The notes under the pieces are model-generated. The model was not told where the DNA came from. It did no database searches and worked only from the letters and a program-made list of their open reading frames with translations. A stretch of 64,000 bases of DNA, taken from NCBI GenBank assembly GCA_963832165.1, contig CAWHTE010000005.1:64001-128000 (forward strand). Reading direction: 5' to 3'. Of the stretch, positions 1 through 64,000 are shown piece by piece. Position numbers and translations under genes: made by a program. The DNA is from an uncultured delta proteobacterium. Its GTDB lineage: Bacteria > Myxococcota_A > UBA9160 > SMWR01. Within the stretch, counting starts at the first letter, position 1. Each line of letters opens with the position of its first letter.

Positions 1-519
1 CTGCGCGACGACGCCAGGCGCGCCTGGCGAGAGCGCCGACACGTCCGGCAGTGCGCGCGGCGGCGCCGCGCGGCACTCGTCCAGGAGTGAGCGGATCATG
101 CCCTCGAGCCCGAGCGAGCGGCCCTCGGCCGGACCGAAGACCCGCGCCACACCGCGCGTCTCGAGCTCGCGCGCCTCCTCGGGCGTGATCGTTCCGCCGC
201 CGCCGCCGTACACGCGGATGTGCTCGCCGCCGAGCTCGCGGAGCCGCTCGACGAGGTAGGCGAAGAACTCCATGTGGCCGCCCTGGTACGAGGACACGGC
301 CACCGCGCGCGCGTCCTCCTGCACCGCGGCGACCGCGATCTCCTCGACCGAGCGGTCGTGGCCGAGGTGGATCACCTCGGCTCCCTGCGCCTGGAGCAGG
401 CGCCGCATGATGTTGATCGCCGCGTCGTGGCCGTCGAACAGCGACGCGGCGGTCACCACCCGCACGCGGTCCGATTCGCGCAGCGGATGGAGCGGGACGA
501 CCGGGGCCGCGGGGCTCAT
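1..519 (-). CDS. icmF: Fused isobutyryl-CoA mutase/GTPase IcmF, N-terminal cobalamin-binding domain (partial, runs off window start)
   Basis: Manual translation from ATG at 519: [38 protein letters not shown]...[11 protein letters not shown], the DxHxx B12-binding signature of IcmF; ATGA overlap with upstream MerR gene; not in ORF track because it is open-ended. Confidence 0.85.
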
Positions 520-995
520 GCGCCCCCCCTCTGCCGCCTTCTCGCGCCGTTCGAGCCGGCCGCGCCGCCGATCCGATGTCCCACGCGCCCGCGATAGGCG
601 TCGATCTCCTCGCGCAGCGCCACGAGCTCTGCGATCCGCGACTCCACGTCCGCGCGATGGCGCGCGAGCAGCTCGTCGAGTCGCGCGAGCATCGCGCGCG
701 TCGAGCCCCCGATCGCATACACCGCGTTCAGCTCCTTGATCTCCGCGAGCGAGAGGCCGAGCGCCTTGAGCCGCGAGATGAAGCCCAGGCGCTCGATCTC
801 GTCCGGCCCATACACACGCCGGCCCCCCGCGCGCCGCCGCACGCCCGGCAGGAGGCCCAGCTCTTCGTAGTAGCGCAGCGTCCGCGCGGAGATGCCCGCG
901 CGCGAACGCACTTCCGCGATCGACAGGTCGTCGCGCCCGGACCCCGGACGGGCCGCGCGCGGGGCCTCCTCGGCCGCATCTGTTTGCCAGCTCAC
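516..995 (-). CDS. MerR family transcriptional regulator
   Basis: [26 protein letters not shown]...RRVY...[18 protein letters not shown] followed by coiled coil; start uncertain. Confidence 0.9.
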
Positions 996-1112
996 GTCAA
1001 CTGGCTAGCACAGGCCCCGGGCCGCCCGCCAGTCGGGCCGAACGAGTGCTTCCGGGGAGCCGCCGACGCTCGGGTGTTCCATCTCCAACAAATCCTTTAA
1101 GTTCGGAACGAG

Positions 1113-1787
1113 ATGCCTCCCGCGACCCGCGTCGTCACCTACTACGCGGTCCCCCGGAGCTCCGGCCCGGGCGCCTCCGACCGGCTCGCCGAGCTCTCGC
1201 GCACCACGGCCGCGTTCGCACGCACGCGCCGGCTCGTCGTGATCGAGCCCTTCGTCGAGGTCCAGCGGGGTCGTGAGCGTCCCGAGCTCACGCGCGCCCT
1301 GGCGCGCAGCCGCGAGGCGCGCGCGTCGCTGCTCGTGCCGAGCCTCGCCGCGCTCGGCGGTGACCTCGCGTTCCTCGAAGCGCTGCTCGCCGCGCGTGTC
1401 GCGCTGCTCGCGTCGGATCGCGGCGCCGTGCGACGCCCCACCCTGCAGCTCTTGTGCGACGTCGCACGCCACGCTCAGAACGCCGCCTCCGACCGCAGCC
1501 GCGACGCGCTTCACGCCGCGCGCCGGCGCGGCGTGAAGCTCGGCTCGCCGCGGCCCGAGATCGGCTCGCGCGCGGGCGTCGCGTCGCTGCGCGCGCGCGC
1601 GGATGCGCGCGCGCAGGCGCTCGCCCCGGCGCTGCGCGAGCTTCTCCTCTCGAATCCGTCGGCCTCGCTGCGCGACCTCGCCGCGCTGCTCGAGGAGCTC
1701 GCGCTACCGACGCCGCGCCGCGGCCGCTGGGGACCGAGCGCCGTGCGCAACGCGCTGCGCCGCACGGGCCTTGCCTCGCCCGCGTAG
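1113..1787 (+). CDS. Resolvase/serine-recombinase family homologue, catalytic motifs degenerate
   Basis: FVEV..G..RPEL..AL, GVKLGSP and C-terminal SLRDLA..L......TPRRGRWGPSAVRNAL match this family, but YxRxS reads YYAVP and DRLxR reads AALGG. Confidence 0.7.
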   Translation: MPPATRVVTYYAVPRSSGPGASDRLAELSRTTAAFARTRRLVVIEPFVEVQRGRERPELTRALARSREARASLLVPSLAALGGDLAFLEALLAARVALLASDRGAVRRPTLQLLCDVARHAQNAASDRSRDALHAARRRGVKLGSPRPEIGSRAGVASLRARADARAQALAPALRELLLSNPSASLRDLAALLEELALPTPRRGRWGPSAVRNALRRTGLASPA

Positions 1788-2720
1788 CGAAGCCCTGCGG
1801 CCGCGCGACTCCAGCACGAGGACTACGATCGCCGCGACGCCGAGCGGCACGAGCAGGAAGATCGCTCGCCACGCGAAGATCATCGCGAGGATCGGTGCGG
1901 TCCCGACGCGGTCGCCAAAGACCGCGAGGAAGACGGCCTCGAGCACACCGAGCCCGGCCGGAACGCGCACGATGAGGCCACCCAGCGCGGCGAGGCCGTA
2001 GGTCGCCGCAATCTGCGTGTAGGTGATCGACGTCTCCAGCGGACGCAGCGCGTAGAGGATCAGCGGCACGAGCATCCAGTAGGCACTGCCGAGACCGATC
2101 TGCGCGAGCGCGAAGCGCGGCCCGGGCAACCGATAGTCGCTGCCGCGAATCCGGATCGGTGCGCGCCGCACGCTCGCCGCAATCAGGTACCCGGCCACGG
2201 GTACCAGCGCGAGCAGCCCGAGACTGCGTCCGACCGCCGGCGAGAGATCCCACCCGAGCGCGAGCGCCGAGGGGTCGGTGAGCAGCATCGCGCCGAGTAC
2301 GCTCAGACAACCGCACCAGTTGGTGGCGATCGAGCACACCGCGATCGCGGCGATCCGCTCCGCGTCGACGCCTTCCCGGGAATAGAGCCGGTAGCGGAAC
2401 GCGAGTGCTCCCACCATCGCGCCGACATTGAAGTTGAAGGCATAGCTCACGAACGGAATCGAGAAGCCGAGCACCGCGGGGAGCCGCACGCCCGCATAGC
2501 GCGCCGACAGCCGGTCGTAGCACGCGACCACCGCGTAGCCTGCGGCCGTGAGCGCGAATGCCGCCGCGAGGCGCGGCGCCGACAGCCGCTGCAGCGCGGC
2601 GAGGATCTCGTCCGGATCGACCTCGCGCAGCTCGTCGCTCACCATCCAGACGACGACCCCGAAGAACGCGAGCGTCAGCGCCGCGCGCGCGAACCGCTTC
2701 GTCCGCTCGCTCACGTCCAT
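1704..2720 (-). CDS. Lysylphosphatidylglycerol synthase TM domain / YbhN-like membrane protein
   Basis: Multi-TM protein with YDRL, RYRLYS and VPAGLGVLEAV motifs; downstream of EEP and PLD genes. Confidence 0.8.
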   Translation of the reverse strand: MDVSERTKRFARAALTLAFFGVVVWMVSDELREVDPDEILAALQRLSAPRLAAAFALTAAGYAVVACYDRLSARYAGVRLPAVLGFSIPFVSYAFNFNVGAMVGALAFRYRLYSREGVDAERIAAIAVCSIATNWCGCLSVLGAMLLTDPSALALGWDLSPAVGRSLGLLALVPVAGYLIAASVRRAPIRIRGSDYRLPGPRFALAQIGLGSAYWMLVPLILYALRPLETSITYTQIAATYGLAALGGLIVRVPAGLGVLEAVFLAVFGDRVGTAPILAMIFAWRAIFLLVPLGVAAIVVLVLESRGRRASLRGRGKARAAQRVAHGARSPAAAARRR

Positions 2721-3439
2721 GCCTCCAGCACGCCGCGCACGGGAAGATGGTCCGACGCCCAGCTCGCGAGCCGGCTGCGATGCGCGCCCAGCTCGACCAG
2801 CGCGTGCTGCGGGTGCACCCAGATCCGATCGAGCGCGAGCACGGGCATCGGGGACGGGAAGCTGCGCACGGCGGGCGATCGACCGAACACCGCGTTCAGT
2901 CGCCGCAGCGTGTGGCCCATCGGCGCCCACTCGTTGAAGTCGCCGAGCAGGATCGTGCAGCCGTCGCCGTGGTGTCCGACCGTGCGCACGAGCATCTCGG
3001 TCTGCAGCCGACGCTCGGAATGCCGCAGGCCGAAGTGGGTGACCAGCACGCGCACCGGCAGACCACCAACCTCTATGTCGGTATCCAGCAGCGCGCGCGG
3101 CTCGCGCCCGGGCACACCGATCTCGATGCGCCGCACCCCCTTCACGGGCCAGCGCGTCAGCACCGCGTTTCCATAGCTGCCGCTGTGGCGGACAAGCGCC
3201 GGCCCGTAGACGGCCGACATGCCGGTCGCGCTCGCGAGGTATTCCGCCTGGTCGTCGCCATCCTCGACGTGGTAGCGGGCATCGACCTCCTGAAGGGCGA
3301 CGATGTCGGCATCGAGCTCCCGGATCACGGCCGCCACGCGATCGGCGTCGCGGCGCATATCGGCACCGATACAGCGATGGATGTTGTAGGTCGCCACGAC
3401 GGCGAAATGCGGCTGCGCGCGCAGCGATCGGGAGCTCAT
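2711..3439 (-). CDS. Endonuclease/exonuclease/phosphatase family protein (YbhP-like)
   Basis: ATYNIH, VALQEVD, YGNAVL, LLGDFNEW, LDRIW, ASDHLP; ATGA overlap with upstream gene. Confidence 0.9.
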   Translation of the reverse strand: MSSRSLRAQPHFAVVATYNIHRCIGADMRRDADRVAAVIRELDADIVALQEVDARYHVEDGDDQAEYLASATGMSAVYGPALVRHSGSYGNAVLTRWPVKGVRRIEIGVPGREPRALLDTDIEVGGLPVRVLVTHFGLRHSERRLQTEMLVRTVGHHGDGCTILLGDFNEWAPMGHTLRRLNAVFGRSPAVRSFPSPMPVLALDRIWVHPQHALVELGAHRSRLASWASDHLPVRGVLEAWT

Positions 3440-5568
3440 CCCGGCGCGCCCTCGCGCGCCTGCGCTCGCACGCGGAGATGGCGCCGGATCCCGAGCATCG
3501 CGGCGATCATCGCAAACGCGATCGCGGTCGCTCCTGCGAGCATCGACGAGCCGTACGAGCCGATCGCCCGGGCGGCGCCGTGACCGAGCACCGCCATCAC
3601 GAACAGCCCAGGCGCCAATGTGCAGACGGTTCCCAACAGGAACGGGCGCAGCGGGAAGTGCGTCGCGCCCGCGACCACGTTCACGGCCCCGAACGGCGCC
3701 AGCGGCAGCAGCCGTGCGGCGAACATCGCGCCCAGACCGCCGATCCGGAGCTGCCGGCTCACCCGGTCGACATAACGCCCGGCCAGCTGCCGGATCGTGT
3801 CGCGCCGCACGTAGACACCCATCGCATAGCCGGCGAGCGCGCCCACGAGCGCGCCGAGGAACGCCGCCGCGGACCCGATCCACGGCCCGAGCACGAATCC
3901 GCACAGCGCTCCGAGCAGGGTCACCGGGGCCATCGCGACACCACCGAGGGCGACCACCGCGCTCGCGAGCAGCGGTGCGATCGGGCTGTCGCGCCATGGC
4001 GCGAGCCATGCATCGATGCCGAACGTCGCCATGCGCGCCGGGAGCGGCGTCGCATACCAGATCGCGGCCACGCCCGCCGCTGCGGCCAGGATGATCGCGG
4101 CGTGCTCGAGCGGACCGCGCAGCGCCGCGACCGGGTCCTCCGGGGCCAGCTCCGCGATCAGGTCGCTCATGCCGACCGGATGCTCCGGATCGATCAGCGC
4201 GGAGTCGGGGACCACCGTGTCGATCCACGTGTCGCGGTCGACCGCGAGCGGAACGAGCGTGTGCCCACGCCCGCGCAGCGCCTCGATCGCGGCACCGATC
4301 GACCCGCGCTGTTGGATCTCCGCGTGGACCCGCGCCGGCGCGACGTCGAGGTGCTCACCGATCAGGCGATCGCGCAGCGCGACGATCGCCGTCTTCACGT
4401 CGCTGCGGCCGCGCGCCTCGATGAATACGTCGCACTCGCTGTCGAGCCCCATCGAGCGATTGTTCAGGTTGGCGGAGCCGATCCGCAGGATCTCGTCGTC
4501 GACGATCACCGCCTTGGCGTGGATCTTCACGTCGACGCCCTCGCCCGCACACACGAAGTAGACGCGCAGGCGGTCGCAGCGGTCGGCCGCGCGCAGCCGC
4601 TCGAGCAGGCGCGCGCGCAGGACGCCCATCGTCGCCTCTTCGAGCCAGCCCGAGCTCGAGTGGGTGAGTACGATCACGATCTCGGGGCAGTCGTCGCGCG
4701 AGAGCCGCGCGACGAGCGCGTCGCCGACCGCAGCGCTGGTCAGGTACTGGTTCTCGATGTAGAGCGAGCGCCGCGCACCGCGGATCAGATCGATCCACGC
4801 GCTCGCCACCTCGGCGACCCGAGGACGGTCGGCATAGGCCGGCTCGGTGCGCGCGATCGCAAGGTCCACCCGCTCGACATCCGGCTTCACGCTCGCGGGC
4901 CACGGATCGCCCGCGGTCCGCACCGCTTTGCGCAGCCGTCCGCCCGCGCGGCGCCAGCGCTCTCGAGCGAGCGCTGCGAGCGCGGCCGCCGCCGCGCCAT
5001 CGCAGACCATCATCAGATCATGATAAGGCGGATAGCGCCGCCCCCACGGATCGACGCGCCGCGGGTCGTGCGGGAGATGTTCGCAGCTATCCCAGCGGCC
5101 GTGCGAGATGTCCATACCTCCCACGAACGCGATCTTGTCGTCGATCGCCACGATCTTCTGATGCTGCGATCCGCCGATCGGGTGGAGCGAGTCGAGCCGG
5201 ATGTGCACGCGGCGATGCGTGCGCCAGCCGAACTGCACCAGCGGCAGCAGCTCGCGGTCGAGCGCATAGAGCATCGGGAAGTCCCATTCGAGTACCCGCG
5301 CGTGGAGCCGCCGGCGCCGCGCGACGAGCGCATCGAGCATCGGACCGAGTTCGTGCGGCAGACCGAAGGGATTGTCGGGCTCGATCATCCGCGTCCGGCT
5401 GTTGACGTCCCAGCCCACGATGTAGATCGACCGCTCGGCGCGCGCGAACGACTCGGCGACCGCGCGGTAGTAGTCCTCGCCGTCGATCAGGAACGCCACG
5501 CGCGACGCCGGCTCGACGCGCCAGCAGTTGTGGCCTGGCCGTGCGATCGGTGAAGTCGGCGTATTCAT
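3436..5568 (-). CDS. Phospholipase D family protein fused to C-terminal VTT/DedA domain
   Basis: Two HKD motifs (HQKIVAIDD, HAKAVIVDD) and GSANLNNRS; C-terminal hydrophobic RLLPLAPF...GTVCTLAPG DedA-like segment. Confidence 0.9.
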   Translation of the reverse strand: MNTPTSPIARPGHNCWRVEPASRVAFLIDGEDYYRAVAESFARAERSIYIVGWDVNSRTRMIEPDNPFGLPHELGPMLDALVARRRRLHARVLEWDFPMLYALDRELLPLVQFGWRTHRRVHIRLDSLHPIGGSQHQKIVAIDDKIAFVGGMDISHGRWDSCEHLPHDPRRVDPWGRRYPPYHDLMMVCDGAAAAALAALARERWRRAGGRLRKAVRTAGDPWPASVKPDVERVDLAIARTEPAYADRPRVAEVASAWIDLIRGARRSLYIENQYLTSAAVGDALVARLSRDDCPEIVIVLTHSSSGWLEEATMGVLRARLLERLRAADRCDRLRVYFVCAGEGVDVKIHAKAVIVDDEILRIGSANLNNRSMGLDSECDVFIEARGRSDVKTAIVALRDRLIGEHLDVAPARVHAEIQQRGSIGAAIEALRGRGHTLVPLAVDRDTWIDTVVPDSALIDPEHPVGMSDLIAELAPEDPVAALRGPLEHAAIILAAAAGVAAIWYATPLPARMATFGIDAWLAPWRDSPIAPLLASAVVALGGVAMAPVTLLGALCGFVLGPWIGSAAAFLGALVGALAGYAMGVYVRRDTIRQLAGRYVDRVSRQLRIGGLGAMFAARLLPLAPFGAVNVVAGATHFPLRPFLLGTVCTLAPGLFVMAVLGHGAARAIGSYGSSMLAGATAIAFAMIAAMLGIRRHLRVRAQAREGAPG

Positions 5569-5713
5569 CGAGTGGGTCCCCGGGCAGCTCGCGCAGAATT
5601 ACATCCTGCAGGATGTGCAAGTTGCGTACCGACGCGGTCGATTCTCGTGCGAGAAGGAGCGGGAGATGCCTTGCGGTTGAGTCAGTTGCGCGCGGCGCAG
5701 TAGGATCCGACCC

Positions 5714-6562
5714 ATGCCGCCCTCGCCCACCGTATCGCGCGCGCGACGGCGCTTCGGACCCCGGGAATGGGCTGCGGGCGCAGTCGCGGGCGCGCTGCTG
5801 GTCTGGATCGCCAGCTGCTCGCTGTGCAGCGACTCGGAGGAGCTCGCGAGTCCGCAGCCGCGGCCGGCGCGATCGCCCGGCCTCGCCGCATCGGGCTCGG
5901 ACCAGGAGATCGTCGCGCTGCGGATGGCACTCGAACGTGAGATCGAGGAGCGCGAGCATCTGGCCGCCGAAGTGGCCTCGCTGCGTGAGCAGATCGAATC
6001 CGGAGCCACCGCCGCAGGCCCCGACGCGGCGAGCTCCGCGGCGACGCCGGACCGCGGCACACGGCGCTCCATGTTCGATGGGAACGCGTTGGTCACCGCG
6101 GGCACGGCGCCCGCAGATGCGCAGGAGTTGCGCAGTCGCTGGGAGAGCACGGAGCTCGAGAAGATCCGGCTGATCGACCGCGCGACACGCGAGGGATGGC
6201 TCGGCACGGCGCAATACCAGGAGGAGCTGAACGCCCTCGAGAGCAATCTTCGCCGAGGCCTGAACGAGTCGGACTACGACCGCTACCTCTACGCGACGGG
6301 CCGGAACAACCGCGCACAGATCACCGATGTGCTCGCGAACTCGCCCGGCGAAGCTGCCGGATTCCGCCCCGGAGACACGATCCTCAGCTACGACGGCAAG
6401 CGCGTGTTCAGCATCGAGGAGCTGCGCGACCTGGCCACCCGAAGCCGGCCCGGGGACACGATCCGCGTCGAGGTCTTGCAGGACGGTAAGGTCGAGACCT
6501 TCTCCGTCCCGGGAGGGCCGATCGGGCTCATGCTGAAGCCCGGGCACCAGTCGCCGCGCTGA
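5714..6562 (+). CDS. Membrane-anchored PDZ domain protein
   Basis: N-terminal hydrophobic segment, coiled coil, C-terminal ITDVLANSPGEAAGFRPGDTILSYDG PDZ signature. Confidence 0.75.
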   Translation: MPPSPTVSRARRRFGPREWAAGAVAGALLVWIASCSLCSDSEELASPQPRPARSPGLAASGSDQEIVALRMALEREIEEREHLAAEVASLREQIESGATAAGPDAASSAATPDRGTRRSMFDGNALVTAGTAPADAQELRSRWESTELEKIRLIDRATREGWLGTAQYQEELNALESNLRRGLNESDYDRYLYATGRNNRAQITDVLANSPGEAAGFRPGDTILSYDGKRVFSIEELRDLATRSRPGDTIRVEVLQDGKVETFSVPGGPIGLMLKPGHQSPR

Positions 6563-6685
6563 CGCGCGCCGTCACGCGATGCGGCGCCGCGGCCACAATC
6601 TGCTTGCAAATGCCGTTCTAGAGCGAGTAATAATGCCCCCCAGCGCGCTAAACGCGGTGGATTCCACTCTATTCGGAGGCTCCAA

Positions 6686-7018
6686 ATGAAGGTCTGGACT
6701 GGTTATCAGAAAGGCTTGCTGCTGGTTGGGCTGATCGCGGGCGTTTCCGCCGGGTCGATCGTCTTCTCGACGTCGATGTCCCAGGCGGCTCCGCCCGACA
6801 AGGTCACGGTCTGCCATGCGGACGGTCAGGACGGCACGATCAAGTTCAGCGTGATCGTCGTTTCGCCGCAGGGCGCGGCGGCTCACCTCGATCCCGTCAC
6901 CGGCACGCCGAAAGCGGGCCACGAGGATGACATCCTCGGCGCAGACGGCGTCTGCCCCGGCGGTCCGACCCCGACTCCGACCCCCACGCCGACTCCGACT
7001 CCCACTCCGGGAGTCTGA
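6686..7018 (+). CDS. Small secreted protein with KVTVCH motif and Pro/Thr tail
   Basis: GGAGG RBS, signal peptide ending SQA-A, KVTVCH...AAAHL...GHEDDILG...C, then (PT)7P. Confidence 0.75.
   Translation: MKVWTGYQKGLLLVGLIAGVSAGSIVFSTSMSQAAPPDKVTVCHADGQDGTIKFSVIVVSPQGAAAHLDPVTGTPKAGHEDDILGADGVCPGGPTPTPTPTPTPTPTPGV
6965..7009 (+). repeat. Coding hexanucleotide-like tandem repeat (CCSACN) encoding (PT)7P
   Basis: ccgaccccgactccgacccccacgccgactccgactcccactccg. Confidence 0.85.
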
Positions 7019-7056
7019 GCCCGGGCGACTCGCCTAACAGCGAGCGTGTTTGATAG

Positions 7057-7082
7057 CGCGGGAGGGCCTCGGCCCTCCCGCG
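7057..7082. terminator. Hairpin between convergent genes, probable (bidirectional) terminator
   Basis: Perfect 11-bp stem CGCGGGAGGGC / GCCCTCCCGCG with CTCG loop; U-tract is weak. Confidence 0.6.
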
Positions 7083-7089
7083 TTGCATT

Positions 7090-8442
7090 TCAGCGCCAAC
7101 CCGGCACGGATGTATACACGGTGCGCTGATAGTCGGGCGCCTTCACGTAGCTCAGCGTGAACGGGCTGATCAGCGCGAAGCCGAGGACCAGCGCCGCGAC
7201 CGTGAGCCACACGCTGCCGCGCTGCTCGCGCCAGCTTCCCGGCCGGGTCCACCAGCCACTGTGATCGAGCCAGAGCGCCACCGCGATCACGCCGAAGACG
7301 AGCGGCGTCAGGTAGTGGTAGAGGAAGAGCACGCGCGATACGCCCGAGAGCGGTGCGTAGGAGATCAACCACCCGCATACGGGAATCCACAACTGCGCGG
7401 GCCACGCGCGCTCGGGATCGCCGGGCGCCGGCTCCGTCAACGCGCGCAGCGGAAGCGCCGCGAGCACGAGCACCAGACCGACGGCGGTCCCCCACCACAC
7501 GACCGGATTGCCCAGGAAGAAGAGATGACTGCCGCTCCCGCTCCAGTAGGAGACGGCGCGCAGCATCAGTGGCCAGCTCCACCACGGGCTCGCATAACCG
7601 TGGCTCGCGGGAAGACCCGTGTTGGCGCCCCACATCCGCACCTGCACGGTGAGCGTATCCGCGAGCCAGTCGCCGGTCGGCGCGCCCCACCGGTCGCCGG
7701 GCCCGGGCTCGGAGAGCAGCGCGAAGTGCAGCCACCAGCCCGCGGCGTAGACCGCGAGTGCCGCCGCCGTCACCGCGAACGCATCTCCCGCGAGCGTACG
7801 CAGCACCGAGAAGCGGCGATCGCGCAGCCAGGCGGCGATGCCGCACAGGCCGACCATCGCGAGCGCGGCGAGGCCGGTGAGCTTGGTGCCCACCGCGAGC
7901 CCCACGCACAGCCCGGACGCGAGCGTCCAGACCAGGCGCGGTGCGCCGCGCGCGTTCAGCGCGGCCAGGTAGCAGGACAGCGCGCCGAGTGTGGCGGCCA
8001 CGAGCACGCCATCGAGCACGAGGATGCGCGTCTGGATCAGCAGCGCGTTGTCCAGCGCGATGGCGAGCGCTCCCAACAGCGCTCCCCAATCACTGGCTTG
8101 GAGTTGGATCAGAAGTGCGAAGACGAGCAGGGGGATCAGCGTGCCCGCCAGCGCCGGAACGAGGCGCAGCAGCGCGGGCGAGACCTTCGTGATCGGCCGA
8201 TGGATCGCTCCGAACTCCTGGTCACCGCGGTACCCGCCCAGCGCCGCCGCGCCAGCCACGAGCAGCTTCGCGTGCGGCGGGTGGACGTCGAAGAAGTACG
8301 CCCCGGAGCTCACGTACGCGTTCACGAACTCGCCGAACCACGACTCGTCGAACACGACCGATCGCGGCTCCGAGAGCCGGAAGAAGTGCAGCGGCACCGT
8401 GACGGCGGCGACCGCGAGCAGATATCGCGTTCGTCGGCTCAA
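7090..8442 (-). CDS. Protein O-mannosyltransferase (PMT/GT39-like, phospholipid carrier-dependent glycosyltransferase)
   Basis: VVFDE, FFDVHPP, HGYASPWWSWPLMLR, LGNPVVWW, RVLFLYHY motifs; TTG start inferred just after upstream stop. Confidence 0.85.
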   Translation of the reverse strand: MSRRTRYLLAVAAVTVPLHFFRLSEPRSVVFDESWFGEFVNAYVSSGAYFFDVHPPHAKLLVAGAAALGGYRGDQEFGAIHRPITKVSPALLRLVPALAGTLIPLLVFALLIQLQASDWGALLGALAIALDNALLIQTRILVLDGVLVAATLGALSCYLAALNARGAPRLVWTLASGLCVGLAVGTKLTGLAALAMVGLCGIAAWLRDRRFSVLRTLAGDAFAVTAAALAVYAAGWWLHFALLSEPGPGDRWGAPTGDWLADTLTVQVRMWGANTGLPASHGYASPWWSWPLMLRAVSYWSGSGSHLFFLGNPVVWWGTAVGLVLVLAALPLRALTEPAPGDPERAWPAQLWIPVCGWLISYAPLSGVSRVLFLYHYLTPLVFGVIAVALWLDHSGWWTRPGSWREQRGSVWLTVAALVLGFALISPFTLSYVKAPDYQRTVYTSVPGWR

Positions 8443-8444
8443 AC

Positions 8445-9974
8445 CTAGACCGGCGTGATGTTCCGCCGCTTGGACGGCGCCGGATCGCGCCGGCCCCACG
8501 CGGCGCGCAGCCGCGCCGCGAGCTCGTTGCGCAGCTCGCGGTGCGGCACCACCGCATCGACGGCGAGCTCGCTCGCGAGCCGCTCGATGTCGATGTCCTC
8601 GCGGAACTCGCCGCGCAGCCGCTCCTCCTCGACCGCGCGCTCCGCCTCGGGCAGCGCCTCGAGCTTGTTGAAGTACACCGCGTTCACGGCCGCCTCGGGG
8701 CCCATCACCGCGATCATGGCGCCCGGCAGCGCGAGCGTGGCCTCGGGCTCGAAGCCGGGTCCGCTCATCGCGTAGAGCCCGGCGCCGTAGGCCTTGCGCA
8801 CGATGATCGAGAAGCGCGGCACGGTCGCCGACGACACCGCGGAGATCATCTTCGCGCCCGCGCGGATGATCCCCTGGCGCTCCACCTGCACGCCGACCAT
8901 GAAGCCGGGCACGTCGGCGAGGAACACGATCGGCAGTCCGAACGCGTCGCAGAGCCAGATGAAGCGCGCGGCCTTGTCGGCCGAGTCGACGAACAGCACG
9001 CCGCCCTTCGCCTTGGGCTGGTTCGCGACGATCCCGACCGGGTGGCCGTCGATGCGCGCGAACGCCGTGATCAGCTCCTTCGCGAACAGCCGCTTGATCT
9101 CGAACAGACTGTCCGCGTCGATCAAGCGCTCGATCACGCGCAGCATGTCGAACGTCTTGTTCTCCTGCGCGGGGATCTGCGCCTCGAGATCGTCGCAGCT
9201 CGCGATCGGCGCGACGGCCTCGGTGATCGGCGGCAGGGCGTCGCAGCTCGAGGGCAGATACGAGAGATAGGCGCGCGCGACCGCGATCGCCTCGGGCTCG
9301 GTCGCGACGAGAATGTCGCCGCAGCCCGAGGTGGTGCAGTGCATGCGCGCACCGCCCATCTCCTCGAGCGTGGTGTCCTGCGCGATCACCTTGGCCACCA
9401 TGCGCGGCGAGCCCAGGTACATGCTCGCGTTGCCCTCGACCATCACCACGATGTCACAGAACGCGGGGATGTAGGCGCCACCCGCGGCCGAGGGCCCGAA
9501 CAAGAGACACACCTGCGGCACGCGCCCCGACATCCGCACCTGGTTGTGGAAGATGCGCCCCGCGCCGCGCCGGCCCGGGAACATGTCGATCTGGTCGGTG
9601 ATGCGCGCGCCCGCGGAATCCACGAGGTACACGAGCGGAACACCGGCGCGCTCGGCGCGCTCCTGCACGCGCAGGATCTTCTCGACCGTGCGCTTGCCCC
9701 ACGAGCCCGCCTTCACGGTCGAGTCGTTCGCCATCACGCACACGGGCCGGCCGTCGATCCGGCCCGCCCCCGTCACCACGCCGTCCGCGGGCAGATCCCC
9801 CGCGAGGCTGTTCGCGAACGCGGCGTCCTCGACGAAAGAGTCGGCGTCGAGCAGCAGTGCGAGCCGCTCGCGGCAGAACAGCTTGCCCTCGGCGCGCGCC
9901 TTCTCGTGATACTTCGCGTCGCCGCCCCGGCGGATCTTCTCGAGCCGCTCGACCGCATCCTGCTCGCGCTTCAT
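8445..9974 (-). CDS. Acyl-CoA carboxylase carboxyltransferase (beta) subunit, methylcrotonyl-CoA carboxylase-like
   Basis: ANDSTVKAGSW, DSAGARI, AAGGAYIPA, DVPGFMVG, RKAYGAG; coupled to HMG-CoA lyase. Confidence 0.9.
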   Translation of the reverse strand: MKREQDAVERLEKIRRGGDAKYHEKARAEGKLFCRERLALLLDADSFVEDAAFANSLAGDLPADGVVTGAGRIDGRPVCVMANDSTVKAGSWGKRTVEKILRVQERAERAGVPLVYLVDSAGARITDQIDMFPGRRGAGRIFHNQVRMSGRVPQVCLLFGPSAAGGAYIPAFCDIVVMVEGNASMYLGSPRMVAKVIAQDTTLEEMGGARMHCTTSGCGDILVATEPEAIAVARAYLSYLPSSCDALPPITEAVAPIASCDDLEAQIPAQENKTFDMLRVIERLIDADSLFEIKRLFAKELITAFARIDGHPVGIVANQPKAKGGVLFVDSADKAARFIWLCDAFGLPIVFLADVPGFMVGVQVERQGIIRAGAKMISAVSSATVPRFSIIVRKAYGAGLYAMSGPGFEPEATLALPGAMIAVMGPEAAVNAVYFNKLEALPEAERAVEEERLRGEFREDIDIERLASELAVDAVVPHRELRNELAARLRAAWGRRDPAPSKRRNITPV

Positions 9975-10903
9975 CGGGCTGCCTCGCGCTCGCGCGCGCC
10001 GCGCAGGGCCCGGTACACGCGCCCCGGCAGCGGTCGCCTGAGCACCTGGTTCTCGAGCCACGCGCTCGTGTCGACGAGCGCATCGAGCGACACCCCCGTG
10101 GCGACGCCGCTCCTCTCGAACAGATCCACGACGTCCTCCGTGGCGACATTGCCCGACGCGCCCGGCGCATACGGGCAGCCGCCGAGCCCACCGAGCGAGC
10201 TGTCGAACGTGCGCACGCCGGCCTCGTAGCCCGCGGCGACGTTCGCGAGCGCGCGCCCGTAGGTGTCGTGCAGGTGCAGCGCGACGCCGTCGAGCGGCGC
10301 CACGCCCGCCACCGCAGCGACGAGCGCGCGCACACCGCTCGGCACGCCCACGCCGATCGTGTCGCCGAGCGAGATCTCCGCCACACCCAGCGCGCGCAGC
10401 TTCTCCACGAGCGCGGTCACCGCGCCGACCGCCACCGCACCCTCGTACGGGCAGCCGCACACGGTCGAGACGTAGGCGCGCAGCCCGATTCCGTCCGCGA
10501 GCGCGCGCTCCGCGACGGGCCGGATCCGCTCGAGCTGGTCCGCGACGCTGCAGTTCAGGTTCTTGCGGTTGTGGGTCTCGCTCGCGGAGATGAACACCGC
10601 CGCCGTTTCGACGCCACCCGCGGCCCGAAAACGCGCGTAGCCCTGCTCGTTGGGCACCAGCGCGCTGAAGCGCACACCCGGGATCTCGGGCAGCGCCGCC
10701 GCGAGCGCGTCGCTGTCGGCGAGCTGCGGGATCCACTTGGGCGACACGAAGGAGGTCACCTCGATCCGCGCGAGGCCCGCGGCCGCGAGCCGGCGCACCA
10801 GCTCGAGCTTCGCCTCGGTCGGCACGGTCTCGGGCTCGTTCTGGAGCCCGTCGCGGGGACCTACTTCGTAGATGCAGACGCCGGGCGCAGCCACGCGGCT
10901 CAA
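9971..10903 (-). CDS. hmgL: Hydroxymethylglutaryl-CoA lyase
   Basis: EVGPRDGLQNE, SLGDTIG, HLHDTYG, GLGGCPYAPGASGNVATED. Confidence 0.95.
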   Translation of the reverse strand: MSRVAAPGVCIYEVGPRDGLQNEPETVPTEAKLELVRRLAAAGLARIEVTSFVSPKWIPQLADSDALAAALPEIPGVRFSALVPNEQGYARFRAAGGVETAAVFISASETHNRKNLNCSVADQLERIRPVAERALADGIGLRAYVSTVCGCPYEGAVAVGAVTALVEKLRALGVAEISLGDTIGVGVPSGVRALVAAVAGVAPLDGVALHLHDTYGRALANVAAGYEAGVRTFDSSLGGLGGCPYAPGASGNVATEDVVDLFERSGVATGVSLDALVDTSAWLENQVLRRPLPGRVYRALRGAREREAAR

Positions 10904-11766
10904 ACGTACCCGAGTGCCTTGATGCGCGCAGGCCGCTTCGACCAGCGCGGCTCCACCTTCACCCAGAGCTCCAGGTGGACCTGCGCATCGACCAGCTTCT
11001 CGATCTCGCGGCGCGCGCGGATGCCGATCTGCTTGATCCGTTGGCCGCCCTCCCCGATCACGATCCCCTTCTGGCTCGCGCGCTCGACGATCAGGTTCGC
11101 GCGAATCCGCACGAGATCGCTGCGCGACTCGTCGAACTGCTCGATCTCCACCGCGAGCGAGTACGGTACCTCCTGATCCAGCGCATCGGTGGCGGCCTCG
11201 CGCACGAGCTCAGCCGCGAGGAAGCGCACCGGCCGATCGGAGAGATCGTCCTCGGGATAGAGCGGCGGCGACTCCGGCAGCCGCTCGCAGAGTGCGTCGA
11301 GCAGCGCATCGAGCCCCTCGCCCGAATGCGCGGAAACGCGGAACGCGCTCGGCGCATTCGGCGGCAACACCGCCTCGCGCGCGCCCGCGCGGTCGAGCTT
11401 GGTGCCCGCCACGACCACGGGCGTGCCGCGCTCGGCCAGATGTGCGAGCAGCGCCGCATGATCCTCGCCGAACCCGACCAGCAGATCGAACAGGACGAGC
11501 GCGACGTCGCAGTCGTCGGCGGCCTCGTGCGCCTGCCGGTTCAAGATCGCGTTGAACGTGCGCTCGCTGGTGTGGAGCCCGGGCGTGTCGAAGAAGAGCA
11601 GCTGCGCGTCCGGGCGGTTCTTGATGCCGAGGATCCGGCTGCGCGTGGTCTGCGGCTTCGCGCACACGATCGCGAGCTTCTCGCCCAGGACCGCATTGAG
11701 CAGCGACGACTTGCCCGCGTTCGGCCGTCCGAGGATCGCCACCGCACCCGCGCGATGCGCGGTCAC
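10900..11766 (-). CDS. era: GTPase Era
   Basis: GRPNAGKSSL, KPQTTR, DTPG, KH domain SQKGIVIGEGG; follows rnc. Confidence 0.95.
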   Translation of the reverse strand: MTAHRAGAVAILGRPNAGKSSLLNAVLGEKLAIVCAKPQTTRSRILGIKNRPDAQLLFFDTPGLHTSERTFNAILNRQAHEAADDCDVALVLFDLLVGFGEDHAALLAHLAERGTPVVVAGTKLDRAGAREAVLPPNAPSAFRVSAHSGEGLDALLDALCERLPESPPLYPEDDLSDRPVRFLAAELVREAATDALDQEVPYSLAVEIEQFDESRSDLVRIRANLIVERASQKGIVIGEGGQRIKQIGIRARREIEKLVDAQVHLELWVKVEPRWSKRPARIKALGYV

Positions 11767-12512
11767 GGGCACTCCTGCGAATCTTCGGGCTCGCTCGTCG
11801 GCGTTTGCGGGCGGCGCGCGAGCGCGGCCGCGGCCGCCGCGCGCTCGGCGAGCCGCTTGCTGCGACCCGTGCCCGTGCCCCAGGGCTCGCCGGCCACGCG
11901 CACCTCCACGGTGAAGCGCACGATGTCGTCCTCGATCGCGCTGTCGGCCACCGTGTGGTAGCTCGGCGTCGCGCGAAGCACGGCGTGCGCCCATTCCTGG
12001 AACGAGGTCTTTGCGTCGGCCACGAGCGAGCTCTGCGGGTCGCCTGTGAACCAGGCCGTCACATAGGCCTGCACCGGCGCGAGCCCGCCGTCGAGATAGA
12101 GCGCGCCGATCACGGCTTCGAAGACGTTGGCGAGGATCGAATCCTTCTCCGCGCCGCCCGAGCGCAGCTCGGTGCGGCCGAGCTTCACGAGCGCGGGCAG
12201 CGCGAGCTCGCGCGCGCGTTCGGCGAGCGCATCGCCGCGCACGAGCGACGCGCGCGCGCGCGTGAGCTGGCCCTCGTGCCACTCCGGATGCGCCGCGTAC
12301 AGCGCCTCGCCCACCACGAGGTCGAGCACCGCGTCGCCGAGGAATTCGAGCCGCTCGTTGCCGCGGTCGCCGCGCATCTCGTGCGCATACGACGCGTGCG
12401 AGAGCGCCGTGAGCAGGGTATCTCGATCGCGGAACTCGTAGCCGAACGCGCGGGACAGCACGGCCACCGGATCGACCTCGGGTGCGGCGACCGGTTCCTG
12501 GCCCGAGCTCAT
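11763..12512 (-). CDS. rnc: Ribonuclease III
   Basis: NERLEFLGDAVL signature, FEAVIGALYLDGG, C-terminal dsRBD. Confidence 0.97.
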   Translation of the reverse strand: MSSGQEPVAAPEVDPVAVLSRAFGYEFRDRDTLLTALSHASYAHEMRGDRGNERLEFLGDAVLDLVVGEALYAAHPEWHEGQLTRARASLVRGDALAERARELALPALVKLGRTELRSGGAEKDSILANVFEAVIGALYLDGGLAPVQAYVTAWFTGDPQSSLVADAKTSFQEWAHAVLRATPSYHTVADSAIEDDIVRFTVEVRVAGEPWGTGTGRSKRLAERAAAAAALARRPQTPTSEPEDSQECP

Positions 12513-13678
12513 TCTAGGCGGACCTTCGCGCTCGCTATCCGCTCGCGCTCGGGCTCCGCCCTACGCTCGCCTGCGGCTCGCTGCGCGTCGGCCGACTTTC
12601 GTCGGCCTCCTTGCTCCGCCCCCGCGATCCACCCCCCGCCGAGCACCACGTCGCCGCAGTAGAACACCGCGGCCTGACCCGGCGCCACCGCGCGCACGGG
12701 CGCATCGAAGTGCACGAGCGTGGCGTCGGGGCCCGCCTCGAGCTGCGCGGGCGCACCCGCGTGCTGATGCCGGATGCGGACCTGCGCGCGCGTGCCCGCA
12801 GGCGGCGCCGCGCCCGCGATCCAGCGCACCTGCTCCACGCGTGCCACGGGCGCCTCGAGCTCGCGCTCCCCGCCCACGACGACGCGGTTGCGCGGCGCGT
12901 CGATCGCGGTCACGTAGCGGCGCTCGTCGGCCGCGATCCCGAGGCCGCGGCGCTGGCCAACCGTGTAGTGGTGGATCCCGCGGTGCCGTCCCAAGACGCG
13001 GCCCTCGCCGTCCACGATGTCGCCGTCGCCCGGCAGTGCGCCAGCGCCCGCGACGCGCTCCACCACGCGCGCATAGTCGCCGTCCGGCACGAAGCAGATC
13101 TCCTGACTCTCGGGCTTGTCCGCGGTCGCGAGCCCGAGCGACCGCGCGCGATCGCGCACCTCGGGCTTGGTCATCTCGCCGAGCGGAAACTCCACGGCTT
13201 CGAGCTGCGCCTGCGACAGCCCGAACAGGAAGTAGGTCTGGTCCTTGCTCGCGTCGACGGCGCGGCGCAGCCGGCGCAGGCCCGTGTCGGGGTCGCGGTC
13301 CACGCGTGCGTAGTGCCCCGACGCCACCGACTCCGCCCCGAACACACGCGCGCGCTCGAGCAGATACTCGAACTTGAAGCTCTGGTTGCACACGACGCAC
13401 GGGATCGGCGTGCGGCCCGCGAGATAGGCATTGGCAAACTCGTCGATCACCTCGCGCTGGAAGCGCTCGCGGTAGTTCGCGACGTAGAAGCGCATGCCGA
13501 GGCGATCCGCGACGCGGCGCGCATCGTCGGCGTCGTCGAGCGAGCAGCAGCGCGAGCTCGAGCCCGCGAGGTGCATCGTCACGCCGATCGCCTCGTCGCC
13601 GCGCTCCACCACGAGCGACGCCGCGACCGACGAATCGACGCCGCCCGACATCGCGACGACGACGCGGCGCGCGCTCAT
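12509..13678 (-). CDS. mnmA: tRNA 2-thiouridylase MnmA
   Basis: AMSGGVDSS, TPIPCVVCN, SGHYA, KDQTYFL, ESQEICF, YTVGQRRGLG, PGQAAVFY. Confidence 0.97.
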   Translation of the reverse strand: MSARRVVVAMSGGVDSSVAASLVVERGDEAIGVTMHLAGSSSRCCSLDDADDARRVADRLGMRFYVANYRERFQREVIDEFANAYLAGRTPIPCVVCNQSFKFEYLLERARVFGAESVASGHYARVDRDPDTGLRRLRRAVDASKDQTYFLFGLSQAQLEAVEFPLGEMTKPEVRDRARSLGLATADKPESQEICFVPDGDYARVVERVAGAGALPGDGDIVDGEGRVLGRHRGIHHYTVGQRRGLGIAADERRYVTAIDAPRNRVVVGGERELEAPVARVEQVRWIAGAAPPAGTRAQVRIRHQHAGAPAQLEAGPDATLVHFDAPVRAVAPGQAAVFYCGDVVLGGGWIAGAEQGGRRKSADAQRAAGERRAEPERERIASAKVRLE

Positions 13679-14820
13679 GCCCGTGCCTCGCGCGCACGCG
13701 CCACGAGATCGGGCAGGCGCGCGAGCACGGAGTCGATCTGCGCCTCGTCGGTGCCGTGCCCGACGCTGAAGCGCAGCGTGCCGCGCGCCTCCGACTTGGA
13801 CAGACCCATCGAGACCAGCACGTGCGAGGGCTCGACCGAGCCCGACGCGCACGCAGCGCCGGCCGACACCGCGATGCCCTCGACGTCGAGCGCCTGGAGC
13901 AGCAGCTCGCCGGGCGTGTCGAGGAACGCGAGATTGAGCGTGTTGGCGAGCACGTGCTCGAGATCGCCATTGCGCGACACGCCGGGCACCTTCGCCGCGA
14001 TGCCTTCCCAGAGCCGATCGCGCAGAAGCGCACAACGCGCGACGCGCTCAGGCAGCTCTCGGCGCGCGAGTTCGCACGCGGCGCCGAGGCCCGCGATCCC
14101 GGCGAGGTTCTCGGTACCGCCGCGCCGGCCGCGCTCCTGCGGCCCGCCGCGCAGGAACGGCGGCAGCGCGATCCCGCCGCGCACGACGAGGCAACCGACG
14201 CCCTTCGGCCCGCCGAACTTGTGCGCCGAGAGCGAGAGCAGGTCGATCGGCAGCGCGCCGGGCGCGATCGCGTGCTTGCCCACGGCCTGGGTGGCGTCGC
14301 TGTGCATCCAGGCGCCACGCGCGCGCGCGAGTGCTGCGATCTCTTCGATCGGCTGCAGCACGCCCGTCTCGTTGTTGGCCCAGATCGCGGTGACGAGCGC
14401 AGTGTCGTCGCGCAGCGCCGCGGCGACGTCGTCGACCGCGACGCGGCCGCTGCGGCCGACGCCCACGCGCGTCACGGGATGGCCCTGTGATTCGAGCCAC
14501 GCGAGCGCGGCATCCACCGAGGGATGCTCGATTGCGGTGGCGACCACGTGCCGGCGCCCGTCGGGTCGCGCTGCGACCGCTGCGAGCGCGGTGTTGTTGG
14601 CCTCGGTCGCACCGGCCGTGAACACGATCTCCGCGGGCGCCACGCCGAGCAGCAGCGCCACGCGCTCGCGCGCGAGGTCGAGCTCTGCGCGCGCGGCTGC
14701 ACCCTCGGCGTGGACGCTCGACGGGTTGCCCGGCACGTCGCGCAGCACGCGCAGCATGGCCGCGGCTACCTCCTCGCGCACGGGCGTGGTCGCGTTGTGA
14801 TCGAGGTAGATTCGCATCAT
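13675..14820 (-). CDS. Cysteine desulfurase (IscS/NifS family)
   Basis: YLDHNATTP, GNPSSVH, NNETG, SAHKFGGPKG, SAGAACASG. Confidence 0.95.
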   Translation of the reverse strand: MMRIYLDHNATTPVREEVAAAMLRVLRDVPGNPSSVHAEGAAARAELDLARERVALLLGVAPAEIVFTAGATEANNTALAAVAARPDGRRHVVATAIEHPSVDAALAWLESQGHPVTRVGVGRSGRVAVDDVAAALRDDTALVTAIWANNETGVLQPIEEIAALARARGAWMHSDATQAVGKHAIAPGALPIDLLSLSAHKFGGPKGVGCLVVRGGIALPPFLRGGPQERGRRGGTENLAGIAGLGAACELARRELPERVARCALLRDRLWEGIAAKVPGVSRNGDLEHVLANTLNLAFLDTPGELLLQALDVEGIAVSAGAACASGSVEPSHVLVSMGLSKSEARGTLRFSVGHGTDEAQIDSVLARLPDLVARAREARA

Positions 14821-14838
14821 GGCCTTCGCTCCCGCACC

Positions 14839-16189
14839 CTAACCGTGTGAGACGGGAGGGTCAATCGACCCCGGAGGGCCCAGCTCGCGCATCAGGTCCG
14901 CGAGCGTGCGGTCGCCTGCGCCCTTGCGGGCGGCGCCGTCGACCTCGTCGAGCAGGTCTTCCACGAACGCGCCCGTGCTGCGCCGATCTTCGGCCGGCTC
15001 GCGCGCGCCGCGCACCGCGGCCAGCGACGTCGCTCGCCGTGATCGCCTCCGCGGGGCGCCCGAGCTGGAAGCCCGGCTCCTGCCCCACCTCTGCGACGCG
15101 CGTCGAGAGGATGCCCGCGTCGATCAGCTGCATCGCCACCCTGCGGACCATTCGCACGGGCACCTGGAGCTCGTCGGCGAGCTGGTCGGCCGCGGGCGCG
15201 GGCGCGCCCGCGCCGAAGCTGCGCGCGACGTCGAGCGCGATCTGGAGCGCGATCGCCTCGCACTGGGCCGGACTGGCCGGCTTGCCGTGCGTCTCCTGGC
15301 GATAGAGCGCGAAGTTCTGGTGCGCGAACGCGATCTCGGCGCCCAGCAGCACGATCGCCCAGAACACGTAGATCCATGCGAACAAGAGCGGCAGCAGCGC
15401 GAAGCCGCCGAAGAACACGTCCGCGCGCGCGACGCCCACGCTGAAGTTCACGTAGACCGACTGCGCCACCGTGACCATCACGCCCGCGAACACGCCACCG
15501 ATCGCCGCCGAGACCACGCGCACGGCGGCGTTGGGGAGGAACCAGTACAGGAACGTGAATGCGACCGTGAGCATCGCCGCGGGGATCCACGCGTTCATCG
15601 GGTCGGCGATGAACGGCATGGGCAGCTGCGACGCGGGCCAGTGTCGCTGCAGGGAGGCGCCCAGCGAGAGCGCGAGGCCGCCCAGCAGCGGCGCGACCAC
15701 GAGCACCGCGAGATAGTCGGCGAAGCGGCGCGCGAAGCCGCGGCCGCTCGCCACGCCCCAGATGTCGTTGAGCGAGCTCTCGACGGTCCCGAGCCCGAGC
15801 ACCGTGGTCACGAACAGCACCGCGCCGCCGAGCGTGCCGAAGCCCGTGAAGTCCACGCCCTCGATCAGCGCGCGGATCACGCCGGCCGCACCGGGCGCGC
15901 CCGCGGAGATCATCCCCACGAGCCAATCGATGAAGCTCGCGCTGCCGATTCCGACCGCGCTCGCGATCGCCACCACGACCGCGAGCAGCGGCACGAGCGC
16001 GATCACCGTGAAGTAGGAGAGCGCACTCGCGCGCAGGAGCAGCTGGTCGCGAATGAAGCCCTCGCCGAGCATGATCGAGAACTGCAGCAGCCGGATCGCG
16101 GACAGGCGCGAGCGCTGCTCGGGCTCGATCTCCCAGATCTTGTGCGCGAAGAAGTCGCGGATCCGCGCGGGCCACTCCAGCACGCTCAC
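14839..16189 (-). CDS. YihY/BrkB family inner membrane protein with C-terminal winged-helix extension; one frameshift near 15030
   Basis: RASALSYFT, LNDIWG, LYWFLPN, WIYVFWAIVLLGAE; after ITASDV the natural continuation LAAVRG...RTLADL..HG* lies in another frame ending at 14839. Confidence 0.8.
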
Positions 16190-16617
16190 GGCGCCTCCTG
16201 CCCTGATTCGGTGTCACCCGCGAGGCTATCGGCTTCGCGCGCGACGCGCGTCCCGAACTGGAGCCACGGCGCGGCGCGCCGCAGCGTCACGCGGCCGATC
16301 CCGTGCACGCGGCCGAGGTCCGCCAGCGACTGATAGGCGCCGTGGGCGCGCCCGGCCACGATCGCCTCGGCGCGCGCGGGCCCGACCCCCGGCAGCGCCT
16401 CGAGCGCGGCGGCATCCGCGGTATTCGGGTCGAGACCGAGCCCGAACAGCACGCGCGCCGGACCGCGCAGCGCAGCTCCGCCGGGCGCCTCACCGCACTG
16501 CACGCGCCGCGTGTGGCCGTCGATCGCCTCGAGCTCGCTCGGGTGCTCGCAGGCCTCCAGCCGATCGCCCGCGGGTGCGAGCGCGCCACGGCCGATCTCC
16601 AGCGCGAATAGCGCCAT
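16186..16617 (-). CDS. ComEA-like helix-hairpin-helix DNA-binding protein
   Basis: LDPNTADAAALEALPGVGPARAEAIV...LGRVHGIGRVTL; start uncertain. Confidence 0.75.
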   Translation of the reverse strand: MALFALEIGRGALAPAGDRLEACEHPSELEAIDGHTRRVQCGEAPGGAALRGPARVLFGLGLDPNTADAAALEALPGVGPARAEAIVAGRAHGAYQSLADLGRVHGIGRVTLRRAAPWLQFGTRVAREADSLAGDTESGQEAP

Positions 16618-16661
16618 CGCCAGCCCCAGGCCGGCGTGGATCTCGCGCGACTCGAGCCGTC

Positions 16662-17903
16662 TCAGCGTTCCGCCGCCGGCGCCGCCGCACCGGCCTCCAC
16701 GAACGCGGCGTGCAGCGCGCGCACCGCGAGCTCGGTGTACTTCTCCTCGATCACCACCGAGACCTTGATCTCGCTGGTCGAGATCAGCTGGATGTTGATG
16801 CCCTCGTCGGCGAGCACCTGGAACATGCGCGTCGCGACGCCCGCGTGGTCGCGCATGCCGAGACCCACGATCGACACCTTGGCGATCTCGGGGTCGCCGT
16901 CGACCGCCTGCGCGCCGATCTCGCGCCCGGTCTGGCGCGTGACCTCGAGCGAGCGCGCGTAGGAATCGCGCGGCACCGTGAAGGTCAGATCGGTGGCGCC
17001 GTCCTGCGAGAGGTTCTGGATGATCATGTCGACCACCACGCCGTCCTGCGCGAGCGGCGAGAACAGGCGCGCTGCGACGCCGGGCACGTCGCGCACCCCG
17101 CGCACGCGGATCTTGGCCTCGTTGCGGTTGTAGGTCACTCCGGAGACGACCAGCTCTTCCATCACCTGCTCCTCCGGAACCACCCAGGTTCCCGTCGAAT
17201 CGTTGAACGACGAGCGCACGTGCAGCGGCACGCCGAAGCGCATCGCGAAGCGCACCGAGCGGATCTGCAACACCTTCGCGCCCAGGCTCGCCATCTCCAG
17301 CATCTCGTCGTAGGAGATGCGCTCGAGCTTGCGCGCGCCCGGCACGATCCGCGGGTCGGCCGTGTACACGCCGTCGACGTCGGTGTAGATCTCGCACACG
17401 TCCGCGCGCAGAGCCGCTGCGACCGCCACGGCCGACGTGTCCGATCCGCCGCGCCCGAGCGTGGTGACGTTGCCGGCCTCGTCGATCCCCTGGAATCCCG
17501 CGAGCACGGCCACCTGGCCGCGCTCGAGCGCGTCGCGCAGCACGGCGGTGTCGATGCTCTCGATGCGCGCGCGCGTGTGGGCGGTATCGGTGCGCATGCC
17601 CATCTGGGCGCCCGTGAACGAGCGCGCGGGCTGGCCGAGGCGCTGGATCGCCATGGCCGTGAGCGCGATCGTCACCTGCTCGCCGGTCGAGACGATCTGG
17701 TCGTACTCGCGCGGGTCCGCGTCTTCGCCGCCGAGGTCGCGCGCGAGCGCCACGAGCCGGTCGGTCTGCCCGCTCATCGCCGACACCACGACGGCCACGC
17801 GGTTCCCGGCCTTCACGGTCTCCACGACGCGGCGCGCGACGTTCCGGATCCGATCCGGGTCGCCGACGCTCGTGCCGCCGTACTTCTGGACGATCAGAGC
17901 CAC
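16662..17903 (-). CDS. lysC: Aspartate kinase
   Basis: [42 protein letters not shown], two ACT domains, STSEIKVS. Confidence 0.97.
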
Positions 17904-18003
17904 GGGATGACTCCCATGCGTGCCGGGACCGGTGTTTCGGGTGGAGGAGGCGACGCTCGAGCGGGGCCCGTAGGTTCGCGCAGGATCCCGAGCCAGGCCA
18001 CAC

Positions 18004-18040
18004 GCAGGGTGGGCAACGACGAGAGCTTTGCCCACCCTAC
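18004..18040 (-). repeat. GTAG-type REP-like palindrome
   Basis: Minus strand GTAGGGTGGGCAAAGCTCTCGTCGTTGCCCACCCTGC; perfect 11-bp arms AGGGTGGGCAA / TTGCCCACCCT; single copy in window. Confidence 0.55.
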
Positions 18041-18047
18041 CGCCCAG

Positions 18048-20147
18048 ATGACGCCCCGGATCTGGCAGAGCGCCCTGGGCCACGTCGCCGCCGCCGTCGC
18101 CGCAGCGCTGCTGCTAGTCGCCGTAGGCCAGCCCCTGTTCACGGACGACGCGTGGTGGCACCTCGCACTGGGCCGTGCGTTTGGCGAGCACGGGCCGTGG
18201 CTTTCACAGGATCCGCTGCTGATCGCACCGCAGAGTCCGCCCTCGGCCTCGGCCTGGCTGTTCGATCTCGCGCTGCACGGAGCTCACGCGCTCGCGGGCT
18301 TTGCGGGACTGCGTGCACTGCACGCGGCGGCGGTGGCCGCCGTGCTCGGTCTGGTCTGGTCGCTCCTGCGGCGCGCGAGCGGATCGGCGCTCGCCGCGAG
18401 CGCGGGCACCGTGATCTTCATCGCGCTGTCGACCTATCGCCTGGCCCAGCTGCGCCCCGATCTGGTCACGATCGCCTTCTCCCTTGGGCTCTACCGGGCA
18501 CTGATCGACACCGAGCGACCGCCGTCACTCGCGCGCATCGCTTCGTGCGCCGCGTTGTTCGCGCTGTGGGCGAACGCGCACGCGGCGTTTCCGGTCGGCC
18601 TGCTCTTGCTGGGCGCCGCCGCGTTCGCCGCGGGCGTCAGCGCGATCGCAACGGGCGAGGAGTCCGAGAAGGCTCGCGCGCGCCGGCTCGGCGCGGCCTG
18701 GTTGGCCGGGCTCGCGGCGACGCTGTGCAACCCGATCGGCGTCCGCGCCTATGCGGCCTGGTTCGCGGCCGGGACGAGCACGCCATCGCTCACACGAGTG
18801 CTCGACGAGTGGTCCCCCGTGAATCCGTTGGCGTGGCCCCAGCCGACGCTCCCGCCCACCCCCGTCGCGTGGTTCCTCGTCTGGGGTCTGCTCGTGGGTA
18901 CCGCGCTGCTCGTGCCGCGCGCGATCGCATCGCTGCGCGCAGGAGCGCGCGCGGATCGCATCGACCCGGCCGCCGTGGGTGCGGCCGCGATCTCGCTCGC
19001 GCTGATGCTCGCCGCGTCGCGCTTCCTCTGGCTCGGCGTGTTCCCGCTGCTGCTCCTCGCACGCGCGCTGCGCGGCACCGCGCGCGGAAACTGGGTACTC
19101 GCGCTCGCGCCCGCGCTGTGTACGGCGCTCTTCCTGCGCTGGGGCGACTGGCCGCTCGTAACCCGCGCGCTGCCGCGAACCCTCGAGGGTTATGCAGCGC
19201 CCTACGCGGCCGGAAAGTACTACCCGGAGGCGGTCTGGCTCGCGCGCGATGCGGGTCTCGAGGGCGGACTCTATTGCGACTACTTCCAGGCCGGCTTCGC
19301 GGGCTACTGGCTCGCGCCGCGCATCCGCACGCTCACCAACGGCACGCTCAACGTCCCCACCGCGACCTTGAGCGCAGCCGCCGCGATCGGAATCCGCCGC
19401 GGCGTCGAGCCCGGCGAGACCTTCGCTGCGCTGCTCGATCGCTCCGGCATCGATCTGTTCCTGGGCATCCGTCTGCCCGAGACCGGCAATCCCTACCGGC
19501 CCTGGGTATCCACCACGGCGCACCTCGAGGACACGCCGGGCTGGATCCCCGTGTTCCGGAACCTCGGCGCCGCGCTCTATCTGCGCAGCAATGAGCGCAA
19601 CCGCGAGAACCTCGCCCGCATCGCGCAGTACTACGCCTCGCAGTACGTGCCGTTCGATCCCGCGCGCGGCTTCGAGCCGCTCGCGGCGATCCGCGCCGCC
19701 CCGGACTGGGCGCGCGACCACGGTCTCATGCCCGAGGGCTTCGGTGCCCTCGATCACGTCGCGCGCACGGGAGCGGGTGAGAGCGCTGCGCTCGCGCGCG
19801 ATCGCATCGCCGCGATCTACGCCTCGCTCGGAGCCTATGCCGAGGCATCGGCGCTCGACCGCGAGATCCTGCGCGAGCGGCCGCAGGCCGTGCGCGCGCG
19901 TCGCCGCCTCGCGTGGAACCTGCTCCATCTGGAGCGCTACGCCGAAGCCCAGGAAGCGGCGGCGGGCCTAGCGGATCGCCCCAAGGACGATGCGCTCTCG
20001 CACGCGATCGCGCGCGCGGCGCACAACCTCGGCGCGTTCGAGCCCGACGAGGCGCGTGCGCGGCTGGCGCTCCTGCCCGCGTTCGAACGCTCGGAGGTGC
20101 CGTGGCTCCTCGCGGGCGTGCCGCCCGCGCAGGCGCGCACGCGATAG
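18048..20147 (+). CDS. Polytopic membrane protein, putative GT-C fold glycosyltransferase-like, with C-terminal TPR-like region
   Basis: [31 protein letters not shown] motifs among many TM helices; start placed at ATG 18048 (upstream part of the 1364-aa ORF is antisense to lysC). Confidence 0.6.
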
Positions 20148-20189
20148 CGGCGGGCCACCTGCGTCGGGCCCGCGTGATAGGATGAGTCC

Positions 20190-20942
20190 GTGACCGACAC
20201 CCGCGTGCAATTACGCGCTGGGATCGTGGGCCGCGCCGCGCTGCTGGCCGCCGCGATCGCGCTGATCTCCGGATGCGCCGCCCCGCGCAACCACCTGTAC
20301 CGCAGGAGCGCCGCGGACTTCGAGCGCGCGATCGTGCTGCCGCTGAACCTCGTGTCGAAGATGCCCGGCGAGCTGATCGACTCGGCCCGGTACGTCGACC
20401 GGGCGCTGCTCGACTACCTCGCCCAGCACGGAAAGGCCGTCGAGGCGATCGGATTCTCCGACGCGAGCGCCGCCTGGCGCGCGAGCGAGGCGGAGTGCCG
20501 CTCGCAGGGCAAGAAGGACTGCAATCGCTTCGCGGGCGTCGCGCGCTTCATGGCACAGCATCTGCGCCGCGATCGCGACTTTCAGATCCTGATCATTCCC
20601 TATCTATTCGTGCGCAGCTCGCGGATGGCATCGGGCCTCTCGCGCTGGCACGGCGTCGAGCGAACCGTCGAGCGCGTGGGCAAGGGTTATGCCGCCGACA
20701 CACCTCCGCGGCAGCTGCGCGGCGACATCCGCGCGGCCTCGCTCAAGGTGTTCGCGTTCTCCGCCGAGGGCGAGCGCGTGTTCGAAGGCGTCGGCGGGCT
20801 CGAGCTCGTCGACCGCCTGTACGCGCCCGAGGGCTACACGGACTACGACGTCGAGCTCCGCGACGACCTGTTCCAGCACCCCGAGCCGCTCCGCGAGGGC
20901 GTCGCTCTCGCGCTCGAACATCTCGTGCCCCAGGGCTCGTAG
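20190..20942 (+). CDS. Hypothetical lipoprotein
   Basis: Hydrophobic stretch ending in lipobox ISGC; normal codon usage. Confidence 0.6.
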   Translation: MTDTRVQLRAGIVGRAALLAAAIALISGCAAPRNHLYRRSAADFERAIVLPLNLVSKMPGELIDSARYVDRALLDYLAQHGKAVEAIGFSDASAAWRASEAECRSQGKKDCNRFAGVARFMAQHLRRDRDFQILIIPYLFVRSSRMASGLSRWHGVERTVERVGKGYAADTPPRQLRGDIRAASLKVFAFSAEGERVFEGVGGLELVDRLYAPEGYTDYDVELRDDLFQHPEPLREGVALALEHLVPQGS

Positions 20943-20946
20943 CGGC

Positions 20947-21438
20947 TCACCCCTCGACCATCGGTTGAAGCTCCGCGCGCCACCGCGCGAGCAGTGCGGC
21001 GGCGTTCGGTCCGCGCGCTTCCATCTCGAGCTCGCGTTCACTCTCCGCGCCGCCGCGCGCGAGGCGGATCTCGAGCCGATCGGCCGGCCACGCGCCCGGC
21101 GCGCGCTCGGGCCATTCCGCCACCACGAGCGCACCCGGCGCGAGCCAGTCCAGAAGGCCCGCCGACTCGAGCTCGGCCTCGCTCCCGATCCGGTAGCAGT
21201 CGACGTGCACGAGTGCGCGGCCGCTCGCGAGCGGGATCTCCTGAGCCAGCACGAAGGTCGGGCTCTGCACCCGATCCGGATCGATACCGAGCCCGGACGC
21301 GAGCCCCTTCACGAAGCGCGTCTTGCCGGCGCCGAGCGGACCCGAGAGCAACACGATCGCGCCCGCCGCGTCGATCGCGCGCGCGAGCGCGGCCGCGAGC
21401 CGCTCTGTGGCCTCAGGGCTCGGGGAATGCAGCTGCAA
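20947..21438 (-). CDS. tsaE: tRNA threonylcarbamoyladenosine biosynthesis ATPase TsaE
   Basis: GPLGAGKTRF, VQSPTF, HVDCYRI, VAEWPE. Confidence 0.95.
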   Translation of the reverse strand: MQLHSPSPEATERLAAALARAIDAAGAIVLLSGPLGAGKTRFVKGLASGLGIDPDRVQSPTFVLAQEIPLASGRALVHVDCYRIGSEAELESAGLLDWLAPGALVVAEWPERAPGAWPADRLEIRLARGGAESERELEMEARGPNAAALLARWRAELQPMVEG

Positions 21439-23008
21439 GCTCGCGCTCGAACGGCGCGGGTACGGGCGTGTCGCGCAGCGCCGTGATCACGGCGGGCAGC
21501 GCGGTCAGGAGCTCGTGGGCGAGCAGACCCGTGTCGCCACGGCGCGCCGCGATGCGATCGCCCGCGGCACCGTGCAGGAACGCGCCGAGCGCACCCGCGC
21601 GCAGCGCGTCGACACCCTGCGCGAGCAGCCCCGTGATGATGCCGAGCAACACGTCGCCGGTGCCGCCGCTCGCGAGCGCGGGACCGCCGGTCGGGTTCAC
21701 GATCAGCTCGCCGTCGGGCGACGCCACCGCGGTGCCTGCCCCCTTGAGCACGACCACGGCACCGCTGCGCGCGGCCAGCTCACGCGCGGCGCTCGCGCGA
21801 TCCGCGTTCACCTGGCCCGCCTTCACGCCGAGCACCACGGCCGCTTCTCCCGGATGCGGCGTGAGCACGGTCGGCGCGCGCCGGCTGCGCAGCAGATCGA
21901 GCTCGCCCGCGAAAGCCACGACGCCGTCGGCATCCACCGCGAGCGGCAGATCGAGCCGCTTCGCGAGCGCACGCACGAGACCCGTGGTTTCGCGCGCGCG
22001 GCCGATCCCGGGTCCGAGACCCACCGCATCGCGCGTGGCCGCGAGCGCGACGATCCCCTCCTCGGCGGCCGCCGCGAAGCAACGCGCGCCGGTGTCGGGC
22101 AGCGGCGCGGTCATCGCCTCGGTGACCTTCGCCTCGAGGATGTCGTTGAGCCCGGCCGGACACGCGAGCGTCACGAGGCCCGCGCCGACGCGCCCCGCCC
22201 CTTCCGCGCACAGCGCCGCCGCACCGGTCTTGCCCTCGGAGCCGGCGACGAGCAGCGCGTGGCCGAAGGTTCCCTTGTGCGCGTCCGCGGGTCGCGCGGG
22301 CAGCGCCGCAGCCGCGCCCGCGCGCGTCCACAGCGTCGCGTCGAGCCGCAGGTCGGGGGCCGCATCGGCAATGCCGATCCGCGCCACGAAGATGCGTCCC
22401 GCGAGTCCGCGCCCCGGCTCGAACGCGAGGCCGAGCTTGGGCAGCCCGATCGTCACCGTGACGTCTGCGGCCACGGCGGCGCCTAGCACCTGTCCCGTAT
22501 CCGCGGACAGCCCGCTCGGCAGATCCACCGCGACCACGCGGATCGCATCCGGCCGCGCACTGCGCGCCGCGTTGATCCGCTGCACGCTCGCGCGCGCGTC
22601 GCCCGAGAGCGCGCGCGCCAGACCCGTGCCGAACAGCGCGTCGACGATCACGCCCGCTGCCGGGGCGCGCCAGCGCTTGCCTTCGAGCGGTACGCCCGCC
22701 GCACGCGCGCGCGCGAGCTGCGGGGCGGCGTCGCCGGACAGACGCTCGCTGAGCAACGCCGCGCGCACGGGCACACCGAGCGCGTGCAGGTGGCGCGCCA
22801 CGACGAGTCCATCGCCGCCGTTGTTCCCGGGCCCGCACACGACACACACGCTTTCGCCGGGCGAGAGGCGCGCGAGCACGGCCTGCACCACGGCGCGCCC
22901 CGCGCTCTCCATGAGCACGTCACCGGGTACGCCGAGCTCGTCGATCGTGTGCCGGTCGAGCGCCCGCATCTGTGCGGCGCTGACGAGCGGCCACACAGCA
23001 CGCGTCAC
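21413..23008 (-). CDS. nnr: Bifunctional NAD(P)H-hydrate epimerase/dehydratase
   Basis: LMESAG, GPGNNGGDG, DALFGTG, DLPSG, HKGTFG, VDADG, LTPHPGE, GGTGDVL. Confidence 0.95.
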   Translation of the reverse strand: MTRAVWPLVSAAQMRALDRHTIDELGVPGDVLMESAGRAVVQAVLARLSPGESVCVVCGPGNNGGDGLVVARHLHALGVPVRAALLSERLSGDAAPQLARARAAGVPLEGKRWRAPAAGVIVDALFGTGLARALSGDARASVQRINAARSARPDAIRVVAVDLPSGLSADTGQVLGAAVAADVTVTIGLPKLGLAFEPGRGLAGRIFVARIGIADAAPDLRLDATLWTRAGAAAALPARPADAHKGTFGHALLVAGSEGKTGAAALCAEGAGRVGAGLVTLACPAGLNDILEAKVTEAMTAPLPDTGARCFAAAAEEGIVALAATRDAVGLGPGIGRARETTGLVRALAKRLDLPLAVDADGVVAFAGELDLLRSRRAPTVLTPHPGEAAVVLGVKAGQVNADRASAARELAARSGAVVVLKGAGTAVASPDGELIVNPTGGPALASGGTGDVLLGIITGLLAQGVDALRAGALGAFLHGAAGDRIAARRGDTGLLAHELLTALPAVITALRDTPVPAPFERELAAAFPEP

Positions 23009-23715
23009 AGGAGCAGCTCGCGCAGATCGCGCAGCGCGCGGTCGAGCCCGACCAGGAGCGAGCGCGTGACTGCGGCGCGGCCCACCGCGACCCGCTCCGC
23101 GGCGGGCGCCGCCTGGATCACCTCGGAGAGCGTGCGGTAGCCGAGCCCCCCTGCGAGCCCGAGCCCGATCTGGAGCTTCGAGGCGAGCCGCGCGGCGTCG
23201 CCGAGCTGCTTGAGCGCGGCACGTCGCTCCACGGGCGGCAGATCCACGATCCCGCCCGTGTAGAGCTCGATCTGGTTGAACCCGTGCGCGTGTGCCGTCT
23301 TCACCGCGTCGAGCGTAGGCGATACGAGCGCGGCCACGGCGATTCCCGCATCCGCGAACGTGCGCAGCATGCTCCCGAGCCCGCCGGCTCCGGTGCGGAA
23401 GTCGAGCGGGGTCGAGGCGCTGCGCCCCTCGCGCCGATCGGAGGCCAGGAGCACCGAGTTGGGCCGCACGTCGAGCGCCACGCGCATGAGCGAGTCGAGC
23501 GGCGGCATGCGCAGCTCGAGCCTGCGCGCCGCGCGCCGCGTGTCGTGCAGGTCCTCCTCGCGCACGGGCTTGAGGTCCGGGTTCACGCCGAGCCTTATGG
23601 CGTCGACCCCCGCGAGCTCCGCGAGCGTCGATGCCGCGGGCAGGTCGACATCGGTTGCGGCCATCGCATCGCGCAGGCTCGGCAGTGCGTCGAGCTCGAG
23701 CGTGAGACTGCGCAT
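23005..23715 (-). CDS. Pyridoxine 5'-phosphate synthase (PdxJ)-like protein, active-site residues not conserved
   Basis: Full-length colinear similarity to PdxJ (AELAGVDAI, DAGIAV, IELYTG, GLGY) and canonical glmM-pdxJ-nnr position. Confidence 0.7.
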   Translation of the reverse strand: MRSLTLELDALPSLRDAMAATDVDLPAASTLAELAGVDAIRLGVNPDLKPVREEDLHDTRRAARRLELRMPPLDSLMRVALDVRPNSVLLASDRREGRSASTPLDFRTGAGGLGSMLRTFADAGIAVAALVSPTLDAVKTAHAHGFNQIELYTGGIVDLPPVERRAALKQLGDAARLASKLQIGLGLAGGLGYRTLSEVIQAAPAAERVAVGRAAVTRSLLVGLDRALRDLRELLL

Positions 23716-25082
23716 CAGGCCGATCCCGCGAGGCTGCGTTGGAGCGCCGCGGCGAGCTCCGCCGCATACCCGCGCACGCGCGTCTCGTCGTCGCCCTCCA
23801 CCATCACGCGCGCCTTGGGCTCGGTGCCGCTGTAGCGCACGAGCACGCGACCATCGGTGCCGAGCTCCTGCTCCACCGCGCGCAGCCGCTTCTGGAACTC
23901 GGGCAGCTCCTCGACCGGGCGCTTGTGCGCGACGGTCACGTTCACGAGCACCTGCGGCACGCGCTCGAAGCCGGCCGCGAGCTGGGAGAGCGGCTGTCCG
24001 GTGCGGCGCATGATCGCGAGCACCTGGAGCGCCGTGAGCAGGCCGTCGCCCGTCGTGTTGTGATCGAGCAGGACGACGTGGCCGGACTGCTCGCCGCCCA
24101 GGTTGTACCCACCCGCGCGCATCGCCTCCACCACGTAGCGATCGCCGACCGCCGTGCGGACGAGGCCGACTCCCTCGCGCGCAAGCGCGCGCTCGAGGCC
24201 GAGGTTGCTCATCACGGTCGACACCACCGATCCACCGCGCAGCACACCGCGCGCACGCGCGTCGCGCGCGAGCAGCGCGAGCAGCGCGTCGCCGTCCACG
24301 GTCTGTCCGCGCTCGTCGAGCATCACGCAGCGGTCGGCGTCGCCGTCGACCGCGACGCCGACGTCGCCGCGCACCTCGTGCAGCTTCGCGCTCGTCCGCT
24401 CCGGGAACAGCGCGCCGCACGCATCGTTGATGTTGCGCCCGTTCGGATCGACGCCGATCGCGACCACCTCTGCACCGAGCTCGCGAAACACGGTCGGCCC
24501 GACCTTGTAGGACGCGCCGTGCGCGCAATCGAGCACGATCCGCACGCCCTCGAGCGACAGCTCGCGCGGAAAGCTCTTCTTGAGGAAGACGACGTAACGC
24601 CCGGCGACGTCGTCGATTCTTCGCGCAGCCCCGATCGCGTCGGCGTCTGCGCGGTGCTTTGCGAGCGCGCCCGAGTGGATCAGCTGCTCCATGTGCAGCT
24701 CGAGCTCGTCGGGCAGCTTGAACCCGTCGCGCGAGAAGAACTTGATGCCGTTGTCCTGGTAGCTGTTGTGGCTCGCGGAGATCATCACGCCCGCGTCGCA
24801 GCGCATGTCCGCGGTCAGGAACGCCATGCCCGGCGTGGGCATCGGGCCCACCTGGAGCACGTCGACGCCCATCGAGCAGATTCCGGCCGCCATCGCGTCT
24901 TCGAACAGGTAGCCCGAAAGGCGCGTGTCCTTGCCGATGATGATCTGGGTGCGTTCGCTGCGCCGGGTCGCGAGCACGTGCGCCACGGCCTGGCCGAGCG
25001 CCAGCGCCATTTCCGCCGTCATCGGGTGCACGTTCGCGCGCCCGCGCACGCCATCCGTGCCGAACAGCCGCTCCTTGCTCAT
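23715..25082 (-). CDS. glmM: Phosphoglucosamine mutase
   Basis: LFGTDGVRG, GKDTRLSG, ISASHN, DGDADR, GGEQSGH, RYSGTEP. Confidence 0.97.
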   Translation of the reverse strand: MSKERLFGTDGVRGRANVHPMTAEMALALGQAVAHVLATRRSERTQIIIGKDTRLSGYLFEDAMAAGICSMGVDVLQVGPMPTPGMAFLTADMRCDAGVMISASHNSYQDNGIKFFSRDGFKLPDELELHMEQLIHSGALAKHRADADAIGAARRIDDVAGRYVVFLKKSFPRELSLEGVRIVLDCAHGASYKVGPTVFRELGAEVVAIGVDPNGRNINDACGALFPERTSAKLHEVRGDVGVAVDGDADRCVMLDERGQTVDGDALLALLARDARARGVLRGGSVVSTVMSNLGLERALAREGVGLVRTAVGDRYVVEAMRAGGYNLGGEQSGHVVLLDHNTTGDGLLTALQVLAIMRRTGQPLSQLAAGFERVPQVLVNVTVAHKRPVEELPEFQKRLRAVEQELGTDGRVLVRYSGTEPKARVMVEGDDETRVRGYAAELAAALQRSLAGSA

Positions 25083-25741
25083 CGCTGGCCCCGCTTTCCC
25101 CGTGCGGGGATCTCATCGACCTGCACGCGCACCTTCACGGGCCGTGCCTCGTCCATCCACACGTGATCGGGCAGCGCGAGCCGCACCTCCCGATCGAGTG
25201 ACTCCCGGACGCCCCGGATCTCGAGCGGCTCCGTGATCGCCTCGCGCATCGACGTCACCTCGCGCCGGTCACCCGTGAGCCAGACGTAGGGCGGGTCTAC
25301 TTCCACCCAGGCCACGTTGTACCCCTCTGCGGGGTCCCCAACGATATCGGCCCGCACGCGGATCGACTTGCGCCCTCGCGGCGCGAACTTGATCTCGATG
25401 CTCGCGGGCGAGCGGGACACGATCCGGGCCCCGTTGGGCAGCTGCTCCTCGATCCGCCCCTGATCGATCTCGTAGACCGCCTCGCCGCGCTGCGCGCCCG
25501 ACACGTCGATCCGGTACTCCATCTTCCCGGGCCCCACGTCGCGCAGCGCCGCGCGGCTCCCGAGCACGCGGATGTTCACGGCGCGCGCGCTCTGGTCTAC
25601 GAGCACGAGGTCTTCGGACACGCCATCGAACACGATCGGAATGTCGACGCCGCGCTCGATGTCCGAGCTGCCGTGGGCCATGCCCCAGAGCACCATCGCG
25701 ATCGCCCACGCGAGCAGGAGCGTTCCGATGCGCAGCGGCAT
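25079..25741 (-). CDS. cdaR: CdaR/YbbR family regulator of diadenylate cyclase
   Basis: N-terminal TM (AIAMVLW) plus beta-rich YbbR-like repeats (GDPAEGY..VDPPYV); sits between cdaA and glmM. Confidence 0.8.
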   Translation of the reverse strand: MPLRIGTLLLAWAIAMVLWGMAHGSSDIERGVDIPIVFDGVSEDLVLVDQSARAVNIRVLGSRAALRDVGPGKMEYRIDVSGAQRGEAVYEIDQGRIEEQLPNGARIVSRSPASIEIKFAPRGRKSIRVRADIVGDPAEGYNVAWVEVDPPYVWLTGDRREVTSMREAITEPLEIRGVRESLDREVRLALPDHVWMDEARPVKVRVQVDEIPARGKRGQR

Positions 25742-25751
25742 GGCGCCTGAC

Positions 25752-26654
25752 CTAACCCGCCGCCCGCAGCGAAGAGTCCTGCGCGGGCGGCGCCGCCTCG
25801 TCCGTCACGGCCGGCAGCGGCTCGATCGCGAGCTCGGTGTCGGGGATGTCGCGCAGATCGCGGCGCTCGCCGCTCAGGATGTCGCGCAGCACGGCGCGCA
25901 GGCGCGGCGCGTCGAGCCCCTGGACGAGCGCGCCGGTGAGCGCCACCGACATGCCGCCCGTCTCCTCGGACACGACCACCACGACCGCGTCGGTCTCCTC
26001 CGAGAGCCCGACCGCCGCGCGATGGCGCGTGCCGACGCCGTCCGGCAGATCCTCGCGCATCGTGAGCGGCAGGATGCAGCCCGCGTACGACACGCGGCCG
26101 TTCTGGAGCAACACGGCGCCGTCGTGCAGCGGCGAGTACGGAATGAATACCGAGATGAGCAGGTCCTTGCTGACCGCCGCGTCGAGCTGCGTGCCCGTCT
26201 CGATCTGGTCGACGAGCTGGATCTCGCGCTCGAGCACGATCAGCGCGCCGACCCGCTTGCGCGACAGCTCCTGACACGCGCGCACGACCTCCTCGAGCAT
26301 CTGTGTCTCGCGCTGCAGCACCGCGGACGGGAAGAAGCCACGTCCCACGCGCGCGAGCGCGCGGCGGATGTCGTGCTGGAACAGCACGATCACGATCAAC
26401 ACGCCGTACTGCACGAAGTTCTCGAGCACGGTGCGCAGCGTGACGAGCTGGAAGATCTCGGAGGCCACGCTCGCCGCGTACAGCACGAGCAGGCCCAGCA
26501 GGATCTGGAACGCGCGCGTGCCGCGGATCAGGAGCAGGAGCCAGTAGATCCCGATCGTGACCAGCAGAATGTCGATCACGTCGCGCACGGGATCGAAGTT
26601 CGCGCCGAAGTACTCGAGCAGGTTGCGCAGCAGGTTCCAGACCGTCTCGATCAT
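25752..26654 (-). CDS. cdaA: Diadenylate cyclase CdaA/DacA
   Basis: Three TMs, LFQHDIRRAL, PLHDGAV, GTRHRAAVG, VSEETG. Confidence 0.95.
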   Translation of the reverse strand: MIETVWNLLRNLLEYFGANFDPVRDVIDILLVTIGIYWLLLLIRGTRAFQILLGLLVLYAASVASEIFQLVTLRTVLENFVQYGVLIVIVLFQHDIRRALARVGRGFFPSAVLQRETQMLEEVVRACQELSRKRVGALIVLEREIQLVDQIETGTQLDAAVSKDLLISVFIPYSPLHDGAVLLQNGRVSYAGCILPLTMREDLPDGVGTRHRAAVGLSEETDAVVVVVSEETGGMSVALTGALVQGLDAPRLRAVLRDILSGERRDLRDIPDTELAIEPLPAVTDEAAPPAQDSSLRAAG

Positions 26655-27521
26655 GCGGCGTCTCCGCGCCCAGCCTCATGGACTTGCCGGAGCGCGCGCG
26701 CGACCGCGCACGCGCGCACGGCGCCCGCGACGTCGTGCACTCGCACCGCGTCGGCACCCTCGTAGACCGCGATCGCACACGCGGCGTGGCTCGCGGTGTC
26801 GCGCGCCGCGGCCACGTCCCCCGTGATCCGGCCCAGGAACGACTTGCGCGACGGTCCCACCAGCACCGGCAGGTCGCCGCCCACCGCAGCGCGCAGTGCG
26901 CCGATTCCGACCAGGAGTGCGAGGTTGTCCTCGGGCCGCTTGGCGAAGCCGATGCCGGGGTCGATCACGAGCGCGCGGTCGGCGACTCCGGCCGCGCGCG
27001 CGACCGCGAGCGATTCGCGCAGCTCGGCCGCGACCTCGTCGATCACCGCGTCGTAATGGGGTGCCGCCTGCATCGTCTCGGGCGTGCCGCGCGAATGGCC
27101 GACCACGAGCGTCGCGCCCGCGCGCGCCACCACGCCCGCGATCGCCGGATCGAAGCGCAATCCCGACACGTCGTTGACGATGTGCGCGCCAGCCGCGACC
27201 GCGTCCTCTGCAACGCGCGCCTTGCGCGTGTCGATCGAGAGCGGCACCGCGAAGCGCTTCGCGAACGCCTCGATCAGCGGCACCGTGCGCGCGCACTCGA
27301 GTTCCGCGGGCACCTCGGCCGCGCCCGGGCCGCGTCGATTCGCCGCCCACGTCGAGCACGTCCGCACCGTCGCGGATCAGCGCCGCGGCCAGATCGATCG
27401 CGCGCGGGAGATCGAGCTCGCCCGCGCTGGCTACGAATCGGCCGCCGTCCGAGAACGAGTCCGGCGTGGCGTTCAGTACGCCGATCACCACCGTTCTCGC
27501 GCGGCGGAAGATCGCCGACAT
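26651..27521 (-). CDS. folP: Dihydropteroate synthase, split by one frameshift near 27325
   Basis: GVLNATPDSFSDGG and DVGGESTRPG in one frame; SIDT, VNDVSG, IDPGIGFAK, GPSRKSF, VRVHDV in the next. Confidence 0.9.
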
Positions 27522-27533
27522 GCGGCGCCCTCC

Positions 27534-29456
<1,923 letters not shown>

Positions 29457-29520
29457 ATAGCTCTCCGTGGCGCGGGCGAAAAAACCGAGTGGTGAATGCA
29501 GCTTAGCAGACGAATTCGCC

Positions 29521-30555
29521 CTATGTCCGCGGGGTCGGGGAATCTCCACCCGTGGGCCCGAGCCGGAACCCCGCGCGATCGCAGCGAAGTTCGAGCCCGC
29601 CGGGCAGCTCGATGTGCCGCCCCGGCGATGCATCGCGCAGGAAGCGCTCGATCCGCTCGAGGTGTACCCGCTCGACGTGCCGTGCGGAGCCCGCGCGTGC
29701 AAGCGCCTCGCGGGCCAGCCGCCTCGACAGCGCCTCGGGCAGCGCACCCCAGTCCTTCGCGTCGATCCGCAGCCACGCTCCCTCGCTCGTGAAGCGCGCG
29801 CCCGCCTCCCGCTCGACCCACGCGCGGATCCACTCCGTATCCCTGCGTTGCGCTTCGGCAAGATCTGCAATCGCCCTGAGCCATTGCGGGTTCAAATCGC
29901 GCGCGAACGAGGGCAGCCAGCTGCGCAGCCGATTGCGCGCGTAATCGGGCGAGGCATTCGAGCGATCCTCGCGCCACGCGAGGCGCCGGGCCGCCGCATA
30001 GTGCTCGAGCTCGGCGCGCGAGAGGCGCAGGAGCGGCCGCACGATCCGGCCGTCGGGCGAGCGATCGGGGATTCCGCCGAGCCCATCCGGCCCCGTGCCG
30101 CGGAACAGGCGCAGCAGCACGGTCTCGGCCTGGTCGTCCGCGTGGTGTGCCGTCGCGATCCGCTGTGCGCCGATCTGCGCCGCCATGCGCTCGAGCGCGG
30201 CGTAGCGCAGCGTGCGCGCGGCCTCCTGGAGCGTCGGTCGGTTCCGACTCGAGACTCCCTCTCGCAACGCGCCCGGCACCACCCGCTCGACCGCAAACGG
30301 CGCGCCCAACTCTTGCGCGAGCGCCGCGACCGCCGCCTCGTCGGCGTCCGCGTCCGCGCCGCGCAAACCGTGGTGCACGTGAGCGATCGCGAGCGCGAAC
30401 CCGCCCCGCGCCGCGATCGTTGCGAGCGCGCACGCCAACACGGTCGAGTCGAGTCCGCCCGACACCGCTGCGAGCACCGTGTGGCCGCGCAGATCGAGGC
30501 GCACCGCCGCCCGCTCGAGCTCGCGCTCGACACGGCGCACGGGGTCTCGCCTCAC
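29521..30555 (-). CDS. tilS: tRNA(Ile)-lysidine synthetase
   Basis: [43 protein letters not shown]. Confidence 0.95.
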
Positions 30556-30562
30556 ACCGCCC

Positions 30563-31423
30563 CTACTTGAGTGCGCTCGCGTCGCCCGCGAGGATGCGCG
30601 TGCCGTCGGTCTTGTCCAGCCACACTTCGCAGTGCACGCGCGTGCGCGTGCCCTCTGCCTGCTCGTCTTTGATCCGGCCGTGCACGTTCACGGTCTCGTC
30701 GACCCAGAGCACGTTGGTGAGCTTCACCGACATGCGCCCGCCGCGCAGCCAACCCTCGCCGAAGTGATCCTGCATGAGCTGCGACACGAAGCAGGTCGAC
30801 ATCATTCCCTGCACCACGATCGTCGGGAAGCCGAGCTTCTTCGCCTGCTCGCGATCGGTGTGATAGTTGCGGCCCGGACCCGAGAACATCCAGCAGCGGC
30901 GCTCGTCGACGGTCTTCTCCAGCGGCGCGAGATCGGGGCCCGTGGCGGTCGGGAACGGCGGCGGCGGCGCCTTCTTCTGCGCGGTCTTCTCGTCGACGAC
31001 GAAGCCGCCCTCGCCCTGGTCCTTCTTGGGCGGCAGGAAGGACTGGTGTGTGTGGCCGCGCACGAGCAGCTCGCCCGTCGCGTCCAGCAATACGTCGGTC
31101 TCGTTCACGATCCACTCGCGCCCGCGGCGCTGGTAGCGCTCGATGATCGTCGAGCGCGTGCGCACGCGCGCTCCGAGCGGGATCGGCGCGAACAGGAACC
31201 AGTCCTGGCGGCCGTGCAGGTTCCCGAACAGGTTCTTCAGGTACCACTCGCCGACGAACTTGTAGCACTCGGAGTGGTAGAGCAGCGGTGGCGCATACTG
31301 CGCCTGCAGCGGATGGTGATCGCCGAGCGCGTCGGCGTAGAAGTCCACCACCCCCTTCTCCGCCTCGTAGACGTTCGATCCGCAGTGGCGGCCCACGTAC
31401 GCGGGTTGTCCGAGCAGGTTCAC
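30563..31423 (-). CDS. MaoC family (double hot-dog) dehydratase
   Basis: NYHTDREQAKKLGFPTIVVQGMM C-terminal MaoC motif; N-terminal hot-dog-like domain (LHGRQDW). Confidence 0.8.
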   Translation of the reverse strand: MNLLGQPAYVGRHCGSNVYEAEKGVVDFYADALGDHHPLQAQYAPPLLYHSECYKFVGEWYLKNLFGNLHGRQDWFLFAPIPLGARVRTRSTIIERYQRRGREWIVNETDVLLDATGELLVRGHTHQSFLPPKKDQGEGGFVVDEKTAQKKAPPPPFPTATGPDLAPLEKTVDERRCWMFSGPGRNYHTDREQAKKLGFPTIVVQGMMSTCFVSQLMQDHFGEGWLRGGRMSVKLTNVLWVDETVNVHGRIKDEQAEGTRTRVHCEVWLDKTDGTRILAGDASALK

Positions 31424-31454
31424 GGCCGCCTCCTCTCTGCTATTTCACCGTCCG

Positions 31455-32984
31455 ATGAGCTCGCCGCTGCACAACGTCGGTGCGTGGACGCTGCGGAGGG
31501 CGCAGATCGGGCCGGATCACCTCGCGGTGGTCGACGCGGATCGTAGCCTCGATTACCGGGCCCTCCACGAGCGCACGGGCCGCTGCGCGGCGCTGCTCGC
31601 CGCGCGCGGGGTCCGCGCGGGCGACCGCGTGGCGCTCCTGCTCGGCAACCGCAGCGCCTACCTCGAGCTCGTGTTCGCGGCCGCACGGATCGGCGCGATC
31701 GCGGTGCCGATCAACGCGCGGCTCACGGCACCCGAGGTGCGCGGATTGCTCGCGGACTGCACTCCCACGCTGCTCGTGCACGAGCACTCGCTCGACGCGC
31801 TCGCGGCCGACGTCGGCGCGCCGCAGCGCCTCGCCTGCCCCGACGCCTACGAAGCCGAGCTCGCCGCGCACGCTCCGCACGAGGCGATCCTGCCCGTCGC
31901 GCCCGATCACCCGATGATCCTCATGTACACATCGGGCACCACGGGCCAGCCCAAGGGCGCGCTGCTGCCGCACCGCAAGACGCTCTACAACAGCCTCAAC
32001 GCCGAGCTCTTCTTCGGACTGCGCCGCGAAGACCGCGTCCTCGTTGCGCTCCCGCTCTTCCACTCGTTCGGGCTCGCGATCCTCTCGCTGCCCGCGCTCT
32101 ACGCGGGCGCGACGGTCTACCTCGAGCCGCGCTTCGACGCCGCGCGCACGTGGCAGCGCGTGGCGTCCGAGCGGATCACGTTCCTGGGCGCCGTGCCCAC
32201 GCAGCTCGCCGCGTTGCTCGCGGACCTCGAAGCGCGGGGCGACGCGACGCCGCCGCCTTCGCTGCGCTTCCTGTTCGGCGCGGGCGCTGCAGTGCCGGTC
32301 GAACAGATCCGGGGCTTCGAGGCACGCGGGATCGTGCTGAAGCAGGGCTTCGGCCAGACCGAGACCTCGATTCTCTGTTGTCTCGACGCGAGCGATGCGA
32401 TCCGCAAAGCGGGCAGCGTCGGGCGGCCCGTGTTCCACGCCGAGCTGCGCGTGGTGAGTCAGGCCGCGATCGACGGACCCGTCGAGAGCTGGGTCGATTG
32501 CGCCGTGGGCGAGCCCGGCGAGATCGTCGTGCGCGGACCGATCACGATGCTCGGCTACTGGAACCGCCCCGACGAGACCGCCGCGACGCTGCGCGGCGAA
32601 TGGCTGCGCACGGGCGACCTCGCCACACGCGACGACGAGGGCTTCCTCACGCTCGTCGGACGCGCGCGCGACATGTACATCTCGGGCGGCGAGAACGTCT
32701 ACCCCGCGGAGGTCGAGGCCGCCTACGCGCAGCACCCCGCGGTGCGCGATATTGCGATCGTGGGCGTGCCCGACCCGCGCTGGGGCGAGGTCGGCCGCGC
32801 ATTCGTCGTGCCACGCGACGGATGCGCAGTGGACGGCGAGGCGCTGCGCGCCTGGGGCGCCGAGCGCCTCGCCCGTTTCAAGCTGCCGCGCGACTTCGTC
32901 GCGCTCGACACCCTGCCCCGCACCGAGACCGGCAAGGTTCAGAAGCACCGACTCTCGCAGGACGGGTCGGGCCGAAGGCCCTGA
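31455..32984 (+). CDS. Acyl-CoA synthetase (AMP-binding, MenE/FadD-like)
   Basis: YTSGTTGQPKG, GFGQTE, WLRTGDL, ISGGENVYPAEVE, TGKVQK. Confidence 0.92.
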   Translation: MSSPLHNVGAWTLRRAQIGPDHLAVVDADRSLDYRALHERTGRCAALLAARGVRAGDRVALLLGNRSAYLELVFAAARIGAIAVPINARLTAPEVRGLLADCTPTLLVHEHSLDALAADVGAPQRLACPDAYEAELAAHAPHEAILPVAPDHPMILMYTSGTTGQPKGALLPHRKTLYNSLNAELFFGLRREDRVLVALPLFHSFGLAILSLPALYAGATVYLEPRFDAARTWQRVASERITFLGAVPTQLAALLADLEARGDATPPPSLRFLFGAGAAVPVEQIRGFEARGIVLKQGFGQTETSILCCLDASDAIRKAGSVGRPVFHAELRVVSQAAIDGPVESWVDCAVGEPGEIVVRGPITMLGYWNRPDETAATLRGEWLRTGDLATRDDEGFLTLVGRARDMYISGGENVYPAEVEAAYAQHPAVRDIAIVGVPDPRWGEVGRAFVVPRDGCAVDGEALRAWGAERLARFKLPRDFVALDTLPRTETGKVQKHRLSQDGSGRRP

Positions 32985-33005
32985 CCCGCCGAAGCCGCGA
33001 CCTCC

Positions 33006-33590
33006 TCAGAACCGGAAGCGCAGCCCGATCACTTCCCACGAGTAGTAGAACGTGTCGTCGATCGGGTTGTCGTCGTGGATCCCCGCCGGGATCACGTTGA
33101 AGAGCATCTGGCTGCCCACCGCCACGGTCTCGTTGATGCGGAAGTCCACACCGAAGCCCGGGGAGAGCAGGAAGTGGGTGTCGTCGTCGTCGACGCCCTT
33201 GTAGACGTCTGCATCCCACCAGGAAAATCCGATTCCCAGATGAGCATACGGCTCGATGAATGAGACATCGGGGTCGATCAACTCGCCGAGGTCGGGCCAG
33301 TAGCGGGCAAAGAGCTGGGGTGAGACGATCGTGATGTCGTCGTCGATTCCCACTTCAGTGAGCAGACCCACCGACAACGGCTCCGCGACGCGGTAGTCGC
33401 CCTCGAAACCGAGCAGCAGCGAGGTCGGACTCGAGGTGAAGCCGAGGCCCGGCTTCAGCGAGAATGTTCCCTCATCGCGATAGCCATAGTCGCTGTTCGG
33501 CGTTTCCGCCGCGTACGGATCGTCCTGCGCCAATGCAGGAGCGGCGAGCAGCAACGCGATCACGAGCACACGTGTGGGTGAAAACCCCAT
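33006..33590 (-). CDS. Small outer-membrane beta-barrel protein
   Basis: Signal peptide (ALA-Q), alternating beta strands, PYAHLGIG, C-terminal GLRFRF aromatic terminus. Confidence 0.75.
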   Translation of the reverse strand: MGFSPTRVLVIALLLAAPALAQDDPYAAETPNSDYGYRDEGTFSLKPGLGFTSSPTSLLLGFEGDYRVAEPLSVGLLTEVGIDDDITIVSPQLFARYWPDLGELIDPDVSFIEPYAHLGIGFSWWDADVYKGVDDDDTHFLLSPGFGVDFRINETVAVGSQMLFNVIPAGIHDDNPIDDTFYYSWEVIGLRFRF

Positions 33591-33719
33591 TCGAACTTCC
33601 TCCTCTGTTCCCCGACGCTCGGGTAGGTAGCCACAGCGCGAGGCAGTCGCAACCCATGACGCACGATCGTGTCAGCCGTCACAAAACGGCGTTCTGTCGC
33701 GCCGACTCCGAAGGAGGAG

Positions 33720-33796
33720 TGGTAGCGGTGGTTGGACTCGAACCAACGACCTACGGCTTATGAAGCCGCCGCTCTAACCGACTGAGCTACACCGCC
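33720..33796 (-). tRNA. tRNA-Met (CAT), probably elongator
   Basis: GGCGGTGTAGCTCAGTCGGTTAGAGCGGCGGCTTCATAAGCCGTAGGTCGTTGGTTCGAGTCCAACCACCGCTACCA: cloverleaf, TTCATAA loop, GTTCGA T-loop, encoded CCA; lacks the initiator GGG/CCC anticodon stem. Confidence 0.95.
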
Positions 33797-33825
33797 CGAA
33801 AACGCGGCCGGGACGATACAACACA

Positions 33826-34467
33826 CTACGACTCTGGCGGAGGTATGGCCCCCTGTGCGGCTGTGCTCTCGCCCGGGCCACCCTTGAACACGGCCTTCTC
33901 GAGCGCCTCGAGCCGCCGGATCAGATCGCGGATCACGTCGGGCGACGGTCCTGCACTCGGTGCTGCGGCACTCGCGGGCGCGCCCGGCGGACCCGCACCG
34001 CTTGCGACCTTCGTATAGACGGCGACGCGATCCACGATCTCGTCGAGCTTCGGGATGATGTCGCCCATCGTGCCGCTCTGGATGAAGATGCGCCGTGCGG
34101 CGGCCGCCTCGGCTTCGCTCTTCACATCGAGCGGCAGGCAGTGCACGTCGAGGCTCGCGCCATCGCCGAACTGCGTGAACGCGCCGAAGATCAGATAGTC
34201 GCCGCCGCGCGCCTGGCCCCAGTCGAGCGCCTTCTTGAGCACCGTGGTGGCCGCGCCGGGATCCTCCACGCGTTCCACCTGCACGCGCCCGGTCTGCTCG
34301 AGGCGCGAAGAGATCATGTCGGTGATGCCGCGGCTCACGTAGCCGGGATTCGACGCCGCGGTGTGCACGACGATCGGCAGAATCACGATCCGCGTGCGAT
34401 CGGCCGCCGACGCGCTTCCGCTGAGCAGCAGCGCTCCCATGAGAGCCAGAACCTGCGCGACCCGCAT
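33826..34467 (-). CDS. Exported hypothetical protein (TolB-N/CsgG-like alpha/beta domain)
   Basis: Signal peptide (ASA-A), IVILPI...GITDMISSRL...GGDYLIFGAFTQFGDGASLD pattern. Confidence 0.6.
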   Translation of the reverse strand: MRVAQVLALMGALLLSGSASAADRTRIVILPIVVHTAASNPGYVSRGITDMISSRLEQTGRVQVERVEDPGAATTVLKKALDWGQARGGDYLIFGAFTQFGDGASLDVHCLPLDVKSEAEAAAARRIFIQSGTMGDIIPKLDEIVDRVAVYTKVASGAGPPGAPASAAAPSAGPSPDVIRDLIRRLEALEKAVFKGGPGESTAAQGAIPPPES

Positions 34468-34485
34468 CAGGCGCGCGATACTAGC

Positions 34486-36152
34486 TCACTCGGCGTTCGG
34501 CTCGCGGGCGTCGAGCGGCAGACGCACCAGGAACGCCGCCCCGCGCCCCTCGCGGCTCGTCACCTCGATCGTGCCGCGGTGATCGGTCGCGATCCGGTGG
34601 CACACCATCAGGCCGAGGCCCGTGCCGGCGTCGGGGCCCTTCGTGGTGAAGAATGGATCGAAAATCAGCTCGAGGTGCTCGGGCTTGATGCCCGGGCCCC
34701 GTGTCTCGCACCTCGATCTCCACGCCGTTGCCGTCCGGGGCCGGGCCCGTGCGCACGATCACCTCACCCTCGGGCGGCGTGACCGAGAGCGCATTCAGCA
34801 CGAGATTCAGCACCACCTGGTGGATCTGATCGCGCGCTGCGACGATCTTGGGCGTCGCGGACTCCGCGCGCAGGATCAGGCCCACGCGGCCGAGTTCCGC
34901 CTCGCGGTGCAGCAGCGTCACGACTTCGCGCGCCACTTCGTCGGGCCCGAACGTCTCGTACGAGATCCCTCCAGCGCCGGCCTGCCCGAGCCGGCGCATC
35001 GTGCGCAGCAGCTCGCGGATGCGATCCACTTCCTTCACCGTCAGCGCGTGATACTCGCCCCAGAATTCGAGGTCGGCCTCGGCGCGCTTCGCGGGCGCCA
35101 TCGCGAGGAACGTGTTGATCGCCACGAGCGGATTGTTGATCTCGTGCGCGAGACCCGCGGCGAGCATGCCGAGCGATCCGAGCCGGTCGGCCCGCCGGAT
35201 CTGTTCGCGCGAGCGGCGCAGGTCTTCGACGAGGCGCGCGTTCTCCACCGCGATCGACGCCTGATTCGAGAGCCCCTCGATCAGCGTGATGTCGTCGGCA
35301 GTGAAGCGCCGGCCACCGCGGCGGTTGTCGACCGTGATCGCGCCCATCAGGCCGTCCTTGCCGAACAGCGGCGAGACGAGGATCTCGTCGGCCGCGACCT
35401 CCGATAGCCACTGCCGCACCACGTTCGAGTACTCGAGCAGGTGCTCGCCGCGCAGCGTGAGCGACATGCCGTCCTCGAGCCGCGAGACGAAGTCGTGCGC
35501 GTTCTCCACCGTGAACTTGAAGCGCTGCAGGCGCGAGGTCGATCTCGTCGGGCACCGAGGGAAGAACCCACTCGAGGGAGCGGTTCTTCGGGTTGCGCAG
35601 CAGGAGATTCGCGCCGTCGTAGCCGAGATCCCTGCGCATCGTGGCGAGGATCAACGCGAGCAGCCGATCGAGCTCGAGCTCGCGGTTGAGCATTCCCGAC
35701 ACGCGGTTCAGCACCGTGAGCTCGTTCAAGAGCTGCGAGCGCTCGCGATCGAGCGCGTAGGCCTCGATGCCGCGCAGCAGCGTGGCGCGCACGTCCTCGG
35801 GGTTCCACGGCTTCGGGATGAAGCGGTAGATCGACCCGTTGTTGATCGCGTCCTGGAGCGTTGCTGCATCGCCGTAGGCCGTGACCATGATCCGGATCGT
35901 CTTCGGATCGATCTGGGCCGCGCGCGCGAGGAACTCGGTGCCGGTCATGCCGGGCATCCGGTGGTCCGAGATCACCACCGCCACGGGCTGGGTGTTGATG
36001 ATCTCGAGGCCCGCTTCGCCGCTCGTGGCGGTGACGATGGAGAACTCGCGCCGGAACGTGAGCTCGAAGATGCGCAGGTTCTCGGGCTCGTCGTCGACAT
36101 AAAGGATCGGATACTCGCGCGGCTCGCGGAGCATCTCGGGGTTAGGCCGCAT
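34486..36152 (-). CDS. Hybrid REC-GAF-histidine kinase, two frameshifts (near 35530 and 34695)
   Basis: ILYVDDE...ISDHRMPG...FIPKPW receiver; GAF-like middle; GLAHEINNPL, NLVLNA; DTGPG then IFDPFFTTK..GTGLGL in a third frame ending at TGA 34486. Confidence 0.85.
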
Positions 36153-39021
36153 CACGCCCCTCGCCGTTCGAGCCGGGGTGATCCGGCAGCGGGAAGCGCA
36201 TCACCACGCGGGCGCCTTCGCCGTGGACCGAGCCGATATCGAGCGATCCGCCGTGCTCTTCCATGATCCGCCGGCTGATCGAGAGCCCGAGCCCTGAGCC
36301 CCGGCCGACCTTCGTGGTGACGAACGGCTCGAACAGCCGGTCGCGCACCTCGGGTGCCACGCCCGGACCGTCGTCCCGGATCTCCACGAGCACGGCGCCC
36401 TCCTCGGTGCGGGCCGTCACCCAGACGGATCCGGCCCCGCGCTCGGATTGTTCGAATGACTCGACCGCATTCTTGAGCAAGTTCAGGAAAACCTGGTTCA
36501 GGGCGCGCACATCGCCGCGGATCTGCGGGAGCCCCTCGGGGATATCCGCATGGATCTGGACCCCAGCCGACGTCAGCGTGTGACCCATCAGGCGCAGCGT
36601 CGTGCGCAGTCCGCGCGCCAGGTCGACCGGCCCCCGGTCGCGGGACCCCGGTGCAGCGAAGTCGCGCAGGTCGCCCACGAGCGCCGCCGTGCGGTCGAGC
36701 CCCTCGGTGACGATGTCGGTGAGCTCGGTGAGCGTGGCCGCGCTCTCGTCGAAGCCGAGCTTCGTGCGCAGCGCCTCGAGTGCATCGATCTGGCGGCGCA
36801 TCGCATCGGTGTCGCCCGGGTCGATCGCAGCCACCTGCTCGGCCACCTTGCGCACGTCAGCGACCACCGCGCGCAGCGTGCGGGCCGCGTTCATCGCGAA
36901 GTTCACGGGGTTGTTGATCTCGTGGGCGACGCCGGCCGCGAGTTCACCCACGGCCGCGAGCCGTTCTGCGTGGACGAGCTGAGCGCCGGCCTGCTTGAGC
37001 TCCTCCATCGTGGCCATGAGCTCTTCGTTCGTGGTCTCGAGCAGCGAGTTGCGCACCGCGAGCTCCTGCTGCGCGTGGCGCAGCCGGACGAGGGATCGCA
37101 CGCGTGCGAGCAGCTCGCGCGGATGGAACGGCTTGGTGACGTAGTCGTCCGCGCCGTGCTCGAGCCCCTGGATCTTCATCTCGCGCTCGGCCTTCGAGGT
37201 GACGAGCACCACGGGCACGCTCGCGAGCGCCGGGTCGCGCTTGATCTCCGCGCAAAGCTCGATACCCGTCATCTCGGGCATCATTACGTCGGTGAGCACG
37301 AGGTCGGGCGCATGCGCGCGCGCGGCCTCGAGGCCCTCGCGTCCGTTGCGCGCCACGCGCACGCGGAACTCCTGTCCCACCAGGTGGTGGAGCAGGCGCC
37401 GCATGTCGACGTTGTCCTCCACCAGCAGCACCTCGGGCGTACCGGGCGGATGGTCGGGATAGTTCGGCCGCGTCTTGCGCTTCCACTGCCCTTCCGCGCG
37501 CTCGACGTTCCGCTCGAGCTCCACGTACTTCATCTGTTCCCGCAGATGGCCATCATCGCTGGCATCGCTGTCGGTGCCTTCGCTCGCCTCGCCGTCGGGC
37601 TCGTCCTGGCGGAGCTCCGCTTCCATTCCCGCAATCGCGCTGCGCAGTGCCGGTGAGAGCTCTGCCGCATCGATCGCCTCGGACACCGCGTCTTCTGCCG
37701 CGTCGCTCTCGCCTGCGGGCAGCACCACGTGGATCTGCGCGCCATGTCCGAGCCCGTGGCTCTCCGCCCAGACGCGCCCACCGTGCAGCTCCACGAGCTC
37801 CTTCACGAGCGCGAGCCCGATCCCCGTGCCTTCGTATCGGCGCGTGTTCGAGCCATCGACCTGCGCAAAGCGGTCGAAGATGCGCTCGAGCTGGTTCGGC
37901 GGGATCCCCGCGCCGGTGTCCGCCACGACGATGTGTACACCGCCTTTCCCTTCGTGCACACCGTGCACCCGGATCGCGCCGCCACCGTCGGTGAACTTCA
38001 GCGCGTTGCCGAGCAGATTGACGAGGATCTTCTCGAACGCCTCGGGATCGGCGTGGATCTCGGGCAGCTCCTCGAGCCCCTCCACTTCGAGCCGCACGCC
38101 TTTTCGTTCCGCGAGCGGACGCGCGCCCGAGATGATCCCCTCGCACACCTCCGCGAGCCGCACGGGCCGCCGCCGCACCTGGAGCTGTTGGCTCTCGATC
38201 TTCGCGAGGTCGAGCAGGTTGTTGATCAGCTTGAGCAGCCGAAGCCCGTTGCTCTGCACGGTTTCCAGATAGCTTTGCTGCATCGGGTTGAGCTCGCCGA
38301 ACTCTCCACCCAGCATCGCCTCTACCGGTGCCAGCGTGAGCGTGAGCGGAGTGCGCAGCTCGTGGTGGATGTTCGCCGTGAAGCGCGACTTCGCGGCGTC
38401 GAGCTCTTTCAGCTCGTCGCGCGCGCGCTCGATCTCGCGGCGCTGCAGGAAGTCGGAGAAGCGCATGCGATCCAAAAGAGCGCAGGCGACAACACTCTCT
38501 GCACCCGCCGCAAGTGGAAACGCCAAAGCGAGCAAATAGGCGTGCCAGCTTAGAGCAGCAGACTCAGTAATCGGAAGTGCACCTAACCCCACAACAAGTA
38601 CAGCAACGATTCCGGCCGCTTGCATTGCTGTAAGCGGAAGCAATACGGGCATTCCCAGGAACAGCAGCATCAGGCCCGGCGTGTATTGCCCACCGGCCCC
38701 TCCCACAACCCCAATTACTTCCAGCAGCATCCATCCCGCGCAGAGCACGCCAACGATGCAAGACGCCTTGGGGTATCGGCTTGCTGTAAATGTGGCGATC
38801 GCAATCATTACAAGATCGCAGGCGACTCGTACCCAAAGCATGCGCAGGAACAGTTCTCGAAAGACGAACCAATCCAATGCCATGAACGCCGTGGTAAATG
38901 CGGCGACGATAAGCGCACCGTTCCGCGTCGCTCGCGGCAGTTCCGCTAGCTCAACGTGCGCGCGATATTCGGCGTAGGCGGATCTGGCCTGGCGGTCGAT
39001 GATACCCATCGCCTCCGCCAA
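36142..39021 (-). CDS. Membrane hybrid sensor kinase TM-HisKA-HATPase-REC-HisKA-HATPase
   Basis: About 5 TMs, NIHHELRTPL, NLLGNALKF, GTGIGL, LLVEDN...LTDVMMP, GVAHEINNP, NLLKNA, GSGLGL; alternative ATG start at 39009. Confidence 0.92.
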   Translation of the reverse strand: MAEAMGIIDRQARSAYAEYRAHVELAELPRATRNGALIVAAFTTAFMALDWFVFRELFLRMLWVRVACDLVMIAIATFTASRYPKASCIVGVLCAGWMLLEVIGVVGGAGGQYTPGLMLLFLGMPVLLPLTAMQAAGIVAVLVVGLGALPITESAALSWHAYLLALAFPLAAGAESVVACALLDRMRFSDFLQRREIERARDELKELDAAKSRFTANIHHELRTPLTLTLAPVEAMLGGEFGELNPMQQSYLETVQSNGLRLLKLINNLLDLAKIESQQLQVRRRPVRLAEVCEGIISGARPLAERKGVRLEVEGLEELPEIHADPEAFEKILVNLLGNALKFTDGGGAIRVHGVHEGKGGVHIVVADTGAGIPPNQLERIFDRFAQVDGSNTRRYEGTGIGLALVKELVELHGGRVWAESHGLGHGAQIHVVLPAGESDAAEDAVSEAIDAAELSPALRSAIAGMEAELRQDEPDGEASEGTDSDASDDGHLREQMKYVELERNVERAEGQWKRKTRPNYPDHPPGTPEVLLVEDNVDMRRLLHHLVGQEFRVRVARNGREGLEAARAHAPDLVLTDVMMPEMTGIELCAEIKRDPALASVPVVLVTSKAEREMKIQGLEHGADDYVTKPFHPRELLARVRSLVRLRHAQQELAVRNSLLETTNEELMATMEELKQAGAQLVHAERLAAVGELAAGVAHEINNPVNFAMNAARTLRAVVADVRKVAEQVAAIDPGDTDAMRRQIDALEALRTKLGFDESAATLTELTDIVTEGLDRTAALVGDLRDFAAPGSRDRGPVDLARGLRTTLRLMGHTLTSAGVQIHADIPEGLPQIRGDVRALNQVFLNLLKNAVESFEQSERGAGSVWVTARTEEGAVLVEIRDDGPGVAPEVRDRLFEPFVTTKVGRGSGLGLSISRRIMEEHGGSLDIGSVHGEGARVVMRFPLPDHPGSNGEGRDAA

Positions 39022-39087
39022 TCGACCAATCGCGACTAATACTTAAGCCACGCTTCTGCGCGTGGCTCGCACGCGCACGGAGCCAGT

Positions 39088-41556
39088 CTACGGCCGGCGT
39101 GCGCTTACGATCACTGCTTGAGGGGGGTCGCCAAACCCTTGCCCCGCCTGGACTTCTACGAATCCCGCGTTCGCGACAGCAAAGCGAAGCTCCGATTCCT
39201 CCCAAAACCGGAAGCGCCCACTCTCCTCAAGATCAAGTAGCCGCGAACCATCGTTCAGAAAGTCACGCACAAGAGAATCAAAGGAGCTATCAACCGCCCT
39301 GCCGAGCAAAGTTCGGGCCTCAGGAGTCGCGTACTCGAGAAGGCCATCGTGGAAAAGCATCGTCGCGTCCGCATCCTGCACCATTGACGATAGAACTACG
39401 CGCCCACCAGGCATGAGAACTCGGTAGATCTCGCGAAGCAGCCGCTCAGGGCTCTCTACGTAGCTGATCAGCAGAGATGCGATTACTGCGTTGATTGACC
39501 CACTGGCGAGCGGAATCGCCATTCCTCTTCGGAGATCTAGGTTGCCAACACATTGCGTCGTCAAAACTTCACATTGCTCTTGTGTTGGATCCCTCCGCGA
39601 CCTAGCGCGAATCAGTGCATCCCGAACGAAATCGACCTCGATCACCTTGGCTCGTTTAGGCCCGAGGCCTCCGCGTAGACCTACGGAGAACTCGCCCGTC
39701 CCGGCTCCGAGATCCGCAACCCGCTGACCTTCTGCAAGCTGAAGCATCCGGACCTGCGCTTCCATGAAGTTTCGATAGGCGGCTGTTGCCGTAAGCAACT
39801 CCATACCTACGATACGACTTCGACCCAGCAGGTAATCCGCCCAGAACGCTCTCACATCAGGCTGCGCCAACGGGATTCTCGCCAGCTCCGCAGCGCGGGC
39901 GGCGGCAACGCGGGTGACTCGAGGCAGAACGCCGCTCTTCCGCTCGCCCAACGCCATCTCGCTGACCTCTTCCGCGATCAACTGAAATGTCGCAAGAGCC
40001 TTGTGCCCACTCCGCAGCTGGTGGCCAGTCGGAACTTCGATAATCCGCCTAGTCTCCGTGGGCCCGCACGACATGATCTCAATCACGCGGTTGAGATCCA
40101 TCCAGGCATCGTGTCGCCCGTGGATCCACGTGATCGGAATCTCGATGTGCGCCATTTCTCTCCGGGCGTCTTCCAGGAAGCCAATTCCGTTCTCTATCGC
40201 GTCCAAGCCCGTGTAGTCCATGTCAGCGACGACACCGGCTAGTTCGTGTCGACCAAATTTCATTCCTTGAAGCAGGCCACTTCCGAAGTCAATCCCACCG
40301 GAAATTGTCCTGAGCGCGGAATGCAAGTCAGCCATTCCGACGATTGAAACCCATCCGGAGACCCTATGATCGCGGGCGAGAGCATGCCTTGCTTCGACCG
40401 CGGCAAGGCTGAAAGTGACAAGGATGATCTTCCTTGGGGCCCGCGCTTGGTCGCTCAACAAGTAATCGACGGTTGCTGAGATATCCCGAGCCGCCTGCGA
40501 GAAGGTAAAGCGGAGATATTCGTCACCGGGCTGACGACAGTCTTGGTCAATGTGGGACTCTCCGCGCCGGTTAGTCCCGTCGAATCGAATTACCCGAATC
40601 GGCTCCCCGAGTCTTCGGAACGACTCCACGAGCGTCATCGCTAAAGGAAGCATCGTTTCCTTGGTGCGCCCCCACGCGGGTGGAATTATCACGCCAACAC
40701 CGTTCGAGTGCGCCCCCCATCTGTTCTCAATCGCACGAATTGACTCGCCTCGCTCGTTCTCGTACTCGACGACGTGCACCCGGTGCCGTCGCCTGTTAAT
40801 CGCGAAGCCCGCTTTCAGAGCAAGTGCGCTAACGCCCGCACGCGCAAGCTGCATCGTTTCGCGAACTGTCGGGCCACGACCGAGAATCTGATCTCGGCGG
40901 TCAACGTTGAGTAGCTCGCTCGTTGGGACGCTGCTTACTGACAGACCAACCTTCAACCATCCGGGCCGAGTGCTATCGGCGGTCCGATGACGGACGCGTC
41001 CAAATGCCGGCTCTCCCTCGTGACCAACTCGGAGCTCGATTTCGAGAGGAAGGCTCTCCGCCAAAGCCTGAGGCATCCGAATCCCAATGCCATGACGTGT
41101 CCGGTCCATCACCTCGACTTCGGACCATCTGCTTGGGGTTCCGCTCTGAATCATTACCCGGCGCGGATCCGCGTGACTCCGTCCGAGATCACGCCGCTCG
41201 GCGCGATAGACGGACCGGGGAATCGTTGCTCGCAGCGTTCGCGCTCCCACTGCGGAGACGGCTGAACATGCGAAGAAATACTGGGTACCGGCAAGCTCGA
41301 GGCTAAAGAAGAGCTGGGAGTTGGCATGTAGGCTGATGTTCGTCACGGCGAGCAACAGCGCGTTCAAATCGACGTGGAGAATCCTCGCTGTTCGGTCAAT
41401 CCCTGCGTTCAGCACACTTCCTTCTTGCGCTGCACGTTCCAGGATCGCCCGCACTTCGGTGGGATTCGAAATAGAATCCCGGTGGAGCGCTCCAAAGGTC
41501 TCGCTCGCAATGCGATCGAGTCTCTTCGTCGTCTCACCGCCTCTATGCGGCGACAT
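39088..41556 (-). CDS. YcgR-N/PilZ + LuxD-like alpha/beta hydrolase + class I SAM methyltransferase fusion
   Basis: ERRDLGR (RxxxR) and DRTRHG; IRFDGTNRRGES, TFSLAA, HGRHDAW, TGHQL; VADLGAGTG, EIYRVLMPGG. Confidence 0.75.
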   Translation of the reverse strand: MSPHRGGETTKRLDRIASETFGALHRDSISNPTEVRAILERAAQEGSVLNAGIDRTARILHVDLNALLLAVTNISLHANSQLFFSLELAGTQYFFACSAVSAVGARTLRATIPRSVYRAERRDLGRSHADPRRVMIQSGTPSRWSEVEVMDRTRHGIGIRMPQALAESLPLEIELRVGHEGEPAFGRVRHRTADSTRPGWLKVGLSVSSVPTSELLNVDRRDQILGRGPTVRETMQLARAGVSALALKAGFAINRRRHRVHVVEYENERGESIRAIENRWGAHSNGVGVIIPPAWGRTKETMLPLAMTLVESFRRLGEPIRVIRFDGTNRRGESHIDQDCRQPGDEYLRFTFSQAARDISATVDYLLSDQARAPRKIILVTFSLAAVEARHALARDHRVSGWVSIVGMADLHSALRTISGGIDFGSGLLQGMKFGRHELAGVVADMDYTGLDAIENGIGFLEDARREMAHIEIPITWIHGRHDAWMDLNRVIEIMSCGPTETRRIIEVPTGHQLRSGHKALATFQLIAEEVSEMALGERKSGVLPRVTRVAAARAAELARIPLAQPDVRAFWADYLLGRSRIVGMELLTATAAYRNFMEAQVRMLQLAEGQRVADLGAGTGEFSVGLRGGLGPKRAKVIEVDFVRDALIRARSRRDPTQEQCEVLTTQCVGNLDLRRGMAIPLASGSINAVIASLLISYVESPERLLREIYRVLMPGGRVVLSSMVQDADATMLFHDGLLEYATPEARTLLGRAVDSSFDSLVRDFLNDGSRLLDLEESGRFRFWEESELRFAVANAGFVEVQAGQGFGDPPQAVIVSARRP

Positions 41557-41650
41557 TCGTTCCTACCGCATCGTCTTGGCGAGAGACTGTCCGGGATCCC
41601 CGTACATGGCGGCCCATATATTCTCACGGCGGGGGGCCGGAAACGGTCTC

Positions 41651-41679
41651 TTTATACTACGCCCGTCTGAGCTTTCCAA
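41651..41679 (-). promoter_or_regulatory. Putative sigma70 promoter for the fusion gene
   Basis: TTGGAA-N17-TATAAA on minus strand about 95 nt upstream of ATG 41556. Confidence 0.5.
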
Positions 41680-41699
41680 GGCATCGGCGTCGGATCCCG

Positions 41700-44600
41700 C
41701 TAGGGAGCCTCGCGCAGTATCCGCTGCTCGAGGTTCCCCATACCGAGCGCCCTAGCTTGCTGCAGTGCCAGGCTCCAGTACTTCCGCCCGCTGCCCACAC
41801 GGTTCTGATCCAGCATCGAAGCGTTGTCAGCATACGTGTGCGCCAAGGCCGGGCCTGCTCCTGCCGCTCGATTCGCGACGATTGCCCTACGAAAGTGAGC
41901 CTGAGCGGTATTCCATTGACACATCAGGCCGGCTAGTACACCAAGGAATCGGTCGGTTGATCCCCAGCAGAAGCTGCTAAATCCCACGACCGCCATTTGT
42001 CCCGCAAAGCGCTCCCACAGGGAATACAGCTCGCGGACAAGCGCAGGAGACTCGAGCACTCGGCACGCTAGCGTCAGAGATCCTAGCGTCCCGAACCACG
42101 CGTTTCGTGGAAAGCTGCTCAGTGCACCTCTGGCAATAGCCGCCTCCATAACATCGCGTGCTTCATCAAGCTTTCCGAGTTCGCAATAGAGATAACAAAC
42201 ACCAGCCTGCCAGCCCTCTACTCTCGGAAAATCCGATGCGATTGCGACTACTGCGGGTTCAATCTCCTCCAAACCTCCCACATCAATCGCGGCCATAGCA
42301 CGCTGCAAAGCAAAACTGTGAAGCGCGTTCCGATCGTCAACCGCTAATCCCTGCCGTAGGAACTCCTCGCCATGCTCACGTGCCGCTGCATAATTCCCTC
42401 TCATTAGCGCGATAGTTGCCTGTAGCATCCCGACATACCAAGCGGCGCTCGGCCTGCGAGTTCGCTGAATCAAAGCTCCGAATCCACCAATCTCAATATC
42501 AACCTCACGCATCTCGCCAACCTGCCAAAGCGCAGTAATCCGGAGAATCGTCCGGAGGAGCGCCGTAGATCCATCCTCTGTATTAGCCGATGTGGATCGA
42601 CGAATGTGCTCATGCGGTGTTTCAACAGAATACAAGGCCAGGCTGCCTGCAGTCCTTGCGAACGAAACCATCTGCAAGTCTTCTCGCGCCTCAGCTGCGA
42701 CAATCGCTTCTTTTACAAGAGCCTTGAGTCGCTCCCGAGGCTCGTCGGACCAGTGAAGCGCCACAGCAAGTCTCGCAAGTATTCGCGGTCGCTCCCGCGC
42801 GTCGGCTGGAAGCTTTCCGAGCGCACCCTCAAGTAGCCCAACCAAGTCGCGGTCGTAGACCCCCGTCTCAATTGCCAATAGGTCCGGAGCAAACGACAGT
42901 GCAGCTCTAGCGCCGAGGTCAGGTCGCTTGCAGTGCTCCGCCAACCGAGCAGCTTCGATTAACGCGTTGCGTGAACTCTCGCGATTCCCAGCGAACCCGT
43001 ACGCCAAGCCCCGCTCCAAGCACAATTCACAGCGCAGCTCGCTGTCCTCTGGACACAGACGTTCCAAGAGGACGACCGCACGCTCGAGATGAGCCGCAGC
43101 TGAGTCGAATGCCGCCCGCTCAATGTCCCACCGAGCGGCACGTATTAAGTAGCTAATCGCCTTAGCGGCAATCGGAGTCGGATACGCGGCTGCGAAATGG
43201 CGCGCAATCTCAGCACTTAGGGGACCAAGCTCTACTCCAGCCATTTCCTCCATAGCGAGAGCGATGCGCCCGTTGTTCTCAGCGCGCTCCGCCGCCGTGA
43301 GCGACGCGCAGACAGCCTCTCTAACCAAGGCATGCGCGAATCGATAGTGACCGACTTCGTCGTCGTTTACACAAATGCCATGGTCTATTGCGACTTCGAG
43401 ACCGGCAAGAACTCGCGATGCATCCATCGCCAACGCATGCTCCAAGAGACCAGCAGAGAACTCTTTTTCAATCACGGCAGCCATTGCCAACAGACCCTTG
43501 ACGCTGGCGGGCAGCAACTCCGTCTGCCTCATTATTGAATCTCGAACTCCGCGCGGAATTGAGTACTCAAGAGGCTGCGCTGTCGTTAGAGATTCAAGGC
43601 GACCCGCATTCTCAAGTACATTCAGTACTTGCAAGACGAAGAATGGGTTTCCATTAGTCTTCGCGAGAAGGTCTCTCACCGCCTCAGCGCTCGGTTGAGT
43701 CCCCACGCGACGCTCGGTGATGATCGCCACATCGTTCGCACATAGACCCCCGAGCGTGATCAGTTCCGCACCTCGCGACCGGAGAACTGACGACACCATC
43801 CCGACACACTTTTGATAGCTACTTCCATGCGTCCTAAAAGTCCCAAACAGAAGCACGTGAGATCCATTCAACTCTGCTGCGAGATGCTGAAATAACAGCC
43901 TGGAAGCCTGGTCCGCCTCATGCAGATCATCGAGGAAGATCGCGATGGGCCCCAGCGATGAGAGCTTCCTAACGAGGGTCAGAATGCTCTCGAAGAGCCT
44001 ATGACGGGATGCTCGCGCGTCGTCCGTCGGACTACTTGCGGAGGGTGAGACTACTTCTTGCAGTTCGGGAAGAACCCAGGCGACCTCCTCAGCTCCATTG
44101 CTCATCGTGTGCACGATCCATTCTCGAGACTCACCTTCTACGAGCTGACGAAGTACCTGAGTCCACGGCCAAAGAGCCGGCGCTTCATCAGTGCCTACGC
44201 ATCTGGCGGATCCCACGCGGAAACCGCGATCGCTCGCGTGAGTTGCTGCCTGCAATAGGGCGGTCGTCTTTCCAATGCCGGCTTCACCAGTTGCAAGGAT
44301 CGTGCGATAGCCACCCGAAGCAGCATTGCTAAGCGAACGCTCCACAGATTCTAGAAATGACTCGCGTCCGAGGAACGAATGATCATCCTGAGTTCGCGAG
44401 CTTCTCTCTGCACGATCGAGCCGAACCAAAGCCGGTTCGACTTGCGCCACAAACTGCAGGCCATTCCCCCGAACTGTCCGAATGATTTGCTGAGCGTGTC
44501 CGGTGTCTCCAATGGCCCGTCTGACGGCGTGCACTGCAAAGCGAAGCGCCTGCTCGTTTACACGCACCCCCTTCCACACGGTGCGGTGAAGTTCCTCGCG

Positions 44601-44759
44601 CGAGACAACTCGGTTTCTGTTGTCGATCAGGTAGAACAGCAGGTCGAGTGGCCTTGCCTGAAGCTGTACTACACGTCCTCGCCGCAATAACAATCGTTCT
44701 GATCTGGAAAGTTCGTACTCGCCGAATCGAACGACAGCGACGTCCTCAAACGCGTTCAT
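41700..44759 (-). CDS. OmpR-type winged-helix + AAA ATPase + TPR-like transcriptional regulator
   Basis: RFGEYEL...VVSREEL...VRRAIGD...IRTVRGNG wHTH; GEAGIGKT Walker A; FLDDLHEAD Walker B; TNGNPFF; YRFAHALVRE; helical C-terminus. Confidence 0.85.
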   Translation of the reverse strand: MNAFEDVAVVRFGEYELSRSERLLLRRGRVVQLQARPLDLLFYLIDNRNRVVSREELHRTVWKGVRVNEQALRFAVHAVRRAIGDTGHAQQIIRTVRGNGLQFVAQVEPALVRLDRAERSSRTQDDHSFLGRESFLESVERSLSNAASGGYRTILATGEAGIGKTTALLQAATHASDRGFRVGSARCVGTDEAPALWPWTQVLRQLVEGESREWIVHTMSNGAEEVAWVLPELQEVVSPSASSPTDDARASRHRLFESILTLVRKLSSLGPIAIFLDDLHEADQASRLLFQHLAAELNGSHVLLFGTFRTHGSSYQKCVGMVSSVLRSRGAELITLGGLCANDVAIITERRVGTQPSAEAVRDLLAKTNGNPFFVLQVLNVLENAGRLESLTTAQPLEYSIPRGVRDSIMRQTELLPASVKGLLAMAAVIEKEFSAGLLEHALAMDASRVLAGLEVAIDHGICVNDDEVGHYRFAHALVREAVCASLTAAERAENNGRIALAMEEMAGVELGPLSAEIARHFAAAYPTPIAAKAISYLIRAARWDIERAAFDSAAAHLERAVVLLERLCPEDSELRCELCLERGLAYGFAGNRESSRNALIEAARLAEHCKRPDLGARAALSFAPDLLAIETGVYDRDLVGLLEGALGKLPADARERPRILARLAVALHWSDEPRERLKALVKEAIVAAEAREDLQMVSFARTAGSLALYSVETPHEHIRRSTSANTEDGSTALLRTILRITALWQVGEMREVDIEIGGFGALIQRTRRPSAAWYVGMLQATIALMRGNYAAAREHGEEFLRQGLAVDDRNALHSFALQRAMAAIDVGGLEEIEPAVVAIASDFPRVEGWQAGVCYLYCELGKLDEARDVMEAAIARGALSSFPRNAWFGTLGSLTLACRVLESPALVRELYSLWERFAGQMAVVGFSSFCWGSTDRFLGVLAGLMCQWNTAQAHFRRAIVANRAAGAGPALAHTYADNASMLDQNRVGSGRKYWSLALQQARALGMGNLEQRILREAP

Positions 44760-44897
44760 GAATTCATTATCCCATGCGAGCCGTTCTTCTAGTTGCCCCG
44801 AGGGGCACGGGGACTTCCGAAACAACAAACTGCTAACGAATCGCCGGAGGCGCCAAGTCTATGCTCCTCGTCACCCCAGAACGCCGAGGACGGCCTA

Positions 44898-46151
44898 ATG
44901 CAGCTCACTGAACGCAGCCGGGTCCTAGTCGCTGACCCCATCAGAGAGAACCGTGGAATGCTCGTCGAGACCCTCTCCTCGTGCGGAATGTCATGCATTG
45001 AAGCTGTGGACGGAGTATCTGCTTGGCGGTGCTTTACGGCAGATAGACCAGACCTCGTCTTGGCAGCCTTGCAGCTTCCTGGTCTAACTGCCCTTGACCT
45101 ACTCGCTCGCATTCGCGACGTCTCGACCACCCCATTCGTCGTTCACGCTCCCGCCGGCGAAATTCCCGCCGCCATCACTGCAATCCGCCGTGGTGCCGCC
45201 GATGTCATTCCCTTCCCTTGTCACGCGGACGAGCTATCCACCCGAATTAAGGCCGCGCTTGCGACTAACCCCGAACGCCGTCGCCGGACAGAAGCACCCG
45301 AATCGTTTGCAGGGCGAAGCCAAGCAACCTCGCGGATCCGAGAGCAAATCAGAGCGCTCGCTGGCTTGCGAATTCCAGTTCTGTTCTGTGGCGAAAAGGG
45401 TACCGGTCGCGACCACGCAGTTCGCTGCCTCGCACAATTGGACGGCGTGGGTGCGAATGATCTATTCAAAGTGTCGCCTGTTACCGGACGCCCCCTAACT
45501 CGCCATGAGGCATCAAAAGCAATCTACATCGATGAGATAGAGCGGCATTCTCGAGTAGACCAAGCCTACTGGTGCGAACGAATCAGCGACTCCGAAAGGG
45601 CCGCACAGGATGCTCCTCGGAGAGTCATCGTTTCAACGAATTCTGATCTAGACAGACTCTCGAGGCGAGACGAGTTCGATCCCAAGCTCGCCGGGATCCT
45701 CCTCCGCTTCGTGGTCAACATTCCGCCGCTTCGCGCTCGCCGTGAGGACCTAATTCCCCTTGTAGAGAGTCTCGGACTTCACGCCTCGCGCCGAATAGGG
45801 CGACCGAATACCAGATTCACTACACCTGCGCTGAAGCTATTGCAGCAACAAACATGGCCGGGGAACGTGTCTCAGCTCGCAGCGCTCATTGAGAAGCTTG
45901 TTGCATTTTCTCCCGACGGCTTGATCACTAGACGCCTCGTCTCGGCCCTGATCGAGGAAGCGCCAACGGGTGTCCCTTCGCTCCGCCGGAATGCGCTACG
46001 CCTTCAGCGCGACGAACTCCTCGCAATCCTCGACCAGACCGGCGGGAACCTCGCAGAGGCGGCTCGACGCATGAATATGAGCCGCGGCGCGGTGATCTAT
46101 CGCGCGCAGAAGTTTGGCCTGCTGGCGAAACGCGTGCGCGCGAACCCCTGA
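44898..46151 (+). CDS. Degenerate NtrC-like REC-AAA-Fis HTH regulator
   Basis: REC-like N-terminus, GEKGTG, IPPLRARREDL, WPGNV, GGNLAEAARRMNMSRGAV; phospho-Asp and GAFTGA absent. Confidence 0.8.
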   Translation: MQLTERSRVLVADPIRENRGMLVETLSSCGMSCIEAVDGVSAWRCFTADRPDLVLAALQLPGLTALDLLARIRDVSTTPFVVHAPAGEIPAAITAIRRGAADVIPFPCHADELSTRIKAALATNPERRRRTEAPESFAGRSQATSRIREQIRALAGLRIPVLFCGEKGTGRDHAVRCLAQLDGVGANDLFKVSPVTGRPLTRHEASKAIYIDEIERHSRVDQAYWCERISDSERAAQDAPRRVIVSTNSDLDRLSRRDEFDPKLAGILLRFVVNIPPLRARREDLIPLVESLGLHASRRIGRPNTRFTTPALKLLQQQTWPGNVSQLAALIEKLVAFSPDGLITRRLVSALIEEAPTGVPSLRRNALRLQRDELLAILDQTGGNLAEAARRMNMSRGAVIYRAQKFGLLAKRVRANP

Positions 46152-46152
46152 A

Positions 46153-47160
46153 TCAAGCCCCTGCGAGAGGGACCTTTCGCACCTTCACACCCGCCTCTCG
46201 CAGTAGATCGAGTGACGTCTGACCTAGCGGGTAGTCGGCGTTGTACACAACTTCGGTGAGGCCGGAATTGATGATCATCTTGGTGCAGATCAGGCAGGGG
46301 CTGAAGGTGGTGTAGAGGGTCCCGCCCTTCACCAGGACCCCGTGATAGGCGGCCTGGGTGATGGCGTTCTCCTCGCCGTGCGAGCACAAGCACTCATCGA
46401 GGCGGGTTCCGCCTTCCGCGAAGCTATTGCAGCGCGGACAGCCGCCCTCGTTGCAGTTGAGCGTGCCGCGCGGGGTTCCGTTGTAGCCCGTGGAGATGAT
46501 GCGGCGGTCGCGCGTGATCACGGCGGCCACCTTGCGCTTCACGCAGTTGCTGCGCGACGCCACCACGCGCGCAATGGCCATGAAGTATTCGTCCCAGCTA
46601 GGTCGTTCAAAAAAAAAGGAGCGCTCCAGCTGCGCCTGCACCTGGGCGTGTAGCTCAGCGAGCGTGCCGTCGTTACTCAGCGTGGTGTCGGCGAGCGCAT
46701 GCACGGCGAGGAGCTGTTGCGCGGCGGGGTCGGCGCCGCCGAGCTCGCGGCCCTCGAGCTCGCGCAGCTGTTCGAGCGTCTGCGGATCGCCGCCGCGCCC
46801 GCGCGCGCGCATGCGTGCTAGGCGAACGTTTTCGTCGGCGTCCACCCACCAGAGCTGGAAGCGACTCGTGCGCGCGCGCAGCACCTCCACCTCGGCAGGG
46901 TGGCGCACGGAATCGATCACGTAGTTGCGGTCGGGCAGCAGCTGTTCGGCGAGCAGCGTTGCCAGGCCACCGGGCCCGCGCGCCTGCCGGATCGCATTAC
47001 CGGCATCGATCATGCGCTCGCGCGTCTCTTCCTGGCCTTGGCGCCGCAGCTCGTCACGGATCACATCGGACAGCGACAGCGCGTAGAAGCTGCGCGACTG
47101 AAGGAAGGCGAGCACCTCACCCTTGCCGGCGCCGTTGCGGCCCGAGAGCCCGATGATCAT
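46153..47160 (-). CDS. P-loop nucleotide kinase-like domain fused to dCMP deaminase
   Basis: IIGLSGRNGAGKG, VIDSVRHPAEV; RPSWDEYFM, TGYNGTP, HGEENAI, PCLIC. Confidence 0.88.
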   Translation of the reverse strand: MIIGLSGRNGAGKGEVLAFLQSRSFYALSLSDVIRDELRRQGQEETRERMIDAGNAIRQARGPGGLATLLAEQLLPDRNYVIDSVRHPAEVEVLRARTSRFQLWWVDADENVRLARMRARGRGGDPQTLEQLRELEGRELGGADPAAQQLLAVHALADTTLSNDGTLAELHAQVQAQLERSFFFERPSWDEYFMAIARVVASRSNCVKRKVAAVITRDRRIISTGYNGTPRGTLNCNEGGCPRCNSFAEGGTRLDECLCSHGEENAITQAAYHGVLVKGGTLYTTFSPCLICTKMIINSGLTEVVYNADYPLGQTSLDLLREAGVKVRKVPLAGA

Positions 47161-47357
47161 CTCGCCCCCTCTCCTCGCGCTCCCATTCTACCAATGAGGT
47201 CGCCGCCGGGTCCCACCGGAATCGAGCCGCGCGGGGTTCCCTCTGGGGATTCCGAGGGTCGCTCGAGCGATCGCCCATCCCTGTGACCGTGACCATGACC
47301 TGTGACCGGATCTGTCACACCCGTCCCGCACGATGGAAGCTGCCCCGGTCCCGGGGA

Positions 47358-49217
47358 GTGAGCATCGTGGTCGACGGAAGCGGAAGCGCGCTGAGACGAG
47401 CGCGCTCGCGAGTGCCGACGTTCGAGACGGTCGCGCGATCGCGGGTCGCACCGCGGCTGCTCGGGATCGAGCCGCGCCGGTCTCCGCCGCCCCGGTCCGA
47501 GGATCTGGATGCGGAGCTCTACCAGCTAGCGCACTCGGCCGGTCCGCTCCGGCGCGCTCTCGCGCGGGTGGCCGGGAGATTGGTGGCCGTGCGCGGCTGG
47601 GAGCGGCTCGGCTTTGCGCGGCTCGCGGATTACGCGGTCGAACGTGCCGGAATCTCGCCGCGCGAGCTGCGAGACCTCGCCCGCGTCGATCGTGCATTCG
47701 AGTCTCTGCCGAGGCTCGAACAGGCCTTCCTCGCGGGTGAGATTGGCTGGACCGAGCTGCGCCTGCTGTGTCGCGTGGCGCAGCCCGACGACGAACGCGA
47801 GTGGCTCGCGCGCGCCTCGCGCCTCACCGCGTCAGCACTCGCACGCGAGGTGCGCCAGGTGGATCGACGCGCGCGAGAAGCCTCCGCGGGGATCGGCGCA
47901 CCCGAGGAAGACGATGAGCGCAGCGTTGGCGTGATCGTTCGCTGCACACCGTCGGTGCGCGCGCGCTGGTGGCACGCGCGCCAGGTCGCCAATCGCGTCG
48001 CGGGGCACACGCTCTCGGCCGGCGCGTTCCTGGAAGCGGTGACGGCCGAGGTGATCTCCGCGGTCGGGTTCCAGGGCGAGTCATCCAACGACTCCAAATC
48101 GGCGCCGCCGGCGATGAGCCACGAAGACTTCGAGCTGTCACGCGCAGACGCCAAACGAGTGCCACCCCAGGCGCCGCTCCAGCCCGGCCCACCTCCCCCA
48201 TTCATCACCTCACTCACGCACGACATCGAGAACGCGGATCCCTTCGAACTCGATGCGCGCCTGCGCCGCGCCGTCCGCCGTGAAACGCGCCGCCTCGCTC
48301 ATCTGGCCGCCCGGCTCGAGCAGGCCGTCGTACTCGGGCTCCCGCGTGCCATGGGATTCGCAAGCCTCGACATCTACGCCGAAGAGCGCCTGGGCATCGC
48401 CGCAAGCCGCGCGCGCGCATTGTTGAGGGTCTCGCGCGCGGCTTCCGAATGCCCGCCGCTTCGCAAGGCCTTCGCCACGGGTCGGCTCTCGTGGGTGCAG
48501 GCGCATGCGCTCGTTCCGCTTCTATTCGAGACCGCCACCCGCCGCTATCGCGAAGCCTGGGTTCTTCACGCCGAGCGCGTGAGCGTGCGGCGCCTGTCGG
48601 ACGACATCGAGCGCGCACTCGGCACCGGAGTCTTCGAGCCTCCGTCTCTCGCGCCGCCGCCTTGTCCGTCGGACCCCGTCGATCTCCAAATCGGTGCCAT
48701 CACACACCCGCCCTCGGATCGAGAGCACCCCGTCCCCCAGACCGAGCGGGTGCGCTTGTTCGTCGCCGCCTCGCTCGAGGTGGCCCACCTGTTCCGCGCG
48801 GCACTCGCCATCGTGCAGCGGAGGCTCGAGCACCTCCGGCGACGCCCCGCCTCCCAAAGCGAGGCACTCGAAGCGATGCTCGCGCACGCGGTCGCCACCT
48901 GGGTCGCGCAGGATCCCCACGATCACGCGCTGCGCGACCACCGTGTCTTCGAGCGAGACGGCTGGCGCTGCACCGTTCCGGGCTGCTCGTCCTACCGCAA
49001 CCTCCACGGACACCACATCGTGTTCCGCTCCCAGGGTGGTACCAACGCACTCAGCAACCTGACCACGCTCTGCTCGTGGCACCACCAGCGCGGTGTTCAC
49101 GGCGGCGTCATCTCCTGCTCGGGGCGGGCTCCCCATGCGTTGCATTTCGCGCTCCTGCTCCGCCCTAACCACCTGCCGCTGCTCTGTTATGGCCCGGGGG
49201 AGGTGCGCATGGGCTGA
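47358..49217 (+). CDS. DUF222-like / HNH endonuclease protein
   Basis: C-terminal RDGWRCTVPGC...HHIVFRSQGG...NLTTLCSWHH; two similar helical modules; start uncertain (ORF open from 47283). Confidence 0.85.
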   Translation: MSIVVDGSGSALRRARSRVPTFETVARSRVAPRLLGIEPRRSPPPRSEDLDAELYQLAHSAGPLRRALARVAGRLVAVRGWERLGFARLADYAVERAGISPRELRDLARVDRAFESLPRLEQAFLAGEIGWTELRLLCRVAQPDDEREWLARASRLTASALAREVRQVDRRAREASAGIGAPEEDDERSVGVIVRCTPSVRARWWHARQVANRVAGHTLSAGAFLEAVTAEVISAVGFQGESSNDSKSAPPAMSHEDFELSRADAKRVPPQAPLQPGPPPPFITSLTHDIENADPFELDARLRRAVRRETRRLAHLAARLEQAVVLGLPRAMGFASLDIYAEERLGIAASRARALLRVSRAASECPPLRKAFATGRLSWVQAHALVPLLFETATRRYREAWVLHAERVSVRRLSDDIERALGTGVFEPPSLAPPPCPSDPVDLQIGAITHPPSDREHPVPQTERVRLFVAASLEVAHLFRAALAIVQRRLEHLRRRPASQSEALEAMLAHAVATWVAQDPHDHALRDHRVFERDGWRCTVPGCSSYRNLHGHHIVFRSQGGTNALSNLTTLCSWHHQRGVHGGVISCSGRAPHALHFALLLRPNHLPLLCYGPGEVRMG

Positions 49218-49266
49218 CACCGAAAAAACTCTGCCCGGTCGCAGCGAGACGCACTAGGATGCTCGC

Positions 49267-49812
49267 ATGCGCATCGTACTCGACCTGTCCGACAAGGATG
49301 TCCGCTACTTCCGGAGCTGCCTCCAGACCGTCAAGAAGGGGGAGCTCTCTTCAGACGAGTCCGTGGTCCTGAAGGCGGCTGCCGATCTGATGGCCCAGGT
49401 CGCCGAAGCCGAGGCCCCCGAGTACGTCCAGGAGCGGATCAGCAAGCTCGCTCAGCTGGTCAAGATGCTCGAAGACCAGCGCTGGCGCCTCACCGGCAAC
49501 GATCGTGCGCGCGTGCTGAACGTGCTGGCGTACTTCGTCGATCCGGACGACCTGATCCCGGACCGGATCCCGGGCCTCGGCTACCTCGACGACGCGATCA
49601 TGGTCGAGCTCGTACTCCAGGAGCTGCGCCACGAGCTCGAGGCCTATCAGAAGTTCTGCGAGTTCCACGAAACCGCCAAGCGCGATCCCGAAGAGCTCGA
49701 GCGCAAACGCGTCCAACTCCAGGCGCGCATGCGCCGCAACCGCCGCGGCGATCGCAACCGCCGGCGGCTGCTGCGCTCCAGCGATCGCAAGGCACCGGTC
49801 GGCCTCTGGTGA
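49267..49812 (+). CDS. YkvA/DUF1232 family protein
   Basis: LAYFVDPDDLIPDRIPGLGYLDD. Confidence 0.85.
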   Translation: MRIVLDLSDKDVRYFRSCLQTVKKGELSSDESVVLKAAADLMAQVAEAEAPEYVQERISKLAQLVKMLEDQRWRLTGNDRARVLNVLAYFVDPDDLIPDRIPGLGYLDDAIMVELVLQELRHELEAYQKFCEFHETAKRDPEELERKRVQLQARMRRNRRGDRNRRRLLRSSDRKAPVGLW

Positions 49813-49828
49813 CGCTACCGCCGCGCGA

Positions 49829-51406
49829 TTAGTTCACGCGGCGCTGGTGCCCCTTCCAATACGGCTCGCGCAACTCGGTCTTGAGGATCTTCCCCGACGG
49901 GTTGCGCGGCAGCGCCGCAATCCGATCCACCGAAGTCGGGCATTTGTACTTCGCGAGCCGCTCGCGGCAGTAGTCGATCAGCTCCTGGTCGCTCGCGACC
50001 CGATCCTGCGCATCCACCACGATCGCCTTCACCGTCTCGCCCCAGCGCTCGGACGGCACCCCGATCACCGCCACGTCCGCCACCGCGGGGTGGCTCATCA
50101 ACACGTTCTCGATCTCCGCGGGATAGATGTTCTCACCGCCCGACACGATCATGTCCTTCACGCGGTCGTGAATGAACAGGTATCCGTCGCGTAGATAGCC
50201 GGCGTCGCCCGTGCGGAACCAACCCCGCCCGTCGGCGCCGCGTCCTTCCGGGAATGCCTGCGCCGTCGCCTCCGGATTGCGCCAGTAGCCCTTCATGTTC
50301 TGTGCGCTGCGCACCCACACCTCGCCGACCTCTCCATCGGGAAGATCGCGGTGGCTCTCGGGGTCGACGATCCGGATGTCGACATCCCCCCACGCCCGAC
50401 CCGCCGAGCGCAACAGCGTCGCGCGCGGGCCACCCGGATCGTGGTCGCGCTCGAACAGCGCCACCACACCCCCCGTGGTCTCCGTGAGCCCATACGCCTG
50501 CACGAACCCACAGCCGAAGCGCTGCATCGATTGCACCAGCACCTCCTCGCTGATCGGCGACGCGCCGTACACGATCGTGCGCATCGATGAGTAGTCGACG
50601 CGCTCGACACCCGGCGTAGCGAGCAGTATCTGCAGCACCGCCGGCACGAAGAGCGCGTTCGTCACCCGGTACTCCGAGATCAGGCGCAGGACCTCCCCCG
50701 GCACCACCTCGCGCACGATGATGTTGATCGCGCCATTGCACAGCCCCGCCAGGCCCCACCCACTGCCCGCGATGTGGAACAGCGGCATCGCCACGAGATT
50801 CACGCTCTCGGTGTCGAACGACCACGTCTTCGCGCCGATCTCCATCGCCGTGAGAAAGTTGCGGTGGGTGAGCTCGACGCCCTTCGGAAGCCCGGTGGTG
50901 CCCGAGGTGTACAGCTGGAAGCAGGTCTCGTCGGGATCGCACGCGAGCATCGGGTCGGTGGCAGGCGCGTTGCGCTGCCAGTCCGCATAACCCACCTGCC
51001 CCGCCGCGGCCGGGCTCCCGAACACCACCACGCGCGAGACCTGCGGCAGGTTCATCTGCGCCACGTGGCCCAGGAACTCCTCGCCCACGAACAGCACCTT
51101 CGCCTGCGAGTGATCGAGGATGTACTCCATCTCCCGCGCGGCGAGCCGCCAGTTCACTGCGAGTGTCACCGCCCGAGCCATGGCCGCGCCGAACAGCACA
51201 GCGAAGAACTCCGGGCCGTTCTTGTCGAGGACCGCCACGCGGTCCTGCGGCCCCACCCCTTCCGCCGCGAGCATCTGCGCCACGCGCGCCGACTCGTCGC
51301 GGAGTTCGCGGTAGGTCCACACCCGATCGCCCGCGATCAGCGCACGGCGGTCCCCGCGCTCACGGGCATGGCTGCGCACGACGTCGGCGAGGCCGGCAAA
51401 CACCAT
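49829..51406 (-). CDS. Long-chain fatty acid--CoA ligase
   Basis: YTSGTTGLPKG, YGLTET, WFRTGD, DMIVSGGENIYPAE, SGKILK. Confidence 0.92.
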   Translation of the reverse strand: MVFAGLADVVRSHARERGDRRALIAGDRVWTYRELRDESARVAQMLAAEGVGPQDRVAVLDKNGPEFFAVLFGAAMARAVTLAVNWRLAAREMEYILDHSQAKVLFVGEEFLGHVAQMNLPQVSRVVVFGSPAAAGQVGYADWQRNAPATDPMLACDPDETCFQLYTSGTTGLPKGVELTHRNFLTAMEIGAKTWSFDTESVNLVAMPLFHIAGSGWGLAGLCNGAINIIVREVVPGEVLRLISEYRVTNALFVPAVLQILLATPGVERVDYSSMRTIVYGASPISEEVLVQSMQRFGCGFVQAYGLTETTGGVVALFERDHDPGGPRATLLRSAGRAWGDVDIRIVDPESHRDLPDGEVGEVWVRSAQNMKGYWRNPEATAQAFPEGRGADGRGWFRTGDAGYLRDGYLFIHDRVKDMIVSGGENIYPAEIENVLMSHPAVADVAVIGVPSERWGETVKAIVVDAQDRVASDQELIDYCRERLAKYKCPTSVDRIAALPRNPSGKILKTELREPYWKGHQRRVN

Positions 51407-51441
51407 GGGGGGCCACCTCCGGCCCCATCCTACACCCAGGC

Positions 51442-52698
51442 CTACGCCCCCGGGCGCGCGGGATGAACTCGATCCGGCGGCGCCAGAGGGGCACCCGGGT
51501 CGCGCTGTGCCGCGATCAGGTCGAGCATGAGGAGCAGGAACGTGGTGAGCCCGAACACGAAAGCGAGCACCACGAGCAGAGACGCGAGCAACGCGCGTGA
51601 CCAGTGCATCGTCACGTGTCCGGAGCGCAGATATTCGGCAACCCCAGGCGACGCGATCCACACCGCGCTGCCGAGCAGGATCGCCTCCGCGATCAGCCGA
51701 TTGCGCCGATTGAACAGCGACAGCGCAGAGCCCGTCACCCCCGCCTCCGCGCGCGCGCGCCCGTGCGCGGCCGACGCGATGCCCTCCGCCACCACTGCGG
51801 CCATCCCGACCACTGCCGAGGTCGTCGCGAACAACGACGCGAGCAGGAGCCGATAGATCATCCACTCGTGCAGCCGCCCCTCGCTCGCGTAGAACTGGAT
51901 CGGCTGCGCCGCCACCGAGAGCGCCACCACCGCGAGCGCCGCCGCGGCGAGCAACAGCGGCCGTGCGGGTCGATACGCCACCGCCGCCTGCACGATGCAC
52001 GTGAGGAAGCGCAGCCCATCGCGCAGCACGTGCAGCTTCGATCGCCCGACGCGCTCGGCATACGGCATGGGCAGCTCGACCATCCGCAGCTTCCCCTCGA
52101 GCAGCGCGCGGGCGCTCATCGCAGGTGTGAAGTGGAGTCCCGCGGGCAACGGGTACAGATCGCGCAGCGCCGACCGCCGGATCACGCGCATGCCGCTCGC
52201 GGTATCGCCGGGACGCTGCTTCGCGAGAATGCCGAGGATCAACGCGAACAGCGTGTTCCCGATCGCTCGAATGCGCGGCATCTCGCTATCGCGGCCCATG
52301 CGCGAGCCGAGCGCGAGATCCGCGCCCTCCGTCTCGATCGCACGCGCAAGCGTTCCGAAGAAACGCGGGTCGCACGTGCCATCGGCATCCATGAACCCGA
52401 GCAGCTCTCCGCGCGCGTGCGCAAACCCGCTCTGGATCGCTGCGCCATAGCCGCGGTTCGCATCGAACGCGAGCACGGTCACGGCCTCGATGCCGCGCGC
52501 AATCTCCTCGGTGCGGTCGGTCGAGCCATCGCTCACTGCGATGATCTCGACCGTGTCGAGTCCGGCCTCGGCGATGATCTGCGCGCGCGCCTCGCAGCAG
52601 CGGCGCAGCGTATCGCCGATCGCCTGCTCCTCGTCGAGAGCGGGCACCACGATCGTCAACATGGGTCGAGGCCCGATTTGAGATCCAGCCGCGGTCAT
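51442..52698 (-). CDS. Glycosyltransferase family 2 (polyprenol-phosphate sugar synthase-like) with C-terminal TMs
   Basis: VVPALDEE, DGSTD, NRGYGAA, MDADG, DTASGMR, RVGRSKL. Confidence 0.88.
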   Translation of the reverse strand: MTAAGSQIGPRPMLTIVVPALDEEQAIGDTLRRCCEARAQIIAEAGLDTVEIIAVSDGSTDRTEEIARGIEAVTVLAFDANRGYGAAIQSGFAHARGELLGFMDADGTCDPRFFGTLARAIETEGADLALGSRMGRDSEMPRIRAIGNTLFALILGILAKQRPGDTASGMRVIRRSALRDLYPLPAGLHFTPAMSARALLEGKLRMVELPMPYAERVGRSKLHVLRDGLRFLTCIVQAAVAYRPARPLLLAAAALAVVALSVAAQPIQFYASEGRLHEWMIYRLLLASLFATTSAVVGMAAVVAEGIASAAHGRARAEAGVTGSALSLFNRRNRLIAEAILLGSAVWIASPGVAEYLRSGHVTMHWSRALLASLLVVLAFVFGLTTFLLLMLDLIAAQRDPGAPLAPPDRVHPARPGA

Positions 52699-53378
52699 GA
52701 CCCCTTCACCGCCACCACGTAGTACTGCGCTCCCAGCGGCAGCGATGCGAACCACGGCTCCAGGAAGCGCAGCCAACGCAGCGCACGCGGAAACACGAAG
52801 AGAAAGCGCGGGCGCGAGGTGTGCGCGAAGCCGCCCTCGCGCAGCAGGCGCCGCACCTCGCCCGGACCCACCGGCACGGCGTCGCGGTCGAACTCGATCC
52901 GCGCCATCACCCAGCGCGTACCGGGGTTCCAGGGCGTGTTCTCCATCAGCGCGAAGCGCCCACCCGATACGAGCGCGCGGTGCAGCGTGCGCACCACGCC
53001 CAGGCGCTCTGCGGGTCGGATGTGATGAAAGACGCCGTTCGCATAACAGAGGTCGAACGCGTTCTCCTCCGCGAAGTCGCGCAGCAGCGCGAACCGCACG
53101 CGCTCGCCCCCATGCAGCCGCCGCGCGTGCTCGATCGCGTTGGGCGCCGTGTCCACGCCGAGCACCTGCGCGGCCGGAAACACCTGCGCGAGATGTGCGG
53201 CCGTGTCGCCGATGCCACATCCGAAGTCGAGCACGCGGCGCGGCTCGAAGCCGCCGAGCTGCGCGCGCAGATCCCGCACGCGCCCCGCCATGAAGTAGTC
53301 GCGGCTCTCACCCGAGAGCCGCAGCCCGCGCTCGAGCATGGCATCGTACTCGTGGCTCTTGTCGAATAGCCGCTCCAC
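52695..53378 (-). CDS. Class I SAM-dependent methyltransferase
   Basis: VLDFGCGIG, FDL...GVFHHI, LGAQY; overlaps GT2 start. Confidence 0.88.
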   Translation of the reverse strand: MERLFDKSHEYDAMLERGLRLSGESRDYFMAGRVRDLRAQLGGFEPRRVLDFGCGIGDTAAHLAQVFPAAQVLGVDTAPNAIEHARRLHGGERVRFALLRDFAEENAFDLCYANGVFHHIRPAERLGVVRTLHRALVSGGRFALMENTPWNPGTRWVMARIEFDRDAVPVGPGEVRRLLREGGFAHTSRPRFLFVFPRALRWLRFLEPWFASLPLGAQYYVVAVKGS

Positions 53379-53399
53379 CTCGCGCAGGATACCGGCGCC

Positions 53400-53876
53400 C
53401 TACTCGCCGCCAACACCACCGAGCGGGACCTCGGTGGTGTACTTGATCTGCTCCATCGCGAAGCTCGAGCTCACGTCGTGGAGCTCCGCGGTGCGGATCA
53501 GCTGCTTGTAGATCCGGTCGTAGTCGGCCACGTCGCGCGCGAGCACCTTGAGCAGGTAGTCGGTCTCGCCGCTCATGCGGTAGAGCTCGACCACCTCGGG
53601 AATCCGCCGCACGCCGCTCGCGAAGCGCTCGAGCCAGCTCTCGTTGTGCTGGTCGGTGCGAACGGACACGAACACGGTGAGCCCGACGCCGAGCTGCGCG
53701 GCGTCCACGATCGCGACGCGGCGCTGGATCACCCCCACGGCCTCGAGCCGCTTGATCCGCCGCCAGCACGGGTTCTGGCTGAGCCCGACGCGGCTCGCGA
53801 TCTGCTCGACCGGGCGCGCGGCGTCGCGCTGGAGCTCCTCGAGGATCCGGCGGTCGATCGAGTCGATTTTCACCAT
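53400..53876 (-). CDS. Lrp/AsnC family regulator, DecR-like
   Basis: DSIDRRIL, PCWRRIKRLE, YRMSGETDY, SSSFAMEQIKYTT. Confidence 0.9.
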   Translation of the reverse strand: MVKIDSIDRRILEELQRDAARPVEQIASRVGLSQNPCWRRIKRLEAVGVIQRRVAIVDAAQLGVGLTVFVSVRTDQHNESWLERFASGVRRIPEVVELYRMSGETDYLLKVLARDVADYDRIYKQLIRTAELHDVSSSFAMEQIKYTTEVPLGGVGGE

Positions 53877-54010
53877 GGCACCGCCCCCTTTCGATCATTT
53901 TCTCCCATGAATCTGCCAGAGGATGCATCACTTTGGGAGGTAGCCGGGTCTCCCAGGGTATACGTTTTGCCGATGTAACGGCTTTCCCGATGAAACGAGC
54001 TGGAGATCCC

Positions 54011-55180
54011 ATGGCCACCGCCCGCGGCTACGAGGACCCGGAGCGCTTCCGCTTCGCCGGCGCGATGGAAGGCGTCCCGGAGCCTGTCGTTCCGGGGCCC
54101 ATGGTTCCGGGGTTCATGGGTTGGCGCGTGCATCCCGCGGTCCCCCTGCTTCCGGGAATCGCGCTCGCCGCGGTCCTGGCGCTGCTCGCGGTGGCCGCGA
54201 GCGACTGGATCGGCGTGACATGGCTCGGCTTCGCACAGAGCCCGGTCCCGCCCGCACTCGTGGCCATCACGCTCGGGCTCGCGATCCGCAACGCGATCGG
54301 ACTGCCCGCCACCTACGACCCGGGGCTGCGCTTCTGCGTCCAGCGCGTGCTGCGCGTCGGTGTCGCGCTGCTCGGTCTGCGCCTCTCGCTCGCGGCGGTC
54401 GGCGAGATCGGCCTCTCCGCACTGCCGATCGTCGCGGCCTGCATCGCCACCGCGCTCGCGCTCGTGGCGCTCGTGACGCGCTGGCTCGGACTGCCCGCGC
54501 GCCTGGGCACTCTGATCGCCGTGGGCACCGCGATCTGCGGCAACAGCGCCATCGCGGCGACCGGCCCCGCGATCGGAGCGCGCGATGACGAGGTGAGCTA
54601 CGCGGTGGGCTGCGTCACGCTCTTCGGCCTGTTCGCGCTGATCGCCTATCCGTTCCTGTCGCAGATCCTGTTCGCGGGCGATCCGCACCTCGCGGGCCTG
54701 TTCCTCGGCGCCGCGATCCACGACACCGCACAGGTCGCGGGCGCGGGCACACTCGCCGCGCAGCACCTCGGCAACCCCACGGTGCTCGAGACCGCGGCGG
54801 TCACGAAGCTGCTGCGCAACGCGTTCATGATCGTCGTGGTGCCGGGCGCAGCGTGGTGGCACCAGCGCGGCATCGCGGGCGCACGCGTACGCATGCCGCG
54901 TCTCACCCAGGCCGTGCCGCTCTTCGTGATCGGCTTCCTCGCGCTCGCGCTGCTGCGCACGCTCGCGGATCTCTCCGGCGGCGAGCCCGTGCAGCGCCTG
55001 ATCGCTTCAGGGCTCTCGCTCTCCGCGATCTGCCTCGCGGTCGCGATGGCCGCGATCGGGCTCGGCACCAATCTGCGCAAGTTGCGCGGGCTCGGCCTGC
55101 GTCCGCTCGCGGTCGGGTTCGCGGCCGCGCTCACGGTCGGCGCCGTGGCGATTGCGCTGATCCGGGTCACCGCTTCGTAG
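54011..55180 (+). CDS. YeiH/UPF0324 putative sulfate exporter family membrane protein
   Basis: LRVGVALLG, GTAICGNSAI, GAAIHDTAQV, KLLRN, MAAIGL. Confidence 0.9.
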   Translation: MATARGYEDPERFRFAGAMEGVPEPVVPGPMVPGFMGWRVHPAVPLLPGIALAAVLALLAVAASDWIGVTWLGFAQSPVPPALVAITLGLAIRNAIGLPATYDPGLRFCVQRVLRVGVALLGLRLSLAAVGEIGLSALPIVAACIATALALVALVTRWLGLPARLGTLIAVGTAICGNSAIAATGPAIGARDDEVSYAVGCVTLFGLFALIAYPFLSQILFAGDPHLAGLFLGAAIHDTAQVAGAGTLAAQHLGNPTVLETAAVTKLLRNAFMIVVVPGAAWWHQRGIAGARVRMPRLTQAVPLFVIGFLALALLRTLADLSGGEPVQRLIASGLSLSAICLAVAMAAIGLGTNLRKLRGLGLRPLAVGFAAALTVGAVAIALIRVTAS

Positions 55181-55190
55181 AGTTCCAGTT

Positions 55191-56494
55191 CTAGAGCTCG
55201 CGCCGGAACGGCCGCATGATCCAGTTCACGGCCTTCTGGCGCCAGGGCCGGTTCTGCCAGTCCTCGTACGTGAACTGCTTCGCGCGTTCGAGGTCGTCCG
55301 CGAAGATCCGCGCCTGCTCCGCTGCGAACCGTCGACCGAACACGTTCACATTGATCTCGTCGTCGAGCTGAAACGAGCGGTTGTCGAAGTTGGTCGACCC
55401 GAGCGATGTGAAGGCATCGTCGACGATCATCACCTTGCAGTGGAACATCGTCGGTTGGTAGCGATGGATCTCGACGCCCGCGCGCAGCAGGTCGCCCCAG
55501 AGCGCGGGCGACGCGGCCTTCACGAGCGCGCTGTCCAGGTGCTTGCCCGGCACGATGACCTGGACCTTCACGCCGCGCTCGGCGGCCTGCACGAGTGATT
55601 TGATCGTCCCCGGATTGGGCACGAAGTAGGCGCTCGACACCTTGATCGAGCGCCGCGCCGAGGCGATCGCGATCCGGTACATGAGCTCGATGTTCTCGGT
55701 CGCCTCCTGCGGCGACCCCTGGAACACGTGTGCGCGATGCAGGCCGGTCCTTGCGAGCGCGGGGAAGTACGCATCCCCGTGCAGGAGCTCGCCGCCCGAC
55801 TCGAGCCAGTTGACCACGAAGACGGCCTGCAGCTGCGCGACCACGGGGCCCGTCACGCGAAAATGGGTGTCGCGCCAATGCTCGGGGGAGCCGCGTCTCC
55901 GAGCCATTCGTCGGCGATCCCGACGCCGCCCGTGAAGCCGACCTCTCCATCGACGACGAGGATCTTGCGGTGCGTGCGGTCTTCGACGTTGGCCAGCGCT
56001 CGCCATCGCGTCGGGTCGTACCACGGCAGCTCGTGGTAGAGATTGACCTCGACGCCGGCCGCCTTCATGCGCTCGAGATGGTCCGCGGTCTTGCGCGCGC
56101 TGCCGATCCAATCGATCACCACGTGCGTCGGGACGCCGGCCCGCGCGCGCTCGGCGAGCGCATCGGTGAACTGATTGGCGACTTCTCCATCCCAGTACAC
56201 GAAGGTCTCGAACGTGATCGAGCGCTTCGCCGCACGGATCGCCCGCAGCATCGCCGGGAAGATCTCGTCGCCGTTGCGCAGCGTCTCCACGCGGTTGCCG
56301 CGGACCACCTGCGATCCCAGCAGGTGGCCCACGGCGCGCTCGAACTGCGGGCTGTCCACGGGATAGGTGTGCTCGATCTCGAAGTGCGGGTCGTTGGGCC
56401 GCAGCATCGGGATGTCGCGGATCACGGGACCCGTGCATCCGAGCGCGAGCCCGGCAGCCAGGAGCAGGAGAAACGCAGCGGCGCGGCTATGCAT
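55191..56494 (-). CDS. Cardiolipin synthase-like phospholipase D, one frameshift near 55890
   Basis: LRNGDEIFP, RTHRKILVVDG, GGVGIADEW in one frame; WRDTH, MFHCKVMIVDD, GSTNFDNRSF in the next. Confidence 0.85.
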
Positions 56495-57407
56495 GGCCAC
56501 CGAGCCGCCCGCGCACCTCGGCCACGCCATCGATCGCTCGCTCCGGCGACTCGGCCACGGCCATCACGTTGAAATCGCGCGCACCCGCGTCGCAGTACGG
56601 CGCCAGGAAATCTGCAATCCGCGCGGGCTCGCCGTACGGGCAGTACTTCTCGAATCGCTCGAAGGGAATCCGATACATCCCTTCCATTACTCGGGAAAGT
56701 CGCTCGCGCGCCGCCGCGCGATCGGCGTCGAGCCCCACCCATACCTGGAGCCCGTGCCGCCACGCGACGCCGCGCCCCGCCCCTTCGGCCTCCACCTCCG
56801 CGCGCGCCTCCGAGAAACGCCGCGGCGAGCACCACACACCGAGCCAGCCATCCCCGAGTCGGCCCGCGCGGCGCAGCGCGGCGCTCGAGCGTCCACCCAC
56901 CACGATCGGCACGGGCGGGTCCGGTGCGGGCCGGATCCAGGCCTGCTCGAACGCGAAGAACTCGCCCTGATGACTGACCGGCTCGCCGCGCAACAACGCG
57001 CGCAGCGCCGCGAGCGACTCGTCGGTGCGGCGCCCGCGCGTCTTCGGATCGACGCCGCAGATCTCGATCTCGCGGCGATCCTCTCCGCCGACGCCCACAC
57101 CGAGCACGAGCCGGCCCGGCGCCGCCTCGCACAGCGTCGCGATCTGGCGCGCCACCGTCACGGGATGCCGCAGCGCGAGCAGGTACACACCGATGTGCAC
57201 GGCGATCTCGGGTGCGAGTGCCGCGATCATCGCCGCCTGCACGAGCCCGTCCATCCCGAAGCCCGTGTGGAAGCTCACGTGGTCGGCCACGAACACGTGG
57301 TCGAGCCCCGCGCCCTGCGCGCGCAGCGCGAGTGCCCGCCGTGTGTCGAGCGGCCCGACCTCCACGTGGATCCCGACGCGCACGCGCTCCTCGCGCTCGT
57401 GCGTCAC
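56487..57407 (-). CDS. LLM class flavin-dependent oxidoreductase
   Basis: FVADHV, LRHPVTVARQIATL, GRLVLGVGVG, RGRRTDE, RRAGRLGDGW. Confidence 0.9.
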   Translation of the reverse strand: MTHEREERVRVGIHVEVGPLDTRRALALRAQGAGLDHVFVADHVSFHTGFGMDGLVQAAMIAALAPEIAVHIGVYLLALRHPVTVARQIATLCEAAPGRLVLGVGVGGEDRREIEICGVDPKTRGRRTDESLAALRALLRGEPVSHQGEFFAFEQAWIRPAPDPPVPIVVGGRSSAALRRAGRLGDGWLGVWCSPRRFSEARAEVEAEGAGRGVAWRHGLQVWVGLDADRAAARERLSRVMEGMYRIPFERFEKYCPYGEPARIADFLAPYCDAGARDFNVMAVAESPERAIDGVAEVRGRLGGHA

Positions 57408-58540
57408 AGCTGCGTGATGTCCGTCTCGAGCCCCAGGAGCAGCCGGCCCGTGAGCTCGAGCGTGGCAGCGCTCACCATCATGTGCTGCGTCGCCACGTGC
57501 ACGTCGCGGAACACCCGCTGCAGCGGCGAGCGGTGGTACACCGACGTCCCACCTCCGAGGTCGTACATCAGGTCCACCGCGTCCGCGCACGCGCGCGTGG
57601 CGTGCGTGGTGGCGAGCCGCACATCGCGCCGGTGCTCCGCTTCGATCCGCCCGTGCGCGCACGCGTTCTCCCACGCGCGCTCGATCGCCTCGTAGTAGAA
57701 CGCGCGCGCCGAGCGCAGCAGCGCCTCCGCGCGCGACACGTCGCTCTGCGTCGCGGCACGCGCGGCGAGCGGCCTCGCACTGCCCTGCGGCGTCTTCCCA
57801 CCCGCGATCTCCACGAGCGCGTCGATCGCTGCACGCGCGAGCCCGAGCGCGACGGCGGCAATTCCCATCGCGAGCAGTCCGAACTGCGGAAACGCGTAGA
57901 GCGGCCGCTCGAGCGGCCCATCGACGCCGATCCCGACCGCCCTCGCGTCGGGAACGAACAGGTTGTTCATCGCGAAGTCGGTGCTGCCCGTGCCGCACAG
58001 CCCCGAGACGTGCCAGGTGTCGAAGAACTCGATCTCGGTCGCGGGCGCAATCATCATGCGCGACCGCGGCGTGCCGTTGCGCAGGAGCTCCGGCTGTCCG
58101 TCGCGGATCACCTCGCAGCCGCCCATCACCCAGTCCGCGTTCTGCGTGCCCGACCCCCACTGCCAGCGGCCGTTCACGCGGAACCCGCCCGGCTCCGCAA
58201 CCGCCTTGCCGCGCGGCGCGAACACGCCGCCCAGCAGCACCTCGGGCTTGTGGAACAGCGCGCGCGCCGAATCGGGCGGCAGCAGCGCGAGCACCGTTCC
58301 CGAGGTCGCACCGATGAATACGCACCACGCCGACGATCCATCCGCCTGCGCGAGCGTCTCGATCGTGTACATCGTGTCCGAGGGCGGCAGCTCGAGACCG
58401 CCGTACACCTCGGGCACGCACATGCGATAGAACCCCGCGCGCGCAAAGCTCGCCGAGAGGTCCGCTGGAATCCGGCGCGCGCGCTCGATCTCGTCCCCGC
58501 GCGCGCGCAGCTCGCCCCTCATCGCGCGCGCTGCAGTCAC
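57404..58540 (-). CDS. Acyl-CoA dehydrogenase-fold flavin monooxygenase (HsaA-like)
   Basis: VPEVYGG, ADGSSAW, GRWQWGSG, DTWHVSGLCGTGS, LQRVFRDVH; start uncertain. Confidence 0.85.
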   Translation of the reverse strand: MTAARAMRGELRARGDEIERARRIPADLSASFARAGFYRMCVPEVYGGLELPPSDTMYTIETLAQADGSSAWCVFIGATSGTVLALLPPDSARALFHKPEVLLGGVFAPRGKAVAEPGGFRVNGRWQWGSGTQNADWVMGGCEVIRDGQPELLRNGTPRSRMMIAPATEIEFFDTWHVSGLCGTGSTDFAMNNLFVPDARAVGIGVDGPLERPLYAFPQFGLLAMGIAAVALGLARAAIDALVEIAGGKTPQGSARPLAARAATQSDVSRAEALLRSARAFYYEAIERAWENACAHGRIEAEHRRDVRLATTHATRACADAVDLMYDLGGGTSVYHRSPLQRVFRDVHVATQHMMVSAATLELTGRLLLGLETDITQL

Positions 58541-58551
58541 GGTATCGACGG

Positions 58552-59211
58552 TTACTTCGCGCCCCACTCCGCTCCCCAACGATCCGAAAACGCGAGCTTC
58601 GCGACCGGCCGGCGCGAGAGCGGGCCGTGCCCTCCTCGGAGCGGGTACCCGATCGGCACCGCCGCCGCGGTGGCCCACGGCTGCGGAATCTCGAGCAGCG
58701 CACGCACCTCGGGCTCGGCCTCGCACAAGAGCGTCGTGAGCACACAGCCGAGCCCTTCGGCGCGGCACGCGAGCAGCGCGTTCTCGACCGCGGTGTAGAT
58801 CGACGCCCCGCCGACCACCGAGACGCGGTCCTGCGCGAGATCGGTGATCACCATCATCTTGGGATTGAAGCAGAACACGAGCACGACGGGCGTGTCGGCG
58901 AAGTGCTCGGCGAGGTAGTCGCCCGACTCGACCATGCCCAGGGTGCGCTTGCGCAGCGCCTCGGGCGCGCCCTCGAGCTGCGCTATGTGCGCCTTCGAGT
59001 ACGCAAACCAGCGCACCGAGTAGAGATCGCCCAGGCGCCGCACGAGTTCGCGATCGCGCACCGCGATCACGCGCCACGGCTGTACGTTGCCGCCCGTCGG
59101 CGCCCAGCTCGCCGCCTCGATCACGCGCTCGAGCACGGGCTCCGGGATCGGGTCCGGCCGCAGCCGCCGCACCGCGCGCAGCGTGCTCATCGCCTCGTAG
59201 ACATCCACCAT
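58552..59211 (-). CDS. Nitroreductase family protein
   Basis: LRAVRRLRPDP, APTGGNVQPW, ENALLACRAEGLG, VPIGYP. Confidence 0.9.
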   Translation of the reverse strand: MVDVYEAMSTLRAVRRLRPDPIPEPVLERVIEAASWAPTGGNVQPWRVIAVRDRELVRRLGDLYSVRWFAYSKAHIAQLEGAPEALRKRTLGMVESGDYLAEHFADTPVVLVFCFNPKMMVITDLAQDRVSVVGGASIYTAVENALLACRAEGLGCVLTTLLCEAEPEVRALLEIPQPWATAAAVPIGYPLRGGHGPLSRRPVAKLAFSDRWGAEWGAK

Positions 59212-59212
59212 C

Positions 59213-60001
59213 TCATCGCCCCTTGAAGACCGGAGTTCGTTTCTCGCGCAGCGCCGCGAGCGCCTCGCGGTGGTCTTCGCTCTGGAACGTCACGATCTCG
59301 AGCGCCATCGCGGTGTCGAATGCGGTGTTGAGCGCATCCTTCACGAGCTTGTTCACGGCCTGCTTCGTGTAGCGCACCGCGAGCGGCGCACCGGCCGCGA
59401 GCCGCGCTGCAAACGCGAGCGCCTCCGCCTCGAGATCTGCGGCCGGCACCACGCGGTTCACGAGCCCCATCGCGAGCGCCTCCGCGGCCGTCACCGGATC
59501 GCCCGTGAGCAGGTACTGCTTCGCGCGCGCGGGCCCGAGCACGAGCGGCCAGATCGCCGTGCCGCCGTCGCCCGCGACGATTCCCACCCGCACGTGCGGG
59601 TCGGCGATCGTGGCCGTATCGGCCATGAAGATCGCATCGCACAGGAGCGCGAGCGAAGCGCCCAGACCCACCGCGGGTCCGTTCAGCGCCGCCACGATCG
59701 GCAGCTCCACGTCGAGCAGATCCCAGATGATCTGCTTCCCGTCGCGGCGCAGGTGATCGAGCTTCTCGAGATCGTCGAGCGTGGGGAACCAGCGGAAATC
59801 GCCGCCCGCGCTGAACGCGCGCCCGCGCCCGACGAGCAACACCGCGCGCGCCTCGGACTCTCGCTTGAGGTCGCGAAACAGCTGCGCGAACTCGCCGTGC
59901 AGCAGCCCGTCGACCGTGTTCAGCTCGCTCGTCGGATGCGCGATCGCCACGCGCAGCACGTCGCCGACGCGGTCGAACTGGAGCGCGCGATAGTCCGCCA
60001 T
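59213..60001 (-). CDS. Enoyl-CoA hydratase/isomerase family protein
   Basis: AFSAGGD, AALNGPAVGLG, DPHVRVG, EKRTPVFKGR. Confidence 0.92.
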   Translation of the reverse strand: MADYRALQFDRVGDVLRVAIAHPTSELNTVDGLLHGEFAQLFRDLKRESEARAVLLVGRGRAFSAGGDFRWFPTLDDLEKLDHLRRDGKQIIWDLLDVELPIVAALNGPAVGLGASLALLCDAIFMADTATIADPHVRVGIVAGDGGTAIWPLVLGPARAKQYLLTGDPVTAAEALAMGLVNRVVPAADLEAEALAFAARLAAGAPLAVRYTKQAVNKLVKDALNTAFDTAMALEIVTFQSEDHREALAALREKRTPVFKGR

Positions 60002-61275
60002 CACGCCGCCTTGCGCGCGAGGTCGGCCGGCAGCGCGCGCGCGGCGAGCAGGAAATGTACGGCCCCCCAGATCCCCATCACGAGCAGCACGCAGAGCAGC
60101 GAGTAACGCACCGCCTCGTCGCCGTGCGCCGCGAACACGTAGTCGTTCAGCAAGCCGATGCTCTGCGGGCCCAGCGCGAGCCCGATGATGTTCGTCACGA
60201 ACATCAGGATCCCCGCCGCCACCGCGCGCATGCGCACGGGCGCGAGCGTCTGCACCGCCGAGAACACGGGACCCTGGTACATCGCGGCGATCACCACGCC
60301 CGGGAACGCTAGCAGCAGCGCGAGGTTCGGATCGTCCATGAGCAGGAACGTGAGCGTGAACGGCAGCGGCCCCGCGCACGCGATCGCAGGCACCCACATC
60401 CACCAGCGCACGTCGCGCCGCCCGAGCCGGTCGGCGATCACGCCGGCTAGCACCGAGCCGATCGCGCCGCCCACGCCGAGACCGAGGCCGATCTTCGTGC
60501 CGAGCTCGCCGCCGGTCATGTCGTGCACGAGGCGCAGGAAGCTCGGCGCCCAGACCACAAACGCATAACCTGAGAACGCCGTGAATCCGATGCCGAGCGA
60601 GAGATGGATGAACGAGCGCCGCGTCGCGAGAAACCTCACCACCTCGCCGACTTTCGGCGCTTCGCCCGTCACCGGCACCGCCTCCTGCGCGCCGCGCAAC
60701 GGCTCGCGGACCGTGAAGCGCACGATCAGCGCGAGCACGAGACCGGGCAGCCCAACCACCATGAACGCCGCGCGCCAGCCCCAGAGCTCCTCGATCCAGC
60801 CGCCGACGACCAGGCCCACGAGCACGCCGATGTGGATACCCATGGAGTAGACGCCGAGCGCAGTGGCTCGCTTCTGCACGGGGAAATAATCAGCCAGGAG
60901 CGAGTGAGCGGGTGGCGAGAGCGCGGCCTCGCCGACGCCCACGCCGATCCGCGCCAGCGCCAGCTGCGTGAAGCTCTGCGAGAGGCCCGAGACCGCAGTC
61001 ATCCCGCTCCAGAGCGTCAGCCCGATCGCGATCACCGAGCGACGGATCCAGACGTCCGCAAGCCGCGCGATCGGGATGCCCAGGACCGCGTAGAAGATCG
61101 CGAACGCGGGCCCGGCCAGGAAACCCATCATCGAGTCGGAGGCGCCGAGCTCCTCCTTGATCGGCACCAGCAGGATCGAAATGATCTGGCGGTCGACGAA
61201 ATTGATCACGTACGCGAGGAACAGGATCGCGAGCACGTAGTTCGCATATCCGGGCCGCGTAGAACCGGCTTGCAC
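60001..61275 (-). CDS. MFS transporter (spinster-like)
   Basis: NFVDRQ, PIARLAD, RIGVGVGEA, WGWRAAF, 12 TM pattern. Confidence 0.92.
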   Translation of the reverse strand: MQAGSTRPGYANYVLAILFLAYVINFVDRQIISILLVPIKEELGASDSMMGFLAGPAFAIFYAVLGIPIARLADVWIRRSVIAIGLTLWSGMTAVSGLSQSFTQLALARIGVGVGEAALSPPAHSLLADYFPVQKRATALGVYSMGIHIGVLVGLVVGGWIEELWGWRAAFMVVGLPGLVLALIVRFTVREPLRGAQEAVPVTGEAPKVGEVVRFLATRRSFIHLSLGIGFTAFSGYAFVVWAPSFLRLVHDMTGGELGTKIGLGLGVGGAIGSVLAGVIADRLGRRDVRWWMWVPAIACAGPLPFTLTFLLMDDPNLALLLAFPGVVIAAMYQGPVFSAVQTLAPVRMRAVAAGILMFVTNIIGLALGPQSIGLLNDYVFAAHGDEAVRYSLLCVLLVMGIWGAVHFLLAARALPADLARKAA

Positions 61276-61338
61276 GGGGCCAGCCTACCAGAAAGCCCAC
61301 CACAACCGGGGGGCATCGCGGGCTACGCTCGCGCTCGC

Positions 61339-62925
61339 GTGGAACGAACCGAGGCGTCGCGACCGAGTTCCTGGGCGTGGCCGGTCGCCGCGTTCGTGCT
61401 GGCGGGTCTCGCCTACGCACCGCTGTGGCGTCCGAGCCTGTTCGTGCCCTCCCGCCTCGGTTTGGATGCGGCATTCGATGCGGCGCTGTTTCGCCCCGCC
61501 CCGATGCCCGCCCTGCTCGTGCTCGCGATCGCGGGCTGGCTCGCGTGGCGTCGGCGCGGGCGTCTGTGTGCACTGCCGGCGCACCGCAGCACCGGGCTTG
61601 CCGCAGCCGGGTTCGCCATATCCGCAGCCGTCGCCGCGTGGGCTGCGCTCACTCAATCGGCCGACCTCCTGTTCGGATCGGCCGCGGCACTCGTGCTCGC
61701 CTTCGGAGCCGCGGCGCGCGGGCGCGCGGGCTCCCGCGTGCTGCTCGCTCCCTCGCTCACGTTGCTGCTCGGGCTCGCGATCCCCGAACCGCTCGAAGCT
61801 GCGCTGGTCTGGCAGCTGCAGCGCTGGGCCACACAGCACGCCACCGATCTCCTGCAGATCATCGGACGCACCGCCGAATATGCGGGCGTGATCATCGCGT
61901 CGGGCGGTCACGAGTTCCAGGTGATCGATGGCTGCAGCGGGCTGCGCGGAATCCTGATCCTCACGCTCGTCGCGTTGATCGTGCGCGAGCTCTTCGCGCG
62001 TGCGGGCGCGCGCGAATGGCTGCTGCTCGCGATCGCGCCGCTGCTCGGCCACGCGCTCAATCTCGTGCGGATCGCCTGGGTCGCCACGAGCGATCACCCC
62101 GAAGAGCTCGCGGGATTCGCCGGCGATCACACGCCGCAGGGGCTCGCGGTGCTAGGCGCCGGAACCCTGATCTTGTACGCGACTGGCGCTGCACTCGCGC
62201 GGAGCCACATCGCAGAAATCGGGCAGATCGGACAAATGACGCACGTGCGCGCAGCGCCGAGCGTCCCGACGTCGGGCGCCGGCACACTGCCGTGGCGGGC
62301 CACAGCCATCGCGCTCGCCGCCCTCTGGGCGATCGCTTTCGCTGTACCGCCGTTCCCGGCCGCCGCGACCCATGCCGACCTCGCCTTCCCCGACGCGGGC
62401 GCGGGCTGGCAGAGCGAGGCGGTCGCCGCTGACCCGATGTTCATCGGAACGCTGCTGCCGGGGCAGTCCGTGCATCGGCGCTATCAGAAACCCGGCCAGG
62501 ATGGGCGCGTCCGCGTCGTCGAGCTGTTCGTCGCTACGGAGGTTCCGGACCTGCCGGAGCTGCACACGGGTCACCTCTTCACGTCGAAGCTCGCATGGCC
62601 CGGGGCACCGTGGTGGCTCAAAGAGCTCCGCCGCACTTCGCTCGATCCGCTCGGCCGCGACGTCTGGCTGTCGCAGGCGGCCTTCGGTCTCGGCCCCCAG
62701 CACGCGCTCGTCTACGTCTGGCTCCCCCGCGACGAGGGGCTCGCGCGCGAGTCGCTGCGCGCACTCTTTGCGCTCGACTCGAGTCCGTGGCGGCGCGTTC
62801 GACCGCGCGCGGTCGTACAGCTCATAGCTCCCACGCCCCAGGGCGGCCCCGTCGCCTACGACATCGCCAAGCGCACGCTCGACGCGTTCGTCTCCGACTT
62901 CCGCGACTCGCTCGCGGCGCTGTAA
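61339..62925 (+). CDS. Exosortase/archaeosortase family protein with EpsI-like C-terminal domain
   Basis: Multi-TM with VIDGCSGLR (Cys), NLVRI (Arg), GDH (His); soluble C-terminal domain; start uncertain. Confidence 0.8.
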   Translation: MERTEASRPSSWAWPVAAFVLAGLAYAPLWRPSLFVPSRLGLDAAFDAALFRPAPMPALLVLAIAGWLAWRRRGRLCALPAHRSTGLAAAGFAISAAVAAWAALTQSADLLFGSAAALVLAFGAAARGRAGSRVLLAPSLTLLLGLAIPEPLEAALVWQLQRWATQHATDLLQIIGRTAEYAGVIIASGGHEFQVIDGCSGLRGILILTLVALIVRELFARAGAREWLLLAIAPLLGHALNLVRIAWVATSDHPEELAGFAGDHTPQGLAVLGAGTLILYATGAALARSHIAEIGQIGQMTHVRAAPSVPTSGAGTLPWRATAIALAALWAIAFAVPPFPAAATHADLAFPDAGAGWQSEAVAADPMFIGTLLPGQSVHRRYQKPGQDGRVRVVELFVATEVPDLPELHTGHLFTSKLAWPGAPWWLKELRRTSLDPLGRDVWLSQAAFGLGPQHALVYVWLPRDEGLARESLRALFALDSSPWRRVRPRAVVQLIAPTPQGGPVAYDIAKRTLDAFVSDFRDSLAAL

Positions 62926-62952
62926 GATCGCCCCCCGCCGTCGAGGTCGCGA

Positions 62953-64000
62953 ATGTCGAAGTGGAACATCGCAATACTCGGGGTCGTCGCGGCCGTAGCC
63001 GGCTTCGCGCTCGGTCGCGGCACCGCCACCCACTCGAGCGACTCGAGCGGAACCGCGCCGAGCGGATCTGGGGCACCGGTCTCCGCCGAGCAGGTGCGCA
63101 CCGAGCTCGCTGCGATGGTGCGCGAGCCCGCCACGCTCGCGAACGCACAGCGGCTCGCGAACCGCCTCGCAGAGCTCGGGCCTGCAGCGGTGCCCGCGAT
63201 CCAGCCCACGCTGCGCGATCCGAGCGAGAACATCGATTCCGCACGCGCGCTGCTGCTGATCCAGTTCTGGGTCGATCGCGATCCCAAGAGTGCAGCGGAT
63301 TGGGCCGTGGCCAATGCGCCGTTCCTCTACAAATCGCTCGCGCTCCGACTCGCTATCGAGCGGCTCGCGGAATCGGATCCGCAAGCCGCGCGCCGCCTCG
63401 CGGGCAGCGACAGTCAGCTGCTGAAGCCGCTCGTAAAGGGATGGGTGCGGTCCGGTCAGCCCGGTCTCGAGGATTGGATCCGCGGCTTCGGAGTCCGGTT
63501 CGATCGTCAGAAGGCACTCGGTGCGTACGCGCGTGAGATGATCCGGCGCGAGGGCGTGCCGGCGGTCGCCGCCTGGGCCGACGCGCTGCCCGACTCCGAT
63601 GACGGGTTCAAGCTCGACGCGATCCGGCGCGTGGCCACCGAGCTCACCTACGCCGATCCCGAGGCGGGCGCTGCGTGGTACGAGAAGCACCGCAGCGGAC
63701 CCTATGGCGCGGACCTGCTGCTCGCCGTTGGCAACGCGTGGGTGGCCGTGGACGGTCCCGCAGCCATGCGCTGGCTCTCCGAGCGCGAGCCGGGCCCGGA
63801 GCGCAACGGCGCGGTGCTCGACGCGGTGCGCTCATGGGGGATGAGCGACTTGAACGACCTCACTCGCTGGACTCCCGCGCAGAAGGGCGAGCCGGTTCCG
63901 TCGTGGTTCCAGCCGGGTCTCCCGATCTACGCCAAGCTCATCGGAGCCAAGCAGCCCGCCGAGGGAATGGCATGGGCGGAGCGGATCGAGGATCCCTCCA
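62953..64000 (+). CDS. Hypothetical exported alpha-helical repeat protein (partial, runs off window end)
   Basis: ATG 62953 MSKWNIAILGVVAAVAGFALG then repeated DP..A..W units (DPKSAADW, DPEAGAAW, DGPAAMRW); no stop seen before the end. Confidence 0.6.
   Translation, partial: MSKWNIAILGVVAAVAGFALGRGTATHSSDSSGTAPSGSGAPVSAEQVRTELAAMVREPATLANAQRLANRLAELGPAAVPAIQPTLRDPSENIDSARALLLIQFWVDRDPKSAADWAVANAPFLYKSLALRLAIERLAESDPQAARRLAGSDSQLLKPLVKGWVRSGQPGLEDWIRGFGVRFDRQKALGAYAREMIRREGVPAVAAWADALPDSDDGFKLDAIRRVATELTYADPEAGAAWYEKHRSGPYGADLLLAVGNAWVAVDGPAAMRWLSEREPGPERNGAVLDAVRSWGMSDLNDLTRWTPAQKGEPVPSWFQPGLPIYAKLIGAKQPAEGMAWAERIEDPS

Follow-up and report, generated by a model that had tools for sequence, protein, structure and literature searches.

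The question raised by this locus is whether a fusion enzyme and the two kinases encoded behind it form a signalling module, in which the enzyme makes a product that the first kinase perceives. In the window (the whole 64,000-nt stretch of DNA that was analysed), three co-directional genes lie on the minus strand at 39088..41556, 36142..39021, and 34486..36155 (ORF coordinates). The first-pass annotation described them as co-oriented, with a 66-nt gap and overlapping kinase genes, and the ORF coordinates and Pfam domains bear this out. The module is real, conserved, and synthase-sensor-like, and is apparently undescribed so far. Our leading, still tentative reading is that it is a conserved Myxococcota module in which the fusion makes a methylated fatty-acyl product, likely sensed by the six-transmembrane (6TM) kinase and relayed via the REC-GAF kinase. 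Its parts are as follows.

39088..41556, minus strand: fusion enzyme gene (822 aa), assigned PilZ, LuxD-like hydrolase, and class I SAM methyltransferase domains
39022..39087, minus strand: 66-nt fusion-kinase spacer, with an inverted repeat rich in G+C (GCGCGTG..CACGCGC) that lacks a T run
36142..39021, minus strand: hybrid kinase gene (959 aa), 6TM-HisKA-HATPase-REC-HisKA-HATPase
38422..39021, minus strand: membrane sensor domain (kinase aa 1-200), six predicted helices
36142..38421, minus strand: cytoplasmic kinase part, with HisKA-HATPase at aa ~205-440, REC at 531-642, and a second HisKA-HATPase at aa ~650-945
34486..36155, minus strand: third gene, a REC-GAF-HisKA-HATPase kinase (Pfam) of PhcR-like architecture

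The inverted repeat in the spacer is absent from the list of the terminator scan. The third gene starts at 36155 and overlaps the hybrid kinase gene by 14 nt.

The fusion enzyme is divided into three parts.

aa ~25-215: N-terminal beta domain and putative PilZ barrel, with RRDLGR at 121-126 and DRTRHG at 151-156
aa ~257-563: LuxD-like alpha/beta hydrolase, with Ser383, Asp483, and His512
aa ~582-822: class I SAM methyltransferase, with DLGAGTG at 615-621

PilZ domains carry the motifs RxxxR and (D/N)xSxxG. In the fusion, Arg121, Arg122, and Arg126 of the RRxxxR stretch are invariant among the 40 homologues and Gly156 is also invariant; the family-consensus Ser is replaced by Thr in the second motif and Pfam gives no PilZ (PF07238) match in the window's own protein, both of which count against the leading reading. 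The PilZ profile matches 17 of the 40 aligned homologues at E 0.01 or better, and exceeds the Pfam cut-off in all five distant homologues. The hydrolase region is sub-threshold for LuxD (PF02273; 17.1 bits, cut-off 20.3) in the window, and a distant homologue in locus L056 exceeds that cut-off (23.6 bits). In the fold model (pLDDT 82.3, pTM 0.81), residues 257-563 superimpose on LuxD (1tht), a myristoyl-ACP thioesterase/acyltransferase, with Z 29.0 and an rmsd of 2.6 Å over 275 of 294 residues, whereas the next-best hydrolase lies 5 Z units lower (Z 24.0); LuxD is likewise the top Foldseek match (E 1.1e-12, TMt 0.79). The Ser/Asp/His set is conserved in the fusion hydrolase, as in LuxD, and is invariant in the 40 homologues; its position in the predicted fold suggests that Ser383, Asp483, and His512 are the catalytic triad. 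Unlike LuxD, to which its identity is only 16%, the hydrolase is set between PilZ and methyltransferase domains, and there are no lux genes near the fusion.

The methyltransferase (aa ~600-800) is the only part of the 822-aa protein above a Pfam cut-off, matching Methyltransf_11 (E 1.9e-12) and five related families (the matches include Methyltransf_11/25 and UbiE), and Asp615, Gly617, Gly619, and Gly621 of SAM motif I are invariant in the 40 homologues. A CheR/CheB-type protein methylation pair is ruled against, since no CheR or CheB family is among the Pfam matches of the fusion and the hydrolase is LuxD-like. Two observations on the substrate count against the leading reading: the domain resembles many unrelated small-molecule methyltransferases equally well (Z 20-21.5), and the PDB protein closest to it in sequence is a plant phosphoethanolamine N-methyltransferase. 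The PilZ and LuxD-like assignments appear sound at the family level, as judged from profiles and the fold model, and methyl-ester chemistry is what we infer for the enzyme. The three-domain division given in the first-pass annotation is upheld by PilZ in relatives, the LuxD fold, and the Pfam methyltransferase, and its idea of a thioesterase is borne out at the fold level, the hydrolase being specifically LuxD-like.

The 959-aa kinase contains two HisKA, two HATPase_c, and one REC domain by Pfam, and the translations show the histidine boxes HHELRTP and AHEINNP (the latter in each of the two later kinases) as well as the receiver aspartates; HisKA with a histidine box, HATPase_c, and a receiver are thus all present, as in hybrid two-component histidine kinases. 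Its sensor domain (aa 1-200) has about six hydrophobic helices at aa 35-184, with no Pfam family and no periplasmic domain. For the 6TM domain, the sole fold match comes from the diguanylate cyclase ImcA, namely from its membrane domain (TMq 0.73, E 0.012), which an excerpt on ImcA links to partner-protein contact rather than to any lipid ligand (PMC10904736); both points count against the leading reading.

As assembled, the third gene is split into three frames (36155-~35574, 35491-34691, and 34698-34516), the cause being one surplus base near 35535 and another near 34691. The base at 35535 is missing in one public short-read set (X1; one 151-nt contig, otherwise identical), and that at 34691 is missing in two others (X2 and X3; one contig each). 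Because these contigs lack the extra bases, the two 1-base insertions are probably assembly errors; dropping both gives one frame that ends at TGA 34486-34488, where the first-pass annotation had placed the end of the locus. The product has REC, GAF, HisKA, and HATPase_c domains (Pfam), and the closest match to its REC is the receiver found in c-di-GMP phosphodiesterase regulators of the NosR family (E 5e-43).

The module is bordered by putative regulatory elements and by backbone genes.

41651..41679, minus strand: promoter-like element read from the sequence, TTGGAA (41679-41674), 17-nt spacer, TATAAA (41656-41651)
41700..44828, minus strand: STAND regulator gene (1042 aa), OmpR-type winged helix (Trans_reg_C) and AAA_16/STAND NTPase (Pfam)
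44793..46151, plus strand: NtrC-like response regulator gene, REC, partial sigma-54 AAA+ domain, and HTH_8 (Pfam)
46153..47160, minus strand: left backbone flank gene, kinase-like P-loop and dCMP-deaminase-like (Pfam), outside the module and marking the insertion site
33826..34467, minus strand: right backbone flank gene (p213; 213 aa), hydrophobic N-terminus, outside the module

The promoter-like element lies upstream of the fusion gene, within a gap of 143 nt. It had been called a plausible sigma70 promoter; the TTGGAA-17 nt-TATAAA arrangement is indeed present, but it fails the criteria of the consensus promoter scan, which reports no minus-strand site there. The STAND protein is likely a cluster-situated transcription regulator, and its homologues are found near the fusion in loci L019, L020, L021, L023, L027, L029, L030, and L034, and also occur in L042, L049, L060, and L068. 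The divergent NtrC-like gene lies within the low-GC3 block (GC3 0.52-0.75), and a homologue adjoins the STAND gene in L042/G001 (G001 being a same-genus genome); this gene is an accessory part. p213 is weakly TolB_N-like (Pfam E 0.028, below the cut-off), and its homologue is found in 38 of 41 relatives, with or without the module.

Conservation of the arrangement was examined in a phylum sample of 401 genomes, 50 of which have the fusion. The sensor domain is encoded on the same strand within 3.5 kb downstream in 39 of these, and direct hmmsearch adds six more, so that a kinase with the same sensor lies directly downstream in 45 of the 50. Loss of synteny with the kinases had been named beforehand as grounds for abandoning the proposal; the proposal passes this test, its homologues being syntenic with the same kinases across the phylum. 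Of the 26 genome_contigs loci, 18 have the sensor kinase after the fusion, and six of the remaining eight end within 2.4 kb past the fusion. Enzyme and kinase genes follow closely on each other in one direction, overlapping or leaving short gaps, start and stop codons being close or overlapping even in distant loci, and the adjacency persists at fusion identities down to ~30%, across orders and with differing surrounding genes. Exceptions are G095 (no kinase within 8.7 kb of the fusion), G374 and G402 (kinase 7-9 kb upstream of the fusion), and G025 (a fusion piece 1.46 Mb away from the kinase). The synteny counts show that the arrangement is not due to chance. In six of six module-less genomes examined, the homologues of the two backbone flank genes (46153..47160 and p213) adjoin, and therefore the module is gained or lost as one unit. 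The sensor domain also occurs without the fusion in 60 of 102 sensor-domain genomes, which counts against the leading reading.

The enzyme diverges in step with the sensor domain but not with the kinase core. For 18 same-order loci, controlling for the kinase core leaves a partial correlation of 0.54 (permutation p 0.0004) between the distances of the enzyme and those of the sensor domain, whereas controlling for the sensor leaves 0.03 (p 0.40) between enzyme and kinase core. The relatives in this partial Mantel test are not independent; moreover, the enzyme and the sensor domain are encoded side by side, and their joint transfer through linkage can by itself raise the result. Identities to the window are 70% (STAND), 68% (fusion), and 65% (sensor) in contig L049, and 31%, 39%, and 55%, respectively, in the same-genus G001. 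Within the kinase, GC3 steps from 0.47-0.72 to 0.82-0.95 at aa ~180, the sensor part being as low as the fusion gene and the cytoplasmic part (36142..38421) having values of 0.77-0.95, and similar steps are seen in G001, G003, L033, and L023. In agr and comQXP, the variable block consists of a signal-making gene and the membrane part of the sensor, with a conserved kinase core and a peptide signal. The GC3 step and the identity contrast with G001 resemble this pattern; unlike in those peptide systems, the likeness here comes from loci compared across genomes, not from population-level allele classes.

The companion genes in the relatives are lipid-related: an MMPL exporter gene is present in 10 of 26 loci (between enzyme and kinase in seven of them), a LolA-like gene in three of 26, and a P450 gene beside the fusion in three of 26. 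No exporter is encoded at the window's locus, the genome's MMPL orthologue being on another contig, which counts against the leading reading. In five of 14 fetched fusion-less loci, named or partly named enzymes are encoded upstream of the sensor kinase. Such fusion-less loci carry a 2242-aa type I PKS upstream of the kinase (L063), a monooxygenase, a PilZ-methyltransferase, a CMAS-type (cyclopropane-synthase-type) methyltransferase, and MMPL (L069), a methyltransferase and MMPL (L068), a PilZ-like methyltransferase (L064), or a REC-HATPase protein and an unnamed protein (L061, L062).

Several known systems share parts of this layout. In Rpf/DSF signalling, the sensor is a membrane hybrid kinase with multiple helices, and the signal is linked to c-di-GMP. 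DesK is a membrane-only sensor beside a lipid-modifying enzyme. The closest parallel in gene order is the Ralstonia phcBSRQ operon, which, as described in part of PMC8578825, encodes a SAM-dependent methyltransferase, a sensor histidine kinase, and a soluble receiver-kinase protein without a DNA-binding domain. The architectural parallel drawn in the first-pass annotation holds, as the window has the same order: a class I SAM methyltransferase domain, a membrane sensor kinase, and a REC-GAF kinase without a DNA-binding domain. The Phc signal is described as a fatty acid methyl ester. In that system the product is of the 3-hydroxy type and activates the sensor. The phospho-histidine lies ~220-230 residues into both sensors (~aa 220 in the window kinase; H230 in PhcS, according to an excerpt of PMC11960443), and the reported split of strains by signal type in Phc synthase and sensor sequences (PMC8578825, in part) parallels the enzyme/sensor co-divergence described above. 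Several features set this module apart from Phc: the synthase includes PilZ and a LuxD-like hydrolase besides the methyltransferase, the sensor protein combines two kinase modules with a receiver between them, GAF is part of the relay protein, and the phylum is Myxococcota. The stretch from the third gene to the right backbone gene (33826-34467) contains no ORF for a PhcQ-type single receiver. No Phc-named NCBIfam model is among the 25 best of the 165 families matched to the kinase, and none is shown for its sensor part, a comparison that is not a homology test. On gene order and architecture, the module may be called Phc-like in logic, with no claim of membership.

The DSF-type signal of Xanthomonas is described, in an excerpt of PMC13660987, as fatty-acid-derived, and the enzyme that produces it acts as an acyl-ACP thioesterase. 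Compared with Rpf (RpfF, RpfC, RpfG), the receiver of the third gene here likewise points to c-di-GMP phosphodiesterase regulators; in contrast, RpfF has a crotonase fold whereas the enzyme here is an alpha/beta hydrolase with a methyltransferase, no HD-GYP protein is encoded at the window's locus, and c-di-GMP, an output there, would be an input via PilZ here.

In the proposed mechanism, c-di-GMP would bind the PilZ domain and gate the fusion enzyme, the LuxD-like domain would load Ser383 with an acyl chain taken from acyl-ACP or acyl-CoA, and the released acid would be methylated with SAM by the methyltransferase domain, a fatty acid methyl ester being the simplest guess for the product. This hydrophobic product might exit the cell, aided by MMPL, LolA-like, and P450 gene products where present, and be bound within the membrane by the 6TM domain. 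The first kinase module would then phosphorylate its own receiver, which would control the second, and the second would phosphorylate the receiver of the REC-GAF kinase, the last identified member of the relay.

Other explanations fit parts of these data. A membrane-lipid homeostasis loop with DesK-like logic, in which the 6TM domain senses membrane state and the enzymes remodel lipids with no diffusible signal, is unlikely but deserves weight: as with DesK, the window's sensor is wholly intramembrane and next to a predicted lipid-modifying enzyme, the sensor's partners elsewhere include a CMAS-type methyltransferase and MMPL lipid transporters, and phosphoethanolamine and phosphatidylethanolamine N-methyltransferases are among the profile's best matches by sequence in the PDB. 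Against this, the hydrolase is closest to an acyl-ACP thioesterase, which frees acyl chains, and less close to lipases and to enzymes that modify phospholipids; the joint divergence of enzyme and sensor domain, which the kinase core does not share, is easier to reconcile with specific recognition than with a bulk property; and the kinases, unlike DesK/DesR, are encoded without a DNA-binding response regulator in the operon. Rather less likely is that the kinase relay and the enzyme are merely co-regulated in one c-di-GMP-linked pathway, the kinases controlling enzyme expression or activity in response to another cue and not perceiving the product. The tight packing, the PilZ domain, the NosR-like receiver of the third gene, and the nearby STAND and NtrC-like regulators would suit such a pathway, but it leaves unexplained both the tracking of the sensor domain by the enzyme and the presence of different lipid enzymes at the same place before this sensor family.

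It is quite improbable that the fusion is a c-di-GMP-controlled protein-modifying writer/eraser, its methyltransferase marking the hybrid kinase or a partner and its hydrolase removing the mark, as in RsbM/RsbK or CheR/CheB with MapZ. A neighbouring methyltransferase that methylates a hybrid kinase is described for RsbM/RsbK in part of PMC4574943, and a part of PMC12564702 describes control of CheR1 by a PilZ protein; hydrolase-less PilZ-methyltransferase proteins also precede this kinase family (L069, L064), and the close or overlapping codons of distant loci suit a paired enzyme and kinase. The fusion's methyltransferase, however, is not CheR-like but matches small-molecule families, its hydrolase is not CheB-like, and the MMPL, LolA-like, P450, and PKS companions point to lipid chemistry. 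That the genes are uncoupled, as inherited neighbours or an anti-phage defence island, is already disfavoured and very remote: the surrounding backbone genes are syntenic in relatives too, and the low-G+C block carries a STAND NTPase, but the adjacency outlasts both enzyme divergence and changes in the surrounding genes, relatives have the module whole or not at all, and PADLOC gave generic domain-level matches only.

The reading that we prefer, though tentatively, remains that of an enzyme paired with a kinase that senses its product; if true, this pairing would make the module a candidate undescribed lipid signalling system.

The genes 34486–41556 form a co-oriented set on the minus strand, with the gap and the overlap described by the first-pass annotation. 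These genes and their neighbors are as follows.

39088–41556, minus strand: 822-aa fusion, from the ORF reading
36142–39021, minus strand: 959-aa membrane hybrid kinase, beginning 66 nt after the fusion
34486–36155, minus strand: third gene, starting at 36155 with a 14-nt overlap with the 959-aa kinase gene and containing REC, GAF, HisKA, and HATPase_c domains (Pfam)
33826–34467: 213-aa flank gene product with a hydrophobic N-terminus, weakly TolB_N-like (E 0.028)
46153–47160: dCMP-deaminase-like flank gene

The 959-aa kinase has two HisKA, two HATPase_c, and one receiver domain (Pfam), all C-terminal to a 200-residue membrane part. For the third gene, the proposed REC-GAF-kinase composition agrees with the Pfam domains, but the gene as assembled is split over three frames. 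A 151-nt contig from one public short-read set, otherwise identical, has one base fewer at 35535, and one contig in each of two other sets has one base fewer at 34691; this read support comes from small-share DNA runs. Both sites are thus single-base insertions in the window, and deleting both yields a single frame ending at 34486. The insertions are probably assembly errors, and the gene may alternatively be a recent pseudogene. The assembly (11 contigs, 89% complete) may hold further such indel errors. The receiver of the third gene (the first 161 aa; 34764–36155) has as its top match the NosR-family c-di-GMP phosphodiesterase response regulator receiver NF053512 (E 5e-43, far below the cut-off of that model). 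Upstream of the fusion, the motif-like TTGGAA-17-TATAAA that had been read as a sigma70 promoter is present at 41679–41651, but a consensus scan does not report it; that scan calls neither a minus-strand promoter ahead of the fusion nor a terminator between the module genes. Between the enzyme and kinase genes (39022–39087) lies a G+C-rich inverted repeat, GCGCGTG-cgagc-CACGCGC, without a T run, which could tune the relative expression of the two.

Linkage of the fusion to the sensor kinase is conserved at three scales of sampling. Among public species genomes, 26 loci encode a relative of the fusion, and in 18 of these the fusion is followed on its strand by a kinase sharing the N-terminal membrane domain; six of the other eight end within 2.4 kb past the fusion, in L017 the kinase lies 6.7 kb upstream, and the distant locus L036 has a kinase in which the membrane-domain match is undetectable. 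The REC-GAF kinase comes next in 9 of 14 loci of sufficient reach and is inverted in a tenth (L036). The relatives are labeled in public records as Myxococcota or “Deltaproteobacteria” MAGs. Within the 41 closest genomes, 14 have a full-length fusion and all 14 have the membrane domain, with the two adjacent on a single contig in 11; they are on separate contigs in two fragmented assemblies (G017, G037), and in G025, a 68% complete genome, 1.46 Mb separate the kinase from a piece of the fusion. Across 401 genomes sampled evenly from the phylum, the fusion is present in 50 (E 1e-60 or better), and the membrane domain is encoded on the same strand within 3.5 kb downstream in 39 of them. Direct hmmsearch adds six (G375, G309, G368, G138, G243, G094), so that the sensor domain follows the fusion in 45 of 50 carriers. 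The first-pass annotation had named a lack of synteny with these kinases as refuting, and its proposal withstands this test. The remaining five comprise a downstream kinase-receiver gene with an undetectable domain match (G227), two genomes with the kinase 7–9 kb upstream of the fusion (G374, G402), one with the kinase on a different contig (G101), and one with no kinase within 8.7 kb (G095). Although relatives are non-independent samples, the enzyme–kinase adjacency exceeds inherited gene order, because enzymes of distant carriers are only about 28–37% identical and the surrounding genes differ. In one distant clade (L076, L078, and L057, from G309, G138, and G329), a receiver protein similar to the REC of the third gene is encoded directly upstream of the fusion, not downstream of the kinase.

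The module behaves as a unit. In each of six genomes examined that have neither fusion nor kinase (G019, G024, G035, G028, G033, G038), the flank genes are adjacent. The 213-aa flank gene occurs in 38 of 41 relatives, module-less genomes included, at a fixed chromosomal place beside the insertion site; it is therefore a backbone gene, and its membership of the module is ruled out. Several apparent absences are contig breaks: the contig begins inside the kinase in G005, 630 nt before it in G003, and about 1.5 kb before it in G010. In G016, the roughly 6.5 kb preceding the kinase contain no fusion match.

In the 822-aa protein, only the class I SAM methyltransferase (residues about 600–800) exceeds the Pfam threshold, and the middle part is matched below threshold by LuxD (PF02273; E 0.0034; 17.1 bits, cut-off 20.3) and Hydrolase_4. 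Public annotations go no further than “class I SAM-dependent methyltransferase” or UbiE/BioH-type labels. In an alignment of 40 homologs (42–73% identity to the fusion), invariant positions include Arg121, Arg122, Arg126, and Gly156, as well as Ser383, Asp483, and His512, and the DxGxGxG SAM motif at 615–621. A PilZ profile matches 17 of the 40 proteins; among distant homologs, PilZ is above the Pfam cut-off in five of five, one of which also exceeds that for LuxD. An AlphaFold2 model built on this alignment (pLDDT 82.3, pTM 0.81) predicts an N-terminal pair of beta-rich domains followed by an alpha/beta hydrolase and a Rossmann-fold methyltransferase. The modeled hydrolase most closely resembles the myristoyl-ACP thioesterase LuxD of Vibrio harveyi (Foldseek E 1.1e-12; VIA-align Z 29.0, rmsd 2.6 Å over 275 residues; next hydrolase Z 24.0). 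The methyltransferase domain ties at Z 20–21.5 among many small-molecule methyltransferases (VIA-align), and its top PDB sequence matches are plant phosphoethanolamine N-methyltransferases; its substrate cannot be read from similarity.

The sensor part of the kinase consists of about six hydrophobic helices (residues 35–184) and is almost loop-free. Invariant residues include Asp50 and Arg65, and a conserved stretch reads GG..Y.PGL.LLF.G.PVL.P. Pfam and NCBIfam assign this six-helix (6TM) domain to no family. AlphaFold2, run on the sensor-domain profile, predicts a helical bundle (pLDDT 90.7), for which no Foldseek match reaches E 0.001. Closest in the PDB is ImcA, a diguanylate cyclase of Pseudomonas, through its six-helix membrane domain (TMq 0.73, E 0.012), which the available portion of one report ties to contact with the membrane region of a partner (PMC10904736). 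ESM Atlas look-alikes (0.93–0.95) fall in clusters partly labeled MASE2/6/7/8/11 or 6TM_PilS and serve as leads only; neither these nor the ImcA match name a ligand. The domain defines a new family of membrane sensor domains, with gene neighbors that suggest lipid ligands.

When neighbors were clustered across the 26 loci and representatives analyzed with Pfam, an MMPL-family transporter of about 750 aa was found in 10 loci (in seven of them between enzyme and kinase), a LolA-like protein immediately upstream of the fusion in three, a cytochrome P450 divergent from the fusion in three, and an OmpR-winged-helix/STAND regulator in eight, plus the window. The P450 matches a Streptomyces P450 and BM3-type and CYP3A4-type enzymes in the PDB, which do not fix its substrate. 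The companions point toward lipid chemistry. The window locus has STAND and NtrC-like regulators and no exporter; the MMPL ortholog of this genome (49% identical) is on another contig, C7 (L075, G000:C7:334000-353000, 8272–11968), where it adjoins a paralog of the AMP-binding ligase at 31455–32984 of the window. The NtrC-like regulator (44793–46151) matches the main sigma-54 interaction profile solely at positions 2–45 of 168, and its ATPase core may be degenerate.

The membrane domain also occurs apart from the fusion: its profile matches in 102 of the 401 genomes, 60 of which lack the fusion. The 14 fusion-less sensor-kinase loci that were fetched have the following genes in front of the kinase.

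L063 (G160:C5:317000-328000), 2931–9659: 2242-aa type I PKS (KS-AT-ACP-KR-DH), overlapping the start of the 6TM kinase
L069 (G296:C98:31000-42500), 312–9420: luciferase-like monooxygenase, 512-aa PilZ-methyltransferase, CMAS-family methyltransferase, MMPL, then the sensor kinase
L068: methyltransferase and MMPL
L064: 655-aa PilZ-like methyltransferase
L061, L062: REC-HATPase protein and an unnamed protein of 532–553 aa
L065, L066, L071, L074: divergent upstream gene
L067, L072, L073: unrelated upstream gene (MopE-repeat protein, M50B-like peptidase, and NIF3-family protein)
L070: locus ends at the kinase

L069 is a variant of the module that lacks the LuxD-like domain. In profile comparison, the 532-aa and 655-aa proteins gave weak results (probabilities 0.7 and 17). 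Just upstream of the PKS in L063 lies a gene for a MerR/B12-binding (CarH-like) regulator.

Enzyme and sensor domain diverge together. Compared with G001, of the same genus, the kinase core and third gene are 58–78% identical, whereas STAND (31%), the enzyme (39%), and the sensor domain (55%) are less so; compared with the metagenome contig L049, STAND is 70%, the enzyme 68%, and the first 89 sensor residues 65% identical. In partial Mantel tests on 18 same-order loci, a method that is liberal for related sequences, the enzyme–sensor correlation, controlled for the kinase core, is 0.54 (p 0.0004, 5000 permutations), and the enzyme–core correlation, controlled for the sensor, is 0.03 (p 0.40); when three distant loci are included, they become 0.58 and 0.27. 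As the enzyme and sensor segments are neighbors, linkage alone favors co-transfer. In this genome of about 70% G+C, a low-G+C block spans about 38200–46300 (400-nt profile), with GC3 of 0.45–0.75 in the NtrC-like gene, STAND gene, and fusion, 0.47–0.72 in kinase residues 1–180, and 0.82–0.95 from residue 181, where the cytoplasmic part starts. GC3 of the enzyme, STAND, and the first 180 or so kinase codons is thus 0.15–0.35 under that of the kinase core, with a step at the membrane/cytoplasm junction. A similar contrast is found in G001 (L042), G003 (L043), L033, and L023, is weak in L022, and is absent in L050; it is therefore a recurrent property, and a one-off import from a low-G+C donor is ruled out. 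The recurring pattern suggests repeated exchange or suppressed recombination of the block. L049 spans module genes only, and its 57% G+C is therefore uninformative on its genome.

The leading, still tentative, reading, given slightly less than even odds, is that of a synthase–sensor module. From the observed domain make-up, motifs, linkage, unit behavior, lipid context, and co-divergence, we infer all of its chemical and signaling steps. Binding of c-di-GMP to PilZ would gate the enzyme, the LuxD-like domain would accept an acyl chain from its carrier, and the methyltransferase would then methylate the chain, the simplest product being a fatty acid methyl ester. Exporters, where present, would export this product, which would bind to the 6TM domain within the membrane, and three kinases in series would relay the signal to a regulator. 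As the first-pass annotation had proposed, the gene logic (methyltransferase, membrane kinase, receiver-kinase) is like that of Phc, as described in the portion of PMC8578825 available; however, the synthase carries two additional domains, the sensor is a double kinase, and a PhcQ-type gene is missing from the locus, and Phc membership is not established. The thioesterase-type enzyme and c-di-GMP link are reminiscent of Rpf/DSF.

Other explanations are each less probable than a synthase–sensor module. The enzyme could serve membrane-lipid homeostasis, which is unlikely; somewhat less likely still, enzyme and kinases could be co-regulated with no sensing of the product. Reversible methylation of the kinase itself, for which the accessible parts of two reports offer precedents in RsbM/RsbK (PMC4574943) and MapZ-CheR1 (PMC12564702), is given a low probability. 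That the genes are mere neighbors or a defense island is very improbable: PADLOC, run on the island proteins and an MMPL, yields generic domain matches and nothing specific, and the anti-phage reading was dropped for this reason.

Full-text literature searching turned up no publication that describes this fusion or module. Myxococcota is a model phylum for social behavior, and it is not known to have a small-molecule synthase with its own dedicated receptor, as in Phc, DSF, or AHL signaling. A more specific and rather doubtful version of the synthase–sensor reading is a native, c-di-GMP-gated lipid autoinducer of Myxococcota, in which the fusion would make a methylated fatty-acyl signal for a dedicated 6TM sensor and three-kinase cascade, enzyme and sensor would be swapped jointly as specificity cassettes to give strain “dialects”, and in other lineages the sensor family would pair with different lipid synthases (PKS, CMAS-type methyltransferase). 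The module is common, at 50 of the 401 sampled genomes of the phylum, and sharply bounded, and it joins c-di-GMP input, lipid chemistry, and a multi-kinase relay, themes mostly studied separately. Should signal specificity underlie the co-divergence, the module would exemplify pherotype-like diversification with a non-peptide signal, and if the autoinducer reading is true, the 6TM sensor family would be a general receptor class for self-made lipids.

Follow-up and report, generated by a model that had tools for sequence, protein, structure and literature searches.

A YcgR-N/PilZ, LuxD-like and methyltransferase fusion protein as a candidate signal synthase beside a PhcS-type sensor kinase

Results

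Genes and features at the locus

The window, a 64-kb stretch of DNA from an uncultured delta proteobacterium, encodes a three-part fusion protein and, downstream of it, a hybrid sensor kinase. The features are listed here by position in the window, with the strand in brackets.

33826..34467 (-): secreted TolB_N-like protein, 213 aa; operon end in 11 of 21 loci
34481..36155 (-): REC-GAF-HisKA-HATPase gene, a PhcR-like receiver and kinase layout plus GAF; frameshifted near both 35535 and 34695
36142..39021 (-): hybrid histidine kinase, 6TM-HisKA-HATPase-REC-HisKA-HATPase, proposed receptor; 66 bases past the fusion stop
38200..46100: low-GC segment at 55-62%, the genome averaging about 70%; its left edge cuts into the kinase gene where sensor and kinase parts meet
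38400..39021 (-): 6-TM sensor domain, low in GC3 as is the synthase; homologous to the PhcS-type kinase of a Paraburkholderia operon and to the 6TM domain of ImcA
39088..41556 (-): fusion enzyme, YcgR-N/PilZ, LuxD-like hydrolase and class I SAM methyltransferase, 822 aa, proposed signal synthase
39091..39870 (-): class I SAM methyltransferase (Pfam and alignment); motif I at 39694-39714, acidic D642
39922..40788 (-): LuxD-like alpha/beta hydrolase (fold, profile and alignment); S383 at 40408-40410, D483 at 40108-40110, H512 at 40021-40023
40927..41202 (-): PilZ barrel (alignment and fold); RxxxR at 41179-41199, (D/N)x(S/T)xxG at 41089-41106
41203..41499 (-): YcgR-N (PilZN) barrel, residues about 20-118 (VIA fold match, weak profile matches)
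41700..44828 (-): wHTH-STAND(AAA_16)-TPR regulator in the low-GC segment; near the fusion in 7 of 21 loci
44793..46151 (+): NtrC-like REC-sigma54-HTH regulator in the low-GC segment; in 4 of 21 loci

Lipid-handling genes recur among the neighbours in the 21 loci (MMPL in 12, LolA-like in 5, P450 in 3), as does the REC-GAF-HisKA-HATPase gene (12 of 21); no PhcA-like LysR regulator was found among the recurrent neighbours. The wHTH-STAND-TPR regulator, which also lies upstream of PhcB-like genes in five loci, is a possible output or autoregulator. The window itself departs from the typical loci: no MMPL gene lies within its 64 kb, and the REC-GAF-kinase gene downstream is frameshifted, indicating either a broken gene or an assembly error. 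We counted this departure against the interpretation favored below. No sigma-70 promoter-like site was found in 38900-41800, and terminators there are at chance level.

Three domains in one polypeptide

A sequence-only reading of the open reading frame had proposed a YcgR-N/PilZ module, a LuxD-like thioesterase and a SAM methyltransferase. All three domain calls were upheld, and recomputed positions placed every quoted motif where that reading had put it, including ERRDLGR (residues 120-126), DRTRHG (151-156) and DLGAGTG (615-621). Pfam recovered only one of the three: Methyltransf_11 matched well above its cut-off (48.1 bits against 21.2, E 1.9e-12), Acyl_transf_2 (PF02273) fell below its own (13.9 bits against 20.3), and PilZ did not match the fusion protein itself. 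Whole-protein and A1 sequence searches of the PDB likewise matched methyltransferases alone. The AlphaFold model of the fusion has a pLDDT of 89.4 and a pTM of 0.89. Conservation was assessed in 111 full-length relatives from the 120 matches listed, nine of partial length being excluded; counts over relatives draw on kin, not independent lineages.

The N-terminal 193 residues resemble c-di-GMP receptors. Among 48,161 chains, their top VIA matches were 5y6f and 5ejl (Z 13.2) followed by 5y6h and 3kyf (Z 12.6), the YcgR-N barrel aligning to 5y6h over 99 residues (Z 12.6, rmsd 2.6). Profile matches to PP4397 (3kyf/2gjg) and YcgR (5y6f) were weak (E 0.04-0.28). Both proposed c-di-GMP-type motifs, RxxxR and DxTxxG, are present, and R121, R122, R126 and G156 are invariant in 111 of 111 relatives among the matches listed. 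In the same set, position 151 is Asp in 100 and Asn in 11, and position 153, where Ser is usual and the fusion has Thr, is Ser in 93, Thr in 10, Cys in 7 and Ala in 1. The rest of the module shows only about 42% conservation per column. The invariance of these motifs suggests that the module binds c-di-GMP. The two arginines and the glycine are also kept in 77, 77 and 78 of 80 copies of a distant subfamily (900-1200 aa, 80 metagenomic loci, 24-54% identity to the query P0222, GC 34-72%). Atlas clusters of 555-563 aa are without PilZ, suggesting that c-di-GMP control is not essential to the enzyme core.

Judged by sequence and fold, the middle domain is LuxD-like but not LuxD proper: it belongs to no lux operon, and its scores lie under the family cut-offs. 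Residues 257-563 matched LuxD (1THT) at Foldseek rank 1 (E 2.8e-14, TM 0.81 over the target). In VIA, 1THT scored Z 29.4 (rmsd 2.6, 274 aligned), compared to 26.0 for the next matches, generic carboxylesterases, and in profile searches E 0.0028, compared to 0.17 for the next match. LuxD thus beats every generic hydrolase by fold and profile; the better generic match that the sequence-only reading had named as evidence against itself did not occur. The predicted catalytic residues also held up. S383, D483 and H512 are invariant in 111 of 111 relatives among the matches listed, and D483 and H512 are in register with D211 and H241 of 1THT in the profile alignment. S383 lies at the strand-helix elbow of the AlphaFold model, in the non-GxSxG motif TFSLA; because a three-residue gap in the HMMER alignment shifts it, its register with S114 was taken by position and conservation. 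In LuxD, Ser114 is the acylated residue (PMC6279958). The PF02273 cut-off was attained by 13 of 31 scanned relatives (best 34.6). The NCBIfam LuxD model (NF052253) did not match the fusion protein, and the scanned relatives reached only 27-33 bits against its equivalog cut-off of 420.

In the methyltransferase domain, D615, G617 and G619 of DLGAGTG and the acidic D642 are invariant in 111 of 111 relatives among the matches listed, in agreement with the proposed SAM fold. Family-specific invariants are W572, S694, Y699, S723, D728, D730 and G809-P-x-Q813. None of the 133-455-aa proteins among the 120 matches listed is a close stand-alone relative: the strong-scoring ones look like fusion fragments, mostly on short contigs, and the weaker ones are generic arsenite/UbiE-type enzymes with E above 1e-12. 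Orthology to PhcB was considered and rejected, as hhalign gave P 60% at 18% identity over the generic Rossmann core alone, and K-P-x-G-Y-x-G-D, invariant in the PhcB-like alignment, has no counterpart in the fusion methyltransferase alignment. The product may therefore differ from a plain methyl ester.

The fusion is a real, widespread three-part enzyme without prior description. Atlas clusters with fusion-type proteins also occur in Nitrospirota, Verrucomicrobiota and Omnitrophota, with one named member in Spirochaetia. A related-locus search of genome contigs returned one locus, and the plasmid collection searched held no full-length relative. Our literature search found no publication joining LuxD with PilZ, or a LuxD homolog and thioesterase with a methyltransferase domain.

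The fusion and a 6-TM sensor are linked across genomes

Across 225 genomes of the class, the LuxD-like domain was found in 80 and the sensor in 98, with both in 76. The sensor lies downstream on the same strand, at most 5 kb from the fusion, in 68 of the 80 genomes, and the two genes adjoin directly in 35 of these 68. Exceptions include G037, where they are 1.45 Mb apart, and G180 and G215, where the sensor is upstream. Among the 80 distant loci, the sensor was found at most 4 kb downstream in 32 and elsewhere in the locus in one; 32 loci were too short, and 15 had no sensor despite enough flank, including one group with an intact serine (L070, L072, L075-L077). By clusters at 60% identity, the sensor is present in 16 of 18 informative ones. 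An HD(-GYP) output was found in 23 of the 33 sensor-bearing distant loci, an acyl-CoA-ligase-like gene lies directly downstream in 30 of the 80, and a B12 radical SAM gene in about 18. The rpfB/rpfC/rpfG genes provide a comparable linkage of ligase, kinase and HD-GYP output, as described in the available text of PMC4504480.

The sensor itself has only weak MASE8 matches in Pfam and NCBIfam (7 of 30 rows), and its Atlas labels are mixed MASE. It matched the 6TM domain of ImcA (PDB 8WCN) with E 4e-8 over 189 profile positions.

PhcB-like genes upstream of the sensor in genomes without the fusion

The class includes 22 genomes with the sensor only, of which 18 were examined. A PhcB-like methyltransferase gene lies directly upstream of the sensor in 7 of the 18, these being all seven informative genomes, four of them from one genus; the second sensor copy in G151 likewise has one directly upstream. 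The PhcB-like gene is accompanied by a cyclopropane synthase in G016, G135 and G200 and by a fatty-acid desaturase in G152, G168, G171 and G178. Among 120 listed relatives of the G016 PhcB-like protein, 14 carry the source annotation "3-hydroxypalmitic acid methyl ester biosynthesis protein".

A Paraburkholderia graminis plasmid operon (L177) connects these genes to a named system. It encodes a methyltransferase of 468 aa with Arg22, a kinase of 445 aa with His233, and two regulators; the available text of two sources gives PhcB R22 (PMC6989110) and PhcS H230 (PMC11960443), which these residues fit. By annotation names, size and residue numbers, rather than by alignment to Ralstonia PhcB/PhcS, L177 fits a phcB-phcS-type operon. 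Its methyltransferase shares 31% identity with the G016 PhcB-like protein (E 3e-39), and its kinase sensor matched our sensor profile with hhalign P 99.4% and E 4e-21. This sensor scored 101 bits, compared to at most 9.7 for 500 shuffles and 8.0 for the next ORF of the source genome. Our literature search found nothing on PhcB methyl ester quorum sensing in myxobacteria or on PhcB substrates or homolog range, and the available part of PMC9102662 holds no PhcB domain data.

The proposed synthase and the sensor are alike in composition

GC3 is 0.62 in the synthase and 0.63 in the sensor, compared to 0.90 in the kinase core. The resulting step of 0.25 at the sensor/kinase junction is found in one of the 21 kinases of the source genome, the next largest being 0.05, and a step of at least 0.14 is found in 6 of 19 relatives. 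Sensor GC3 correlates more closely with that of the synthase (rho 0.91) than with that of the kinase core (0.76). In quick/FastTree trees, sensors cluster by synthase type and kinase cores more by host family, and the sensors of the fusion and of PhcB-like synthases form separate groups, which suggests different products. Partial Mantel tests over 19 genomes gave 0.35 (p 0.01) for hydrolase against sensor given the core and 0.26 (p 0.04) for the methyltransferase; these values are weak and, because kin are not independent, overstated. Given the low GC3 shared by synthase and sensor against the high-GC3 kinase core, the two appear to have been swapped as a cassette. Polymorphism of comQXP is confirmed in the available text of PMC4408185, which gives nothing on the GC of sensor domains.

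Discussion

On balance, we favor the interpretation that the fusion makes a methylated fatty-acid autoinducer under c-di-GMP control and is the non-orthologous synthase of a Phc-type system. It probably fills the same role as the PhcB quorum-sensing synthase and travels with a membrane receptor that senses its product. This functional reading derives from genomic context, namely the adjoining kinase, the replacement by PhcB-like genes in the same slot and the sensor homology; the fusion is read as a signal synthase because its neighbor is a 6-TM sensor kinase of PhcS type. The LuxD-like domain would cut a fatty acid from its carrier, and the methyltransferase would methylate it, the simplest product being a fatty-acid methyl ester like that of PhcB, as the interchangeability with PhcB-like genes suggests. 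Binding of c-di-GMP to the YcgR-N/PilZ module would turn production up or down. The product would leave the cell, in many relatives perhaps through the MMPL/LolA-like exporter encoded between the synthase and kinase genes, and would bind the 6-TM sensor of the neighboring kinase, which would signal to the REC-GAF-kinase. In distant lineages the kinase may instead signal to HD-GYP domains that degrade c-di-GMP, closing a feedback loop on the synthase. Lineages would exchange synthase and sensor domain as a cassette that sets specificity, fitted onto the kinase core already in place.

An unlikely alternative keeps the same synthase-receptor pair, but has the methylated lipid stay in the membrane or report fatty-acid flux, the kinase reading an internal metabolic or envelope cue. 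Private and public signals are indistinguishable by gene linkage, MMPL transporters also move membrane lipids, and the partner cyclopropane synthase and desaturase are classic membrane-lipid enzymes. The homologous domain of ImcA is reported to work through an intramembrane partner, IsmP, by protein-protein contact, with no lipid ligand mentioned in the available text of PMC10904736. An internal cue is harder to reconcile with a PhcS-type sensor and with a fusion that interchanges with PhcB-like genes, and the co-swapping of synthase and sensor is typical of diversified communication types, difficult to square with a housekeeping cue.

We give slightly less credence to a signal of a new chemical class, made if the LuxD-like domain transfers its acyl group to another acceptor (an amine, alcohol or aromatic) or if the methyl group goes to hydroxyl, nitrogen or carbon. 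LuxD is described as an acyl-transferase in the available text of PMC6279958, fusion-linked sensors form a group of their own, and P450, radical SAM and acyl-CoA-ligase neighbors suggest tailoring. The methyltransferase carries family-specific invariant residues, and among the matches listed it has no near relative that stands alone. However, the loci share no constant gene for making an acceptor, and the two-gene minimal form seen in the directly adjoining cases (35 of 68) needs common substrates only.

Less probable still is a make-and-break enzyme, in which the methyltransferase forms, from free fatty acid, a methyl ester that the hydrolase destroys as an esterase (quorum quenching), c-di-GMP setting the direction. 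Carboxylesterases are the next fold matches (Z about 26), and PhcB-like synthases occupy the same slot without a hydrolase domain, so synthesis has no evident need of a thioesterase. Yet by fold the domain is clearly nearest to LuxD, an acyl-ACP thioesterase, which also gave the sole significant profile match, and a thioesterase that lets free fatty acids escape would suit the RpfB-like ligase found next to 30 of the 80 distant copies (compare PMC4504480, available text). Supply of a LuxC/LuxE fatty-acid reductase (aldehyde), as in lux operons, is highly improbable and we rejected the bioluminescence link: the source genome does have LuxE-like and LuxC-like genes side by side, but on contigs other than that of the fusion, LuxE-like matches occur unlinked in 50 of 61 relatives irrespective of the fusion, and the recurrent neighbor families of the loci examined include no luxC/E.

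Beyond the autoinducer synthase interpretation, we tentatively propose, at somewhat less than even confidence, a widespread quorum-sensing language of mostly uncultured bacteria. One polypeptide would release and methylate a fatty acid under allosteric c-di-GMP control, the receptor would feed back on c-di-GMP, the synthase would be interchangeable with PhcB on one receptor family, synthase and sensor would be swapped between lineages as pherotype cassettes, and the autoinducer made may be of a new chemical kind. If the synthase interpretation holds, Phc-type lipid quorum sensing, known chiefly from Ralstonia and relatives, would extend broadly across bacteria, one 6-TM receptor family being served by two or more unrelated kinds of synthase, and roughly one in three sampled genomes of this uncultured class would carry it. 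The orphan MASE8-like sensor family would gain a ligand hypothesis and the LuxD fold a second biological setting, and the fusion itself would account for the supply of free fatty acid to a methyl-ester signal. It would also be a candidate autoinducer synthase directly gated by c-di-GMP; we know of no other. Microbial production of fatty-acid methyl esters is a further field in which a thioesterase-methyltransferase fusion working on acyl-ACP would be of interest.

Comparison with known systems

Compared to LuxD of Vibrio harveyi (1THT, PF02273, NF052253; PMC6279958, available text), the middle domain shares the best fold match, a non-GxSxG nucleophile elbow and the Asp/His register, but only 16-17% identity, and it lies between PilZ and a methyltransferase, outside any luxCDABE operon. 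The N-terminal module is like the YcgR/PP4397/MrkH receptors (5Y6F, 3KYF, 5EJL) in its two-barrel YcgR-N and PilZ architecture (Z 12.6-13.2), with RxxxR and (D/N)xSxxG, but is joined to a proposed two-step enzyme, whereas those receptors act on a motor or DNA. ImcA (a PA1851-type diguanylate cyclase, 8WCN) shares the homologous 6-TM domain but has a GGDEF output and is reported to be controlled by IsmP, and no linked synthase is considered in the available text of PMC10904736. LvrA/LvrB of Leptospira, the kinase's top NCBIfam match (NF047465/6, score 331 against a cut-off of 1200), share the cytoplasmic layout of kinase-REC-kinase followed by REC-kinase; an identification with LvrAB was rejected, since LvrA is cytosolic with a PAS sensor and has no linked synthase in the available text of PMC5863495.

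The DSF system rpfB/rpfF/rpfC/rpfG of xanthomonads resembles the distant subfamily in combining an acyl-ACP thioesterase-type synthase, a linked acyl-CoA ligase, a membrane hybrid kinase and HD-GYP, but RpfF, in the available text of PMC4504480, is a crotonase that makes cis-2-unsaturated acids, without methyltransferase or PilZ. With the Phc system of Ralstonia, Cupriavidus and Paraburkholderia, the locus shares a methyltransferase gene directly upstream of a membrane kinase (PMC8578825, PMC11298618, PMC6989110, PMC11960443, available texts), a homologous kinase sensor domain and a slot that PhcB-like genes also occupy; the receiver and kinase gene that follows may correspond to PhcR in layout. 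It differs in its synthase, a protein of another methyltransferase family that carries a LuxD-like thioesterase and an intact YcgR-N/PilZ module in the same chain, and in its receptor, a hybrid kinase-REC-kinase or kinase-REC-HD-GYP protein. The recurrent neighbors include no PhcA-like LysR regulator.

The fusion protein and its family

The motifs quoted in the sequence-only reading all lie where it placed them in the 822-aa open reading frame at 39088-41556 (-), and its domain calls were borne out. The N-terminal 193 residues fold as YcgR, MrkH and PP4397 (Z 12.6-13.2; 48,161 chains compared), and R122, R126 and G156 of the PilZ module are invariant in the fusion alignment, supporting a YcgR-N/PilZ assignment. 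The C-terminal domain is, as proposed, a class I SAM methyltransferase, with no close stand-alone kin among the matches listed. For the middle domain we considered the concern that generic hydrolases might fit better than LuxD. In an AlphaFold model built from a 111-sequence alignment (pLDDT 89.4, pTM 0.89), V. harveyi LuxD (1THT) came first, at rank 1 in Foldseek (E 2.8e-14) and with a VIA Z of 29.4 (rmsd 2.6, 274 residues) vs 26.0 for the best generic esterases. A middle-domain profile matched 1THT at E 0.0028 (next match, E 0.17) and aligned D483 and H512 on its D211 and H241. S383 is three places out of register in the HMMER alignment owing to a gap, yet it is invariant and sits at a strand-helix elbow of the model, so that a LuxD-like triad is predicted; in LuxD the acylated triad residue is Ser114 (PMC6279958). 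The fusion scores under the LuxD cut-offs of Pfam and NCBIfam, and 13 of 31 relatives reach that of Pfam.

Of 8000 candidates scored, 392 proteins fall in the family at E up to 0.001. The top 120 matches listed are 41-73% identical and for the most part full length; 111 of them form the alignment, nine partial-length ones being left out. With the hydrolase domain alone as query, 451 representatives at the 50% level were found, 235 of them below 1e-30. For the short subfamily, to which the window protein belongs, both source names and the Atlas indicate Myxococcota. Members of the long subfamily (about 900-1200 aa) carry one or two extra N-terminal PilZ domains and sometimes a methyltransferase insertion, and related Atlas clusters of 555-563 aa are without PilZ. 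The sequence-only reading knew of no description of this fusion, and a full-text search, with subscription journals mostly outside its reach, found no paper on it. The genome of the window (5.5 Mb, about 70% GC) has adjacent LuxE-like and LuxC-like genes on two other contigs (C7:710367-712624 and C4:260975-263010); LuxE-like matches occur in 50 of 61 relatives, a presumably non-luminous group.

Linkage to a six-helix sensor kinase

Features of the window around the fusion gene
33720-33796, tRNA-Met, marking the end of the cassette opposite its upstream flank
34481-36155 (-), REC-GAF-kinase gene with two frameshifts, near 35535 and 34695, relative to an intact relative
36142-39021 (-), 6TM-HisKA-HATPase-REC-HisKA-HATPase kinase; 6-TM sensor at 38400-39021
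41700-44828 (-), wHTH-STAND-TPR regulator, sharing the low GC3; near the fusion in 7 of 21 loci
46153-47160 (-), nucleotide-kinase-like and dCMP deaminase fusion gene, which in 13 of 21 loci marks the cassette's conserved upstream side
47283-49217 (+), protein of 644 aa whose C-terminal domain is an HNH endonuclease

The frameshifts reflect either a broken gene or a long-read assembly error. Among 21 loci (the window and 20 relatives), a 6TM-kinase-REC-kinase gene lies downstream of the fusion in 17; of the other four, three are cut off by the end of a contig, and in G037 the kinase is located elsewhere. Recurrent neighbors are MMPL (12 loci), REC-GAF-kinase (12), STAND regulator (7), LolA-like (5) and P450 (3) genes. 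Locus L043 has a kinase bearing this sensor on either side of the fusion and a P450; GC3 is low throughout the upstream kinase and, in the downstream kinase, in the sensor part alone.

In a survey of 225 genomes belonging to the class, the LuxD-like domain was present in 80 and the sensor in 98, with 76 carrying both. In 68 of the 80 the sensor is encoded on the same strand, no more than 5 kb downstream (35 directly, 33 across one gene-sized gap); in the other 12 it is on a separate contig (5), upstream (2), far away (1) or without a match (4). For the long subfamily, 80 metagenomic loci were compared: the same sensor is found within 4 kb downstream in 32, elsewhere in one and is absent despite enough flank in 15, the remaining 32 being too short. 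The kinase or next gene has an HD-type domain, read as HD-GYP because of its REC-HD layout (after 10.1101/2021.11.05.467447), in 23 of 33 sensor-bearing long-subfamily loci. Next after the fusion comes an acyl-CoA-ligase-like gene in 30 of these 80 loci, and about 18 have a B12 radical SAM gene.

In a distant clade of nine loci (L125, L128, L130, L131, L133, L134, L135, L140, L141), Asp replaces the nucleophile Ser (T/S-F-D-M-A). The sensor kinase is absent in all eight informative loci, a 4'-phosphopantetheinyl transferase gene lies directly downstream and cNMP-GGDEF genes upstream. These proteins may be inactive, or may be Asp-nucleophile enzymes in another role. The coincidence of the replaced Ser with the missing sensor is a single event, consistent with a link between catalysis and receptor.

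PhcB-like genes in the same slot

We fetched 18 of the 22 genomes that have the sensor and no fusion. A contig border precedes the slot in eight, and one shows a fragment of the fusion's methyltransferase. In two the receptor is of another, shorter kind (GGDEF or simple kinase), and no synthase was seen. In the other seven, a different methyltransferase lies directly upstream of the full hybrid kinase, or of MMPL and that kinase, with a cyclopropane synthase in G016, G135 and G200 and a fatty-acid desaturase in the four genomes of one genus (G152, G168, G171, G178); a second sensor copy in G151 has the same arrangement. Among 120 listed relatives of the G016 methyltransferase, 14 bear the source name "3-hydroxypalmitic acid methyl ester biosynthesis protein", which is how PhcB, the methyl-ester autoinducer synthase (PMC11298618, PMC8578825), is annotated. 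The fusion's own methyltransferase was considered as a PhcB orthologue and rejected. In L156, L163, L164, L165 and L167 the PhcB-like gene has a STAND regulator upstream of it, and this regulator accompanies both synthase types. No paper on a PhcB-type system in myxobacteria was found by full-text search, most subscription journals lying outside its reach.

A conserved RxxR-type motif marks the N-terminus of PilZ-PhcB-like methyltransferases that also stand beside cyclopropane synthase genes (L146:8675-10135, L160:7315-8853, L171:3908-5497, L172:5156-6610). This family of at least 286 proteins is a candidate second c-di-GMP-gated signal synthase.

A relative of the G016 methyltransferase (31%, E 3e-39) is encoded on a Paraburkholderia graminis plasmid (NZ_CP024936, L177) in the order methyltransferase-kinase-regulator-regulator. 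This 468-aa protein has Arg at 22 and the kinase His at 233, matching R22, conserved in PhcB (PMC6989110), and H230 of PhcS (PMC11960443). The sensor profile matches the N-terminal domain of the L177 kinase (P 99.4%, E 4e-21; 101 bits, where the next ORF in the window's genome scores 8.0 and the best of 500 shuffles 9.7), from which we infer, via this homologue and not from Ralstonia proteins directly, that the window kinase carries a PhcS-type sensor. The 6-TM domain of ImcA (8WCN; PMC10904736) is also homologous to it (E 4e-8).

A profile of the relatives' PilZ-like N-termini gives the N-terminal 110 residues of L177:5638-7044 a score of 13.6 bits (best of 500 shuffles, 7.5), a weak hint that the R22-bearing part of PhcB could be a PilZ barrel that has degenerated and lacks RxxxR. 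On a Pseudanabaena sp. PCC 7367 plasmid (NC_019690, L178:6082-8701), a PhcB-like methyltransferase is convergent with a same-sensor kinase (54 bits) and a receiver protein, next to a Tn3 transposon; this is read as a mobile module of Phc-like type in a cyanobacterium. The sensor is joined to GGDEF (MASE8-GGDEF) in L169:9928-11115 and L174:3186-4391, where no synthase lies nearby; these are possible eavesdropping receptors that would make c-di-GMP directly.

Possible exchange of synthase and sensor

One edge of a low-GC segment of the window, from about 38.2 to 46.1 kb, cuts through the kinase gene. The sensor part has a GC3 of 0.63 and the kinase core one of 0.87-0.93; that of the fusion is 0.58-0.67. 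Among 21 kinases of this genome with a long N-terminus, the window kinase alone shows such a step (0.25; next 0.05), and 6 of 19 relatives show one of at least 0.14. Sensor GC3 tracks that of the synthase (rho 0.91) more closely than that of the core (rho 0.76). A quick tree of 59 sensors places the 23 short-fusion-linked ones together on one side of a branch (SH-aLRT 97) and eight PhcB-linked sensors from the same class elsewhere. FastTree trees built from 27 kinases group the seven PhcB-linked sensors together with one fusion-labeled row, G055, whose linkage spans two contigs, and place the G016 kinase core among fusion-linked cores of its own family. GC3 and these quick trees, short of formal tests, are suggestive of synthase and sensor being exchanged as a cassette.

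Discussion

We moderately favor the view that the fusion is a c-di-GMP-gated two-step signal synthase. S383 would cleave acyl-ACP or acyl-CoA to a free fatty acid, the methyltransferase would methylate it with SAM, and the product would be exported and detected by the neighboring kinase; an HD-GYP kinase output would add feedback through c-di-GMP. Against this stand the 15 informative distant loci that lack the sensor, the precedent of ImcA, in which control is reported to be by a partner protein, the PilZ-less relatives, and, for the window itself, the lack of an exporter and the frameshifts in its REC-GAF-kinase gene. It is unlikely, though worth weighing, that the product is an intracellular or membrane cue; a product of different chemistry seems slightly less probable again, and a make-and-break enzyme is improbable. 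That the LuxD-like domain supplies lux aldehyde is very hard to credit, since LuxC/E-like genes are unlinked to the fusion and common with or without it.

In comQXP systems, the variable part of the receptor is its sensor part. The synthase and sensor pattern seen here resembles the coupled polymorphism of comQXP pherotypes (PMC4408185), and the ligase, sensor kinase and HD-type output of the long-subfamily loci recall rpfB, rpfC and rpfG of DSF signaling (PMC4504480). Set beside the phcB-phcS-phcR(Q) system of Ralstonia and its kin, the fusion and its kinase would constitute Phc-type lipid signaling with a non-orthologous synthase, predicted to be two-step and c-di-GMP-gated.
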